The notes under the pieces are model-generated. The model had not been told where the DNA came from. It did no database searches and worked only from the letters and a program-made list of their open reading frames with translations. From NCBI GenBank assembly GCA_964558705.1, contig CAZLFC010000002.1, forward strand, positions 1 to 42,524: a stretch of 42,524 nucleotides of DNA, given 5' to 3'. The stretch comes from an uncultured Dehalococcoidales bacterium. GTDB taxonomy: Bacteria > Chloroflexota > Dehalococcoidia > Dehalococcoidales > GCA-2688105. Positions 1 through 42,524 of this stretch are shown here, piece after piece. The stretch's first letter is position 1, and every line of letters starts with the position of its first letter. A program made the translations under genes and the position numbers.

Positions 1-43
1 CCGGCCCGTGGTAAGGGACTAATAAAAGAGGGAGGGCGTCAAA

Positions 44-550
44 ATGGCTGGTGCAATAGCAACTTTATCGGTACTCAACTGGTTTCACTTGACGGCTACA
101 GTGTTGTGGATTGGCGGTGTGCTGTTGAACATCTTTGTCATCTCGCCGGCGGCGAGAGACAGCCTGGAACCGCCGATGGTGGGGCGGTTTATAGGCTCAT
201 ATATGAAAAGGTTCCGCATCCTAGTTTACTTCTGCGTGGGTGTGCTTATCGTAACCGGCGCCATTATGACCGTCTTTAGCCCCCAGTTCACCGGGGCACT
301 GAACTTCAATACGGCCTGGACACAAATTGTGCTGGTGAAGCATATCCTTACCATAATTCTCATCGTGATAGGCGTCTACATGATGGAGGTCATACTGCCT
401 AAAATGGGCCGTCTAATGGCCAAGGGACCTTCTCCGGAAGCGGGCCAACTGCAGAAGCGTCAAATCGGCATGGCGATAGCGGCGTCAATAATAGCCATAT
501 TAATACTAATCTTCACGTCGATAAGCCAGGCCATATCCGCCCTGGCATAA
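44..550 (+). CDS. Integral membrane protein with about 4 TM helices, CopD-like; function unknown
   Basis: 168-aa ORF with a GGGAGGG Shine-Dalgarno about 8 nt upstream of ATG 44. It has four long hydrophobic segments and His/Trp-containing helices (NWFHLTATVLWIGG, VKHILTIILI). The family label is from memory only. Confidence 0.7.
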   Translation: MAGAIATLSVLNWFHLTATVLWIGGVLLNIFVISPAARDSLEPPMVGRFIGSYMKRFRILVYFCVGVLIVTGAIMTVFSPQFTGALNFNTAWTQIVLVKHILTIILIVIGVYMMEVILPKMGRLMAKGPSPEAGQLQKRQIGMAIAASIIAILILIFTSISQAISALA

Positions 551-596
551 GGCCTGCGGGAAGCCTGATAGCACCTCAAGCTGTCATTAAAAATGA

Positions 597-639
597 CGGG
601 GGAAGCGTATGGCTACGTCATCGCTCAGCGCTTCCCCCG
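597..639 (-). terminator. GC-rich hairpin between convergent genes; probable terminator of the minus-strand gene 650..913
   Basis: CGGGGGAAGCG (597-607) pairs perfectly with CGCTTCCCCCG (629-639), giving an 11-bp stem and a 21-nt loop. Read on the minus strand, the hairpin is followed by GTCATTTTTAATGAC (a T-run). There is no T-run on the plus strand. Confidence 0.45.
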
Positions 640-649
640 GCTCATTCAA

Positions 650-913
650 TCAATGGTCGCCGTTCCGCTTTGACAAAGTCCTCAGTATCACCCCGGTGAA
701 TATGCTGAAAATACCGGAGCCGAGCAGCAGGGCTGATATCAGGGCGGTACCGACCAGCAGTATCTCTTTCGCCGCCAGATAGTTAATCACCCTGACACCG
801 AAAATAATACCAAGCACTATCGCCACGATTCCGCAAATCCCGAAGAACAGGAGTGGTCTTCTATCCAGAACGCTAGTGACCATAATAGAAAATTGACTAC
901 CCGGTTGTTTCAT
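650..913 (-). CDS. Small membrane protein with 2 TM helices, unknown function
   Basis: I moved the start from the track's 964 to ATG 913, which is preceded by GGAAAGGAGC. The product MKQPGSQF...RTLSKRNGDH has two hydrophobic helices and resembles the C-terminal membrane anchor of GT2 glycosyltransferases. Confidence 0.6.
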   Translation of the reverse strand: MKQPGSQFSIMVTSVLDRRPLLFFGICGIVAIVLGIIFGVRVINYLAAKEILLVGTALISALLLGSGIFSIFTGVILRTLSKRNGDH

Positions 914-936
914 AGGGTTGGCTGCTCCTTTCCATA

Positions 937-964
937 ATAATACTCTATAAAAACAAGCTGTCAA
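937..964 (-). promoter_or_regulatory. Candidate sigma70-type promoter for gene 650..913
   Basis: Read on the minus strand: TTGACA (964-959), 16-nt spacer, TATTAT (942-937), just upstream of the GGAAAGGAG RBS. Confidence 0.35.
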
Positions 965-1038
965 TAGACCAACGATACATCACAGTGAATTACATAATTC
1001 CGTTGACTTCACAAGGAGACACTGATAACATTGAGGGG

Positions 1039-2346
1039 ATGACAAACAGACTTTCTCTATTTCCTTTAGATACCAACGTAAGCAAGCAGGGACACCTCAT
1101 CATTGGCGGCTGTGACACCGTAGAGTTAGCCGACGAGTTCGGCACACCCCTGTATCTCTTTGACGAACTAAGTCTGCGCCGCAAGTGCACCGAGTTCAAA
1201 ACCGAATTCAGCCAGCGCTACGCCGATACTACCGTTATCTATGCCGGCAAGGCTTTTCTCAATCGGGCTCTGGCGCTTATTCTAATGGAGGAGGGGCTGG
1301 GGCTGGATGCAGTCTCTGCCGGTGAACTCAGCATCGCTCAATCAGTCGGCTTTCCTCCGGACGGAGTCTATTTCCACGGCAATAACAAATCAGCCGGGGA
1401 AATTGAGCTGGCTCTGCAGTGGAATATCGGTCACATAGTGGTAGACAATTTCCACGAGCTTAAAATGCTGGGTGAAATAGCCAAAGAGCGCGGCTGTACA
1501 CCCAATATATTGCTGCGACTTAATCCCGGGATAGACCCCCACACTCACAAGTATATTGCTACCGGCATCATTGACAGCAAGTTCGGGTTCTCTTTATCCA
1601 GCAGCGAAGAAGCCGTAGCTACCGCTATGGCGGCACCTGAACTGAACCTCATCGGACTGCACTGTCATATTGGTTCCCTAATCCCTGAGACTAAGCCATA
1701 CGAGCAGGCTATCGAGGTCATGCTCAACTTCGCCGCCGAAATGAAGCAGCAGCATAATTTTAAACTCCAGGAACTGAATATCGGCGGTGGTTTTGCCATC
1801 CGGTATACCGTAGATTCTCCGGTACCACCTGTTGCCGCCTATGCCGAGGCGATAACATCCCAGCTGACCAGCAGATGCCGGGAGCAAAAACTGGAACCGC
1901 CCCGACTTGTCATTGAGCCGGGAAGGGCGATAGTGGGACAGGCGGGAGTAGCCCTGTACAAGGTGGGGGTAAGTAAGGATATTCCCAGTGTCAGGCGCTA
2001 TGTTTCAGTAGACGGCGGAATGGCAGACAATATCCGCCCCGCTCTTTATGATGCTAAGTATGAGGCAACAGTAGCCAACAAGATGCAGGAGGAGAACACC
2101 GAAAAGGTGACCATTGCCGGTCGATTCTGTGAGTCCGGTGATATACTGATTCAGGATATTGACTTACCCCCGGTTTCAGCCGGTGATATCATCGCCATAC
2201 CCGACTGCGGAGCCTACTGCCTGACTATGGCCAGCAACTATAACGCCTCACTCAAGCCAGCCATTATTCTGGTTAAGGAGGGCAAGGCACGTCTCATTCG
2301 CCGACGGGAAACCTTTGACGACCTGACCAGGTATGATTTAATTTAG
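1039..2346 (+). CDS. lysA: Diaminopimelate decarboxylase
   Basis: PLP-dependent Orn/DAP/Arg decarboxylase signatures: FGTPLYLFDE, YAGKAF, HCHIGS, GGGFAI, ESGD, CGAY. The track ORF starts at GTG 985. ATG 1039 (MTNRLSLFPL...) fits the usual LysA N-terminus better. Confidence 0.9.
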   Translation: MTNRLSLFPLDTNVSKQGHLIIGGCDTVELADEFGTPLYLFDELSLRRKCTEFKTEFSQRYADTTVIYAGKAFLNRALALILMEEGLGLDAVSAGELSIAQSVGFPPDGVYFHGNNKSAGEIELALQWNIGHIVVDNFHELKMLGEIAKERGCTPNILLRLNPGIDPHTHKYIATGIIDSKFGFSLSSSEEAVATAMAAPELNLIGLHCHIGSLIPETKPYEQAIEVMLNFAAEMKQQHNFKLQELNIGGGFAIRYTVDSPVPPVAAYAEAITSQLTSRCREQKLEPPRLVIEPGRAIVGQAGVALYKVGVSKDIPSVRRYVSVDGGMADNIRPALYDAKYEATVANKMQEENTEKVTIAGRFCESGDILIQDIDLPPVSAGDIIAIPDCGAYCLTMASNYNASLKPAIILVKEGKARLIRRRETFDDLTRYDLI

Positions 2347-2369
2347 GTATTAAGACAGGGAATTTTAGC

Positions 2370-3431
2370 GTGTGGCAAGTAATCGGACAGGATAAAATCG
2401 TGTCCCTGCTCCGGCGCAGTCTGGAGAAAGGGACTTTAGCTCATGCCTATCTGCTGGTTGGCCCCCCTCATGTGGGCAAGATGACTCTGGCTTTAAATCT
2501 GGCTCAAGTGCTGAACTGTGAAGCAAATGAGCCACCCTGTGGAGAGTGTGCCTCTTGCCAGAAAATAGCTTCAAACAAGCATGCCGATGTCCAGATTGTG
2601 AGCTTAACCTCGAACGGGAACTCAGAAAGGACCAAACCCCAGACGGAAATCAGTACCGAACAGGTTAAAGACGTCCAGCACGCCGCTAATCTGCCGCCTT
2701 TCGAGGGTAAGTACAAGGTATTTATCATCGACGGGGCTGAATTTATGTCAAATGAAGCCGCCAACCGCCTGCTGAAGACGCTGGAAGAACCGGTGGACAA
2801 CGTAGTATTTGTCCTGCTAACCACCAATGAGGAGCTGCTACCCCCTACTGTTATCTCCCGTTGCCAACGATTGGAGCTGCCTCCCCTGACCACCACTGAA
2901 ATAGAGACCGCTCTTAACAGTCGCGGGGTTATTGAACCACAAAAAAAGGCGCTTCTGGCCAGGCTTTCCCACGGCTGCCCCGGTTGGGCGTTCTCAGCAG
3001 CCTTTGATGATGGCTTGCTTAATCAGCGCTCCGAACAGATAGACAGGTCACTGGACATTATCAATGCCGACAATGAAGAGCGCTTTCAATATGCCGCCCA
3101 GGTGGCAACCCAGTTCAGTAAGAGTCGGGAAACAGTTCAGCAAATACTGGATTTATGGCTTGATTACTGGCGCGACCTTATGTTAATTAAAGCAGGCTGT
3201 AAAGATGGCATTACTAACATTGACTTTGAAGCCACGCTGGTTAAAATGGCTGGAGATTATAGTTTAGCTCAAATAAAGAGTCTTATTAACAGCCTTCAGG
3301 CGGCTAAGGAACAGCTCAGGCAGAATGCTAATCCACAACTGGTACTGGAGGTGTTAATGCTGAGTATACCCAGAAAGGAGGGGCGGCGTGGTCAAAATAC
3401 AACCGCCCAATTTTCGGTGAAGTATGGCTGA
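2370..3431 (+). CDS. holB: DNA polymerase III delta-prime subunit
   Basis: GTG start. AAA+ clamp-loader motifs: HAYLLVGPPHVGK, Zn module CGECASCQ, FIIDGAE, SRCQ. It sits immediately upstream of yaaT, as in Firmicutes. Confidence 0.9.
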   Translation: MWQVIGQDKIVSLLRRSLEKGTLAHAYLLVGPPHVGKMTLALNLAQVLNCEANEPPCGECASCQKIASNKHADVQIVSLTSNGNSERTKPQTEISTEQVKDVQHAANLPPFEGKYKVFIIDGAEFMSNEAANRLLKTLEEPVDNVVFVLLTTNEELLPPTVISRCQRLELPPLTTTEIETALNSRGVIEPQKKALLARLSHGCPGWAFSAAFDDGLLNQRSEQIDRSLDIINADNEERFQYAAQVATQFSKSRETVQQILDLWLDYWRDLMLIKAGCKDGITNIDFEATLVKMAGDYSLAQIKSLINSLQAAKEQLRQNANPQLVLEVLMLSIPRKEGRRGQNTTAQFSVKYG

Positions 3432-4257
3432 TATTGTTGGGATACGTTTCAAAAGGGCTGGCAAAGTGTACTACTTTGACCCGGCGGATATTGAGCTTGA
3501 TACAGGCGATTATGTCGTGGTCAAAACAAGCCGCGGTTTAGAGTTGGGGCAAGTAATTATCTCGCCTAAACAGGTTCTGGCCAGTGAGGTGAACAAGCCG
3601 TTGAAGTCGGTAGTGCGCAAGGCAGAACCCGAGGATATCGAATGCGCCCGGGAACTCGATATAAAAGAGCAAGAGGCTATGGCCGAATGCGGCAAGTTGA
3701 TTACCAAACTACGGCTACCGATGAAGTTGATATCATCTGAATACAATCTTGATGGCAGCCATCTTACCATTTTCTTTAGTGCCGCGGAGAGAGTAGATTT
3801 CCGCGAGTTGGTCCGCGAATTAGCCAACACACTTAAAACACGGGTAGAATTAAGGCAGGTAGGGCCAAGAGATGAAGCCAAGCTGATAGGCGGCTTTGGC
3901 CGGTGCGGGCGCCCGCTATGCTGCATGAACTTCCTGAGTGAGTTTGCGCCGGTGGCTATTAAGATGGCCAAGGACCAGGATTTACCTCTTAACCCGATGA
4001 AGATTTCCGGCATTTGCGGTCGTTTGTTGTGCTGCCTTGTCTACGAGGATGAGTTATACCGCGATATAAAAGCAAAAATGCCCAAGGTTGGACAGCAGGT
4101 ATCCACACCCATGGGAACAGCTAAAGTAGTCGGCATCAATACGCTAAAGGAAAAGATATCGGTGGAACTGGAGAGTGAAGCAATAGTGGAATTACCTCTT
4201 AACGAGATTAACCTTACTGAGGGAAGAGCTTCACCAAAGCCAAAGAAAACGGATTAA
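3424..4257 (+). CDS. yaaT: PSP1-domain protein (YaaT/RicT family)
   Basis: Begins VGIRFKRAGKVYYFD and carries the cysteine-rich CGRPLCC...CGRLLCC motifs typical of PSP1/YaaT. Overlaps the holB end by 8 nt. Confidence 0.9.
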   Translation: MADIVGIRFKRAGKVYYFDPADIELDTGDYVVVKTSRGLELGQVIISPKQVLASEVNKPLKSVVRKAEPEDIECARELDIKEQEAMAECGKLITKLRLPMKLISSEYNLDGSHLTIFFSAAERVDFRELVRELANTLKTRVELRQVGPRDEAKLIGGFGRCGRPLCCMNFLSEFAPVAIKMAKDQDLPLNPMKISGICGRLLCCLVYEDELYRDIKAKMPKVGQQVSTPMGTAKVVGINTLKEKISVELESEAIVELPLNEINLTEGRASPKPKKTD

Positions 4258-4772
4258 GACAGTTTCAACTGAGGCAGATATTTCTGCCAGCCGTTATTGG
4301 TTTTCAGGTACTGATAAGGGATTTGAAACGGCAGGTTGTCGCGCGGGGGAGCGGGGGGATGAGTTAACTCCATTCCAGCCTCGCTGGGAGTTCTACCCGC
4401 CTTGCGGCGGTTACAGGCTATACAGGCGCTGACCACATTTTCCCAGGTGTGTTGACCTCCCCGGTATCTCGGGATTATATGGTCTATAGTAAGTGGCCGA
4501 CTCTCCCGCCCGCAATACTGACAGGTATAGTTGTCACGATGAAAAACCTCAAGGCGAGTTAGCTTTCTGCGGAGCCGGGGACGCTTAATCATACAGGCCA
4601 AGCGGATTACCGAGGGTATCGGGAAACTGTAATTGGATGATTGTATAAAGCCCGTGCCATCTTCCAGCATCTCCGCTCTACCCAGATAAACTAATACTAC
4701 GGCTCGGCGAACGCGGCATACATTAAGCGGCTCATAGTTCTGGTTTAGCACCAGGACAGGCAGATTTACCAT
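4254..4772 (-). CDS. HNH endonuclease (McrA-like, stand-alone)
   Basis: HNH core YTCQYCGR...LTIDHIIPRYRGGQHTWENVVSACIACNRRKAGRTP, plus a conserved-looking N-terminal domain VLVLNQNYEPLNV. Confidence 0.85.
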   Translation of the reverse strand: MVNLPVLVLNQNYEPLNVCRVRRAVVLVYLGRAEMLEDGTGFIQSSNYSFPIPSVIRLACMIKRPRLRRKLTRLEVFHRDNYTCQYCGRESRPLTIDHIIPRYRGGQHTWENVVSACIACNRRKAGRTPSEAGMELTHPPAPPRDNLPFQIPYQYLKTNNGWQKYLPQLKLS

Positions 4773-4806
4773 CTCTGAGGCTTCTCTCTACACACAGACT
4801 GCCTAG

Positions 4807-4835
4807 ATTTTACTAGATGGCAACTAAATATGCAA
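4807..4835 (-). promoter_or_regulatory. Candidate sigma70-type promoter for the HNH gene
   Basis: Read on the minus strand: TTGCAT (4835-4830), 17-nt spacer, TAAAAT (4812-4807), about 35 nt upstream of ATG 4772. Confidence 0.35.
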
Positions 4836-4883
4836 ACTAAAGTCAGGTATCAGTTACTCCTGCCCGACTTTGCAGCCATAACA

Positions 4884-6227
4884 CTATTTTCTGCCGCCGC
4901 GAGAGGTTCTCCTATGACTAGGCCTTAAACTACCACGATAGTCGGGGGCAGTGACATTAAACGGTATACTGATTTTGGGGTCGACCAGCCGGGAACTTAT
5001 GGAACTCTCAATCCCATCCAAGATTTCCTGTAACGAGTAGCGAGTAGTAACCACTGTCGCCAATCGGGCATTATAGCGGTAGTTAACCACCTGGTACAGC
5101 TTTTCCCGCGCCCACGGGGTAGTCGACTGCTCGCCAAAGTCATCCAGTACCAGCAGAGGGGCTGCCTTGACACTCTCAAAAAGCTGGTCATAGGAAACCT
5201 TGCTCTCCGGGCTGAAAGTGGAGCGCAGATGGTCCAGAAACTCGGGCACCACCACAAACAGAGCCGTCTTTTTAGCTTGATAACGATAGTTCACGATAGC
5301 TGCCGCCAGGTGAGTCTTGCCACAGCCCGTCTCGCCCATAAATACCAGCCAGCCCTCGGGCGACTTGGCAAAGTCAAAGGCTAAACGGAATGCCTCCGCC
5401 AGGTTCTCACGCTGCTCCGGCAGCAGGTTGACCCGCTTCCGGTCAAAATTATCAAAGGTCATCGTTTTTTGCAGTTCAAATTCCGGACCCCAGTCATATT
5501 TCAATGATGCCTGTTTCTCCTCTACCACACAGGTGCGACACAAATCAGGGTCGGTCAGACGGGTGCGCATCCTGTCTTCAAGCTTGTCAACAGGGGTTAT
5601 AGTCACAATCACGGTGGGCAGTTCGCCATTAAAGCGATGTGTCAGCAACTGGTCCAGCTTTTCCTTAGCCCATGCGGTGCTAGCCTGAGCGCCCAAATCG
5701 TCCAGAATCAGCAGGGGGGCATTGCGCACCCGCTCAAAGAACTCATCATAAGGCACCTCGCTATCAGGGTTAAAGGCGGCACGCAAGTGGCTCAGGAGGT
5801 CAGGAACGGTAATATAAAATGCCGGGTAGCCACGAGCAATGCGCTCACTAGCAATAGCCGCCGCCAGGTGAGTCTTCCCACAACCACTGGGACCAAACAG
5901 GATTAACCACCCCCTGGGTTCCATAGCAAATGCCCGGACTGCCTCATAAGCCTGCCTGAATTGCTCCTGGCTGGCCGGGGCACCACTTCTTCCCTCCGGA
6001 AGCAGGTCATCAAAGGTAAAACGAGCCAGTGAGCCCAGATTACTGTATCGCTGTAGGCGTTCCTGCTGCTCTTTATTCGATTCTTCCCGGGTACAGCGAC
6101 ACGGTAACGCCTTCCCAAAGTCAGGATGACCTACCGGAACGTCAGCGTAGACAAACCCTGCCCCTTTGCAGATAGAACAGGACGGAACTGACGACTCCGG
6201 TTCCTCAGCGTCTGACCATGTGTCCAT
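4884..6227 (-). CDS. DnaI/DnaC-like helicase loader with two tandem AAA+ modules and an N-terminal zinc motif
   Basis: Two Walker A motifs (GPSGCGKTHLAAAIA, GETGCGKTHLAAAIV) and two Walker B motifs (LLILDDLG, LLVLDDFG). N-terminal CSICKGAG...CRC. I chose ATG 6227 (MDTWSD...) as the start because the longer track ORF (to 6419) runs through the upstream gene's 3' end. Confidence 0.85.
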   Translation of the reverse strand: MDTWSDAEEPESSVPSCSICKGAGFVYADVPVGHPDFGKALPCRCTREESNKEQQERLQRYSNLGSLARFTFDDLLPEGRSGAPASQEQFRQAYEAVRAFAMEPRGWLILFGPSGCGKTHLAAAIASERIARGYPAFYITVPDLLSHLRAAFNPDSEVPYDEFFERVRNAPLLILDDLGAQASTAWAKEKLDQLLTHRFNGELPTVIVTITPVDKLEDRMRTRLTDPDLCRTCVVEEKQASLKYDWGPEFELQKTMTFDNFDRKRVNLLPEQRENLAEAFRLAFDFAKSPEGWLVFMGETGCGKTHLAAAIVNYRYQAKKTALFVVVPEFLDHLRSTFSPESKVSYDQLFESVKAAPLLVLDDFGEQSTTPWAREKLYQVVNYRYNARLATVVTTRYSLQEILDGIESSISSRLVDPKISIPFNVTAPDYRGSLRPSHRRTSRGGRK

Positions 6228-6921
6228 ATTTGCCCTTGATGTATTTATCCGGGTCTGTCTTCTTCGTAGAATCTCGCTTATATGTTCCACTACCCCTGCC
6301 TTCCAATGACCAATTCTCCAGGATTTTAGCAATGTATCTCCAGTTTCTCTTGTTAAGAGATACCGCTTCTCTAACGGCGTCTCTAATCCAATCTGGAGGG
6401 TAAAGCTTTTCTGCCTCACTCAATTCTTCAGCAATCATCGGGGTTAACATACCGATATTCTGTTCATACAGGGTAAAGATGTCGGGCAACTCTTCAAGCT
6501 CAGTATAATCCCGTCCCCCGGCCTGCAAGCCGGGAAGTTGCAGTTCCCCGCTTTGAATTCTAGCTATAACCTGCCTGTTATCCTTGGTATTGAGAAAATA
6601 AATATCCTCGGTTGCCCCGTCTCTATCCATGGCGATATGGAGGATAGTCCCCCGCCTGGTAGCCATCGCCAGCGCCTCACGCAACACCTCATCCGGCGAT
6701 TTGGCTACTTCCTTCAGACCCACCATCAGGCTCTTACTACCCAGAAGCTCGCCATAGGTGATGAAACGAGGATAGCTTCGTTTACGATAAAGTTGCTCAA
6801 AAATATGAAGGGTTGTCTTTAACTCAGCCATATCACTGATTTGCGGCAGCAATGTGCTGAAGAAAAGATTGGGTATGGGAGTAAACTGCATCTTGGCCAG
6901 AAAACCAGCAAACTGCTTCAT
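6205..6921 (-). CDS. DnaD-domain replication/primosome protein
   Basis: N-terminal winged-helix-like region and a C-terminal DnaD-type motif (NWRYIAKILENW). Its ATG overlaps the dnaB stop (ATGA). It overlaps the downstream loader gene by 23 nt. Confidence 0.75.
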   Translation of the reverse strand: MKQFAGFLAKMQFTPIPNLFFSTLLPQISDMAELKTTLHIFEQLYRKRSYPRFITYGELLGSKSLMVGLKEVAKSPDEVLREALAMATRRGTILHIAMDRDGATEDIYFLNTKDNRQVIARIQSGELQLPGLQAGGRDYTELEELPDIFTLYEQNIGMLTPMIAEELSEAEKLYPPDWIRDAVREAVSLNKRNWRYIAKILENWSLEGRGSGTYKRDSTKKTDPDKYIKGKYGHMVRR

Positions 6922-8300
6922 AATAAACTCGGCTCTTGGCTGGTAACCATATTTTCAAATTTAGCTGTTTTGGGTATGAAGCGCAGGTCAATCTCTCCGA
7001 CAGGTCCATTCCTGTGCTTGGCAATGATAATATTGGCGATACCTTCCGGGTAATCTTTATCCGGATGCTGGCTTTCCCATTCCTCTCTGGAGTAATAGAC
7101 ATCATCCCGGTAGATAAACATAACCAGGTCAGCATCCTGTTCAATACTTCCGCTCTCACGCAGGTCAGAAAGCTGGGGTTTATGTGAAGCCCGCCATTCC
7201 ACTGCCCGGCTGAGCTGAGATACCGCTATCACCGGAACATTTAGTTCGCGAGCCAGTGCCTTAAGCGAACGGGAAACATAGCTAATCTCCTGAACCCTGT
7301 TCTCGCCCCTCCCCTCCCCCTGCATTAATTGCAGGTAGTCGACCACCACGAGGTCGATGCCGCGCTCAAAATGGAGGCGGCGAGCCTTGCCACGCATCTC
7401 AACCGCCCTGAGTTGTGGAGAATCGTCAATATATATCAGGGCTTCAGAAAGGATACCGGTGGCATCCATAATTCGCTTTTCTTCATCCTCGTCCTGAAGG
7501 CCGAGGCGAACGCGTCTCAGGTTGACCCCGGATTCAGCAGAAAGAAAGCGCAGTATCAATGACTCTCGTGACATCTCCATGCTGAACAAAGCGACACACG
7601 CTTTCTGCTCAACAGCAGCGTTTCGGGCAATGCTAAGAGCCAGGCTGGTTTTACCCAGGCTGGGTCTGCCAGCCACAATAACCAGGTCGGAGCGCTGAAA
7701 TCCACCCAGAAACTCATCAAGTTTACCGAAACCCGAGAGTGCATAAGGAACCACCCCCTTGTAACCTTCGGCTTCGGCGGTCGTGGCAGGCGTAACCTCA
7801 AAGTATTTGTCCAGTACCTGGCGGATATGTACGAAATCCTGAGAGCCCTGCCCATGGCGCAGTTTAAACAGTATCTCCTCCGCCCGACTAAGGCTGGCGG
7901 CAACATCAGGGTCAGCTTCATGACCAATAGCCGCAATCTGCCCGCCCGCGCTGATGAGACCACGCATTAACGATAAACGGTAGACAATCTGGGCATAGTG
8001 CTCAATATCAAGCGAGGTAGGTACGATTGATATTAGATGTGATAAATAGGCAGCTCCACCACATGACTCCAGCTTTCCCTCTCTGGCAAGCTCCTGAGCT
8101 ACCGTAATTTGATTTATCGCTTCGTTGCGCTGATAGAGCGCCAAACATACGCCATATACCAGTTGAGTTGGTTCATTGTAGAAGTCCGACGGCTGGAGAA
8201 AGACGGCAATTTCATAAATTGCCGTGCCATCTATCAGGAGAGAGCCGACTACAGCTTCCTCGGCATCAATGTCATGTGGCGGCAATTTATCGCCATACAT
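6918..8300 (-). CDS. dnaB: Replicative DNA helicase
   Basis: LPPHDIDAEEAVVGSLL N-terminus, Walker A GRPSLGKTSLAL, Walker B VVVDYLQLM, and SGSIEQDADLV. I preferred ATG 8300 with a GGAGA RBS over the track's TTG 8324. Confidence 0.93.
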   Translation of the reverse strand: MYGDKLPPHDIDAEEAVVGSLLIDGTAIYEIAVFLQPSDFYNEPTQLVYGVCLALYQRNEAINQITVAQELAREGKLESCGGAAYLSHLISIVPTSLDIEHYAQIVYRLSLMRGLISAGGQIAAIGHEADPDVAASLSRAEEILFKLRHGQGSQDFVHIRQVLDKYFEVTPATTAEAEGYKGVVPYALSGFGKLDEFLGGFQRSDLVIVAGRPSLGKTSLALSIARNAAVEQKACVALFSMEMSRESLILRFLSAESGVNLRRVRLGLQDEDEEKRIMDATGILSEALIYIDDSPQLRAVEMRGKARRLHFERGIDLVVVDYLQLMQGEGRGENRVQEISYVSRSLKALARELNVPVIAVSQLSRAVEWRASHKPQLSDLRESGSIEQDADLVMFIYRDDVYYSREEWESQHPDKDYPEGIANIIIAKHRNGPVGEIDLRFIPKTAKFENMVTSQEPSLL

Positions 8301-8301
8301 T

Positions 8302-8745
8302 CTAACCTGTCTCCTGCTCCGCAACTGTTACCTTTATTTTAGGCACTATATCCTTAGCCAACCTAATGGCTATCTCATAACTGCCGAGCTGGTGAATCGG
8401 CTCGTCCAGTTCTATCTTCCTTTTATCAACAGCGATTCCCGTGCTGCTCTCCAGCTCAGTAGCAATATCAGCGCTGGTAATCGAGCCGTGCAGTCGTTCT
8501 TTAGCCCCGGCCCGGGCTGTTAACACAATCTCTTTCCCGTCCAACTGATTGGCTAACTCAGCATACTCCTGCTCGCCTTTGGCTTCCTTACGACGTTGTG
8601 CCTCCACTATACCGGTAGCTTCCGGACTGACCGGCACAACCAGTTTCCGCGGGATAAGAAAGTTACGACCGTAGCCATCCGCCACCTCCTTCACCTCGCC
8701 CGCACTGGCTACCTTCGGTACATCCTTGATAAAGACTACTTTCAT
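8302..8745 (-). CDS. rplI: 50S ribosomal protein L9
   Basis: MKVVFIKDV...GEVKEVADGYGRNFLIPRKLV is the classic L9 N-terminus. It lies upstream of dnaB, as in many bacteria. Confidence 0.95.
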   Translation of the reverse strand: MKVVFIKDVPKVASAGEVKEVADGYGRNFLIPRKLVVPVSPEATGIVEAQRRKEAKGEQEYAELANQLDGKEIVLTARAGAKERLHGSITSADIATELESSTGIAVDKRKIELDEPIHQLGSYEIAIRLAKDIVPKIKVTVAEQETG

Positions 8746-8788
8746 AATTTTTCAACCTTTCTAACTAATTATACCGAAAAGTAATAAT

Positions 8789-9706
8789 TTATTCACTGAT
8801 AAATTGACCGGCGTATATGGCCGCCGTAGCCCCATCTCCCGCCGCCGCTATAACCTGTCGCGGCGAATTATGGCGTATATCGCCGGCGGCAAAAACACCG
8901 GGCACCGCCGTCTCCATCTTTTCATTGGTGATAATATAACCGGCTTCATCCAGCGGTAAAACACCCTTTAGATAGTCGGTATCAGGCTTAAGCCCGATAG
9001 AGACAAAGACCCCATCTATCTCAATGGCAGAGTCCTGGCCTGTTTTCACATTCTTCAGCCTGACTCTCTCCACGGAGTCGCCGCCTTCAATTTCCTCAAT
9101 TACGGTATCCCACAGGAACTCTATTTTGGGCTCAGCGAAGGCTTTTCTCTGTACGACAGGAGTAGCCCGAAGCTCCCGGCGACGGTGTATCACGGTGACC
9201 TTAGAGGCGAATTTAGCCAGGTGGAGAGCCTCGGTAACGGCGGCATTACCGCCTCCGACGACAGCTATCGACTTACCGCGGAAGAAAAAGGCGTCACAGG
9301 TGGCGCAGTAGGACACCCCTCTACCGGTAAACTTCTTCTCCCCGGGTACATTCAGCTTCTGCCGAATGGAGCCACCGGCAATAATCAAGGCCCGGGCAGC
9401 GAAATCGCCGCCGGTGGTCTTGACCACTTTTCGCTCCTTTTTAAGCTCAAGACCGGTAACCTCAGCGGTGATGATTTCCAGCCCGTATTTCGTTGCCTGC
9501 TGACTCATCAGGTTCCCCAACTCAATACCGCCAACGCCATCAGGGAAACCGGGGTAGTTGTCCACCCACTCGGCATTGGCTATCTGTCCACCCACCAGAC
9601 CCTTTTCCACCAGCAGGCTCTTTAGCGCCGCCCTGGCTGTGTAAAGTCCAGCCGTAAGCCCCGCAGGACCGCCACCAATGATAACCACCTCATATTCTTC
9701 AGCCAT
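8789..9706 (-). CDS. trxB: Thioredoxin-disulfide reductase
   Basis: FAD motif GGGPAG, redox-active CATCD, NADPH motif GGGNAA, and C-terminal GD motif. Confidence 0.93.
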   Translation of the reverse strand: MAEEYEVVIIGGGPAGLTAGLYTARAALKSLLVEKGLVGGQIANAEWVDNYPGFPDGVGGIELGNLMSQQATKYGLEIITAEVTGLELKKERKVVKTTGGDFAARALIIAGGSIRQKLNVPGEKKFTGRGVSYCATCDAFFFRGKSIAVVGGGNAAVTEALHLAKFASKVTVIHRRRELRATPVVQRKAFAEPKIEFLWDTVIEEIEGGDSVERVRLKNVKTGQDSAIEIDGVFVSIGLKPDTDYLKGVLPLDEAGYIITNEKMETAVPGVFAAGDIRHNSPRQVIAAAGDGATAAIYAGQFISE

Positions 9707-9740
9707 AATTCAATTCCTCATACCCTCTTTAATTCGTAAT

Positions 9741-10709
9741 TTAGCTCGTGGGGCTTCCCTCCCACAGGTCGCAGCGTCCTCCCCACCGGGCCAGAACCCG
9801 ACCATTAATTGCGAGCTGAGCTATTTCACAGCAGTTGGGACAGGCTTTACACTCGAAGGAAGAGGTATGATAATCTATTTCACTTACGCTAAACCCCTTA
9901 AACTGACTGCCGTTGGTGCTTCTCTCCATCTCCTCGTGCACCAGCAAGGCAGCGCCTATCGCCCCCATAACCTCGTGGTGGGGCAGGACAATAACTTCGG
10001 TATCAAGCTCTTCCTGAATTGCCCTCACTATACCCTGATTAAAGGCAACCCCTCCCTGAAACACTATGGGCGGCTTGATATTCTTGCCCAGACCGACATT
10101 ATTAAGATAGTTACGCACCAACGCCTGGCAAAGTCCGTAGATAATATCCTCAACACGATGCCCCATCTGCTGCTTATGCACCATATCCGATTCGGCAAAG
10201 ACGGTGCAGCGTCCCGCGATACGCACCGATGTATTACTATCCAGCGCCCGCTGTGCAAATTCCTCAATACTCATATTGAGGCGCAGCGCCTGATGGTCAA
10301 GAAAGCTGCCGGTGCCAGCGGCACATACGGTGTTCATACCGAAGTCAACTACCACTCCGTCCCTGATAATGATAATCTTGCTATCCTGTCCCCCAATTTC
10401 AATGATGGTCTGGACTTCAGGCACATATTGCAGGGTAGCCACCGCATGGCTGGTAATCTCATTCTTGACCAGGTCAGCGCCAACGATAACCCCGGTCAGG
10501 TAACGAGCGCTTCCCGTAGTCGCCACACCGCGAATGTAAACATCCCGCGGTAATCGCGACTCTATATGCCTCAGTCCCTGCTGCACCATATCAATCGGCT
10601 TGCCCTGGGTCGGCAAGTAAACATGGGCAACCAGTTCATCACTGTCATCAAGCACCGCCAGCTTGGTGGTTACCGAGCCAACATCTATACCTAAATAAGC
10701 TTCCATCAT
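9741..10709 (-). CDS. BadF/BadG/BcrA/BcrD-type ATPase (HgdC-like [4Fe-4S] activase) with a C-terminal Cys-rich tail
   Basis: ASKHA phosphate-1 motif GIDVGSVTTK. The two cluster-bridging Cys contexts are present (VCAAGTGSFL, RCTVFAESD). Extra CKACPNCC...C tail. Start overlaps the upstream stop (ATGA). Confidence 0.85.
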   Translation of the reverse strand: MMEAYLGIDVGSVTTKLAVLDDSDELVAHVYLPTQGKPIDMVQQGLRHIESRLPRDVYIRGVATTGSARYLTGVIVGADLVKNEITSHAVATLQYVPEVQTIIEIGGQDSKIIIIRDGVVVDFGMNTVCAAGTGSFLDHQALRLNMSIEEFAQRALDSNTSVRIAGRCTVFAESDMVHKQQMGHRVEDIIYGLCQALVRNYLNNVGLGKNIKPPIVFQGGVAFNQGIVRAIQEELDTEVIVLPHHEVMGAIGAALLVHEEMERSTNGSQFKGFSVSEIDYHTSSFECKACPNCCEIAQLAINGRVLARWGGRCDLWEGSPTS

Positions 10710-11803
10710 ACGGCTACCCGCTGTCGTTTATTACCCACTCTTCGCTTGCGTTCCAAGAGGTCAACAAAAGCCTCAAGTCTGGTTAACATGCCAGGCTTGG
10801 CCAGTTGTTCATCACAGAGCATGGTCAGCACCGGGATATTCTCCCTGGTTGACGGCATGATATTTTGTGCCACTATTTCCGGCATACAGGTAAACGGAGC
10901 CAAGTGCACTATACCATCATACTCTTTAGCATGGAGCACCTTTTCTCCCACCGATTCCCAGCCATCACCGCCAACGTCCCGTTTAAGATAAGGTAGCGCT
11001 GCTTTATGAATCTTCTTCGTATCATCTATGCCCAGCGGATTGAGGAACAGGCTGTACTTAACCCAATCCGAGATAAAGGTTCTTCGCCTCACCTCCACCC
11101 CCAGCTTACCCAGCTCATTCTCTACATCCAGGTTAGAGAAGGGCTCCAGCAAAACATAAAACTCTCCGGTAATACCCACTATCAACGGTTGTGCCGAGGT
11201 ATCTCTGGGCACCCGGTTAAGCCGGTCAATGTAGTCTGTTTCCACCTTCCTCAAAGCATCATAATCATCAGTCTGCTCAATGTCCTTAATCGCCTGGTTA
11301 AGTAATTTGCTGGCTGTCCCCTTTTCCAGCTCTACCGCCCTCACCTTCTGCACCAGTCGCTCTATTTTATCCGCAGTACCCAGTTTCGCCACACCAAAGC
11401 GAAAAGCCGAGATAATCTTGGGCCAGCTTTCCCCATTGGTCAACTGCCTTATCGTCTGCAGAAAGCCAAGAAGCTTGTTTTCGGAAATACCGAATTGAAC
11501 CAGCTCGACATCATAGCCCAGGTCATGGAGAATCTGTTTCTGTATCTTGGCGTAGTAGCCCAAACGGCAAATACCGGAGCCGCTCACCATCAGCATAGTG
11601 TCGGCTCCCATCTCAGCCACCTCGATTAGATTACCCAGCGTCAGCTTGAACGGGATACAAAGCCCTTCCGGAGAATACTTGACACCCAGTGATAGAGCCC
11701 GCTGGTTACAGGCCGGTGGTACTATCAACTCACCACCCAGCCTGTCGGCCATGGCCTTAATACCTATATAAAGATTGCCGAGATGAGGCATGCCTACCAG
11801 CAT
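10706..11803 (-). CDS. DUF2229-type protein (activase-associated, BCR/HAD-related component)
   Basis: The motif pattern (GLCIPFKLTLGN, SGICRLGYY, FTCMPEI) resembles the C-terminal domains of large proteins annotated as 'CoA-substrate-specific enzyme activase'. Overlaps neighbours by 10 and 4 nt. Confidence 0.7.
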   Translation of the reverse strand: MLVGMPHLGNLYIGIKAMADRLGGELIVPPACNQRALSLGVKYSPEGLCIPFKLTLGNLIEVAEMGADTMLMVSGSGICRLGYYAKIQKQILHDLGYDVELVQFGISENKLLGFLQTIRQLTNGESWPKIISAFRFGVAKLGTADKIERLVQKVRAVELEKGTASKLLNQAIKDIEQTDDYDALRKVETDYIDRLNRVPRDTSAQPLIVGITGEFYVLLEPFSNLDVENELGKLGVEVRRRTFISDWVKYSLFLNPLGIDDTKKIHKAALPYLKRDVGGDGWESVGEKVLHAKEYDGIVHLAPFTCMPEIVAQNIMPSTRENIPVLTMLCDEQLAKPGMLTRLEAFVDLLERKRRVGNKRQRVAV

Positions 11804-12795
11804 ACTGCCACCTGCTTCCTTTTTCTTATAGCTACCATATCGAGAAATGCTTCCAGTCGGGTGACTACCCCGGTTTCAGCAGTGTGCTCTTCCACGGTAA
11901 GGCTCATAAAAGGTGTGGTCATCAACCGGGCCGACTGCCGCCGCACCATATCCATCATTAAGGAATCGGGGCCGCAACCAAAAGCCATTATGCCGATAAC
12001 ACCGTCAACACCTCTCTCCAGATAATACCCCCCGGCGCCCACTACTTCCTCCTCATAAGTCCAGTGCTCCCGGCTGGTTAAACGAGTGGTGGCTGCTTCC
12101 AGCTCACTTTTAACAATCATCTCCGGCGTAAACACTTGATAATGAGCCTTCTCCAGCCAGTGAACCAGACGATGACTGATATGTTCATCATAAAGGAGAT
12201 ACGGATGACCGATGAGAGCAATAGTTCCCTGAGACAGGCCGTTGGCAAATGTTTCCGGTTCTACCTCAGGTGTGCCCGAGAATCGTTCTATTGCCCGCGG
12301 GGAGGTTAATTTACAGTCGGACATCAACTGCCGATAATCCAAGTGTGCTTGCCAGGCATTCATGCTGGCTTGCCTGATTTTAAAAGGGTCCTTCGTAAAA
12401 TGTCGTCCCAAGCTGTAAATGGACTGGTACAGGGAAGGCTTCCCTTTATTTATATCTATATCCACATCCAGGATAGGAGGGGATTCGGGGATAACCGCCT
12501 TGGTCATATCGGGTAAGCCGAGAAACTTGGAACAGTTGTAAGCCTTTGTTTTCACGCTGCGGATAGCCGGAACAAAAACATAGTCGCACTGCCCTGTCAG
12601 GTGAAGAACATGCCCCAGGAACACCTTTACCGGCAGGCAGGTCTCGGATACCACTCGAGACGAACCTGCGGACAGCATAACCTGCGTGGTTGGCGGTGAG
12701 ACTACCACCTCTGCCCCCATCTGCTCAAAGAAAGTCTGCCACATCGGGTAATACTGGTAATAAAGCAGGGCTCGTGGAATGCCTATTTTAATCAT
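11794..12795 (-). CDS. DUF2229-type protein (activase-associated, BCR/HAD-related component), paralog of 10706..11803
   Basis: Starts IKIGIPRALLYYQYYPMW..., then ETCLPVKVFLGH and GCGPDS. ATGA overlap with the upstream M20 gene. Confidence 0.7.
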   Translation of the reverse strand: MIKIGIPRALLYYQYYPMWQTFFEQMGAEVVVSPPTTQVMLSAGSSRVVSETCLPVKVFLGHVLHLTGQCDYVFVPAIRSVKTKAYNCSKFLGLPDMTKAVIPESPPILDVDIDINKGKPSLYQSIYSLGRHFTKDPFKIRQASMNAWQAHLDYRQLMSDCKLTSPRAIERFSGTPEVEPETFANGLSQGTIALIGHPYLLYDEHISHRLVHWLEKAHYQVFTPEMIVKSELEAATTRLTSREHWTYEEEVVGAGGYYLERGVDGVIGIMAFGCGPDSLMMDMVRRQSARLMTTPFMSLTVEEHTAETGVVTRLEAFLDMVAIRKRKQVAVCW

Positions 12796-13964
12796 TTGCC
12801 TTGTTGAAACTCCCTTTTAACCCTACCAAGTATTTTCGGTTCAGCCACCAAGTCAACGACAGTCATGGCTAGAGCCTTAGCCGCATCAATTAAACCCTTA
12901 ATTCCCGCTGCCGAGGCAGCCGCCTGGGCAAACTGAGGAGAATGAACTATAACCTCCTCCGGAGCTATAGCTATGTGAGGATGGATGCTGGGCACTACCT
13001 GGCTGACATTACCCATATCAGTACTGCCAAAAGTTTTACTGGGGTCGGAGAGCTTAATCCGGCGTCCCAGGGTCTGCATATTTTCCCGGAACTGTCGAGC
13101 TAAGGTCAGGTTATTACGCATCGGAGCATAGCATACCTCTCCCCAGCGATATTCAAGGCGAGCCCCGGTAGCCATAGCCGCGCCTTTGAAGCAATTCAAT
13201 ACCTTTTCTTTAAGCTCATCAAGATAAGTGTAATCCTCAGCACGCACCAGAAAAGTAGCGGCGCTGTGGGCAGGTACCACATTGGCCGCTGCCCCACCAT
13301 CAGTAATAATACCGTGCAGGCGAGCTTTATCCTTAATGTGCTGTCGTAACGCATTAACACCGGCAAAGGACAGGAGCAATGCCTCCAGAGCATTGATGCC
13401 TGCCTCCGGTCGAGCTGCGGAGTGAGCCTCTTTGCCCAAGAACTCGATATACAGGTTCTGGCAGGCAAGAGCGGTGGTGGTAGCCGAATTATGCCCGCCG
13501 GGATGCACCATCATTGCCACGTCCAGATTAGCAAAGGCTCCCCGGTCAACCATCGATACCTTACCGCCGTATATCTCCTCAGCCGGCGTGCCGATAACCA
13601 GTACCGTACCCCCGAACCGGTCAACAGCCAGCTTGGAGGCTACCCCGGCGCCAACCGCACTGGTAGCTATTAAATTATGACCGCAGGCATGACCGAGCCC
13701 GGGCAGGGCATCATACTCAGCCAGAATACCGACGACCGGTTCTCCTTGCCCGTAGCTGGCTCGGAAAGCGGTGGACAACTCACAGATGCCCCGTTCTATA
13801 GAGAAACCCTTCTCCTCCAGATATTGGGTCAACCAGGCTGCTGCCTTATCCTCCTGGAAACCCAGCTCAGGGTTGGCATGAATCTTCAGACTCAGCTCAC
13901 TGAGCTCATGACGGCGAGCTTCTACCTCGTCTATAATCGAAGCCTTTGTTTTTTCTATATCCAA
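12792..13964 (-). CDS. M20-family amidohydrolase/metallopeptidase
   Basis: GHACGHNLI metal-binding motif, GTPAEE, and MVHPG. TTG start at 13964 with a GGGGGGAGAG RBS. Confidence 0.85.
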   Translation of the reverse strand: MDIEKTKASIIDEVEARRHELSELSLKIHANPELGFQEDKAAAWLTQYLEEKGFSIERGICELSTAFRASYGQGEPVVGILAEYDALPGLGHACGHNLIATSAVGAGVASKLAVDRFGGTVLVIGTPAEEIYGGKVSMVDRGAFANLDVAMMVHPGGHNSATTTALACQNLYIEFLGKEAHSAARPEAGINALEALLLSFAGVNALRQHIKDKARLHGIITDGGAAANVVPAHSAATFLVRAEDYTYLDELKEKVLNCFKGAAMATGARLEYRWGEVCYAPMRNNLTLARQFRENMQTLGRRIKLSDPSKTFGSTDMGNVSQVVPSIHPHIAIAPEEVIVHSPQFAQAAASAAGIKGLIDAAKALAMTVVDLVAEPKILGRVKREFQQGK

Positions 13965-14076
13965 ACAGCTCTCCCCCCAAGCTCTGAATTACCACCTATT
14001 ATAGTTTAAGACAACTGGGATTTCTAGGCTTTATCATAAGAACAACCGCAAGAGTTTTCCTTCATATCTGGGAATC

Positions 14077-14106
14077 TTGACAAGCCGACTAAAAATATGT
14101 TAAGTT
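14077..14106 (+). promoter_or_regulatory. Candidate promoter of the nusA-infB operon
   Basis: Perfect TTGACA (14077-14082), 18-nt spacer, and a weak -10, TAAGTT (14101-14106). The -10 is poor, so confidence is low. Confidence 0.3.
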
Positions 14107-14130
14107 TAGTTGAAAATGAGATTGAATGTT

Positions 14131-14160
14131 AAGTGGGTTTCGAACCCACTTTTTTGTTGT
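14131..14160 (+). terminator. Intrinsic terminator-like hairpin plus T-tract inside the nusA leader (candidate attenuator)
   Basis: AAGTGGGT-TTCGA-ACCCACTT forms an 8-bp stem, followed directly by the remaining TTTTGTTGT of the T-tract. It lies 43 nt upstream of the nusA ATG. There is no upstream plus-strand gene for it to terminate. Confidence 0.6.
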
Positions 14161-14202
14161 ATTTATTTTTTAGAAATAATTATTTGGAGGTCATAGGCGG
14201 GG

Positions 14203-15675
14203 ATGAAAAGCGACTTTCTACTCGCTATCACCCAACTCTCGGCTGAGAAGAATCTGCCCAAGGACGTGGTTATTGCCGCTGTAGAGGCAGCTCTCGTATC
14301 AGCTTACAGGAAAGATAATTTTGCTTCTAACCAGAATATTTCGGTAAAGATTAGTCCTACCACTGGTAAGGTCCAGGTATGGGCGGAAAAGACTATAGTT
14401 GAGAACCCCCTGGATAGTCGCCGCGAGATATCGCTGGATGAGGCACTCCGATTAAACCCAGATGCGCAGATTGATGAGACGATTGAGGTAGAGGCTACCC
14501 CGCATAATGCCGGACGTATTGCTGCTCAAACCGCCAAACAGGTCATTCTCCAGCGCCTCCACGAAGCCGAGCATAGCGCCATATTTGAAGAATACTCCGG
14601 CAAGGAAGGCGACATTATATCTGGAATAGTACAGCGTATTGAGCCCAAGCAAGTATTTGTTGACCTGGGCAGAACCGAGGCAATCCTGCCGGTCACCGAG
14701 CAAATGCAGAATGAGAGGTATCGGGTAGGACAAAGGCTCAAGGTTCACCTAACAGAGATAATACAGGGGCCTAAAGGACCCCGGGTAATAGTATCGCGCT
14801 CTCACCCGGATTTACTGCGTCGACTCTTCGAGTTGGAGGTCCCCGAGGTTTACAATGGAATAGTAGAAATAAAATCGGTTGCCCGCGAAGCCGGCAACCG
14901 GAGCAAAGTTGGTGTCGCCGCGCGCCAGGAAGGCCTCGACCCCGTTGGCTGCTGTGTTGGACTGCGCGGTATCAGAATACAGAATATCGTTAGTGAGCTA
15001 AACGGTGAAAAGATAGACGTCGTTGTCTGGGATAAAGACCCCGCGGTATTCATTGCTAAAGCTCTCAGTCCAGCCCAGATATTAAGAGTTATACTGGATG
15101 GAAAAGAGGAGGTAGCCACTGTAGTTGTCCCTGATAAACAGCTTTCGTTAGCCATTGGTAAACAGGGACAAAACGTCAGGCTTGCCGCTAAACTCACCGG
15201 ATGGCGGATAGATATTAAGAGTGCCTCTGAGGCTGAAGCCGAGGCCGAAGCTAAGCCTTTGGTCGCAGCCGAGGAGGAAGCTGAGGTTGGCGAGGAACTT
15301 GCCGAGGAAGTAACCCCCGTTCCAGAGCCAGTCCTAGAGTCCAAGCCGGCAGCAGAAGAGGCTAAGGCTGAAGAAGAAATCCCTGTAGAAATACCAACTA
15401 TTCTGGAGACACTTGAGGAAGCTGAACCGGTAAAGGAGGCAGCGGTAGAGGAAGAAGTCGAGCCCTTACCGGTTGCTTTCGAACCACAGGCAAAACCAGA
15501 AGCAACCCAGATTCGTTTTGTGGAGGATATCTGGGTCTCGGCACCAACCAAACCAGATACTAAATCAAAGAAGCGCAAAAAGAAACCCACCAAAGGCAAG
15601 GGGAGTACCGAGGACGAGTCCAAGCCTAAGAGGACCCACCGAGCAGAAGGATATTCTCTGGATGAAGAGCTTTGA
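14203..15675 (+). CDS. nusA: Transcription termination/antitermination factor NusA with a long acidic/basic C-terminal tail
   Basis: N-terminal domain, S1 and two KH domains (LSLAIGKQGQNVRLAAKLTGWRIDIKS), followed by about 150 aa of E/A/P/K low complexity. Confidence 0.95.
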   Translation: MKSDFLLAITQLSAEKNLPKDVVIAAVEAALVSAYRKDNFASNQNISVKISPTTGKVQVWAEKTIVENPLDSRREISLDEALRLNPDAQIDETIEVEATPHNAGRIAAQTAKQVILQRLHEAEHSAIFEEYSGKEGDIISGIVQRIEPKQVFVDLGRTEAILPVTEQMQNERYRVGQRLKVHLTEIIQGPKGPRVIVSRSHPDLLRRLFELEVPEVYNGIVEIKSVAREAGNRSKVGVAARQEGLDPVGCCVGLRGIRIQNIVSELNGEKIDVVVWDKDPAVFIAKALSPAQILRVILDGKEEVATVVVPDKQLSLAIGKQGQNVRLAAKLTGWRIDIKSASEAEAEAEAKPLVAAEEEAEVGEELAEEVTPVPEPVLESKPAAEEAKAEEEIPVEIPTILETLEEAEPVKEAAVEEEVEPLPVAFEPQAKPEATQIRFVEDIWVSAPTKPDTKSKKRKKKPTKGKGSTEDESKPKRTHRAEGYSLDEEL

Positions 15676-15944
15676 GCATTAAGAAGCATATACCACAGCG
15701 AACCTGTGTAGTCTGTCGTAAGATAAAGGCTAAACGAGAGTTAATTCGTCTGGTGCGCAGCACCGATGGGAGTGTAGAGGTAGATACCAGCGGTAAGAAA
15801 GCGGGGCGTGGGGCTTATCTGTGCCGGACACCAGAGTGCTGGGATGCCCTGCTGAAGAGTGGTCGATTAGAGCATGCGCTACGGACAACTCTTACTCAGG
15901 AAAATCGAGAGCAGCTTATTGAATGTGGCAAAAATTCTCCATAA
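15672..15944 (+). CDS. ylxR: YlxR/RnpM-family (DUF448) RNA-binding protein
   Basis: RTCVVCRKIKAKRELIRLV...GRGAYLC signature. TTG start overlaps the nusA stop. It occupies the canonical position between nusA and infB. Confidence 0.85.
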   Translation: MSIKKHIPQRTCVVCRKIKAKRELIRLVRSTDGSVEVDTSGKKAGRGAYLCRTPECWDALLKSGRLEHALRTTLTQENREQLIECGKNSP

Positions 15945-15955
15945 GGAGTTAATAA

Positions 15956-17788
15956 TTGGCAAGGGCAAGCAAACCGTCTAAAATTACAAATTCCCCAAAT
16001 GAAAAACCTGCTGATGACTCTTCGTCACCAAAGGCACAGTCAGTCGAGATTCCTCATACCTTGAGTGTAAGGCAATTGGCCGACCTTCTACAGGTTAGCG
16101 CCATAGATATTATTAAGCAACTGATGCGAAATGGCATTATGGCTAATATTAACCAGATTATTGGTTACGAAACCGCCTCCGCCATAGCCACAGTCTTCGA
16201 TTATGAAGCACGCCCGATACCCAAGTCAGCCCAGAGCTCAACCAGTGCTATCGGTGAGATTAAGAAACCCCGTCCCCAGGACGAGGAATTTGGCAGTGGC
16301 CTAAAGCCACGACCTCCCGTAGTTACGATTATGGGACATGTTAATCATGGTAAGACCAGACTGCTGGATGCTATTCGAGAAACTAACGTGATGGATACAG
16401 AGGCGGGCAGCATTACTCAGCATATTGGCGCCTATCAGGCAAAGGTTAATGAGCAAAAGATTACCTTTTTAGACACTCCGGGGCATGAAGCCTTCACCGC
16501 TATGCGAGCCCGTGGAGCGCAGGTAACCGATATCACGGTACTGGTGGTGGCGGCTGACGACGGAGTAATGCCACAGACCCTGGAAGCGATAGACCATGCC
16601 CAGGCAGCAGGAGTGCCGATTGTGGTCGCTATTAACAAAATTGATAAGCTCGAAGCCAACATTGATATGGTCAAGCAACAGCTGGCTGATGCCGGGGTCG
16701 TGGTTGAGGAGTGGGGAGGTGACACAGTTTACTCATTAGTTTCGGCTAAAGAGAAAAAAGGTATCCCTGAACTGCTGGAAAGTATTTTGCTCGTGGCCGA
16801 AATGGAGAATCTCACGGCAAACCCAAACAAACCGGCAGAGGGGACGGTCATCGAAGCTGAGATGGACAAAACAAAAGGACCCATGGCCACAGTACTAATT
16901 CACACCGGAACCCTGAGGGTTGTCGATACCGTTGTAGTTGGCACCACATGGGGCAGGCTAAGAGCAATGTTTAATGACACGGGTAAACGACTCAGGAAGG
17001 CGGAGCCGTCTACCCCTGTTGAAATTCTCGGACTGGATAGCGTACCCCGGGTGGGAGATAACTTAACCACCGTGGCCAGCGAGAAGCAAGCTCGAGCTTT
17101 GATACAAAAACGGCAAGCGGAAATAAAGCAACAGGCGCTGTCAGTGAACCTCAGTAATTTATATGAACAGATAAGCGCCGGCCAGATAAAAGAGCTTAAT
17201 GTTATTCTTAAGACCGATGTTCAAGGTAGCATTGAGCCGATAAGAAGCTCTCTGGAACAGCTGGGGACAAAGGAGGTTCAGGTTAGAGTTATCCATAGTG
17301 GCAGCGGTAACATTACGGAGAGTGACATTTCACTTGCCATTGCCTCCAAGGGGCTCGTCATCGGTTTTAATACCGGTACTGAGACAGGAGCTCGGCGATT
17401 AGCAGATATAGAAGGCGTAAGTATTCGCAATTATGATGTAATCTACACTTTGACAGACGACGTGGACAAAGCACTTAAAGGCCTGCTGGAACCTTCTTAT
17501 GTCGATGTCATCGAGGGACGCGCTGAGGTACGGGCTATCTTCACCGCTGCGAAAAAGCAAAAGGTAGCCGGCGTCTATGTCACCGAAGGCAAGATAAGCC
17601 GAGGCGCCTCGCTCAGGGTGAAACGACAGGAACAAGTAGTGTCTGAACCTACGATTGGTAGCCTGAAACGATTTAAGGATGATGTGAAGGAGGTGAATGC
17701 AGACTACGAGTGTGGGATAGGCTTCAAAGATTTCAATGGCTTTGAAGTAGGAGATATCCTGGAATTTTTCAGGAGGGAAAAGAAGTAG
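15956..17788 (+). CDS. infB: Translation initiation factor IF-2
   Basis: GTPase motifs [13 protein letters not shown] and NKID. TTG start with AAGGAG 8 nt upstream. Confidence 0.95.
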
Positions 17789-17812
17789 CAATACTTAATC
17801 GGAGAAATAATT

Positions 17813-18166
17813 ATGGCATACCGTATTGAGCGAGTGAATAATCTCATTCGCCAGGAACTCAGTGAGCTGCTTAAGCGCCAAGTCAAAGACCCGAGACTTG
17901 GCTGCTTTGTCACCGTAACCGCGGTATCCACCTCGGTAGACCTGAAATATGCCAAGATATTCGTCAGCCGAATATGTAACGAAGAAGAAAAACAAGAGAC
18001 ATTAACGGCACTAACCGGTGCATCACATTTCTTCCGCAGTGAACTAACCAAACGTTTAAAACTACGACGTATCCCCGAACTGAGCTTCCAGTGGGATGAT
18101 TCCATTGAGCGTGGAGCCCACCTCTTACAACTAATTGATGAAATCAGGCTGGACAGAGAGCGCTAA
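17813..18166 (+). CDS. rbfA: Ribosome-binding factor A
   Basis: RVNNLIRQELSELL...DPRLG...VTVTAVSTSVDLKYAKIFVS is typical of RbfA. Conserved position after infB. Confidence 0.93.
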   Translation: MAYRIERVNNLIRQELSELLKRQVKDPRLGCFVTVTAVSTSVDLKYAKIFVSRICNEEEKQETLTALTGASHFFRSELTKRLKLRRIPELSFQWDDSIERGAHLLQLIDEIRLDRER

Positions 18167-18172
18167 GAAACG

Positions 18173-19069
18173 GTGGACGGTATACTAAATATTAACAAAC
18201 CCTGGGGTAAGACCTCTTTCAGTGTCGTGGCTACGGTGAGACGACTGAGCGGTGAGCGGCGCGTGGGGCATGCCGGCACTCTCGACCCGACTGCTACCGG
18301 CGTCTTACCCGTTTGCCTGGGTCAGGGAACCCGCGTTACTGAGTTCTTAGTAGACACCACCAAGTCTTACCAGGCTCAGATTGAATTGGGGGTGACTACA
18401 GATACTTACGATGCCAGCGGTAAGATTATCCAGAAACGAGACCCCTCCCGGATTAGCCAGAGCCAATTAGAGTCAGCGCTTACTTCTTTCTGCGGTTTAA
18501 TACAGCAGACCCCTCCCATGTATAGCGCGGTCAAGCATCAAGGCAAACGACTTTACGAACTGGCACGGGCAGGAATTCAGGTTGAGCGAGCCAGCAGACC
18601 AACCAGAATCTACCATCTGGAGCTTACAGACTGGCAACCGCCTATAGCCACCATAGAAGTGGTATGCGGTAAGGGCACCTACATCCGCTCATTAGCCAAT
18701 GACCTGGGGGAGGTATTGGGTTGCGGAGCTACCTTGAAGGACTTAACCCGTTTAAGATGCGGCCCTTTCAATATCAAGGATGCGGTTTCGGTACCCCAGC
18801 TTGAGGAAGCCTTCCGCCACGGGTACTGGCAACACCTTGTCTATCCCTTAGATACCGTGCTCTTGCACTGGACAGCTGTGGTGGTCAGTGACAGCGAGGA
18901 GCAGGTTATAAAGAATGGGGGGCCTCTGGCCCTGGAGAATTACGACAGCCCGGCAAAGCTTCCTTCCGGGAATCGCTGCCGCGCCTATAATCATGACGGT
19001 CGCTTCCTGGGTGTGCTGCGCTTCGACTCAAAAAGCGGACAATGGCAACCCCGGAAGGTTTTTGTGTAG
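18173..19069 (+). CDS. truB: tRNA pseudouridine(55) synthase
   Basis: GILNINKPWGKTS and the catalytic HAGTLDP motif. GTG start. Confidence 0.93.
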   Translation: MDGILNINKPWGKTSFSVVATVRRLSGERRVGHAGTLDPTATGVLPVCLGQGTRVTEFLVDTTKSYQAQIELGVTTDTYDASGKIIQKRDPSRISQSQLESALTSFCGLIQQTPPMYSAVKHQGKRLYELARAGIQVERASRPTRIYHLELTDWQPPIATIEVVCGKGTYIRSLANDLGEVLGCGATLKDLTRLRCGPFNIKDAVSVPQLEEAFRHGYWQHLVYPLDTVLLHWTAVVVSDSEEQVIKNGGPLALENYDSPAKLPSGNRCRAYNHDGRFLGVLRFDSKSGQWQPRKVFV

Positions 19070-19117
19070 CAATAGGAAGCTGAAGCTCCGGCTCTGGTAA
19101 ATAAAGTGCCAAAAACC

Positions 19118-19145
19118 TTGACAGTTTACTTATAATAGATATATA
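19118..19145 (+). promoter_or_regulatory. Candidate promoter for the small Zn-ribbon gene
   Basis: TTGACA (19118-19123), 16-nt spacer, TATATA (19140-19145). The AGGAGG RBS follows at 19166-19171. Confidence 0.4.
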
Positions 19146-19180
19146 GTTCAAACAATGCACTCTCAAGGAGGTAGTAGAAA

Positions 19181-19321
19181 TTGCAGGCTTATTGCTTCAA
19201 GTGTAGAAAGAAAGTAGAGATACAAAATCCAGAGCGTGTGACGCTAAAGAATAAGAGGCCGGCTACACGCGGTGTCTGTCCTTCATGCGGAACTAAAGTA
19301 TTCAGAATCGGCCAAGGTTAA
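19181..19321 (+). CDS. Small zinc-ribbon protein, DUF5679-like (46 aa)
   Basis: Not in the ORF track because it is under 60 aa. TTG start 9 nt after AGGAGG. Translation: MQAYCFKCRKKVEIQNPERVTLKNKRPATRGVCPSCGTKVFRIGQG, with two CxxC pairs. It matches my memory of the DUF5679 consensus (C.KC....V..P..VT.KNGRPAT.G.CP.CGTK.FRIG). Confidence 0.7.
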   Translation: MQAYCFKCRKKVEIQNPERVTLKNKRPATRGVCPSCGTKVFRIGQG

Positions 19322-19699
19322 CCAGCTGCCAACGATTTCGCCCCTCCGAAGATATGTTGCTCCTAGATGATAATAACCAAATTGAGCAATCGGGCACGGG
19401 CGCAATAGACTAATACCGTAGCGTTGTTATAAACTGCAGTTAGTGAATTTTGGTGTAATGGGCATCAGGGTGTAGAGAGAATCGAACTCTGTTGCAGAGA
19501 AAAAGAAGTTCTGAATAATTAATTAGATAAAGCCTTTTCTGGTGCCGATTTCCCTGAAGATGAAGTTACAGTTACGAGTTTGCCTGCTTACGGGGATTGC
19601 CTTCATAATGAATTGGTTGCATAATCAAATACGGTAGACCAGGATAATTTCTAAAGCCCACTTTTTATAGTGGCTTTCTCGGAAAGGAGAAGTTGAACC

Positions 19700-20800
19700 T
19701 TGGGTAAGATAAATGTAGCTATAATAGGTGCTGGCAACTGTGCCTCGTCACTGGTCCAAGGCATTCAATTCTACAAGCAAGCCAAAGAAACTGAATTCGT
19801 GCCTGGACTTATGCATGTTAATCTGGGTGGGTATCATATCAGCGACATCAATTTCGTAGCCGCCTTTGATATTGATAAAAACAAGGTCGGTAAAGACCTG
19901 GCCCAGGCAATTTTCACCAAGCCCAATAATACCTTTAAATTTTGCGATGTACCAACCACCGGTGTTAAAGTGCAGCGAGGCATGACCCATGACGGACTCG
20001 GCAAGTACCTGTCGCAAATAATAGAGAAAGCACCCGGCCCCACAGCCGACATAGTCAAAATCCTTAAAGAAACCAAAACCGATATAGTAATTAACTACCT
20101 GCCCGTGGGCAGCGAAGAGGCAACTAAATGGTATATCGAGCAGGTGCTGGAAGCTCACTGCGGCTTGATAAACTGTATCCCGGTTTTTATTGCCCGCGAG
20201 AAGTACTGGCAGGAGCGCTTTGCTGACAAGGGCCTCCCCATTATTGGCGATGATGTAAAATCTCAGGTTGGAGCCACCATAGTTCATCGCGTGCTTACCC
20301 GGCTATTTAGAGACCGCGGGGTTAGATTGGAGAGAACCTACCAATTGAATTTCGGCGGTAATACCGACTTCCTGAACATGTTAGAGCGGGAGCGCCTTGA
20401 ATCCAAGAAGATATCCAAGACTTCCGCCGTTACCTCCCAGTTAGATTATACCTTTGACCCCAATGATATTCATGTAGGTCCCAGTGATTATGTTCCCTGG
20501 CTTGACGACCGCAAGTTCTGCCATATCAAAATGGAGGGACGAACCTTCGGCGATGTCCCCCTGAACCTTGAGCTTAAGCTTGAGGTGTGGGACAGTCCTA
20601 ACTCAGCCGGAGTAGTTATTGATGCTATAAGATGCTGCAAGCTTGGTTTGGACCGGGGATTGAAAGGCTCACTGATAGGCCCTTCTGCCTATTTTATGAA
20701 GTCGCCACCCGTCCAATATTCGGATGATGAAGCCCGCCGAATGGTAGAAGAGTTCATTGTCAGTACCCAGCCAACTGCCGGAGAAAATTCAACTGAGTAA
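19700..20800 (+). CDS. ino1: myo-Inositol-1-phosphate synthase
   Basis: NAD-binding N-terminus [16 protein letters not shown]; the DD-K context [14 protein letters not shown]; [16 protein letters not shown] start after GGAAAGGAGAAG. Confidence 0.88.
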
Positions 20801-20830
20801 ATCTGTAAGGAGGTTCCACGAAAACCGCTT

Positions 20831-21997
20831 ATGAAAATAGCACTGGTCTCCCCTTATGACTTTGCCTACCCGGGCGGTGTAACCAACCATATCTCATCGC
20901 TTTATTACTACCTTTCCCAAATGGGGCATGACGTCAAGGTAATTGCCCCCGCATCTAAGGTAGTCTCCACTTTTGGTGATAGGTTTATACCACTAGGCAG
21001 ACCCCGGTCTATTCCTGCCAGTGGCTCCATTGCTCGTGTTACCATATCAATCAGACTGGGGCCCGCCATTAAAGCCGTGCTCGCTAGTGAGAACTTTGAT
21101 ATTGTCCACCTTCATGAACCCTTTATGCCTATGCTATGCACCACCGTACTCCATCTGTCAAAGACCAAAATGGTAGGTACTTTTCACGCCTTTGCCGGTA
21201 AGCCCGCCTATAATTTTGGCAAACCCCTTACCATCCGACTTCTGAGGAAGTGGTTCCAGAAGCTTGACGGCAAGATTGCCGTGTCCAAACCCGCCATGGA
21301 GTTTGCTAACAAACATCTAACCGGACACTACGATATTATCCCTAACGGAGTTGATTTAAAGCATTTTTCTCCCGATGTGCCCCCAATCGATGAATTCTGT
21401 GATGGAAAACTGAATATTCTTTTTACCGGTCGCCTGGAGAAACGAAAAGGGGTGAACTATCTGCTTAAAGCCTACCAGCGAGTCAAGGAGGAAATCCCTG
21501 ACGCGCGCCTCATCATAGTTGGCCCCGGCACCAGACTGCGCAATAAATATGAGAAACACGTCAGGAAAAATGGTCTAAAGGATGTAGTTTTTACCGGTCA
21601 TGTATCTTATGAGGACCTGCCCAGATATTATAAGACAGCCGACGTTTTCTGTGCCCCGGCTACCGGAAGCGAAAGCTTCGGCATTATCTTACTGGAAGCG
21701 ATGGCTATTGGTAAACCAATCGTTGCCTCCAATATAGACGGCTACGCCAGACTAATAACTCCCGGCGCTGAAGGGCTACTGGTGCCGCCAAGAGATGAGA
21801 AAATGCTAGCCCAGGCACTGGTATCCCTTTTAACTAACGAATCACTCCGGCAAGAGATGGGAGCTAGAGGAATTCTCAAAGCCAAAGAGTACGACTGGAA
21901 ACTTCTTGCCCAACGGATAGTAGATTACTATAACAGCATACTGAATGGGACTCCGTGGGAGGAACAACCAGTGGAATCTGAAGCTATGTCAATCTAA
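20831..21997 (+). CDS. pimA: GT4 glycosyltransferase, PimA-like (phosphatidylinositol alpha-mannosyltransferase candidate)
   Basis: The N-terminus MKIALVSPYDFAYPGGVTNHISSL...GHDVKVIAPAS closely resembles the mycobacterial PimA N-terminus as I recall it. GT4 EX7E region: ESFGIILLEAMAIGKPIVAS. Confidence 0.75.
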   Translation: MKIALVSPYDFAYPGGVTNHISSLYYYLSQMGHDVKVIAPASKVVSTFGDRFIPLGRPRSIPASGSIARVTISIRLGPAIKAVLASENFDIVHLHEPFMPMLCTTVLHLSKTKMVGTFHAFAGKPAYNFGKPLTIRLLRKWFQKLDGKIAVSKPAMEFANKHLTGHYDIIPNGVDLKHFSPDVPPIDEFCDGKLNILFTGRLEKRKGVNYLLKAYQRVKEEIPDARLIIVGPGTRLRNKYEKHVRKNGLKDVVFTGHVSYEDLPRYYKTADVFCAPATGSESFGIILLEAMAIGKPIVASNIDGYARLITPGAEGLLVPPRDEKMLAQALVSLLTNESLRQEMGARGILKAKEYDWKLLAQRIVDYYNSILNGTPWEEQPVESEAMSI

Positions 21998-22047
21998 GTG
22001 AAAACCGATGACAGCTCAGATGGCTTTACTGTAAAAAATAACGTCTA

Positions 22048-22647
22048 ATGACAAAATTATCCGAAATTCGCAAGGCAGCAGGCCATAACTTTGTCCAACC
22101 GGCAGTGCGGTTTCTAGCCAGGACACCGATAACACCTACTACCCTAACCTGGACTGGTTTCTTGCTAGCTGTTGTTGCCGCAGTACTTATTGCCCAAGGA
22201 TACCTTTGGGTCGCCGGGCTAGTGGTGCTTGCTGCCGGTTTCTTCGACCTTCTGGACGGGGCATTAGCCCGATACATCAATCGAACCACCCAGTTTGGTG
22301 CCATCCTTGATTCCACGCTTGACCGCCTATCCGAGGGGGCACTGCTAATCGGCATCCTGGTCTTCTATACCAGAGAACCTTCTACTGTCGGCGTCCTACT
22401 AACCGGCATTGCCCTGCTCGGTTCACTGCTGGTGAGCTATCTCAGAGCCAGAGGAGAAGCGCTGGGGCTGGAATGCCAGGGAGGATTATTCACCCGGCCG
22501 GAGAGGGTCATCGTGCTGGCGCTGGGCCTTTTACTGAGCTACTTCAACTATGCCTTAATTACTGCATTAGGTATCATCGTGATATTTAGTTTTATTACCG
22601 TTGGTCAGAGGTTAGTCCATTTGTGGCGAGAAACAAAGGACAGGTAG
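22048..22647 (+). CDS. CDP-alcohol phosphatidyltransferase (phosphatidylinositol-phosphate synthase candidate)
   Basis: Full family motif D-x2-DG-x2-AR-x8-G-x3-D-x3-D, seen as FDLLDGALARYINRTTQFGAILDSTLDR. About six TM segments. Confidence 0.85.
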   Translation: MTKLSEIRKAAGHNFVQPAVRFLARTPITPTTLTWTGFLLAVVAAVLIAQGYLWVAGLVVLAAGFFDLLDGALARYINRTTQFGAILDSTLDRLSEGALLIGILVFYTREPSTVGVLLTGIALLGSLLVSYLRARGEALGLECQGGLFTRPERVIVLALGLLLSYFNYALITALGIIVIFSFITVGQRLVHLWRETKDR

Positions 22648-22761
22648 CTTGGGAAAGTCTTTTTTACACTTTTAATCCACCCTTAAAGATTTTGTGTCCA
22701 GTTACTTTTATCCAAGACACTATTATGCTATAAATAAAGAGGATTTTGAGAAGGAGAAGTA

Positions 22762-24045
22762 ATGTCAGTTATTGCTGTCGTTGGAGCCCAATGGGGCGAT
22801 GAAGGCAAAGGTAAGGTAGTTGACCTGCTTTCCGAAAAGGTCGGGGTAGTAGTCCGTTTTTCCGGCGGTGACAATGCCGGTCATACCGTAATCAACTCAT
22901 ATGGTGAATTTAGACTACACATTATACCATCCGGTATCTTTTATCCGCACACCGTCTGTATTATTGGCAACGGCGTAGTGGTTAACCCCGCTGTCCTGCT
23001 TGACGAGATGAACCAGCTTAACCAGTTTGGCATAAATACCGGGAACTTATTTATCAGCGACCGGGCCCACCTGATTATGCCCTATCATCTCCTCCTTGAC
23101 CAGCTGGAAGAGGAATCACGGGCCGGAAAGGCAATAGGCACCACGCGCAAGGGCATCGGTCCTGCCTTTACCGACAAGGTAGCCAGGTTGGGTATTAGAG
23201 CCGGTGACCTGCTGGACAAAGAGGCCTTCCTGGAGCGACTCCGTCCTATACTTGAATACAAGAACACCATTCTGACCAAAGTCTATGGGGCTAGTGCCCT
23301 GTCACTGGATAAGATGTATAACCAGTACCGCCAGTATGGGGAACGATTGGCACCTCATATTCGGGAGACAGATATAATGCTGGAGGAAGCCCTGAAAAAA
23401 GGCGAGCTGGTCCTCCTGGAAGGAGCCCAAGGAACCTTACTTGATCCTGACTTCGGCACTTATCCTTACACTACCTCTTCTTCACCCCTTGCCAGCGGAG
23501 CCTGTCTGGGAGCCGGTATCAGCCCGACCAGTATCAGTCATATTTTAGGCATATTTAAAGCCTATTGCACCAGAGTTGGTAGCGGCCCCATGCCTACTGA
23601 ACTGATTGATGAAACTGGAGATTTGATACGGGAAATAGCTCACGAATACGGCGCCACCACCGGCCGACCCCGTCGCTGTGGCTGGTTTGACGCTGTGGTC
23701 GCCCGCCATAGCACCCGCGTTAATGGCTTTACCAACGCCGCAATTACCCGACTCGACATCCTTGATACTTTACCTCAGATGAAGATATGTGTTAGCTATA
23801 AATTGGATGGAGAGATTATCAACCACGTACCCAGCAATATAGCTGCTCTGGAAAGATGTCAGCCTATCTACGAAGAGATGCCGGGGTGGCAAACTCCTAC
23901 CAGCGATATCCGTAAATATAAGCAATTGCCCCCCCAGGCTCACCGGTATATCACCAGACTGGAAGAACTTATGTGCTGCCCCGTCAGTCTTATCTCGGTA
24001 GGAGCCGCGAGAGAGCAAACTATCCTGAAGACGCCTCTCATATAA
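22762..24045 (+). CDS. purA: Adenylosuccinate synthetase
   Basis: GAQWGDEGKGK P-loop, GGDNAGHTV, TTRKGIGPAF and GTTGRPRRCGW. Confidence 0.95.
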   Translation: MSVIAVVGAQWGDEGKGKVVDLLSEKVGVVVRFSGGDNAGHTVINSYGEFRLHIIPSGIFYPHTVCIIGNGVVVNPAVLLDEMNQLNQFGINTGNLFISDRAHLIMPYHLLLDQLEEESRAGKAIGTTRKGIGPAFTDKVARLGIRAGDLLDKEAFLERLRPILEYKNTILTKVYGASALSLDKMYNQYRQYGERLAPHIRETDIMLEEALKKGELVLLEGAQGTLLDPDFGTYPYTTSSSPLASGACLGAGISPTSISHILGIFKAYCTRVGSGPMPTELIDETGDLIREIAHEYGATTGRPRRCGWFDAVVARHSTRVNGFTNAAITRLDILDTLPQMKICVSYKLDGEIINHVPSNIAALERCQPIYEEMPGWQTPTSDIRKYKQLPPQAHRYITRLEELMCCPVSLISVGAAREQTILKTPLI

Positions 24046-24112
24046 CACACATCATCGCCTAGCGTTCAACGGACAGGAAAGCCTGAATAGTTACGAGGGA
24101 TAATCTGACACC

Positions 24113-25003
24113 CTATACCGGCAGGTCAATCCGGTAGCTTTTCAGGGTATCTTTGATATAAGCGGCGGTTTTTTCATCGGGCTCGGTAAGGGGCAGGCGG
24201 GGCTTACCCACCTTGAAGCCGACACAGTTGAGAGCATACTTAAGTGGAATCGGGTTAGCCACCACGAACATTGCATCAATCAGCGGGAGAAGACTACGGT
24301 GAATAATGGCGGCTTCGTCTATCTTGCCGCTAATAATGTCATCAATCATCTCCTTGATTTGACTGCCAACCAGGTGGGAGATAACACTGATTACCCCGTA
24401 GCCGCCGGAGGCTATTATGGGCAGAGTATCGCCATCGTTACCACTCCAGACAAGGAAGCCGTCCCTGGCATCATTAATAATCTTGGCTACCTGAGCCAGA
24501 TTACCACTGGCCTCTTTTATGCCGATAATGTTGTCAATATGGCTTAGCCTGATAGCGGTATCGGCGGACAGGTTCGCCACGGTGCGTGATGGCACATTGT
24601 AGAGGATACAGGGCAGCTTGGTGCCCTGAGCAATAGTCTTGAAGTGCTGATACAAGCCCTCTTGAGTAGGTTTATTATAGTAGGGAACCACCAACAGGCA
24701 GGCATCAACCCCGATTTTCTCCGCTTCTTTAGTCGTCCCCAAGGCCTCGGCAGTGCTATTACTGCCCGTTCCAGCCACAACTGAACCTCGCCCCGCTAAT
24801 GCCGACTTAATCTCAGCAAAAAGACGCAACTCTTCCTCCCGTATCAGCGTGGGAGATTCACCGGTAGTGCCTACAACTACCAGGCCATCACTTCCCGAGT
24901 CGAGCAGGGCTAAGGCTAATCTCCTAGCCTGCTCGTAATCAACCCCTCCTGCCTCATCAAAGGGGGTAACCATTGCGGTTAGTAATCGTCCTATCTTCAC
25001 CAT
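24113..25003 (-). CDS. dapA: 4-hydroxy-tetrahydrodipicolinate synthase
   Basis: TAMVTPF, GTTGES, YNVPSRT and the Schiff-base Lys context IGIKEASG. Confidence 0.93.
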   Translation of the reverse strand: MVKIGRLLTAMVTPFDEAGGVDYEQARRLALALLDSGSDGLVVVGTTGESPTLIREEELRLFAEIKSALAGRGSVVAGTGSNSTAEALGTTKEAEKIGVDACLLVVPYYNKPTQEGLYQHFKTIAQGTKLPCILYNVPSRTVANLSADTAIRLSHIDNIIGIKEASGNLAQVAKIINDARDGFLVWSGNDGDTLPIIASGGYGVISVISHLVGSQIKEMIDDIISGKIDEAAIIHRSLLPLIDAMFVVANPIPLKYALNCVGFKVGKPRLPLTEPDEKTAAYIKDTLKSYRIDLPV

Positions 25004-25021
25004 TTTCTACCCCCGGATATA

Positions 25022-26029
25022 TCAGTCTATCTTAGCTATCTCTTCAGCAATCTGGACGGCGTTTAGAGCCGCCCCCTTACGCAGATTGTCAACCACCACC
25101 CACATAACCAAGCCATTAGAGTCAGAGGCATCCCGCCTAACACGTCCCACAAAAACCTCGTCAGTGCCGGCTACCGACCAGGGCTGCGGATAAAGACTGA
25201 TTGCCGGGTCATCTAATACTCTGACCCCGGGAGCCTTAGCGAGGATATGATGAGCCTCTTCAGGAGACATCGGCTGGGAGAACTTTAAGTGAATTGAGGC
25301 ACTATGCCCCGTAAATACCGGAACCCGTACACAGGTAGCTGATATATCTATACTACTGGCGTGCATTATCTTCCTGGTTTCTTCTACCATCTTCCATTCT
25401 TCTTTAGTATAGCCATTGTCCAGGAAAACATCAATTTCAGGCAGGACATTAAAGGCTATTTGATGAGGATAAACATGGGGAGCGGTATTCTGCCCTTCTA
25501 ACACCTGCCTGCTTTGTGTAGTTAGTTCTTCTACTGCTGCCGAGCCAGTACCTGATACCGCCTGGTAGGTATCAACGATGATGCGCTTTATGGGATTGAC
25601 CTTGTGTAAAGGGTATATCGCTACCACCATTTGAATAGTAGAACAATTGGGATTGGCTATAATCCCCTTATGCAACTTAACATCCTCAGGGTTAACCTCA
25701 GGCACCACCAGAGGAACGGCAGGCACCATCCTGAAAGCAGAGCTATTGTCGATAACCACGGCTCCCGATTGGGCAGCTATCGGTGAGAAATAGCGACTAA
25801 CCTCAGCCCCTGCGGAGAAGAGGGCGATATTTACTCCCTTGAATGCCTCAGGTGCTGTTTCTTTAACTTCAATCTCCTGATGATTGACAAACAACTTCTT
25901 ACCTGCGGAACGGTCTGAGGCTAAAAGGCGAATCGAGTTCATCGGGAAGCTTCGTTGCACCAGTACCTTGATAAACTCTTGCCCGACAAGTCCGGTGGCA
26001 CCAACAATGGCTACGTCATATCCCTTCAT
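25022..26029 (-). CDS. asd: Aspartate-semialdehyde dehydrogenase
   Basis: VGATGLVGQ Rossmann motif, active-site NPNCSTI, and SGTG. The A at position 26029 is shared by the asd ATG and the dapB stop codon (TAATG). Confidence 0.93.
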   Translation of the reverse strand: MKGYDVAIVGATGLVGQEFIKVLVQRSFPMNSIRLLASDRSAGKKLFVNHQEIEVKETAPEAFKGVNIALFSAGAEVSRYFSPIAAQSGAVVIDNSSAFRMVPAVPLVVPEVNPEDVKLHKGIIANPNCSTIQMVVAIYPLHKVNPIKRIIVDTYQAVSGTGSAAVEELTTQSRQVLEGQNTAPHVYPHQIAFNVLPEIDVFLDNGYTKEEWKMVEETRKIMHASSIDISATCVRVPVFTGHSASIHLKFSQPMSPEEAHHILAKAPGVRVLDDPAISLYPQPWSVAGTDEVFVGRVRRDASDSNGLVMWVVVDNLRKGAALNAVQIAEEIAKID

Positions 26030-26838
26030 TATTCCTCCTGTAAACCAAGCAGAGCATCCAGCCCATAGACCAACCCCTGGCGCTTAACCACTTCCTTTAT
26101 CGCCAATATTATGCCCGGCATATAGCATTCTCGACTAATAGTATCATGGCGTATCGTCAGTGTTTGGCCGGCTGCGCCCAGGATTACCTCCTGATGCGCC
26201 AGAAGCCCGGGCAGACGGACACTATGAATCGAAACGCCTTCCACCAGCTCTCCACGACTGGGAGCAGACTTTTCTCTCTCCGGCGGACAGGAGAACGGTT
26301 TACCTCTGGCTATGGCCATTGCCCTGGCTGTAGATAGGGCGGTGCCTGAAGGCGCATCAGCCTTGTAGGGATGATGCAGCTCTATTATTTCGGCATAGTC
26401 CATATACCTGGCAGCCACCCTGGCTAAATGCATCATTATAACTGCTCCCAGGGCAAAATTAGAGGCTACCACCGCTCCCACCTTATGAGCTTTAGACAAC
26501 TGGTCTATCTCACTAAGGTCTCCAGCGTTTAAACCGGTAGTTCCTATTACCAGATGAACCCCATACTTGGCGGCCAGACGCACGGCCGGCATAGTAGCTT
26601 GAGCAATAGTGAAATCTACCAGTACATCAGGCTGGCAACTGGTAAGGATATAGTCCAGGTTAGAGGAAAATGGCACCGCCGTTTCACAGCAATCAGGTAG
26701 AGGCAGGTAGAACTCGCTGGAAACCTCTTTTTCAGCGGCACCCACCACTTCTGTTTCAGGCTCACAGCACAGGGCTCTGACTATCTCTCGCCCCATTTTA
26801 CCTGAGGCGCCGTTAACCACTACCCTTATTGTCTCCAT
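26029..26838 (-). CDS. dapB: 4-hydroxy-tetrahydrodipicolinate reductase
   Basis: VNGASGKMGRE, GTTG, and the EIIELHHPYKADAPSGTA signature. Confidence 0.93.
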   Translation of the reverse strand: METIRVVVNGASGKMGREIVRALCCEPETEVVGAAEKEVSSEFYLPLPDCCETAVPFSSNLDYILTSCQPDVLVDFTIAQATMPAVRLAAKYGVHLVIGTTGLNAGDLSEIDQLSKAHKVGAVVASNFALGAVIMMHLARVAARYMDYAEIIELHHPYKADAPSGTALSTARAMAIARGKPFSCPPEREKSAPSRGELVEGVSIHSVRLPGLLAHQEVILGAAGQTLTIRHDTISRECYMPGIILAIKEVVKRQGLVYGLDALLGLQEE

Positions 26839-26841
26839 AGC

Positions 26842-29034
26842 CTATCTCCTTCTATCGGGAGAACGCCTTGGTGGACGTGAGGAACGAGTATCACGTTGCT
26901 TTCTAAACGTGTGGTCTGGAGATAACGTCTTTCCTTGTTCCCCTCCAACCTGAGAAGCCTTATCAAACACGGCCCGCCGTGATAAGTTTATCCTGCCGAG
27001 ACTATCAATTTCAGTTACTTTGACCGTAATCTCATCGCCAAACTTCACTTCATCTTCAACCTTTTCTACCCGATAGTCAGCCAGTTCACTGATATGCACC
27101 AGTCCCTCTTTGCCGGGAAGTATCTCTACAAACGCACCGAAGTTCACTATCCGCGTCACCTTCCCGGTATAGATACTGCCAACCTCCACATCTCTAGTCA
27201 GACCCTCTATGATTTCGATGGCTTTACGAGCCGACTCCTCATCAGGTGAGCCGATAAGTACCTTGCCATCATTATCAATATCAACAGTGGCTTTAGTGGC
27301 ATCAACAATTGACCTGATGGTTTTACCTCCGGGGCCAATTACCGTGCCAATCTTATCCGGGTCAATCATTATTTTATGCATTCGCGGTGCATAGCGACTG
27401 ACCTCAGGTCGACTTGAACCGATGGCTTTCTGCATTTCCCCCAAGATAAACAGGCGAGCTTCTTTAGCCTGAATTAGAGCCTTCTCTAGAATCTCCGGAC
27501 TTAAACCCTTGACCTTAATATCCATCTGTAAAGCAGTGGTACCCTCAGTAGTACCAGCTACCTTAAAATCCATGTCGCCGTAAGCATCTTCTATACCCTC
27601 AATATCGGTTAAGACAGCACACTTACCATCATCCCCGGTAACCAGGCCCATAGCTATCCCGGCCACAGCTCTTTTTATCGGTATCCCGGCATCCATCAGC
27701 GACAAACTTGAAGCACAAACACTAGCCATAGAGGTACTGCCGCTGGAGCTAAGCACCTCAGAAACCAGACGAATGGTATAAGGGAAATCCTCGTCTTGAG
27801 GCAGCACCGGCTGGATAGCCCGCTCCGCCAAAGCACCATGCCCAATCTCACGGCGTCCGGTTCCCCCGATACGCTTCACTTCACCCGTCGAGAAGGGCGG
27901 GAAATTATAGTGGTGCATGAAACGCTTGGATTCCTCTATGCCCAGGCCATCAAGCTGTTGCTCCTTCCGTATAGAGCCCAGAGTGGTAATGGTCAGAACC
28001 TGTGTCTGCCCACGAGCAAACATTCCCGACCCGTGTGTACGGGGTAAGAGCCCCACTTCACAGCTAATGGGTCTAACCTCCGTAAGGCCACGACCGCCGA
28101 GACGCTGTGACCTGTCCAGGATATTAGACCTTAATTCAGCCTTAACCTTTGACTCAAAAGCATAAAGTATATCCTCTTCAGGAAACGAATCCTTAAGACT
28201 CTCGACAAGCTTCTCCTGAAGGTCGCCGAGTATTTTTTCACGCTCCGACTTTTCCGATTTACCCAAGGCCTGAGATATCTTCTCATTAACATCCGGCGTA
28301 ATCGCGGCGCCTATCTCAGGGTTAGCCTCATAGCTCGGGGCATCTACCTTAGGTTTGCCACAAGCCTGCTGAAGCTCCTCCTGAACCTTGATAATATCCT
28401 GGTTTGCCTCATGGCCAAATTTAATTGCCTGAAGAACAATATCCTCGGAAACCTCCCGACCTCCGGCTTCCAGCATCACCACCGCCTGTTTGGTGCTAAC
28501 CACAACGAGGTCAAACAGGCTATCTTCCAGCTGGGCTAATCTCGGATTCACGACCAGCTCACCATCAATATAGCCAATATGAACCGCACCTACGGGACCG
28601 GCAAAGGGCACCTCTGACATTGATAAAGCGGCTGAACTGCCGATAACCGCCAGAATGTCAGGGTCGCTTTCCATATCCACAGAAAGGACCGTGATTATAA
28701 CTTGAATATCTTTACGCCAAGCCTTGGGTAACAGCGAACGCAATGGACGGTCGGTAAGCCGACTGGCCAGCGTCGCTTCTTCACTGGGGCGTCCTTCTCG
28801 TCTGATAAAACCACCGGGAATCTTGCCGGCGGCATATAGTCTTTCTTCATAATCAATGGTTAGCGGTAGAAAATCCACCCCCTCCCGCGGCTTATCGCTA
28901 ACACAAGCCGTAACCAGAACAACGGTCTCACCATAGCGGACCGTTACCGCGGCATCAGCCTGACCGGCGAACTTTCCCGTCTCTACAGTGAGAGTTCTAC
29001 CCCCAACTTCACATTCAAAATAAAATGATTCCAT
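26842..29034 (-). CDS. pnp: Polyribonucleotide nucleotidyltransferase (PNPase)
   Basis: Two RNase PH domains, KH (GPGGKTIRSI) and S1 (GKVTRIVNFGAFVEI) domains. I preferred ATG 29034 (MESFYFE...) with a GGAAAGG RBS over the track's start at 29070, which would overlap rpsO. Confidence 0.95.
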   Translation of the reverse strand: MESFYFECEVGGRTLTVETGKFAGQADAAVTVRYGETVVLVTACVSDKPREGVDFLPLTIDYEERLYAAGKIPGGFIRREGRPSEEATLASRLTDRPLRSLLPKAWRKDIQVIITVLSVDMESDPDILAVIGSSAALSMSEVPFAGPVGAVHIGYIDGELVVNPRLAQLEDSLFDLVVVSTKQAVVMLEAGGREVSEDIVLQAIKFGHEANQDIIKVQEELQQACGKPKVDAPSYEANPEIGAAITPDVNEKISQALGKSEKSEREKILGDLQEKLVESLKDSFPEEDILYAFESKVKAELRSNILDRSQRLGGRGLTEVRPISCEVGLLPRTHGSGMFARGQTQVLTITTLGSIRKEQQLDGLGIEESKRFMHHYNFPPFSTGEVKRIGGTGRREIGHGALAERAIQPVLPQDEDFPYTIRLVSEVLSSSGSTSMASVCASSLSLMDAGIPIKRAVAGIAMGLVTGDDGKCAVLTDIEGIEDAYGDMDFKVAGTTEGTTALQMDIKVKGLSPEILEKALIQAKEARLFILGEMQKAIGSSRPEVSRYAPRMHKIMIDPDKIGTVIGPGGKTIRSIVDATKATVDIDNDGKVLIGSPDEESARKAIEIIEGLTRDVEVGSIYTGKVTRIVNFGAFVEILPGKEGLVHISELADYRVEKVEDEVKFGDEITVKVTEIDSLGRINLSRRAVFDKASQVGGEQGKTLSPDHTFRKQRDTRSSRPPRRSPDRRR

Positions 29035-29053
29035 TATTACCTTTCCTATAACC

Positions 29054-29317
29054 TTATTTACGCAGACCAAGCCTGGATATCAGGCTGTGATACCGACTTA
29101 AATCCTGCTTGCTCAGGTAAGCCAGCAGTCTTCTTCTCTGCCCGACAAGCTTGAGCAAACCGCGCTGCGTGTGGTAATCATGCCGATTAGCCGCCATATG
29201 CCCGGTTAACTGGCTTATCCTATCGGTCAGCAGTGCCACCTGAACCTCGGTCGAGCCGGTATCCCCTTTCTTGGCACCAAACTTGCTTATAGTATCTGCT
29301 TTTTTTTCTTTATCCAA
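29054..29317 (-). CDS. rpsO: 30S ribosomal protein S15
   Basis: [48 protein letters not shown] is the classic S15 sequence. TTG start with AGAGGAG 6 nt upstream. Confidence 0.95.
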
Positions 29318-29357
29318 ATTTTGCTCCTCTGTTCATTAACTGCCTTGTCAAAAAACA

Positions 29358-29385
29358 AGTATAACATAAGTCATAATAACTGTAA
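29358..29385 (-). promoter_or_regulatory. Candidate rpsO-pnp promoter
   Basis: Read on the minus strand: TTACAG (29385-29380), 16-nt spacer, TATACT (29363-29358). The -35 lies inside a perfect 14-bp palindrome. Confidence 0.4.
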
Positions 29386-29410
29386 ATTTACAGTCGTCGT
29401 CCCCGCCACC

Positions 29411-29439
29411 TTGACTTACCAAATTACAGGTTGTATAGT
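29411..29439 (+). promoter_or_regulatory. Candidate promoter for the DUF503/helicase genes
   Basis: TTGACT (29411-29416), 17-nt spacer, TATAGT (29434-29439). It would give a leader of about 140 nt before ATG 29583. Confidence 0.5.
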
Positions 29440-29582
29440 TGATTCCACACCAGATACCTGAAATTCAGCCAAGAAGACATTAAGGAAGCTGCCCTATCCC
29501 CTATTTATGTTCTCCCTGTCTCCAGGTAGCAATGTTAAAAACCTGAGGTCGATTTATTTAGCAGTCGGCAAGCAGATATGTC

Positions 29583-29876
29583 ATGAATGTTGGGGTATGT
29601 AAGATTAAACTTCGCTTACCTGAAAACCAATCCCTCAAGGGTAAGAGACAGGTTCTGAAATCTATTATTTCCCGAGTCGACAACAAATTCAATGTTTCCG
29701 TGGCTGAGGTTGACGACCAGGACCTGTGGCAGGTGGCTACGCTGGGGATATGTTACGTAAGTAATGACCGGCGACACGCCGATGAAGTCCTGTCAAAAGC
29801 AGCCGCATTCGTGGTTAACGGCCGCTTTGACGTCGAGGTACTTGACTATGAAATCGAAATTATATCTGTCTTTTAG
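29583..29876 (+). CDS. DUF503-family protein (YlxP-like)
   Basis: MNVGVCKIKLRLPENQSLKGKRQVLKSIISRV matches the DUF503 N-terminal pattern as I recall it. Confidence 0.8.
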   Translation: MNVGVCKIKLRLPENQSLKGKRQVLKSIISRVDNKFNVSVAEVDDQDLWQVATLGICYVSNDRRHADEVLSKAAAFVVNGRFDVEVLDYEIEIISVF

Positions 29877-29921
29877 TGCTCAAACCGACTTATCTTTCCC
29901 AAAATAATCTGACGGAGCGTA

Positions 29922-32207
29922 ATGAATACCTCAGTCTTCCTGCAACATCTTACCACTCAGCCCGCTTATAATGGCCAGATAGTCCATACCGAGCATATTC
30001 CACCTCGTGACGCCAGCTACGGCGAGCTAGATAAGCCCCTGATTAAAGAACTGCAAGACTGCCTCAACAGGCAGGGACTGCTGCCTCTCTATACTCACCA
30101 GGCCGCGGCGGTGAATAAAGCCCGGCAGGGCAAGAATGTGATGGTGGCGACCTCCAGTGCCAGCGGCAAGACCCTGTGCTATAACATTCCAGTAATGGAG
30201 TCAATCTTAACCGATAAGGTTAGCCGCGCCCTTTACCTTTTCCCAACCAAAGCCCTAGCTCAGGACCAGCTACGGACTTTGCAGGAGCTATTTTGCCCCC
30301 GCCTGTGCCATACCGGGGAATTTGCCACCTTTGACGGCGATACGCCTCAAATTGAGCGCGCCGAAATCAGGAAGCAAGCCCGGATAATATTGACCAATCC
30401 CGATATGTTACACCTCGGTATACTGCCCAACCACCAATCCTGGTCGCGGCTGCTACGAAACCTGAAATATGTGGTAGTAGACGAAGCCCACACTTACCGG
30501 GGCGTCTTCGGCTCTCATGTCGCCGGTGTGCTGCGTCGTCTGCGCCGTTTGTGCCAGCTCTACGGCTCAAACCCCCGGTTCATTCTCAGTTCGGCTACCC
30601 TGGCTAACCCGGGTGAGCTTGCGGAAAGACTGACCGGCTTACCCTTTGACACAATCGATAATGACGGTTCTCCCTACGGGGGCAAAGATTTTATCTTCTG
30701 GAATCCACCCCTTATAGACGAGGCGAAGAGTGTGCGGCACAGTGCCAACAGCGAAGCCACCAATATATTTACCGAGCTGGTGAGTAATAACATCCGCACT
30801 TTGACCTTCGCCCGCACCCGCCGTCTGACCGAGCTTATTTACACCTACTCATCACGAAAACTAGCCGAAACCAGCCCAGCCCTGGCGAAAAGAATCAAGC
30901 CTTACCGCGCCGGCTATCTCCCCGAGGAGCGGCGCCGGATAGAGCAGGAACTGTTTTCCGGGCAACTGCTGGGGGCGGTAGCCACCACCGCCCTGGAACT
31001 GGGCATCGATATCGGCGACCTTGAGGCAACGGTGCTGACCGGCTACCCGGGCAGCATCGCCAGCACCTGGCAGCAGGCGGGCAGGAGCGGCCGGAGACAG
31101 GAGCAATCGCTCAGCTTCCTCATCGGTCTGGACAATCCGCTTGACCAGTATTTCATGCGCCATCCCGACTTTTTCTTTCAGCACAGCTTTGAGAACGCCC
31201 TGGTCAACCCCGACAATCCCTACATTTTAAGAGCGCACCTGATGTGTGCCGCTTGGGAATCGCCGCTGACTGAGACCGACGAGGCAGTCTTTGGTGCCGC
31301 CTCCATCCCGGAAAGAACCGAACTGGAGCAACAGGGCTTGCTCAAGGAACGCCGACAAAAGTGGTATTTATCGCCGGCCATTGCTTATCCCGCCCAGGCC
31401 ATCAATATCCGTTCCACTTCAGGAGAAAACTTTGCCCTCATTGATACCTCAACAGGTTCCCTGCTGGAAACTATAGAGGCAGACACAGCCTTTTTTCAAA
31501 TACATCCCGGCGCCATCTACCTCCACCAGGGAGAGGCATACCTGGTTACCGAACTCGACCTGGCCAGCCACACCGCCTATGCCGAGCCTGCCACGGCGAC
31601 ATACTATACCCAGACGAAGGACCTTACCGACCTGCGCATTGTTAAAGTCGTCCGGAGCAAAAGCCTCGGTCAGACCAAGGTACACCTGGGCGAGGTAGAG
31701 GTTACTACCACTGTAGTCGGCTTCAAAAAAAAGGCTCAATTTACCGAGGCGGTAATCGGCGAGGAGCCCCTCGACTTACCCCCCCAGCGTTTCTTTACGA
31801 TTGCACTCTGGTTTGATATACCGGAGCCAGCCGTCAACCGAATAGTCAAAGAGCAACTGGACTTTGCCGGCGGACTGCACGCCGCCGAGCACGCTGCCAT
31901 CGCTATGCTGCCCCTTTTCGCCCTCTGCGACCGCAATGATATCGGCGGAGTATCCACCCCCCTCCACGCCGACACCGGCAGAGCGCAGATATTTATCTAC
32001 GACGCCCACCCCGGCGGGGTCGGCATTGCCGAGAAGGGATTTGACCTGATAAAGGAACTGTGGCAAAATACACTGAAGACAATCATCGAGTGCCCGTGCC
32101 AGGAAGGATGTCCCAGCTGTATACAATCGCCCAAGTGCGGCAACAACAATAAACCTCTGGATAAAAAGGCAGCCCGGCTACTGTTGCAGGGGCTGCTGAC
32201 TTACTGA
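29922..32207 (+). CDS. YprA/MrfA-family DEAD/DEAH-box helicase with a C-terminal DUF1998 (four-Cys) domain
   Basis: Motif I TSSASGKTLCY, motif II VVVDEAHTYRG, motif VI QQAGRSGRR, and C-terminal CPCQEGCPSCIQSPKCGNNN. Confidence 0.88.
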   Translation: MNTSVFLQHLTTQPAYNGQIVHTEHIPPRDASYGELDKPLIKELQDCLNRQGLLPLYTHQAAAVNKARQGKNVMVATSSASGKTLCYNIPVMESILTDKVSRALYLFPTKALAQDQLRTLQELFCPRLCHTGEFATFDGDTPQIERAEIRKQARIILTNPDMLHLGILPNHQSWSRLLRNLKYVVVDEAHTYRGVFGSHVAGVLRRLRRLCQLYGSNPRFILSSATLANPGELAERLTGLPFDTIDNDGSPYGGKDFIFWNPPLIDEAKSVRHSANSEATNIFTELVSNNIRTLTFARTRRLTELIYTYSSRKLAETSPALAKRIKPYRAGYLPEERRRIEQELFSGQLLGAVATTALELGIDIGDLEATVLTGYPGSIASTWQQAGRSGRRQEQSLSFLIGLDNPLDQYFMRHPDFFFQHSFENALVNPDNPYILRAHLMCAAWESPLTETDEAVFGAASIPERTELEQQGLLKERRQKWYLSPAIAYPAQAINIRSTSGENFALIDTSTGSLLETIEADTAFFQIHPGAIYLHQGEAYLVTELDLASHTAYAEPATATYYTQTKDLTDLRIVKVVRSKSLGQTKVHLGEVEVTTTVVGFKKKAQFTEAVIGEEPLDLPPQRFFTIALWFDIPEPAVNRIVKEQLDFAGGLHAAEHAAIAMLPLFALCDRNDIGGVSTPLHADTGRAQIFIYDAHPGGVGIAEKGFDLIKELWQNTLKTIIECPCQEGCPSCIQSPKCGNNNKPLDKKAARLLLQGLLTY

Positions 32208-32250
32208 TTAGCGGCATATCATTTAAATGCCCCGGTTTGGAGGAGGAATA

Positions 32251-33042
32251 GTGATTGAAATAGGCATCAACCCGGTAGCCTTCAGCATAGGCGCCGCCGA
32301 AGTGAGATGGTACGGCATCTTTGTCGCCCTGGCGGTGCTGACCATAGTCCTGTGGATGATAAGACAGCACCGGAAGGGGGCTAAGCTCTCTCCTGACGGT
32401 ATGCTCAATGCCGGACTGGTTGCTATCCCGTCCGGGGTGATAGTATCACGACTGCTCCATGTTGCCGATAGATGGGACTACTACAGCCAGTACCCCGGAC
32501 AGATACTCGGCGCTTCCGGGCTGACCATCTACGGAGCTATTATCGGGGCTACCCTGGGCATCTGGATTTGCAGCAAGTTCAGTAAATTCAACTTCGGTTA
32601 CTTCGCCGATGTGATGGCACCCAGCATCATACTGGCCCAGGCGATAGGCCGGGTAGGCTGTACCATAAACGGCTGCTGCTATGGTATTGAAGCACCCGCC
32701 GGGCTACCGTGGAGCGTAATCTATACCCATCCCGCCAGCTTTGGCCCTATCGGGGTGGCAGTTCATCCCACGCAGGTCTATGAAATCATCTACTGCCTGA
32801 TAGTATTTGGGGTACTACTCGCGCTGAGAGGACGCCTTAAGCCCGACGGTTCACTGTTTATGGTATACCTCGGCCTGTACTCGGCATGGCGTGTCGGCAT
32901 TGGCTTCCTGCGCGAGGGCATGCCTTTACTCTTTAACCTGCACCAGGCACAGTTGTTAGGAATAATTGTACTGCTCGTCGTCGTCGCGCTGCTGGCTTAC
33001 CGGACGCGCTGGGTAAAAGCGGAGAGCCATCAGCAAGCCTAG
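32251..33042 (+). CDS. lgt: Prolipoprotein diacylglyceryl transferase
   Basis: INPVAFSIGAAEVRWYGIF, the GRVGC context, and HPTQVYE. I preferred GTG 32251, which follows GGAGGAGG, over the track's ATG 32227. Confidence 0.9.
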   Translation: MIEIGINPVAFSIGAAEVRWYGIFVALAVLTIVLWMIRQHRKGAKLSPDGMLNAGLVAIPSGVIVSRLLHVADRWDYYSQYPGQILGASGLTIYGAIIGATLGIWICSKFSKFNFGYFADVMAPSIILAQAIGRVGCTINGCCYGIEAPAGLPWSVIYTHPASFGPIGVAVHPTQVYEIIYCLIVFGVLLALRGRLKPDGSLFMVYLGLYSAWRVGIGFLREGMPLLFNLHQAQLLGIIVLLVVVALLAYRTRWVKAESHQQA

Positions 33043-34541
33043 ATGAACTTACCTTCCTTCAACTTGGTGCGGAGGTAGCCCATAAATTCTTCCGCTTTCT
33101 CCTGGGGTGGCCTGGTAGCCAGGCTGACAATGATGAAGAGCGGCAGGCAGACGACGATACCCCAGGTACCCGGCCACCAGCCCAGAGGCTTCCAGCCCGT
33201 TACCTGGAAAAGCAGGACGACAACAGCGCCCGCGATGCAACTGACAATTGCCCCCGTTGCCGTGGCTCTCTTCCAGAAAAAGGCACCGAATATAGTTGGC
33301 ACCACCATTAAGAGCCCTGCGGAAGCGGCCGAGGAAAGAGGCGCAATCATAAAGGCTAATCCGGTTTTCCCGGCAGCCCACCACTCAAACACACAGGCAA
33401 TAACCGCCATAATGGGAATAACCCATTTACCTACCCTGAGCTGCCTCGCCTCGGAAACATTGGGGTTAATAAGACCCTTGTGGATATCACGGGCCCACAT
33501 CGAGGAGAGGGTCAGCAGAATCGAATCGATAGTCGTAATAGCCGCCGCCGTAATACCTATCATAACGATTATAGCCAAAGCCATCGGTATAATCGGCAAA
33601 GCCAGCAAGGTAGGAGTAGCCAGGTCACCTTTCTCCAATCCGGGAACAAGCAGGTTGGCACTAAAACCCCATAATACGGATATCAGCGTATATATAAACC
33701 CGAAGATGAGGAAGCCCCCCAGCATCTGTTTCATGGCGGTGACTGATTTGGGTATGAAAAGTCGCTGGCTTACCTGAGGATTGGACACCAGGAAGAAAAA
33801 CCAGGGCAGGGACAGACCGATAAACATATTGATATTCCACGACCCGCTAGCAGCAGGCACCGTCAACAGGCCCGGTACAGCCGCCTCCAGTTTGCCAAAG
33901 AAAGCGCCAAATCCGCCCAGGTGAGTGATTACAACGCCCAAGACAGCCGCCGAAACGATAATCATAACTAACGCCTGAAAAGCGTCGGTCCAGGCAACAG
34001 AGCGCAGACCGGCAATGCTTGACCAGGCGATAGCGCACAGGACGGCGATTATAATCCCGGCGAATACGGGGATAGCCCCCTGGCTGACGCCACTCATCAG
34101 GAAACCGACGCCCATTAACTGAACCGCCGCATACGGCACCAGAAAAATGAGGGCTAATATGGCAGCCGTAGCCCCTACTGCCCGGCTCTGGTAGCGGTCG
34201 CTTAGAAGCTCCGCAGGAGAGACATAACCATACTTCTGCCCGGCTAACCAGAAGCGGGGCAGGAAGAAAACCATCATAAACATGCCGCAGAGATAAGTCA
34301 GCTCAAAACCCAGGGCACCGACTCCGCTGAAATAGGTCAAGCCGGCCAGACCAACCATCATAAAGGCACTGTAGGTGGTAGCGCTGTAGGTTAGAGCCGA
34401 CACGAAACTGCCCACCTTGCGGCCGGCCAGGAAAAACTCGCTTACCCCCGCCCCCAGCTGGCGCTTCGCCATCAGGGCAATAGCCAACCCGATAGCGATG
34501 TAGACAGCGATGCCAAACCAGACCCAGAAAACCGTGCTCAT
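33039..34541 (-). CDS. Sodium:solute symporter family (SSF) transporter
   Basis: About 13 TM segments with a typical SSF N-terminus (FLAGRKVG). I chose ATG 34541 (MSTVFWVW...), which forms an ATGA overlap with the upstream small gene. The track's longer N-terminus (to 34706) is Gly/Cys-rich junk overlapping that gene. Confidence 0.88.
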   Translation of the reverse strand: MSTVFWVWFGIAVYIAIGLAIALMAKRQLGAGVSEFFLAGRKVGSFVSALTYSATTYSAFMMVGLAGLTYFSGVGALGFELTYLCGMFMMVFFLPRFWLAGQKYGYVSPAELLSDRYQSRAVGATAAILALIFLVPYAAVQLMGVGFLMSGVSQGAIPVFAGIIIAVLCAIAWSSIAGLRSVAWTDAFQALVMIIVSAAVLGVVITHLGGFGAFFGKLEAAVPGLLTVPAASGSWNINMFIGLSLPWFFFLVSNPQVSQRLFIPKSVTAMKQMLGGFLIFGFIYTLISVLWGFSANLLVPGLEKGDLATPTLLALPIIPMALAIIVMIGITAAAITTIDSILLTLSSMWARDIHKGLINPNVSEARQLRVGKWVIPIMAVIACVFEWWAAGKTGLAFMIAPLSSAASAGLLMVVPTIFGAFFWKRATATGAIVSCIAGAVVVLLFQVTGWKPLGWWPGTWGIVVCLPLFIIVSLATRPPQEKAEEFMGYLRTKLKEGKFI

Positions 34542-34726
34542 CGCTGCACCTCCCGCCACCGGCGGAGAATAATGAAAACACTGGCAACAACCACCGCCGC
34601 CCATATCGTCCAGAACAGGAAGGCACCGCTCATTTTTTCGACATGACTGAGGACATACCAGGGAATAACCACATCCAGCGCCACCAGAAACCCCAGCCAA
34701 ACCCACGCCCAGGTAAATTTAGTCAT
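34538..34726 (-). CDS. Small 2-TM membrane protein, probable symporter accessory subunit (DUF3311-like)
   Basis: 62 aa with two hydrophobic helices. Translationally coupled (ATGA) to the SSF transporter gene. Confidence 0.65.
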   Translation of the reverse strand: MTKFTWAWVWLGFLVALDVVIPWYVLSHVEKMSGAFLFWTIWAAVVVASVFIILRRWREVQR

Positions 34727-34797
34727 ATCCGGTACTCCTTCGTCGCTTTATCAGGCTAACGGCTCGACAAAATCGGCTGTCTTAATAATCAGAGGCA

Positions 34798-34826
34798 ATT
34801 ATATACATTTCAATTACAAATAGCAA
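34798..34826 (-). promoter_or_regulatory. Candidate promoter for the small-subunit/SSF operon
   Basis: Read on the minus strand: TTGCTA (34826-34821), 17-nt spacer, TATAAT (34803-34798). Confidence 0.4.
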
Positions 34827-34861
34827 AAGTGAAAGGTAAAAAGAGGTGCCCCCTGCAAAGC

Positions 34862-36553
34862 TCAGTTAGCCGGAGCGAAGTCGAGGATATTGAGCCTGAG
34901 TTTCTCCTCCCCACCCCAACGGTCCAGCTCCAGATTGTAGACAATATCAACTAATGAGGATAACTCAGCCAGATAGCCGCCCAATCTGAAACCGACCCCA
35001 TCCCACACCACGCCACCCTGTCTCAGCTTCAGTCTCACATGCTCACCACTACCACCCATGGTGCGGCACTCGGCCACCTCCACTCCCCTGCTTAGAAAGG
35101 TAGGTGCCGGATTACCATAACCAAAGGGAGCCAGCTGCCGGGTTGTGTTGAAGGTATCACCACCGATGTCGGCGAGACTAACCTCGGCATCGATATCAAT
35201 ACAGGCGCGAAGGTCAACCCCTTCCAACTGTGTAGCCGCCAGTTGAGATAGACGCTGCTTCAGGTCGGCTAAATTCTTCGTGGGCAGAGTAAAACCAGCC
35301 GCCCGTGCATGTCCGCCAAACTCCAATAAAAGGTCGCTACACTGTTCCAGGGCAAAGGTAACATTAAACTCCGAGATACTGCGGCAACTCCCGTTACTCA
35401 CCTTTTCACCAATTTTAACCGCAATAGCCGGACGGTAGAATTCTTCGGTTAGCCGGCCAGCCACCAATCCGATAATACCCCCCGGGTATTCCTTATCGCC
35501 CACCATCAGTAACGGTGAAATCCCCTCGGCTAATATCCGCTCCCTGGCTTTAGATAAGGCAGCAGCGGTTAATCTCTGCCGCTCTTTATTTTTTTGCTCC
35601 AGCCAGGCAGCCAACCTTTGCGCCTCCGACGGCGAATCTGTCATCAGCAACTTATAGCCGTCCATGGCATGTTCCATCCGTCCGGCAGCATTCAAGCGAG
35701 GAGCTATAACCCATGAAACACTCTCGGATTCAACGCCGCCGATGTTTAATCCGGCTTGAGTCATCAGCTCCCTGACTCCAAGGCGAGGGTTGGCATTAAT
35801 CAGCCTCAGTCCCTGTTTAGCCAGATATCGGTTTTCCCCCACCAGAGGCATCATATCGGCTATGGTTCCCAGGGCCACTAAATCCAGTAATTCATCCAGT
35901 TGTTGCTCTTTGCCAACACCCCGAAAGAGTGCCTGAACAAGCTTAAAAGCTACACCAACACCAGCTAATTCGACGAAAGGGTAAGATGACCCGGGCATTT
36001 TGGGGTCGACAATAGCCAAGGCAGGCGGAATTTCGGATAGAGGGATATGATGGTCGGTAATAATTATATCCAGTCCCAGCTTCCGCGCCCGCTTAACCTG
36101 AGATACCGCTGTAATTCCACAGTCAACGGTAATAACCAGGTTAATCCCCTGCTGGCAAAGCTCCTCCAGAGCGGCAGTTCTGAGTCCGTGCCCCTCGTTC
36201 AGGCGATGGGGTATATAAGTAACCGCCCTGCCACCAAGGTCATTAAGACCCCTGACGAGTACCGCCGTAGCCGTGATACCGTCAACATCAAAGTCGCCGT
36301 AGACAGCAATATTTTCACCGGCAAGTAAGGACCGGTAAATCCGGGCTACTGCCTTGTCCATATCAGGCAGCAGAAAGGGGTCACCCGCCATACTTTTATC
36401 AGCAGAGATGAATGCTTCAAACCGGGATGGTTCAGTAACACCACGATTATACAGAAGCTGAAGTATAAGCGGGGGGAATCCGGAGGCGCTATTAGCCAGA
36501 AGCTCATCTGGAACAGGAGGAAGAAGATTCCAACGACTACGGTTCAATTCCAC
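34862..36553 (-). CDS. recJ: Single-stranded-DNA-specific exonuclease RecJ
   Basis: DHH motifs DFDVDGITA, VDCG, ITDHH, and DHHA1 GGHARAAG. The GTG start overlaps the fabF end by 10 nt. Confidence 0.92.
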   Translation of the reverse strand: MELNRSRWNLLPPVPDELLANSASGFPPLILQLLYNRGVTEPSRFEAFISADKSMAGDPFLLPDMDKAVARIYRSLLAGENIAVYGDFDVDGITATAVLVRGLNDLGGRAVTYIPHRLNEGHGLRTAALEELCQQGINLVITVDCGITAVSQVKRARKLGLDIIITDHHIPLSEIPPALAIVDPKMPGSSYPFVELAGVGVAFKLVQALFRGVGKEQQLDELLDLVALGTIADMMPLVGENRYLAKQGLRLINANPRLGVRELMTQAGLNIGGVESESVSWVIAPRLNAAGRMEHAMDGYKLLMTDSPSEAQRLAAWLEQKNKERQRLTAAALSKARERILAEGISPLLMVGDKEYPGGIIGLVAGRLTEEFYRPAIAVKIGEKVSNGSCRSISEFNVTFALEQCSDLLLEFGGHARAAGFTLPTKNLADLKQRLSQLAATQLEGVDLRACIDIDAEVSLADIGGDTFNTTRQLAPFGYGNPAPTFLSRGVEVAECRTMGGSGEHVRLKLRQGGVVWDGVGFRLGGYLAELSSLVDIVYNLELDRWGGEEKLRLNILDFAPAN

Positions 36554-37803
36554 GCCTCATCATATTTCTGGAAGACCAAGACTGAATTGTGACCGCCAAA
36601 GCCAAAGGAATCAGACAGAGCAGTAGTAACCTCGACTCGACGGCTTACATTAGGCACATAATCCAAATCACAAGCTGGGTCAGGGTGGGTAAGGTTTATA
36701 GTTGGTGGTATAAACCCTTGTTGAATAACCATAACACATATCGCGGCTTCAACCGCGCCAGCACCACCCAGAAGATGACCCATCATTGATTTAGTCGAGC
36801 TTATCGGTAGGCGATAGGCATAGTCACCAAATACGGATTTTATCGCCGCCGTCTCCATCCTGTCATTCAGCAGTGTGGCTGTACCGTGAGCGTTAATATA
36901 ACCAACCTCGGCAGGGCTAAGCCCGGCTTTATCGAGTGCCATTCTTATCGCCCTGGCCGCCCCTTCTCCGCTGACATCCGGCTGGGTAACATGGTAGGCA
37001 TCAGCACTAATTCCGTAGCCTGTAATCTCGGCCAGGATTCGGGCTCCACGACTCTGAGCTAAGTCAAGGTTCTCCAGAACCAGTATGCCGGCGCCCTCAC
37101 CAAGGACAAAGCCATCTCGCTCGGCATCGAAGGGTCGTGAAGCCAGTCGCGGCTCGTTATTGCACGTGGATAAAGCCCTGCAGGCATTAAAGGCAGCGAT
37201 ACCTATCGGGGTTATTACTGCCTCGCTGCCACCGGCTATCATCGCCTGAGCATCACCACGCCTGATAAACTCATAAGCGGCGCCGACAGCGTCAGTGCTG
37301 CTGGAGCAAGATGACGTGGTACAGAAGTTGGGCCCTTTAGCTCCAAGCAGGATTGATACCTGTGCCGCAGCCATATCAGCCGCCATCATTGGTGCCAGAA
37401 AGGGGCTTACTCTATCCGGCCCCTTCTTCGAGAGGAGTACCATTTGCTCAGCCAGAGTACTTATCCCACCTGACCCGCTGCCAATGATGACGCCAAAATC
37501 TTCATGATTGCTGGGATTCACTGTTATCCCGGCTTGCCGCACCGCCTGAAAGGAAGCCGCTACAGCCAGCTGGCCATAGCGGTCCATATGACGGGCATCT
37601 TTTCGGCTGATATAGTCAGTGGGATTAAATCCTTTTACCTCACCGGCAATCCTGGTGTCAAAGGGCTCAGGGTCAAAGTGGGTAATATAATCAATACCGG
37701 ACTTACCGGCGATAAGACTTTCCCAGGTAGCGACAGCATTCAGACCGAGCGGACACAGGACACCTGTCCCGGTGACCGCAACCCTATTTTTCGCAGTTGA
37801 CAT
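36544..37803 (-). CDS. fabF: 3-oxoacyl-ACP synthase II
   Basis: RVAVTGTG; active-site Cys context TTSSCSSS; two catalytic His contexts (DAYHVTQP, NAHGTAT); GHLLGGAG; FGFGGHN. I preferred ATG 37803 over TTG 37812. Confidence 0.92.
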   Translation of the reverse strand: MSTAKNRVAVTGTGVLCPLGLNAVATWESLIAGKSGIDYITHFDPEPFDTRIAGEVKGFNPTDYISRKDARHMDRYGQLAVAASFQAVRQAGITVNPSNHEDFGVIIGSGSGGISTLAEQMVLLSKKGPDRVSPFLAPMMAADMAAAQVSILLGAKGPNFCTTSSCSSSTDAVGAAYEFIRRGDAQAMIAGGSEAVITPIGIAAFNACRALSTCNNEPRLASRPFDAERDGFVLGEGAGILVLENLDLAQSRGARILAEITGYGISADAYHVTQPDVSGEGAARAIRMALDKAGLSPAEVGYINAHGTATLLNDRMETAAIKSVFGDYAYRLPISSTKSMMGHLLGGAGAVEAAICVMVIQQGFIPPTINLTHPDPACDLDYVPNVSRRVEVTTALSDSFGFGGHNSVLVFQKYDEAWN

Positions 37804-37838
37804 CCCCACCAAAGCTGAGGTTACCTATTATCCCAAAC

Positions 37839-38192
37839 CTAGAGATACATCTTCTTATTTGTCTGCTGTTTAAACCACTCACGACCATCGTCAACCTTGG
37901 GCAGATCATCCAGTGCCTCTTTGTTATCGTCGATGTATTTCTTACCCTTTTCAGTGAGCCCTACCTGAAGAAGGTATGTAACCCAAGTAAGATAGCCTTT
38001 ATTAACCATTCCTTCCAATATGTCAGCCCACTCCCTGACCTTTTTCTCCGTCCAGAGCATTGGCCCGGCGGCATCCCAATCATCGATTATCTTACGGCAA
38101 TGGTAACCGACACCGCTGCGCTCAATCATGCCTTCCTGGCGCATCGCGTCCATGATGGCCATTTCCATTAATGACAACTTTTCCTCAGCCAT
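37839..38192 (-). CDS. Hypothetical protein, possibly winged-helix-like (117 aa)
   Basis: I chose ATG 38192, preceded by GGGAGGA, over the track's TTG 38231. The segment KGYLTWVTYLLQVGLTEKGKKYI resembles a MarR/PadR-type wing. I recognise no confident family. Confidence 0.55.
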   Translation of the reverse strand: MAEEKLSLMEMAIMDAMRQEGMIERSGVGYHCRKIIDDWDAAGPMLWTEKKVREWADILEGMVNKGYLTWVTYLLQVGLTEKGKKYIDDNKEALDDLPKVDDGREWFKQQTNKKMYL

Positions 38193-38245
38193 AACTAGGC
38201 TAATCCTCCCTTTCAAAAGTTTTCCAGACAATCGCTCAAACTCAA

Positions 38246-38992
38246 TTATTTTTGTGGTTTAGGAGCCGGATGAGCAATATTTGTTGGGTTCACAAATTCC
38301 GATAGCTGCTGCATCTCCCAGGCTCGGTTGTACCAACCGGGAATAGCCATCAGCGGGGTAGGCAGTCCCCTCTGCCGTCTAAACCGCAAAATCATCTCAG
38401 CCGTTATCTCCGCGGTCAAGGCAACCATATCAACCGCATAGGTTGACCACATCGAAAATATCTCAGCCGACTTAACCCTCTGCAACTCCATAGGGTCAGT
38501 ACGATTAACCGGCGCCAGTTTTACGCCGTAATGATGTTGCATCAGGTCACCGCAGCGCAGATAACCGCCGGTGCGCTCCTTAAATCGCTCTCTAAGTTCG
38601 GTCGACATCCGCTGAGACCAGGTAAAGCTACTTTGACCTGTATCGCGAGGTCCCCCATGCTCAGTGTAATCCACTCGCCCGAACTCAAGGCCAATTGCCG
38701 CGAGCCCTCCAACGAGCGCACCACAAATCTCGGTACCACCAAAGCCCCCGGTAGGAGTAGCCATGGCTGTCAGAACTTCTCTGCCCCCAAGGCCAAGGTG
38801 TACGCACAAGGGATACAAAGAAGTCTGAGCACAAGCCCGATATTTAAGCTGAGCTTCCCGCGCGTCCCGGACTATTCTCCTCATTAAAGTCTCGTCATCT
38901 GTTTCATCCCGACTTTCAAATAGCCAGTCTTTCTCATGCTGTTTATTTGCAAAACAATCATTGAGATGAACACACTCCCGTCCGAATACCAT
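38246..38992 (-). CDS. C_GCAxxG_C_C-family protein (putative redox-active), enlarged
   Basis: Family pattern read by eye: YRACAQTSL ... GGFGGTEICGALVGGLAAIG ... LRCGDL. AAGGAGG RBS 8 nt upstream. At 248 aa it is longer than I remember for this family. Confidence 0.7.
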   Translation of the reverse strand: MVFGRECVHLNDCFANKQHEKDWLFESRDETDDETLMRRIVRDAREAQLKYRACAQTSLYPLCVHLGLGGREVLTAMATPTGGFGGTEICGALVGGLAAIGLEFGRVDYTEHGGPRDTGQSSFTWSQRMSTELRERFKERTGGYLRCGDLMQHHYGVKLAPVNRTDPMELQRVKSAEIFSMWSTYAVDMVALTAEITAEMILRFRRQRGLPTPLMAIPGWYNRAWEMQQLSEFVNPTNIAHPAPKPQK

Positions 38993-39046
38993 ATATCAAA
39001 CCTCCTTAATTGAATGTCCCGATTTTATATTATACTTGATTTAACG

Positions 39047-42000
39047 CTATTTCTTCCACTCTTCCCGGCGGCCTTCAGCTCCAGCCATCTTGCCGATAAT
39101 ATGCCTTCTCTCCAGGTCTCTGATTCTATCCGAGCTCAAACCGACGAACCGCCTCAGTACATACTCATTATCCCAGCCTAGTGGTTTGCCAACAAACTCA
39201 ATAACACCTGAGGTTGCTGAGTATAGCGGGAAACAACCCTGCATTTTCATCCTCCCATACCAGGGGCAATCAACATCTACAATCTCACCCCTTTCCAGAT
39301 AGTGTTTCTGAGTGCAAGCATCTTCAGCATCCTTTATAGGACAGGTAGCAAACCCATAGTGCCTACCTAAAGCCTCAATCTCGTCCACGGTTAATTTAGC
39401 TGCCCACTCTTGAAGAATCGCGTATATCTTATCCTGAGCCACGTTAGACACCCGCTCAACATTAGTAGGATACTTGGACGGCAGTACTGTAGCCTTCCCA
39501 CCAATACACTCGCATAATTTCACAAAGGCTTCATCATCGGCACCAACGGCAACAAATCCATCCTCAGCTTTGACAATGCCATCAGGACATACCCAGCGAT
39601 GCCTATTACCGTACCTTTCCTGAACTATACCCGTCTTACCATACCAGGTAACACCGGGACCGAGAGCTCTAACCTGGAACTCAGTCTGCGAGTTCTCAAT
39701 AAATTGCCCTTTGCCACTTTTTTCCCGCCAGAAGAGAGCAACGAGGACACCGATACTAGCCATTACCCCGCCAAAGTAATCGTCTACCCAGATAGGAACC
39801 TTCGTTTGCTCACCATCAGGATGGCCGGTAATATAAGCACTCCCTCCATTGGATTGCGCCAAGATATCATAGGATGCTCTTACCAAGTCTTCACGACCCC
39901 ACTGACCGGGTCCGTTCGAGGCAGCAAAGATTAAGCCGGGGTTGTCTTTTGATAGCTGACGCCAGCCGATACACCACCGGTCCATAGTGCCACCACGAAC
40001 ATTCTGTATAACCACATCAGATTTGCTTACCAGGTTTTTAACTATCTCTGCACCGGGGCCGGGATGGATATCAAGGGAAACATGGAGTTTGTTGCGGGCA
40101 CAATGTAGCCAGCCAAGTGCCGAACCCAACGGCGGGCATACCTCCTCAGTAACCCCCTTACCAAGGATGCCCTCTGCCCTGGTGTTACTCTCTGCCTCAG
40201 TCCACTTCATAACACCACCTTGGTCTAACGGGGGTGATGTATAACGCATGGTATCACCAAAGCCGGGAATCTCCAGCTTTATTGTTTCCATACCCATTTC
40301 AGCTAGTATAGCCGCGGCAGAAGGACCCAATATTAAAGTTGTCCAGTCTATAAGACGCAAGCCATCCAAAGGTCTCGGTTTACCCCATCCCCTTTCTTTG
40401 GCAAAGGTATAGCGGCAGTACTCATCATAGGGTAAGGCCTCCTCCTCCTCCTCCGTTAACTCGCAACAAAGACTCCTCGCCTTTAGAACCAGTTCCTTAA
40501 TATCACCGGGCAACCCGTAGAAATCACGTATTCTATCCACCTTTATCTCTTTTGCCGCCGGACGCATATGCATCTTTGAGCCACCCCTCACACCAATTAC
40601 CCCCTCTAACTCCAGTGCCTTAAGCATCTCTCTTGACATGCCTAGATGTTTTCGGAGAAGTTCATGGTTATCCCATCCTAATGGCCTAGAAACCCACTTA
40701 ATCCGACCCGGCGTCTCGCTAAAATTGGGTCTGGTTCCCTGAATGAGCACCTTGCCATACAGAGGGTCATCCACTTCCAAAATAACAGCTCTATCCAGAA
40801 AATGGGGATGTTCACAAATTTCTTTAATGTTAAAGACACCACCAGCAGCAAAGCCATTTTCCATAGCTATTTCATCCAGCTCATCCATAGTATGCTGGGT
40901 TGTCCACTTGTCTATCTCAGCATTGATAACTTTCTGTCGCTCCCAGGAGACACGCGCCGTATTGTCAGGATACTCGGTCTTCATCCGCTGGGCTTCCTCG
41001 GTGCCGATGGCATCACATAGCCGCGGGTATACCGGCCCCATAGCAGCTACAATACTGTAGCGATCTCCCTTACAGGGGTGCAATCCGTAGGGGTTGATGG
41101 TGAAGTCCCAGTCGCCCCAGGGCCCACGAACCTTGCCGGTGGTGCTATACCAATTAAAGCTAACATCGCAGCTCCACATAATGAGCCCCTCGGAGGATAC
41201 GTCTATGAACTGGCCTTGTCCGTTTTTCCTCTTACGGTAAAGAAGAGCGCCCAGGATACCAATAGTAGCCAGTATACCTCCCGAGATGTAGCCTATAGGC
41301 CAGCCAATGCGAGTTGGCACTGAATCCTTGACAGCCTCCTCATATGTTTCTGCCTCATAATTAACCTGACCGGTAAATGAAGCAAGGGTGCTCATCGCCT
41401 GAATGCCCGTTTCAAATGGGTACCGCCAGGACTCATCTCCCCACTGACCATACCCGGTCACTGCACAGTAAATAAGGCGCGGATTTATTTTCCTCAACTG
41501 CCGGTAGCCGATACCAAGGGCATCCATATATCCCGGCTCGTAATTTTCAATAATAACGTCAGAAATACCGGCCAAATCCCTGAGCATCGCCCGGCCCTTG
41601 GTGGTGGTAATATCAATGCTCAAGCAATACTTATTTCTGTTTTCGCAGAAGCCAGCCAATGAAGTGCCGTTTGGAGGCCATTTCTCTCCTTCGGCCTTCA
41701 TGGTGCCACCCTGGTCTGCCGGTGGCCCAGCCCAACGCATGGCATCACCCCGATACGGGTCCTCAATCTTTATTACTTCGGCACCGTGCTCCGCTAAGAG
41801 AGAGCCGCAGACTTGCATGCCGAAGTTAGACCAACGAGGGCTGCACACTTCCAATACACGCAGCCCATCCAACGCCTCAGGCTTACTGAATCGCTTCCGC
41901 GAATCAAAAATGTAACGGGCATACTCTTCGTAAGGTAGCTTGTCTTGTTCCTCCGTGGTTAGACTTTCCAGTTTCCACACCTTTTTAACAAGCTCTTGAA

Positions 42001-42163
42001 CCTCTTCGTTCAGGTCTTCCCAACTATATCCAATTGGCTTTACCCCTTCTCTTTCCACTACCTCCTCGGCAAGATGTGAGGTCGTCTCCGAGCTTGTCAT
42101 ATAATACGGCAGTTCGTCCCTCGCTACCTCACTGGGTAATACAGGCTTCTTTTTCTCAACCAT
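39047..42163 (-). CDS. Tandem-duplicated family III (CaiB/BaiF/Frc-type) CoA-transferase, two modules in one polypeptide
   Basis: 1038-aa ORF with AAGGAG 5 nt upstream of ATG 42163. Residues ~50-530 and ~553-1030 are colinear paralogs (LDGLRVLE.../LDGLRLID...; GDAMRWAGPPADQGG/GDTMRYTSPPLDQGG; GWDNHELLRKHLG/GWDNEYVLRRFVG). Confidence 0.85.
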   Translation of the reverse strand: MVEKKKPVLPSEVARDELPYYMTSSETTSHLAEEVVEREGVKPIGYSWEDLNEEVQELVKKVWKLESLTTEEQDKLPYEEYARYIFDSRKRFSKPEALDGLRVLEVCSPRWSNFGMQVCGSLLAEHGAEVIKIEDPYRGDAMRWAGPPADQGGTMKAEGEKWPPNGTSLAGFCENRNKYCLSIDITTTKGRAMLRDLAGISDVIIENYEPGYMDALGIGYRQLRKINPRLIYCAVTGYGQWGDESWRYPFETGIQAMSTLASFTGQVNYEAETYEEAVKDSVPTRIGWPIGYISGGILATIGILGALLYRKRKNGQGQFIDVSSEGLIMWSCDVSFNWYSTTGKVRGPWGDWDFTINPYGLHPCKGDRYSIVAAMGPVYPRLCDAIGTEEAQRMKTEYPDNTARVSWERQKVINAEIDKWTTQHTMDELDEIAMENGFAAGGVFNIKEICEHPHFLDRAVILEVDDPLYGKVLIQGTRPNFSETPGRIKWVSRPLGWDNHELLRKHLGMSREMLKALELEGVIGVRGGSKMHMRPAAKEIKVDRIRDFYGLPGDIKELVLKARSLCCELTEEEEEALPYDEYCRYTFAKERGWGKPRPLDGLRLIDWTTLILGPSAAAILAEMGMETIKLEIPGFGDTMRYTSPPLDQGGVMKWTEAESNTRAEGILGKGVTEEVCPPLGSALGWLHCARNKLHVSLDIHPGPGAEIVKNLVSKSDVVIQNVRGGTMDRWCIGWRQLSKDNPGLIFAASNGPGQWGREDLVRASYDILAQSNGGSAYITGHPDGEQTKVPIWVDDYFGGVMASIGVLVALFWREKSGKGQFIENSQTEFQVRALGPGVTWYGKTGIVQERYGNRHRWVCPDGIVKAEDGFVAVGADDEAFVKLCECIGGKATVLPSKYPTNVERVSNVAQDKIYAILQEWAAKLTVDEIEALGRHYGFATCPIKDAEDACTQKHYLERGEIVDVDCPWYGRMKMQGCFPLYSATSGVIEFVGKPLGWDNEYVLRRFVGLSSDRIRDLERRHIIGKMAGAEGRREEWKK

Positions 42164-42238
42164 TTACACTCCTTAAAACTTATTCAAATTGTAACCCATC
42201 ACTACCAATCTATTAATTAGGCATATACCCAAACAAAG

Positions 42239-42268
42239 ATAATACTAAAAATAGACTGCACTTGTCAA
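42239..42268 (-). promoter_or_regulatory. Candidate promoter for the CoA-transferase block
   Basis: Read on the minus strand: TTGACA (42268-42263), 18-nt spacer, TATTAT (42244-42239), about 70 nt upstream of ATG 42163. Confidence 0.4.
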
Positions 42269-42307
42269 GGCGTAACCCGACTTACCCCCTCTCATATTCC
42301 CTCTTGT

Positions 42308-42337
42308 TTGACTGGCTCAGGACAGGAACATTATAAT
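42308..42337 (+). promoter_or_regulatory. Candidate promoter for the methylthiotransferase gene
   Basis: TTGACT (42308-42313), 18-nt spacer, perfect TATAAT (42332-42337). Confidence 0.45.
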
Positions 42338-42356
42338 TTACGCAGGTCTAACGTTT

Positions 42357-42376
42357 GTTATTAAGTGTTATTAAGT
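42357..42376. repeat. Perfect tandem direct repeat, 2 x 10 nt (GTTATTAAGT GTTATTAAGT)
   Basis: Read directly from the sequence. It lies between the candidate -10 and ATG 42383. Confidence 0.9.
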
Positions 42377-42382
42377 ATAGAG

Positions 42383-42524
42383 ATGGGTAAAACGCTGACA
42401 GAAATCAATGTTGCCTTGGACAGCCTGGGCTGCAAGCTAAATCAAGCCGAGGCCGAGCTTTTAGCCAGGAAATTTGCCGGGGCAGGCTACAGAGTGGTAG
42501 CACCGACCGATAAGGCCGATGTCT
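42383..42524 (+). CDS. MiaB/MtaB-like radical-SAM methylthiotransferase, N-terminal fragment (runs off the window)
   Basis: Translation MGKTLTEINVALDSLGCKLNQAEAELLARKFAGAGYRVVAPTDKADV shows the UPF0004 N-terminal domain pattern (T.GCK.N..E.E.....G......ADV). Open to the window end and not in the ORF track. Confidence 0.7.
   Translation, partial: MGKTLTEINVALDSLGCKLNQAEAELLARKFAGAGYRVVAPTDKADV

Follow-up and report, generated by a model that had tools for sequence, protein, structure and literature searches.

Three tightly packed genes of a Dehalococcoidales bacterium encode a predicted split sister of the fused PlsA/PlsR and Ger proteins

Glycerolipid esters are the substrates of Ger and of the Pls gene products (PMC13159169, PMC9702350), with PlsA/PlsR exemplified by Clostridium perfringens CPE1194/1195 and by the single fused gene of Listeria and of Enterococcus faecalis (EF1327), and Ger by Thermotoga maritima Tmari_0479 and Desulfatibacillum alkenivorans SHJ90043. 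Their modules run in the order ATPase-ATPase-D-R with the two ATPase domains fused in tandem, and the BBD architecture has been described as shared by every alkyl-ether producer (PMC13159169). PlsR is already a separate gene in C. perfringens (PMC12838417), and we found it likewise split off in Fusobacterium. Next to their PlsA/Ger homologs, Bacillota genomes contain 'additional PlsA homologs' that have no activation domain (2026, PMC13274423), an observation that speaks against simple redundancy. The HgdAB/HgdC and HadBC/HadI systems are each built from three genes, encoding a homodimeric activase and a heterodimer of paralogous [4Fe-4S] subunits, and class I benzoyl-CoA reductases (BcrABCD, BzdNOPQ, MbdONPQ) have two different ATPase subunits. 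DCCP, known with DCCP-R from Carboxydothermus hydrogenoformans (PDB 6eno, 7yyl), is a homodimer that binds an [8Fe-9S] cluster via six cysteines per chain.

The window analysed here (42,524 nt of contig CAZLFC010000002.1, assembly GCA_964558705.1) comes from an uncultured Dehalococcoidales bacterium whose source habitat is anoxic marine sediment, and four intact minus-strand open reading frames were found in it where the first-pass annotation had placed them (Table 1). M20 and Red1 overlap by 4 nt (ATGA, 12792-12795), Red1 and Red2 by 10 nt (11794-11803), and Red2 and the ATPase gene by 4 nt (ATGA, 10706-10709), in agreement with the single translational unit that had been proposed. As the Red1-Red2 overlap was exactly 10 nt in 67/74 loci of species-level relatives and the M20-Red1 overlap was kept in 58/70, these overlaps are not due to chance. 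Coupling is nevertheless weak evidence of shared function, because overlaps also occur between genes that are plainly unrelated (plsX and trx in 35/35 loci; nusA-ylxR and a DnaB_2 gene-dnaB pair within the window), and the whole minus-strand string that runs from M20 to dnaB and further is made up of housekeeping genes. The same annotation was right to place trxB next downstream on the same strand, although the gap is 34 nt (9707-9740) and not 35 nt; no minus-strand terminator-like site was found in this gap, the two minus-strand matches falling within the ATPase and trxB coding regions. Red1, Red2 and the ATPase gene also occur in the same order in anaerobic Firmicutes, including Monoglobus, Desulfotomaculum nigrificans and Desulfoscipio gibsoniae. 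The core unit is these three genes, with M20, plsX, trx and trxB being Dehalococcoidia-specific operon neighbours outside the core.

Table 1. Positions of the genes and sequence elements at the locus.
Feature	Position	Strand	Basis
Sigma-70-like promoter, best match upstream of M20 (TAGAAA-17-TATAAT, 10/12 consensus)	13998..14026	-	consensus match only
Shine-Dalgarno-like GGGGGGAGAG directly 5' of the M20 TTG start	13969..13978	-	read from sequence
M20 amidohydrolase, 390 aa, HmrA/PM20D2-like	12792..13964	-	TIGR01891, HmrA match
Red1, 333 aa, catalytic subunit with DUF2229, corresponding to the PlsA/Ger D domain	11794..12795	-	PF09989, Foldseek
Red2, 365 aa, divergent Red1 paralog, counterpart of PlsR	10706..11803	-	PF09989, hhalign, Foldseek
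HgdC/HadI/BcrAD-type activase ATPase, 322 aa	9741..10709	-	BcrAD_BadFG, TIGR00241
ATPase C-terminal Cys4 element (Cys287-x2-Cys290-x3-Cys294-x18-Cys313)	9771..9851	-	ortholog conservation
trxB, canonical thioredoxin-disulfide reductase	8789..9706	-	TIGR01292

The ATPase matched BcrAD_BadFG (E 2.7e-46) and TIGR00241 (score 183.8, cut-off 125.4) in profile scans, and its best PDB sequence match was MbdQ (9gai_D, E 2.5e-37), with HadI (4eht) and HgdC (1hux), both at E 1e-36, and DCCP-R (7yyl_E, E 2.4e-24) also found as homologs. Its motifs VCAAGTG (Cys129) and RCTVFAESD (Cys168) align with the equivalent HadI and MbdQ motifs and are invariant in 61/61 orthologs, which bears out the assignment to HgdC-type activases with both cluster-ligating contexts. 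The Cys4-like tail that had been noted is also real, as Cys287, Cys290, Cys294 and Cys313 are invariant in the same 61/61 orthologs (within the 'CC' pair, Cys293 varies). This element was present in the split Firmicutes ATPases, and in the PlsA-type proteins of Listeria, Fusobacterium and Collinsella it sits in the linker between B2 and D. The aligned PDB activators (243-276 residues) stop short of it.

Scanning with Pfam placed both middle genes in DUF2229, Red1 over PF09989 with E 1.1e-50 and Red2 with E 4.5e-7 in residues 15-70 only. They are paralogs of one another (hhalign probability 99.7%, E 3e-27) and, as had been suggested, of the domains that large 'activase' proteins carry fused to ATPases. 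The match to the fused Listeria protein is collinear (ATPase residues 3-317 to 317-634, Red1 to 669-969 and Red2 to 1035-1402). The counterparts in PlsA/PlsR-type fused proteins are the second ATPase domain with the Cys4 linker, the D domain and the PlsR part. Ortholog alignments gave three invariant cysteines in Red1 (Cys53, Cys88 and Cys274) and three in Red2 (Cys49, Cys79 and Cys306), and both three-cysteine sites are conserved in the PlsA-type D and PlsR parts. The Red2 profile also matched a stand-alone PlsR-like protein of Fusobacterium (E 1.1e-24). Together with the published architecture (PMC13159169), these domain matches uphold the earlier statement that PlsA/PlsR and Ger are built in this way; all share the BcrAD_BadFG ATPase, the Cys4 element, the DUF2229 D module and a PlsR-like second module one-to-one, a presumed ATP-driven electron injection and an occurrence only in anaerobes. 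They differ in that the split family has one ATPase domain on a gene of its own, in the gene order Red1-Red2-ATPase.

This correspondence raises the possibility that the three proteins assemble into the complex of the fused enzymes and truly match PlsA/PlsR or Ger in function, converting the sn-1 ester of membrane glycerolipids to a vinyl or alkyl ether. The common Cys4 linker, the conserved cysteine triads and the complete domain match favour such an equivalence, further splitting is plausible given the separate PlsR genes noted above, and the habitat fits oxygen-sensitive Ger-type chemistry (PMC13159169). We nevertheless consider it unlikely, as identity to PlsA/PlsR-type proteins was only 20-24% and the split proteins formed their own clade, sister to the PlsA-type proteins (87/100 vs 100/100 bootstraps, the former for the split clade). 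Several residues invariant in the split family also differ from PlsA/PlsR (Red1 K90, H304 and E315; Red2 H7, E46, K53, E309, E332 and E344), which suggests a different substrate or chemistry. The fused BBD architecture was seen in 0 of the nearest 150 database cluster representatives, the cassette itself departs from this architecture of the alkyl-ether producers, and the activase-less PlsA homologs that co-occur with PlsA/Ger homologs in Bacillota also speak against equivalence. By sequence comparison, therefore, the cassette appears to be a split sister family of PlsA/PlsR/Ger and not a set of orthologs: the phylogeny recovered the relation to PlsA that had been anticipated but not a placement within the PlsA type, and the split ether-lipid synthase envisaged in the first-pass annotation is not established.

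The lipid idea is testable since plsX (TIGR00182) directly follows the ATPase gene in 51/61 related Dehalococcoidia species genomes, usually with a thioredoxin gene, an adjacency that also counts towards functional equivalence. The ATPase and plsX genes overlap by 4 nt in 17 cases and are otherwise mostly separated by 12-21 nt, and one locus that has been rearranged (L085) still has plsX next to the cassette. In the window, which represents a minority variant, neither plsX nor the thioredoxin gene is present at this place. The other lipid genes of the window, previously offered as support, belong to other operons at a distance of 6-25 kb and make a weak argument; plsX adjacency in relatives is a much better lipid link. 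In nearly all relatives the trxB gene (TIGR01292 score 377.4, cut-off 343.45) comes after the cassette, as a rule behind plsX and trx; this is conserved synteny, any functional link being putative.

The Red1 model (pLDDT 90.2) gave HadC as the closest solved fold (3o3m_B, E 8e-9, TM 0.57), then DCCP, MbdON and BzdNO, and the Red2 model (pLDDT 75.4, low confidence at residues 253-291) gave DCCP (7yyl, E 2.5e-8), then BzdO and HadC, with Foldseek probability 1.0 for these folds. On these models Red1 and Red2 are predicted to fold like HAD/BCR/DCCP catalytic subunits. DCCP was the only PDB protein matched by the Red1 profile at E < 0.001 (E 5e-5), and the C-terminal Cys-x-Pro stretch of Red1 holding Cys274 (FgCGP) aligns with QFCQP of DCCP and KFCDP of HadC. 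Red1 fell under the Pfam HGD-D threshold (19.9 vs 28.4 bits), Red2 did not match HGD-D, and a single-sequence search detected no match to HadB/C.

The cassette resembles HgdAB/HgdC and HadBC/HadI in its three-gene make-up, but differs from 2-hydroxyacyl-CoA dehydratases by the additional Cys4 tail of its ATPase and by the absence of CoA-metabolism partner genes. It shares the catalytic-pair fold and ATPase type with class I benzoyl-CoA reductases, but has a single ATPase gene, catalytic subunits of only 10-14% identity and no aromatic-degradation genes nearby. Unlike DCCP, it has two different subunits with three invariant cysteines each.

A soluble non-lipid substrate of the kind used by HAD, BCR and DCCP enzymes (an acyl-CoA, a small molecule or a 2-hydroxyacyl-type compound of amino-acid metabolism) would agree with these structural matches, with the reach of the Red1 profile to DCCP and with a TRLEAF-type C-terminal motif closer to DCCP/HadC than to PlsA. 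The seven cassette contexts examined outside Dehalococcoidia contained no lipid genes, the Firmicute neighbours being amino-acid genes (among them TrpB2, lysA, dapF and an LL-DAP aminotransferase gene), and the amidohydrolase coupled upstream in Dehalococcoidia also fits; plsX would then be mere synteny in streamlined genomes. We regard such a substrate as rather unlikely, given that no CoA-transferase, CoA-ligase or acyl-CoA dehydrogenase was found in or beside the cassette in the contexts seen, that DUF2229 and the family-specific Cys4 element are common to lipid-acting PlsA-type proteins, with Cys4 missing from the aligned PDB HAD/BCR activators, and that plsX adjacency outlasts local rearrangement.

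M20 belongs to Peptidase_M20/TIGR01891 (score 219.9, cut-off 153.75) and resembles HmrA over its full length (3ram, E 2.8e-81), with an identical and intact active-site motif GLGHACGHN. In 66/74 Dehalococcoidia loci M20 is the gene immediately upstream of Red1, and this frequency, the overlap with Red1 and the intact motif would be expected if M20 were a working part of the pathway, exposing or removing an amide bond of a substrate or product (e.g. an N-acyl amino acid or other amide-linked lipid) before or after the radical step. The split family is also present in Thermoanaerobacter (T. kivui, Thermoanaerobacter sp. X514), and Thermoanaerobacter and its relatives make amide-linked N-glyceroyl alkylamine lipids and fatty alcohols (supplement, PMC13274423), which counts in the same direction. 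This role is nonetheless quite improbable, as Dehalococcoidales loci L003, L004, L011 and L073 and all Firmicute cassettes examined keep the cassette without M20 and as overlaps between unrelated genes are common in these genomes. Only in Dehalococcoidia does M20 often accompany the cassette, where it is accessory and dispensable.

From the gene structure, homology, folds, conserved cysteines and synteny we infer cluster content, electron flow, docking and substrate as follows. In the ATPase homodimer, Cys129 and Cys168 of the two chains would hold a single [4Fe-4S] cluster between them. Once a ferredoxin or flavodoxin from another part of the genome has reduced the ATPase, ATP hydrolysis would push one low-potential electron into the Red1/Red2 heterodimer. 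Each of Red1 and Red2 would bind a [4Fe-4S] cluster via its three invariant cysteines, leaving one iron free for the carbonyl or hydroxyl oxygen of the substrate and permitting reduction through a ketyl radical, dehydration or both. Because it takes the place of the ATPase-reductase linker of the fused enzymes, the Cys4 tail probably serves to dock the activase onto Red1. The core may be, as the alternative in the first-pass annotation had it, an uncharacterised ATP-driven reductase or dehydratase. Our preferred reading, held tentatively at only just short of an even chance, is that Red1, Red2 and the ATPase together form an ATP-driven iron-sulfur radical enzyme, which belongs to the DUF2229 (PlsA-like) branch within the benzoyl-CoA reductase/2-hydroxyacyl-CoA dehydratase superfamily and most likely acts on the acyl carbonyl of a lipid or of a precursor to one. 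A role as an ether-lipid or acyl-lipid reductase is plausible from sequence, if on the doubtful side. If functional equivalence to PlsA/PlsR or Ger were true, these Dehalococcoidales would be ether-lipid producers; as it stands, a marine-sediment Dehalococcoidales bacterium appears to encode, as three tightly packed genes, a distant sister of the fused ester-to-ether-lipid enzymes.

All four genes of the cluster were found to be intact open reading frames on the minus strand, with coordinates exactly as first reported, and the junctions from the M20 amidohydrolase gene to the ATPase gene (an ATGA, a 10-nt overlap and a further ATGA) were borne out by the sequence, with domain scans agreeing with the first-pass annotation. 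We refer to the DUF2229 subunit as Red1, to its paralogous partner as Red2, to the HgdC/HadI/BcrAD-type activase as the ATPase, and to the three together as the cassette. The upstream ATG of Red2 is its true start; the N-terminus beginning there (M-x-V-x-x-P-H-x-G) is conserved out to Firmicutes. The sole good promoter-like site of the cluster lay 5' of M20, no terminator-like sites were found on the minus strand in any intergenic gap from M20 to trxB, and beyond the ATPase the co-directional string runs on into trxB, rplI, dnaB and additional genes of replication. The window belongs to a housekeeping part of the genome of an uncultured Dehalococcoidales bacterium, an assignment taken from the source names of close homologs. 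It contains no Rfam RNA families, and its DNA matches were almost confined to marine-sediment and subsurface metagenomes. From the same study, three metatranscriptomes yielded short contigs only, nearly all with 90-95 % identity and seemingly derived from related strains (for example a 268-nt piece within Red1), and defined no transcript for the operon.

Coordinates of the cassette genes and of other features in the window and in two related loci (L001; L095, from an unclassified bacterium)
Feature	Location	Coordinates	Strand	Product length	Remarks
M20 amidohydrolase	window	12792..13964	-	390 aa	TTG start, preceded by GGGGGGAGAG ribosome-binding site
Red1	window	11794..12795	-	333 aa	DUF2229
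Red2	window	10706..11803	-	365 aa	divergent DUF2229 paralog
ATPase	window	9741..10709	-	322 aa	HgdC type
Gap from ATPase stop to trxB start	window	9707-9740			34 nt
plsX-bearing stretch compared with this gap	L001	12145-13459			50 other loci likewise compared
Extra Red2 paralog	L001	8993-10063			between Red1 and Red2
Red1 and ATPase	L095	6001-7913			without Red2
Replication string	window	4254-8324	-		ends with HNH endonuclease gene
Terminator-like hairpin	window	14131-14151	+		AAGTGGGTTTCGAACCCACTT then T-run; 52 nt upstream of nusA start (14203)
Inositol-1-phosphate synthase, GT4 glycosyltransferase, CDP-alcohol phosphatidyltransferase genes	window	19700-22647	+		in a row
Higher-G+C region	window	about 30000-36000			G+C 0.53-0.56 vs 0.48-0.52 elsewhere
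lgt	window	32.2 kb			other operon
fabF-like beta-ketoacyl synthase	window	36.5 kb, within 36544-42163	-	422 aa	other operon
C_GCAxxG_C_C putative redox protein	window	within 36544-42163	-
Unusually long protein	window	within 36544-42163	-	1038 aa	two family III CoA-transferase stretches

The architecture named at first pass for the ether-lipid-forming enzymes PlsA/PlsR and Ger agrees with the literature, in which Ger combines two BcrAD_BadFG domains with DUF2229 and additional small D/H domains, and 'comprises both plsA and plsR' (PMC13159169; bioRxiv 10.64898/2026.06.23.733905). The BBD arrangement, two tandem BcrAD_BadFG activation domains fused ahead of DUF2229, is reported to be conserved in all alkyl-ether producers (PMC13159169). 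C. perfringens encodes Pls in an operon of two genes and facultative anaerobes encode it in one (PMC12838417, PMC9702350), with the Listeria pls orthologs reported to appear active (PMC9702350). PlsA-type references were taken from chromosomal records filed as plasmids, from Listeria (1475 aa), Collinsella (1593 aa, preceded by the typical TetR gene), Fusobacterium (two genes, 975 + 404 aa), Acetoanaerobium and Paraclostridium; two ATPase stretches and DUF2229 were found in the Listeria, Fusobacterium, Collinsella and Paraclostridium proteins.

The window proteins were collinear with these fused proteins: ATPase residues 3-317, including the C-terminal tail, corresponded to Listeria 317-634 (33 %), Red1 to 669-969 (23 %) and Red2 to 1035-1402 (24 %). 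As in PlsA/Ger, a DUF2229 module is present, Red1 matching the full PF09989 profile in the HMM scan that had been proposed as a check (E 1.1e-50), and the Red1 profile in turn matched the D domains of five fused proteins at 122-194 bits. A PlsR-type second module is likewise present, with the Red2 profile matching the stand-alone PlsR-like protein of Fusobacterium (E 1.1e-24) as well as C-terminal regions in the proteins from Listeria, Collinsella and Acetoanaerobium; Red2 and the Fusobacterium PlsR-like protein also have a weak N-terminal PF09989 match in common. The ATPase tail carries four cysteines (Cys287, 290, 294 and 313, invariant in 61/61 orthologs) in a C-x2-C-x3-C-x16-18-C element that is shared with the Listeria, Fusobacterium and Collinsella proteins, where it lies in the linker that joins the second ATPase domain to the D domain. 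The invariant cysteine triads of Red1 (Cys53, 88 and 274) and Red2 (Cys49, 79 and 306) are kept in the PlsA-type D and PlsR parts, all aligning except in the Paraclostridium R part.

On sequence grounds we class the cassette as a widespread, split three-component sister family of PlsA/PlsR/Ger and not as a member, because identity is low, the clades are separate, invariant residues differ and BBD is absent. Identity was 20-24 % to PlsA-type modules, compared with 32-47 % to split-family members of other phyla, and the window has one BcrAD_BadFG domain on its own 322-aa protein, unlike the BBD of PlsA/Ger. In a neighbour-joining tree (100 bootstraps) in which Listeria, Fusobacterium and Collinsella stood in for C. 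perfringens PlsA/PlsR and T. maritima Ger, one clade (87/100) united the stand-alone Red1 proteins with the Red1-Red2 fusions, outside the clade of the PlsA-type D domains (100/100); Red2 clustered with its split-type counterparts and not with PlsR. PlsA/PlsR differed systematically at positions that do not vary in the split family (K90, H304 and E315 of Red1; H7, E46, K53, E309, E332 and E344 of Red2). Thus, of the earlier suggestion of a split ether-lipid system, split and module-matched relatives of PlsA/PlsR/Ger were upheld, and membership was not. All screened Bacillota genomes have 'additional PlsA homologs' without an activation domain beside PlsA/Ger homologs (PMC13274423); these are probably the split family, and their presence in the same genomes argues against simple redundancy. 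We consider it unlikely that the cassette has a function identical to that of PlsA/Ger.

Wider affinities were sought in the superfamily of benzoyl-CoA reductases (BCR), 2-hydroxyacyl-CoA dehydratases (HAD) and the double-cubane cluster protein (DCCP). The ATPase scored above the TIGR00241 cut-off, has MbdQ, HadI, HgdC and DCCP-R as homologs, and its CAAGTG and CTVFAES motifs aligned with HadI and MbdQ, with Cys129 and Cys168 invariant in 61/61 orthologs; like the activators of this superfamily, it is predicted to be an ASKHA-type ATPase whose two cysteines bridge a [4Fe-4S] cluster between chains. AlphaFold2 models built from diverse alignments were confident for Red1 (pLDDT 90.2) and fair for Red2 (75.4), and Foldseek matched both to catalytic subunits only (probability 1.0, TM 0.5-0.57), namely HadBC (2-hydroxyisocaproyl-CoA dehydratase), DCCP and the BzdNO and MbdON benzoyl-CoA reductases, so that the modelled Red1 and Red2 both show the HgdA/B-type fold. 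The two subunits are paralogs over their full length (hhalign probability 99.7 %). Single-sequence searches of the PDB with Red1 and Red2 returned nothing meaningful, and HAD and DCCP were reached only through folds and a profile, the Red1 profile meeting DCCP and HadC by sequence at the Cys274 motif. With Pfam HGD-D (PF06050), Red1 scored 19.9 bits against a cut-off of 28.4, over its C-terminal 60 residues only, and Red2 gave no match. DCCP, as described in 2018, is reportedly a homodimer with six cluster-binding cysteines per chain; the cassette has two different subunits with three invariant cysteines each, the ligand alignment covering the C-terminal cysteine only.

The cluster was carried by 80 species-level Dehalococcoidia genomes, and synteny was counted by mapping reference proteins onto the cluster-bearing genomes. 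M20 lay immediately 5' of Red1 in 66/74 relatives, overlapping it in 58/70 (mostly by 4 or 8 nt), and the Red1-Red2 overlap was exactly 10 nt in 67/74. Immediately 3' of the ATPase gene, 51/61 relatives had plsX, overlapping by 4 nt in 17/51 with the remainder mostly 12-21 nt apart, and only 6/61 had trxB there as in the window. A thioredoxin gene (trx) overlapped plsX in 35 of the 51 plsX-bearing loci (plsX-trx overlap 35/35), and trxB, rplI and dnaB followed; both products were assigned above cut-off as true PlsX (TIGR00182) and true thioredoxin (TIGR01068). Neither gene was found anywhere in the 42.5-kb window, so plsX and trx have been moved or lost in its lineage. In Dehalococcoidia the cassette is therefore embedded in an operon-like string, M20-cassette-plsX-trx-trxB, of which the window has a reduced version. 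Overlaps in these compact genomes also link unrelated genes (plsX-trx; also nusA-ylxR and the DnaB_2 gene-dnaB, both within the window), which means that translational coupling alone is no proof of shared function.

M20 scored 219.9 with TIGR01891 (cut-off 153.75), has an M20_dimer domain, matched HmrA (E 2.8e-81) with an identical HACGHN metal-site motif, and has the features of the HmrA/PM20D2-like subfamily. It was rejected as a core component since four cassette-bearing loci (L003, L004, L011 and L073) are without it. The trxB product is a canonical NADPH thioredoxin reductase, an enzyme whose potential is far too positive to reduce an activase; it was rejected as electron donor, and its adjacency also fits rplI-dnaB synteny. 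Red2 is duplicated in some Dehalococcoidia genomes, an extra paralog lying between Red1 and Red2 in L001 and also in L014, L017, L022, L029, L036 and L070. It is 46 % identical to Red2, and its presence with all three cysteines kept suggests alternative heterodimers.

A Red1 scan of 1.84 billion cluster representatives gave 2693 matches, 473 of them at E ≤ 1e-30. Among the best 150 of the 2693, 130 were stand-alone proteins of 300-399 aa and 11 (about 7 %) were Red1-Red2 fusions of 600-799 aa; no protein of at least 1000 aa was found among these nearest 150 (50 %-cluster representatives). A profile search located Red1-family proteins in many cultured anaerobic Bacillota, including Thermoanaerobacter kivui, which has no adjoining ATPase, Desulfotomaculum nigrificans, Desulfoscipio gibsoniae, Pelotomaculum and Sporotomaculum, under generic names only ('acyl-CoA dehydratase activase-related protein', 'CoA protein activase'). 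The Red1-Red2-ATPase order was repeated in Monoglobus, D. nigrificans, D. gibsoniae and three more contigs, and the core is thus a three-gene cassette found well outside Chloroflexota. L095, with Red1 and the ATPase, is possibly a homodimeric version. Outside Dehalococcoidia, the cassette was flanked by housekeeping genes with no relation to it; the arrangement spoVAE, GerA-family gene, cassette and TrpB2 gene is common to three Peptococcaceae-type genomes, in two of which lysA comes next.

The window's own lipid genes, cited at first pass in favour of a lipid role, were found to belong to other transcription units, and that argument was dropped. The inositol-1-phosphate synthase gene row looks like a phosphatidylinositol or glycosylated-PI head-group pathway, its myo-inositol-1-phosphate synthase and GT4 genes being syntenic in L003. 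The HNH endonuclease gene is arranged in the same way in L003; the replication string also includes dnaB, a DnaB_2-domain gene and a gene for a 511-aa IstB/DnaC-like ATPase with apparently two ATPase stretches. Genes of the higher-G+C region encode an MrfA-type helicase with a Zn-binding domain, Lgt, a sodium:solute symporter and RecJ. The hairpin before nusA has no Rfam family match, but an AGTGGG...CCCACT stem with a T-run, about 50-65 nt upstream of nusA, was present in 38/39 related Dehalococcoidia loci with the stem conserved and the loop variable, and it may act as an attenuator in the leader of the nusA-ylxR-infB operon.

Red1, Red2 and the ATPase very probably form an ATP-driven Fe-S radical enzyme. 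In the proposed mechanism, a homodimeric activase holding its bridging [4Fe-4S] cluster on Cys129 and Cys168 would receive its electron from a ferredoxin or flavodoxin whose gene lies elsewhere and would use ATP to inject an electron into the Red1/Red2 heterodimer, each subunit of which would carry one three-cysteine [4Fe-4S] cluster; an oxygen of the substrate would bind at the open iron, allowing ketyl-radical reduction, dehydration or both. Docking of the activase onto Red1 is probably the role of the Cys4 tail, in place of the covalent link of the fused enzymes.

As to the substrate, homology to the sole characterised DUF2229 enzymes and the coupling to plsX lead us to favour, tentatively, the acyl carbonyl of a lipid or lipid precursor. 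A soluble, non-lipid substrate, also somewhat doubtful, is about as likely: no lipid genes were found beside the cassette in the contexts examined outside Dehalococcoidia, and the C-terminal motif is HAD/DCCP-like. Literature searches for ether lipids or plasmalogens in Dehalococcoidia, and for 'CoA-substrate-specific enzyme activase' there, found nothing relevant. On the lipid reading, it is conceivable, if improbable, that with PlsX the cassette allows marine subsurface Dehalococcoidia to reduce acyl-phosphate, acyl-ACP or nascent glycerolipid, giving ether-linked or aldehyde/alcohol-derived membrane lipids. If true, this would be a second bacterial ether-lipid route, split and mechanistically distinct, and would make a bacterial group that ranks among the most abundant below the seafloor a source of non-isoprenoid ether lipids in anoxic sediments. 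Thermoanaerobacter wiegelii and relatives have dimethyl-acetal-yielding plasmalogens, 1-hydroxy fatty alcohols and amide-linked N-glyceroyl alkylamines (supplement of PMC13274423). Such reduced-acyl and amide lipids, in a genus of the split family, could be candidate products of a reductase and an amidohydrolase.

At the expense of ATP, enzymes of this superfamily transfer an electron of very low potential to carbonyls that would not react otherwise. Among the DUF2229-type members, only PlsA/PlsR and Ger, the latter proven by an anaerobic E. coli expression assay, have a known function, and their ether lipids blur the 'lipid divide' between bacteria and archaea. A large sister family is now defined (473 clusters at E ≤ 1e-30) as a self-contained three-gene cassette, which in Dehalococcoidia, dominant in anoxic marine sediments, is wired to plsX in an operon. 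Current Ger/PlsA screens, by which sedimentary ether lipids and brGDGT-type proxies are assigned to their producers, usually demand long fused matches and may overlook or mislabel it. Should the substrate be a non-lipid, the family would nonetheless represent a new ATP-dependent radical enzyme that is widespread in anaerobes.

Follow-up and report, generated by a model that had tools for sequence, protein, structure and literature searches.

An asymmetric, single-chain alpha-beta member of the two-domain family III CoA-transferases in an uncultured Dehalococcoidales bacterium

Results

The open reading frame at positions 39047..42163 of the reverse strand, within the 42,524-nucleotide contig stretch of an uncultured Dehalococcoidales bacterium that was analysed here (the window), starts with ATG in the ORF listing and encodes 1038 amino acids which, according to Pfam, orthologues and an AF2 model, make up a two-domain, alpha-beta fused family III CoA-transferase. 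The chain is an asymmetric alpha-beta pseudo-heterodimer and not a symmetric pseudo-dimer, and it most likely contains a single active site. In a wider sense, the protein is a large, uncharacterised member of a two-domain class that is already known.

An initial annotation of this DNA had proposed that the chain holds two complete family III modules, and as far as the fold is concerned, this is what we find. Namely, the whole protein matches Pfam CoA_transf_3 (PF02515) in two stretches (E 2e-172), and the halves, when scanned separately, each give the full-length match that had been anticipated. The alpha-like N-module (aa 98-499; 40667..41872, on the reverse strand as are all features of the ORF given below), predicted to be non-catalytic, covers HMM positions 1-366 of 366 with 304 bits, and the beta-like C-module (aa 599-998; 39170..40369), predicted to be catalytic, covers positions 1-365 of 366 with 274 bits, both above the gathering cut-off of 23.3 over the full model. 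The suggested colinear tandem duplication is also borne out: BLASTP of aa 1-545 against aa 546-1038 returns a single colinear alignment of aa 76-530 with aa 577-1030, at 36% identity over 474 columns (E 9e-85), a similarity that by sequence comparison is far beyond chance, and all six peptides quoted in favour of the duplication are present. Among the NCBIfam equivalogs, which include succinyl-CoA:mesaconate, succinate-glutarate, formyl-CoA, oxalate and carnitine CoA-transferases, every model scores far below its own cut-off, the best reaching 310 bits against a cut-off of 700. We agree with the earlier view that the substrate cannot be inferred from the sequence.

The modules exceed the canonical enzymes of about 400 aa by about 100 aa each, as had been noticed, and the surplus is accounted for by a shared N-terminal helical extension, together with inserts of 13 and 5 aa in the N-module and of about 25 aa in the C-module. 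The first copy of the extension (aa 1-95; 41879..42163) carries the motif LPYEEYARYIF at aa 76-86, while the second copy, which forms the linker between the modules (aa 531-595; 40379..40573), carries LPYDEYCRYTF at aa 577-587, the two sharing the pattern LPY[ED]EY.RY.F. The Pfam scan gives no match in either copy. The first consists of predicted helices with pLDDT mostly >90, is conserved in orthologues and has a dN/dS of 0.098; the second has a pLDDT of 81-95 in the AF2 model, and in the orthologue alignment the columns around aa 530-560 show no conservation.

It is in their catalytic residues that the modules differ, and here the description of both as complete does not stand for the N-module. 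In the C-module, alignments point to D795 (codon 39779..39781) as the predicted catalytic nucleophile: it is invariant in 17 orthologues and aligns with the Asp of SUGCT, 4ed9, 10uh and YfdE, as well as with Frc D169 and with D178 in chain B of BbsEF. The N-module equivalent is Y292 (codon 41288..41290), which lies opposite the Asp of SUGCT, 10uh and 4ed9 in HMMER alignments and opposite Frc D169. In other words, the catalytic Asp is absent at the Frc D169 position of the N-module, which has the fold and is not a canonical catalytic unit. In the 17 orthologues, this column holds Y, H, F, W, S, Q, D or A inside an otherwise conserved GWPIG-x-ISGG stretch, and across the 72 two-domain proteins aligned, Asp occupies the C-site in 66 and the N-site in 9. 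What is more, the N-module has lost the equivalents of Frc Y139 (now F250) and R104 (now Ala), as well as the AGP loop; the C-module keeps the GP loop, Tyr765 (the counterpart of Frc Y139) and the Arg equivalent to Frc R104. An MCR-type His/Asp pair (His126 and Asp156 in MCR itself) is likewise not present: at the position compared, which directly precedes the acid conserved in the (G/S)(Y/H)D motif, the C-module has Tyr765 and the N-module Phe250 where His would be expected.

The AF2 model of the whole chain, considered here through its summary statistics, has a pLDDT of 91.6 and a pTM of 0.95, and each module shows the two-domain ring fold with a large Rossmann domain, a small domain and two linkers (AF2, Foldseek). 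In Foldseek, which compares single chains, the modules match solved family III chains (SUGCT, BbsEF, Frc, CaiB and 4ed9) with TMt values of 0.86-0.90 over about 435 columns and at 21-26% identity, SUGCT being the best match in both sequence and fold. In the homodimeric family III enzymes, which form interlocked dimers, the active site is situated where the two subunits meet (PMC9813914). That the fusion hard-wires such an obligate dimer into one polypeptide, as had been put forward, is the most plausible reading of these model-derived values, and we infer that the two modules interlock within the chain and that its active site would be composed of parts of both.

Would the N-module then be just a dead half? 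Measured against the orthologous locus L005, dN/dS is 0.089 for the N-module and 0.109 for the C-module, while the linker, at 0.29 versus 0.09-0.11 in the cores, is the least constrained segment, and the two modules are under equally strong purifying selection. Such a pattern is compatible with both modules being functional, the N-module binding CoA or acyl-CoA and using non-Asp residues for a second reaction or as an allosteric or channeling site. In that case, the enzyme would be bifunctional, just as DddD joins transferase and lyase steps, and DddD does provide a precedent for an extra activity in a two-domain enzyme. In particular, the N-module retains the Rossmann-type GxxVIKxE...GDxxR motif (as GAEVIKIEDP..GDAMRW) and the NRNK motif, and its first loop is remodelled by the 5-aa insert with invariant C107 and W111, itself conserved and not decaying, all of which may fit a further site for ligand binding, or even one for catalysis through another residue. 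That said, strong constraint is expected anyway for a module that supplies half of its partner's active site and of an interlocked fold, and the known activities of the fold (transferase, intramolecular transferase, racemase) all use Asp at the very position which tolerates such varied residues in the N-module, from which the equivalents of Tyr139 and Arg104 are gone too. On balance, we regard a separately functional N-module as unlikely.

The initial annotation had also raised the question of split two-gene versions, and these do exist. Namely, in nine Syntrophales MAGs, the same enzyme is split between two neighbouring genes that are translationally coupled, one for an alpha subunit of about 542 aa, whose Asp site holds F or W, and one for a beta subunit of about 518 aa, which has Asp there. 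The N-module is 54-57% identical to the separate alpha gene product, which also bears the first copy of the N-terminal extension, and the C-module is 58-59% identical to the separate beta. In eight of the Syntrophales loci, alpha ends in ...(K/R)KGG(G/A)(Y/E) followed by the stop; a GGAGG Shine-Dalgarno sequence lies within the Gly codons at the alpha end of the split loci, and the ATG of beta follows 1-4 nt past the alpha stop, in another frame in all nine loci except L023. Comparison of the loci places the fusion point at the RGG motif of our protein (aa 526-528; 40580..40588), which corresponds to the end of alpha in the split form and whose G527 and G528 are invariant in fused proteins. 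Since the linker is homologous to the free beta N-terminus, it represents a pre-existing extension. In a sister family, beta precedes alpha, and here too fused (P0018-22, P0124) as well as split (L025, L027) versions occur. Taken together, one can envisage that a family-specific tandem gene duplication gave rise to an alpha/beta gene pair, a state that would persist in Syntrophales, and that in the lineage of the Chloroflexota (Dehalococcoidia) the pair would have become one gene through loss of the alpha stop codon, whereby the N-terminal extension of beta would have become the linker. The direction of this event is, however, presumed, and it is equally possible that a fused ancestor was split in Syntrophales.

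The existence of a genuine two-gene form with a gap of only 1-4 nt also means that a single indel could fuse the genes on paper, and one may ask if the single ORF is an artefact in which an error of sequencing or assembly near 40500-40600 has merged two neighbouring genes, a concern voiced earlier. Even without reads, such a join is excluded by the same uninterrupted frame in an independent contig and in orthologues. The independent contig (L002), 99.85% identical in DNA, has the same unbroken ORF with the single substitution T787M, and the continuous frame recurs in 16 further protein clusters from ENA, JGI and Logan assemblies (60-79% identity, 1030-1043 aa), bringing the clusters with this architecture to 17. 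Five Chloroflexota/Dehalococcoidia MAG loci (L010-L013, L022) are colinear with the protein over about aa 1-1037; L010, L011 and L022 contain complete ORFs of 1030-1043 aa, and L012 and L013 are cut by the contig end. Finally, the linker is translated sequence with homology to the beta N-terminus, and its dN/dS indicates purifying selection. Together, these observations effectively refute the joined-gene reading, to which we attach a negligible probability.

The fused architecture was one that the initial annotation could not match to any characterised enzyme. Two-domain enzymes of this kind are, however, already common: 116 of the best 150 database representatives are doubles, and DddD and PtmU4 have been characterised, so that the architecture itself is not new. 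DddD, a family III DMSP CoA-transferase/lyase (Todd 2007; Alcolombri 2014; as recounted in PMC6006322, PMC7174347 and PMC10664990), is presented in these accounts as the earliest enzyme to be characterised in which two CaiB-type domains stand in tandem (PMC7174347). The domains span aa 1-416 and 439-821 in the Endozoicomonas protein, and DddD is the outgroup to the other two-domain enzymes in a published tree. Our protein shares both the family and the tandem arrangement, and some CoA-transferases of SAR202 (Chloroflexota) have their best matches to DddD (PMC5395668), so one could suspect a DddD orthologue. However, DddD is about 820-840 aa long, roughly 200 aa shorter than the present chain, and belongs to DMSP catabolic operons of marine aerobic Proteobacteria, with an added lyase step. 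Here, such a context is lacking: ddd-type transporter or dehydrogenase genes were not found nearby, the hosts are Dehalococcoidia and Syntrophales MAGs from varied anoxic settings, including peat (SPRUCE) and lake samples, and, judged by name only, neither a DddD family in the NCBIfam scan nor a DddD-named homologue turned up. We hold orthology with DddD to be highly improbable.

The ATG of the ORF is preceded, at a distance of 5 nt, by an AAGGAG Shine-Dalgarno sequence, and further upstream a promoter-like site, TTGACA-N18-TATTAT (42239..42268, reverse strand), agrees with the consensus at 11 of 12 positions, a consensus match only. Downstream by 54 nt, a co-directional gene (38246..38992, reverse strand) encodes a Cys-rich C_GCAxxG_C_C protein of 248 aa (PF09719, E 1e-12), and as no terminator-like site was found between the two, they may share an operon. 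That said, this gene adjoins the transferase only in the window, L002 and L005 and is not a conserved partner. It is followed by a co-directional 130-aa ORF (37839..38231, reverse strand), which has no Pfam or NCBIfam match and has a 65% identical copy at the same position in L005, and then by a FabF-like gene (36544-37812). The neighbours of the transferase in the window comprise FabF, RecJ, a radical SAM enzyme and the C_GCAxxG protein, and no AMP-binding acyl-CoA ligase gene is found within the window. Gene context varies between lineages and is not conserved: an AMP-binding ligase lies directly downstream in six orthologous Dehalococcoidia loci (L001, L003, L004, L006, L007 and L008) and about 3.7 kb downstream in L009, while ACAD, MaoC and ECH genes are close by in L006, L008 and L009.

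This pairing with a ligase brings to mind PtmU4, the other biochemically studied two-domain enzyme, which together with the acyl-CoA synthetase PtmA3 forms a "thioacid cassette" and passes an acyl group to a sulfur carrier (PMC6006322). Its Asp is conserved in the C-terminal domain only, as is reported also for its homologues, D430 mutants lose activity 125-400-fold, and in solution the protein is monomeric (PMC6006322), in keeping with a pseudo-dimer made from one chain. The chain studied here resembles PtmU4 in its two tandem family III domains, the conserved Asp of the C-terminal one, the poorly conserved linker and, in the six loci above, the order of transferase then AMP-binding ligase, and PtmU4 orthologues too are often paired with such synthetases. 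By extension, ligase-made acyl-CoA could acylate Asp795 and the acyl group could then pass to a sulfur donor (a sulfur-carrier thiocarboxylate, a persulfide or HS-, yielding a thiocarboxylic acid) or to another non-carboxylate nucleophile. A ThiS/MoaD-family gene about 2.5 kb upstream in L007 and L008, and the annotation of the next gene in the window, the Cys-rich protein, as "putative redox-active", would agree with this. However, the ThiS gene adjoins a molybdenum enzyme and may be MoaD, and within the window itself neither a sulfur-carrier (ThiS/MoaD) nor a synthetase gene of such a cassette was seen. Pairing of a ligase with a transferase is equally a typical feature of ordinary CoA cycling, as in CaiC/CaiB. 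Moreover, PtmU4 has only 619 aa, His6 tag included, and its N-domain is truncated, versus two complete modules plus extensions in 1038 aa here; the doubles of about 800 aa that we found are all <=30% identical to our protein; and the members of the published thioacid group come solely from Actinobacteria and Beta/Gammaproteobacteria (PMC6006322), as opposed to Dehalococcoidia and Syntrophales. For these reasons, we think a PtmU4-like reaction improbable.

Discussion

The explanation which we favour, with somewhat better than even confidence, is that the protein is a single-chain alpha-beta pseudo-heterodimer of the family III (Frc/CaiB/BaiF) fold, in which Asp795 would carry out acyl/CoA transfer at one composite site. 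In this mechanism, the two ring-shaped modules would wrap each other like the subunits of canonical enzymes, and one of the two interface cavities would work, namely the one formed by the Rossmann domain of the C-module with its Asp795 nucleophile and completed by the N-module. Asp795 would attack an acyl-CoA donor to give an acyl-aspartyl anhydride, CoA-S- would displace the acid to give an aspartyl-CoA thioester, and an incoming carboxylate would take over CoA via the reverse steps. The N-module would be a conserved, catalytically dead scaffold or half-site subunit. As for the substrate class, which like the chemistry we infer, it would be a carboxylic acid, in related Dehalococcoidia probably coming from the adjacent AMP-forming acyl-CoA ligase and going onward to beta-oxidation-type enzymes.

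The one-domain enzymes of the family offer useful comparisons. The homodimeric Frc, YfdW, CaiB, SUGCT and Mct have the same fold per module and an Asp nucleophile at the end of the Rossmann domain, but consist of two identical chains with two equivalent sites, whereas here one chain has two diverged modules (36%) and one Asp. Closer in organisation are the heteromeric BbsEF (PDB 9fn0/9fol), SmtAB and SptAB, whose paralogous subunits are encoded by adjacent genes like the Syntrophales alpha and beta. Complexes of this type are described as alpha2beta2. The BbsEF chains are among the best structural matches of our modules (TMt 0.86-0.90), and its covalent CoA adduct is named on one residue, the D178 of chain B that aligns with D795. 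Their subunits, however, are of about 400-410 aa and unfused, and their substrates (benzylsuccinate, malate and phthalate) are indicated by operons of a kind absent here.

One argument against plain CoA transfer, drawn by analogy, is that both characterised two-domain enzymes go beyond it, DddD as a transferase/lyase and PtmU4 by acyl transfer to a sulfur carrier. Taken to its limit, this would mean that the alpha/beta enzymes of the whole clade, be they fused, split or order-swapped, are not plain CoA-transferases and that the alpha module, highly conserved though lacking the Asp, has been turned into a second functional site, a reading we offer as a long shot. If it were true, the alpha module could, for instance, serve as the docking site for a partner that is Cys-rich or a sulfur carrier, a candidate being the C_GCAxxG_C_C protein encoded next to it, and the chain would link the cleavage of acyl-CoA at Asp795 with transfer of the acyl group to an acceptor other than a carboxylate. 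Dehalococcoidia and Syntrophales, both strictly anaerobic, would then harbour a new type of reaction.

Results

The gene at 39047-42163 on the minus strand is an ATG-started ORF of 1038 aa in the ORF listing, and its description in the initial annotation as an internal duplication is confirmed. Namely, CoA_transf_3 is the sole family found on the protein by the Pfam scan, a check that the annotation had proposed, in two stretches (E 2e-172), and scanning each half alone returns one full-length match per half: aa 98-499 for the N half (HMM 1-366 of 366, 304 bits) and aa 599-998 for the C half (HMM 1-365 of 366, 274 bits). What is more, when aa 1-545 are compared with aa 546-1038 by BLASTP, a single colinear alignment results, of aa 76-530 with aa 577-1030 at 36% identity (E 9e-85), and every peptide quoted in that annotation is found in the protein. 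Aligned with Frc, whose reference sequence was checked and is identical to PDB 2vjk_A, each module carries about 100 residues more. In particular, there is a helical N-terminal extension with the motif LPY[ED]EY.RY.F, at aa 1-95 and repeated at aa 531-595, along with small inserts in the N-module and an insert of about 25 aa in the C-module; the Pfam scan matches neither extension to any family.

That the fusion is not a frameshift or an assembly join is settled by comparative evidence. On a separate metagenome contig (L002) the DNA is 99.85% identical and the ORF equally uninterrupted, with one substitution, T787M. A further 16 clusters at 90% identity, drawn from ENA, JGI and Logan assemblies, have lengths of 1030-1043 aa and are 60-79% identical over 100% of the length. 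In the genome scan, five GTDB species representatives (four Dehalococcoidia MAGs and L010, labelled Chloroflexi only) align colinearly with approximately aa 1-1037; two of these loci are cut by a contig end, and complete ORFs of 1030-1043 aa are present in L010, L011 and L022. Finally, dN/dS against a 79%-identical orthologue is 0.098 for the first extension, 0.089 for the N core, 0.29 for the linker and 0.109 for the C core. Given the uninterrupted orthologous ORFs and this dN/dS pattern, the sequence across the junction is translated and under selection. An internal start codon conserved at this point is ruled out, M531 and M533 not being kept in the orthologues. As a separate observation, all six differences between the window and L002 within the ORF, including the sole amino acid change, fall within 60 nt (39803-39862, codons 768-787), just upstream of the catalytic D795, which suggests a short tract of recombination or variation.

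The predicted structure is in line with a single-chain dimer. AlphaFold2, run on a 72-sequence alignment whose first row (P0001) is the window protein except for T787M, gave a model with mean pLDDT 91.6 and pTM 0.95, the linker having pLDDT 81-95. Foldseek matches in the PDB are all chains of about 400 aa, including SUGCT (9br6/9br7), BbsEF (9fn0/9fol), Frc, YfdW, CaiB and Mct, with no solved fused double among them. Normalised to the target, their TM-scores are 0.78-0.90, against about 0.35 for normalisation to the query; each module thus has the complete ring-shaped family III fold. The whole-chain pTM implies that the arrangement of the two modules is confidently fixed; that they interlock intramolecularly is inferred. 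The single-chain dimer proposed initially is supported as the most plausible reading. When the PDB was re-queried with BbsEF chain B, reconstructed from an alignment, 9fn0_A, the second BbsEF subunit, ranked 21st. A tblastn search of plasmids with the same chain found no bbs operon (best match 45%), and one with the whole window protein found only one-domain genes, each matched twice.

The modules are not equivalent to each other. D795 of the C-module lies opposite the catalytic Asp of SUGCT, YfdE, 4ed9 and 10uh in HMMER alignments, as well as opposite Frc D169 and BbsEF chain B D178 in a MAFFT alignment, and it is invariant in 17 of 17 orthologues. Its N-module counterpart is Y292, in a column that among orthologues holds Y, H, F, W, S, Q, D or A, flanked by an otherwise conserved GWPIG-x-ISGG. 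Beyond the Asp, the N-module no longer has the canonical AGP loop that follows its first strand; 5 residues have been inserted there, and Phe250 stands in place of Frc Tyr139 and Ala in place of Frc Arg104. The C-module retains the GP, Tyr765 and the Arg. A racemase-type His/Asp active site is ruled out by the alignment. The earlier proposal of two complete catalytic modules fails. The simplest reading is that each chain would have one working active site, seated in the C-module with the N-module completing it, and that the N-module would be a conserved pseudo-enzyme half. A functional site in the N-module is the second of the alternatives that we consider for this protein.

Covalent doubles of this kind form an abundant known class with few characterised members. 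When a library of 1.84 billion proteins is clustered at 50% identity, 116 of the 150 best cluster representatives are doubles, 762-1037 aa long. Rv1866 is presumably another two-domain example, on which nothing here relies. Among 72 aligned doubles, Asp occupies the C site in 66 and the N site in 9; judging by these alignments, one catalytic Asp per module pair is the rule across the two-domain class. As of 2017, 2,401 two-domain members had been counted in bacteria (Dong et al. 2018, PMC6006322). DddD, a type III CoA-transferase/lyase (PMC10664990) with two CaiB domains in Endozoicomonas (aa 1-416 and 439-821; PMC7174347), was the only characterised one before PtmU4, which became the second (PMC6006322). 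PtmU4 is monomeric by gel filtration, converts acyl-CoA to a thiocarboxylic acid together with the acyl-CoA synthetase PtmA3, and has its conserved Asp in the C-terminal domain only, as does the window protein with D795; its D430 mutants are 125-400-fold less active (PMC6006322). With the class already named and two members characterised, the initial statement that the architecture is recognised in no characterised enzyme therefore fails on its own terms, and what we describe is not a new architecture.

Split and permuted relatives

Split two-gene versions, for which the initial annotation had suggested searching, do exist. In the genome scan, nine MAG loci from Syntrophales, Syntrophaceae and Syntrophobacteraceae are 54-57% identical over aa 2-1036, with the enzyme divided over two genes, alpha and beta. 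Alpha is about 542 aa long, with ...(K/R)KGG(G/A)(Y/E) as its last residues before the stop; the ATG of beta comes 1-4 nt later, in another frame in eight of the nine loci (the exception being L023), and a GGAGG Shine-Dalgarno sequence sits within the Gly codons at the alpha end. The Asp position is F or W in alpha and Asp in beta. Because some 75 aa of N-terminal extension are retained on the free beta subunit, the linker in the fused form is a recycled subunit extension and not a new insertion. Within the family, N and C modules are 33-38% identical, above the value of either against the modules of other doubles, which points to a family-specific duplication. Immediately upstream of alpha, seven Syntrophales loci (among L014-L021) carry a PAS-PAS-LuxR(GerE) regulator of 577-683 aa, in whose place L023 has a PAS-rich hybrid histidine kinase.

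In a sister family the modules stand in reverse order. For the proteins P0018-22 and P0124 (867-916 aa), it is the first module that bears the Asp, the second having Trp at that site, and in module-level BLAST their N-modules pair with the C-module of the window protein and their C-modules with its N-module. This order, too, exists in split form: L025 (3093-5801) has a 447-aa Asp-bearing gene and, 43 nt further on, a 440-aa gene whose residue at the site is Trp, and L027 (1-2274) has a similar arrangement. With both orders found fused and split, either the alpha/beta heterodimer has undergone at least two fusions, covering both orders, or fused forms have been split.

Other fusions were seen in passing. 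P0065 (792 aa), with halves 51% identical and Asp kept in both, looks from its sequence like a recent duplication that may not yet have become asymmetric. In the homologue list (P0061-P0120), CoA_transf_3 is joined to a flavin reductase domain (PF01613) in Rhodobacteraceae proteins of about 695 aa and to DEAD-box helicase domains in fungi, where the fusion may be a gene-model merger.

Function and gene context

The best NCBIfam models are succinyl-CoA:mesaconate (310 bits, cut-off 700) and succinate-glutarate CoA-transferase (297 bits, cut-off 750), and the window protein reaches the equivalog cut-off of none. It is most likely an Asp795-dependent acyl/CoA-transfer enzyme predicted to act on a carboxylic acid; the main alternative is a PtmU4-like acyl transfer to a non-carboxylate acceptor.

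A promoter-like site and a Shine-Dalgarno sequence of its own precede the ORF. Upstream, a MiaB-like radical SAM gene is transcribed divergently, and downstream follow a C_GCAxxG_C_C Cys-rich protein, a 130-aa ORF of no known family, a FabF-like gene and RecJ, a run with no intergenic terminators. The same arrangement is otherwise seen only in L002 and L005, the closest relatives. At six other Dehalococcoidia loci a generic PRK06187-type AMP-forming acyl-CoA ligase is directly downstream, in some with ACAD, MaoC and ECH genes nearby. Reading the substrate from gene context was rejected, since the neighbours vary by lineage (window and L005, other Dehalococcoidia, Syntrophales).

Two further features of these contigs deserve mention. 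In L007/L008 (5175-7740), a 90-aa ThiS/MoaD-family gene and a molybdenum hydroxylase large subunit stand divergent from the transferase and ligase pair; the former may encode MoaD or else a sulfur carrier that bears on the thioacid hypothesis. On two Dehalococcoidia contigs, paired tiny Cys-rich ORFs of 42-47 aa with weak Desulfoferrodoxin_N similarity (L001:9363-9664, L006:7370-7681) sit just upstream of the fused gene.

The remainder of the window is housekeeping (NusA, IF-2, TruB, PNPase, DapA/B, Asd, PurA, DnaB). At 9741-13964 (minus strand), a BcrAD_BadFG-type ATPase (322 aa) adjoins two DUF2229 "CoA enzyme activase" ORFs (365 and 333 aa) and an M20 peptidase, an uncharacterised activase-like cluster that is by position unrelated to the transferase. 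At 19700-22647 (plus strand), myo-inositol-1-phosphate synthase, a GT4 glycosyltransferase and a CDP-alcohol phosphatidyltransferase in a row suggest synthesis of an inositol-containing lipid or solute. Finally, 4254-8324 (minus strand) holds an HNH endonuclease, a DnaC/IstB-like ATPase, a DnaB_2 domain protein and DnaB helicase; a 511-aa ORF here runs into the next over about 215 nt, so the start called for it is probably wrong.

Significance

What gives the locus its value is the one-Asp rule together with a clean series of split, fused and permuted forms, rather than a new kind of enzyme. Namely, the Syntrophales alpha and beta pair, the Dehalococcoidia alpha-beta fusion and the beta-alpha sister family, both split and fused, make up a natural series from obligate interlocked dimer to single chain, to which the locus adds a fusion point at residue level and a linker recognised as a recycled subunit extension. 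The subfamily is consequently well suited to testing ideas on pseudoenzyme subunits and on how threaded single chains fold, and it flags an uncharacterised, lineage-restricted acyl-CoA enzyme in two uncultivated anaerobe groups known for degrading recalcitrant organic acids.
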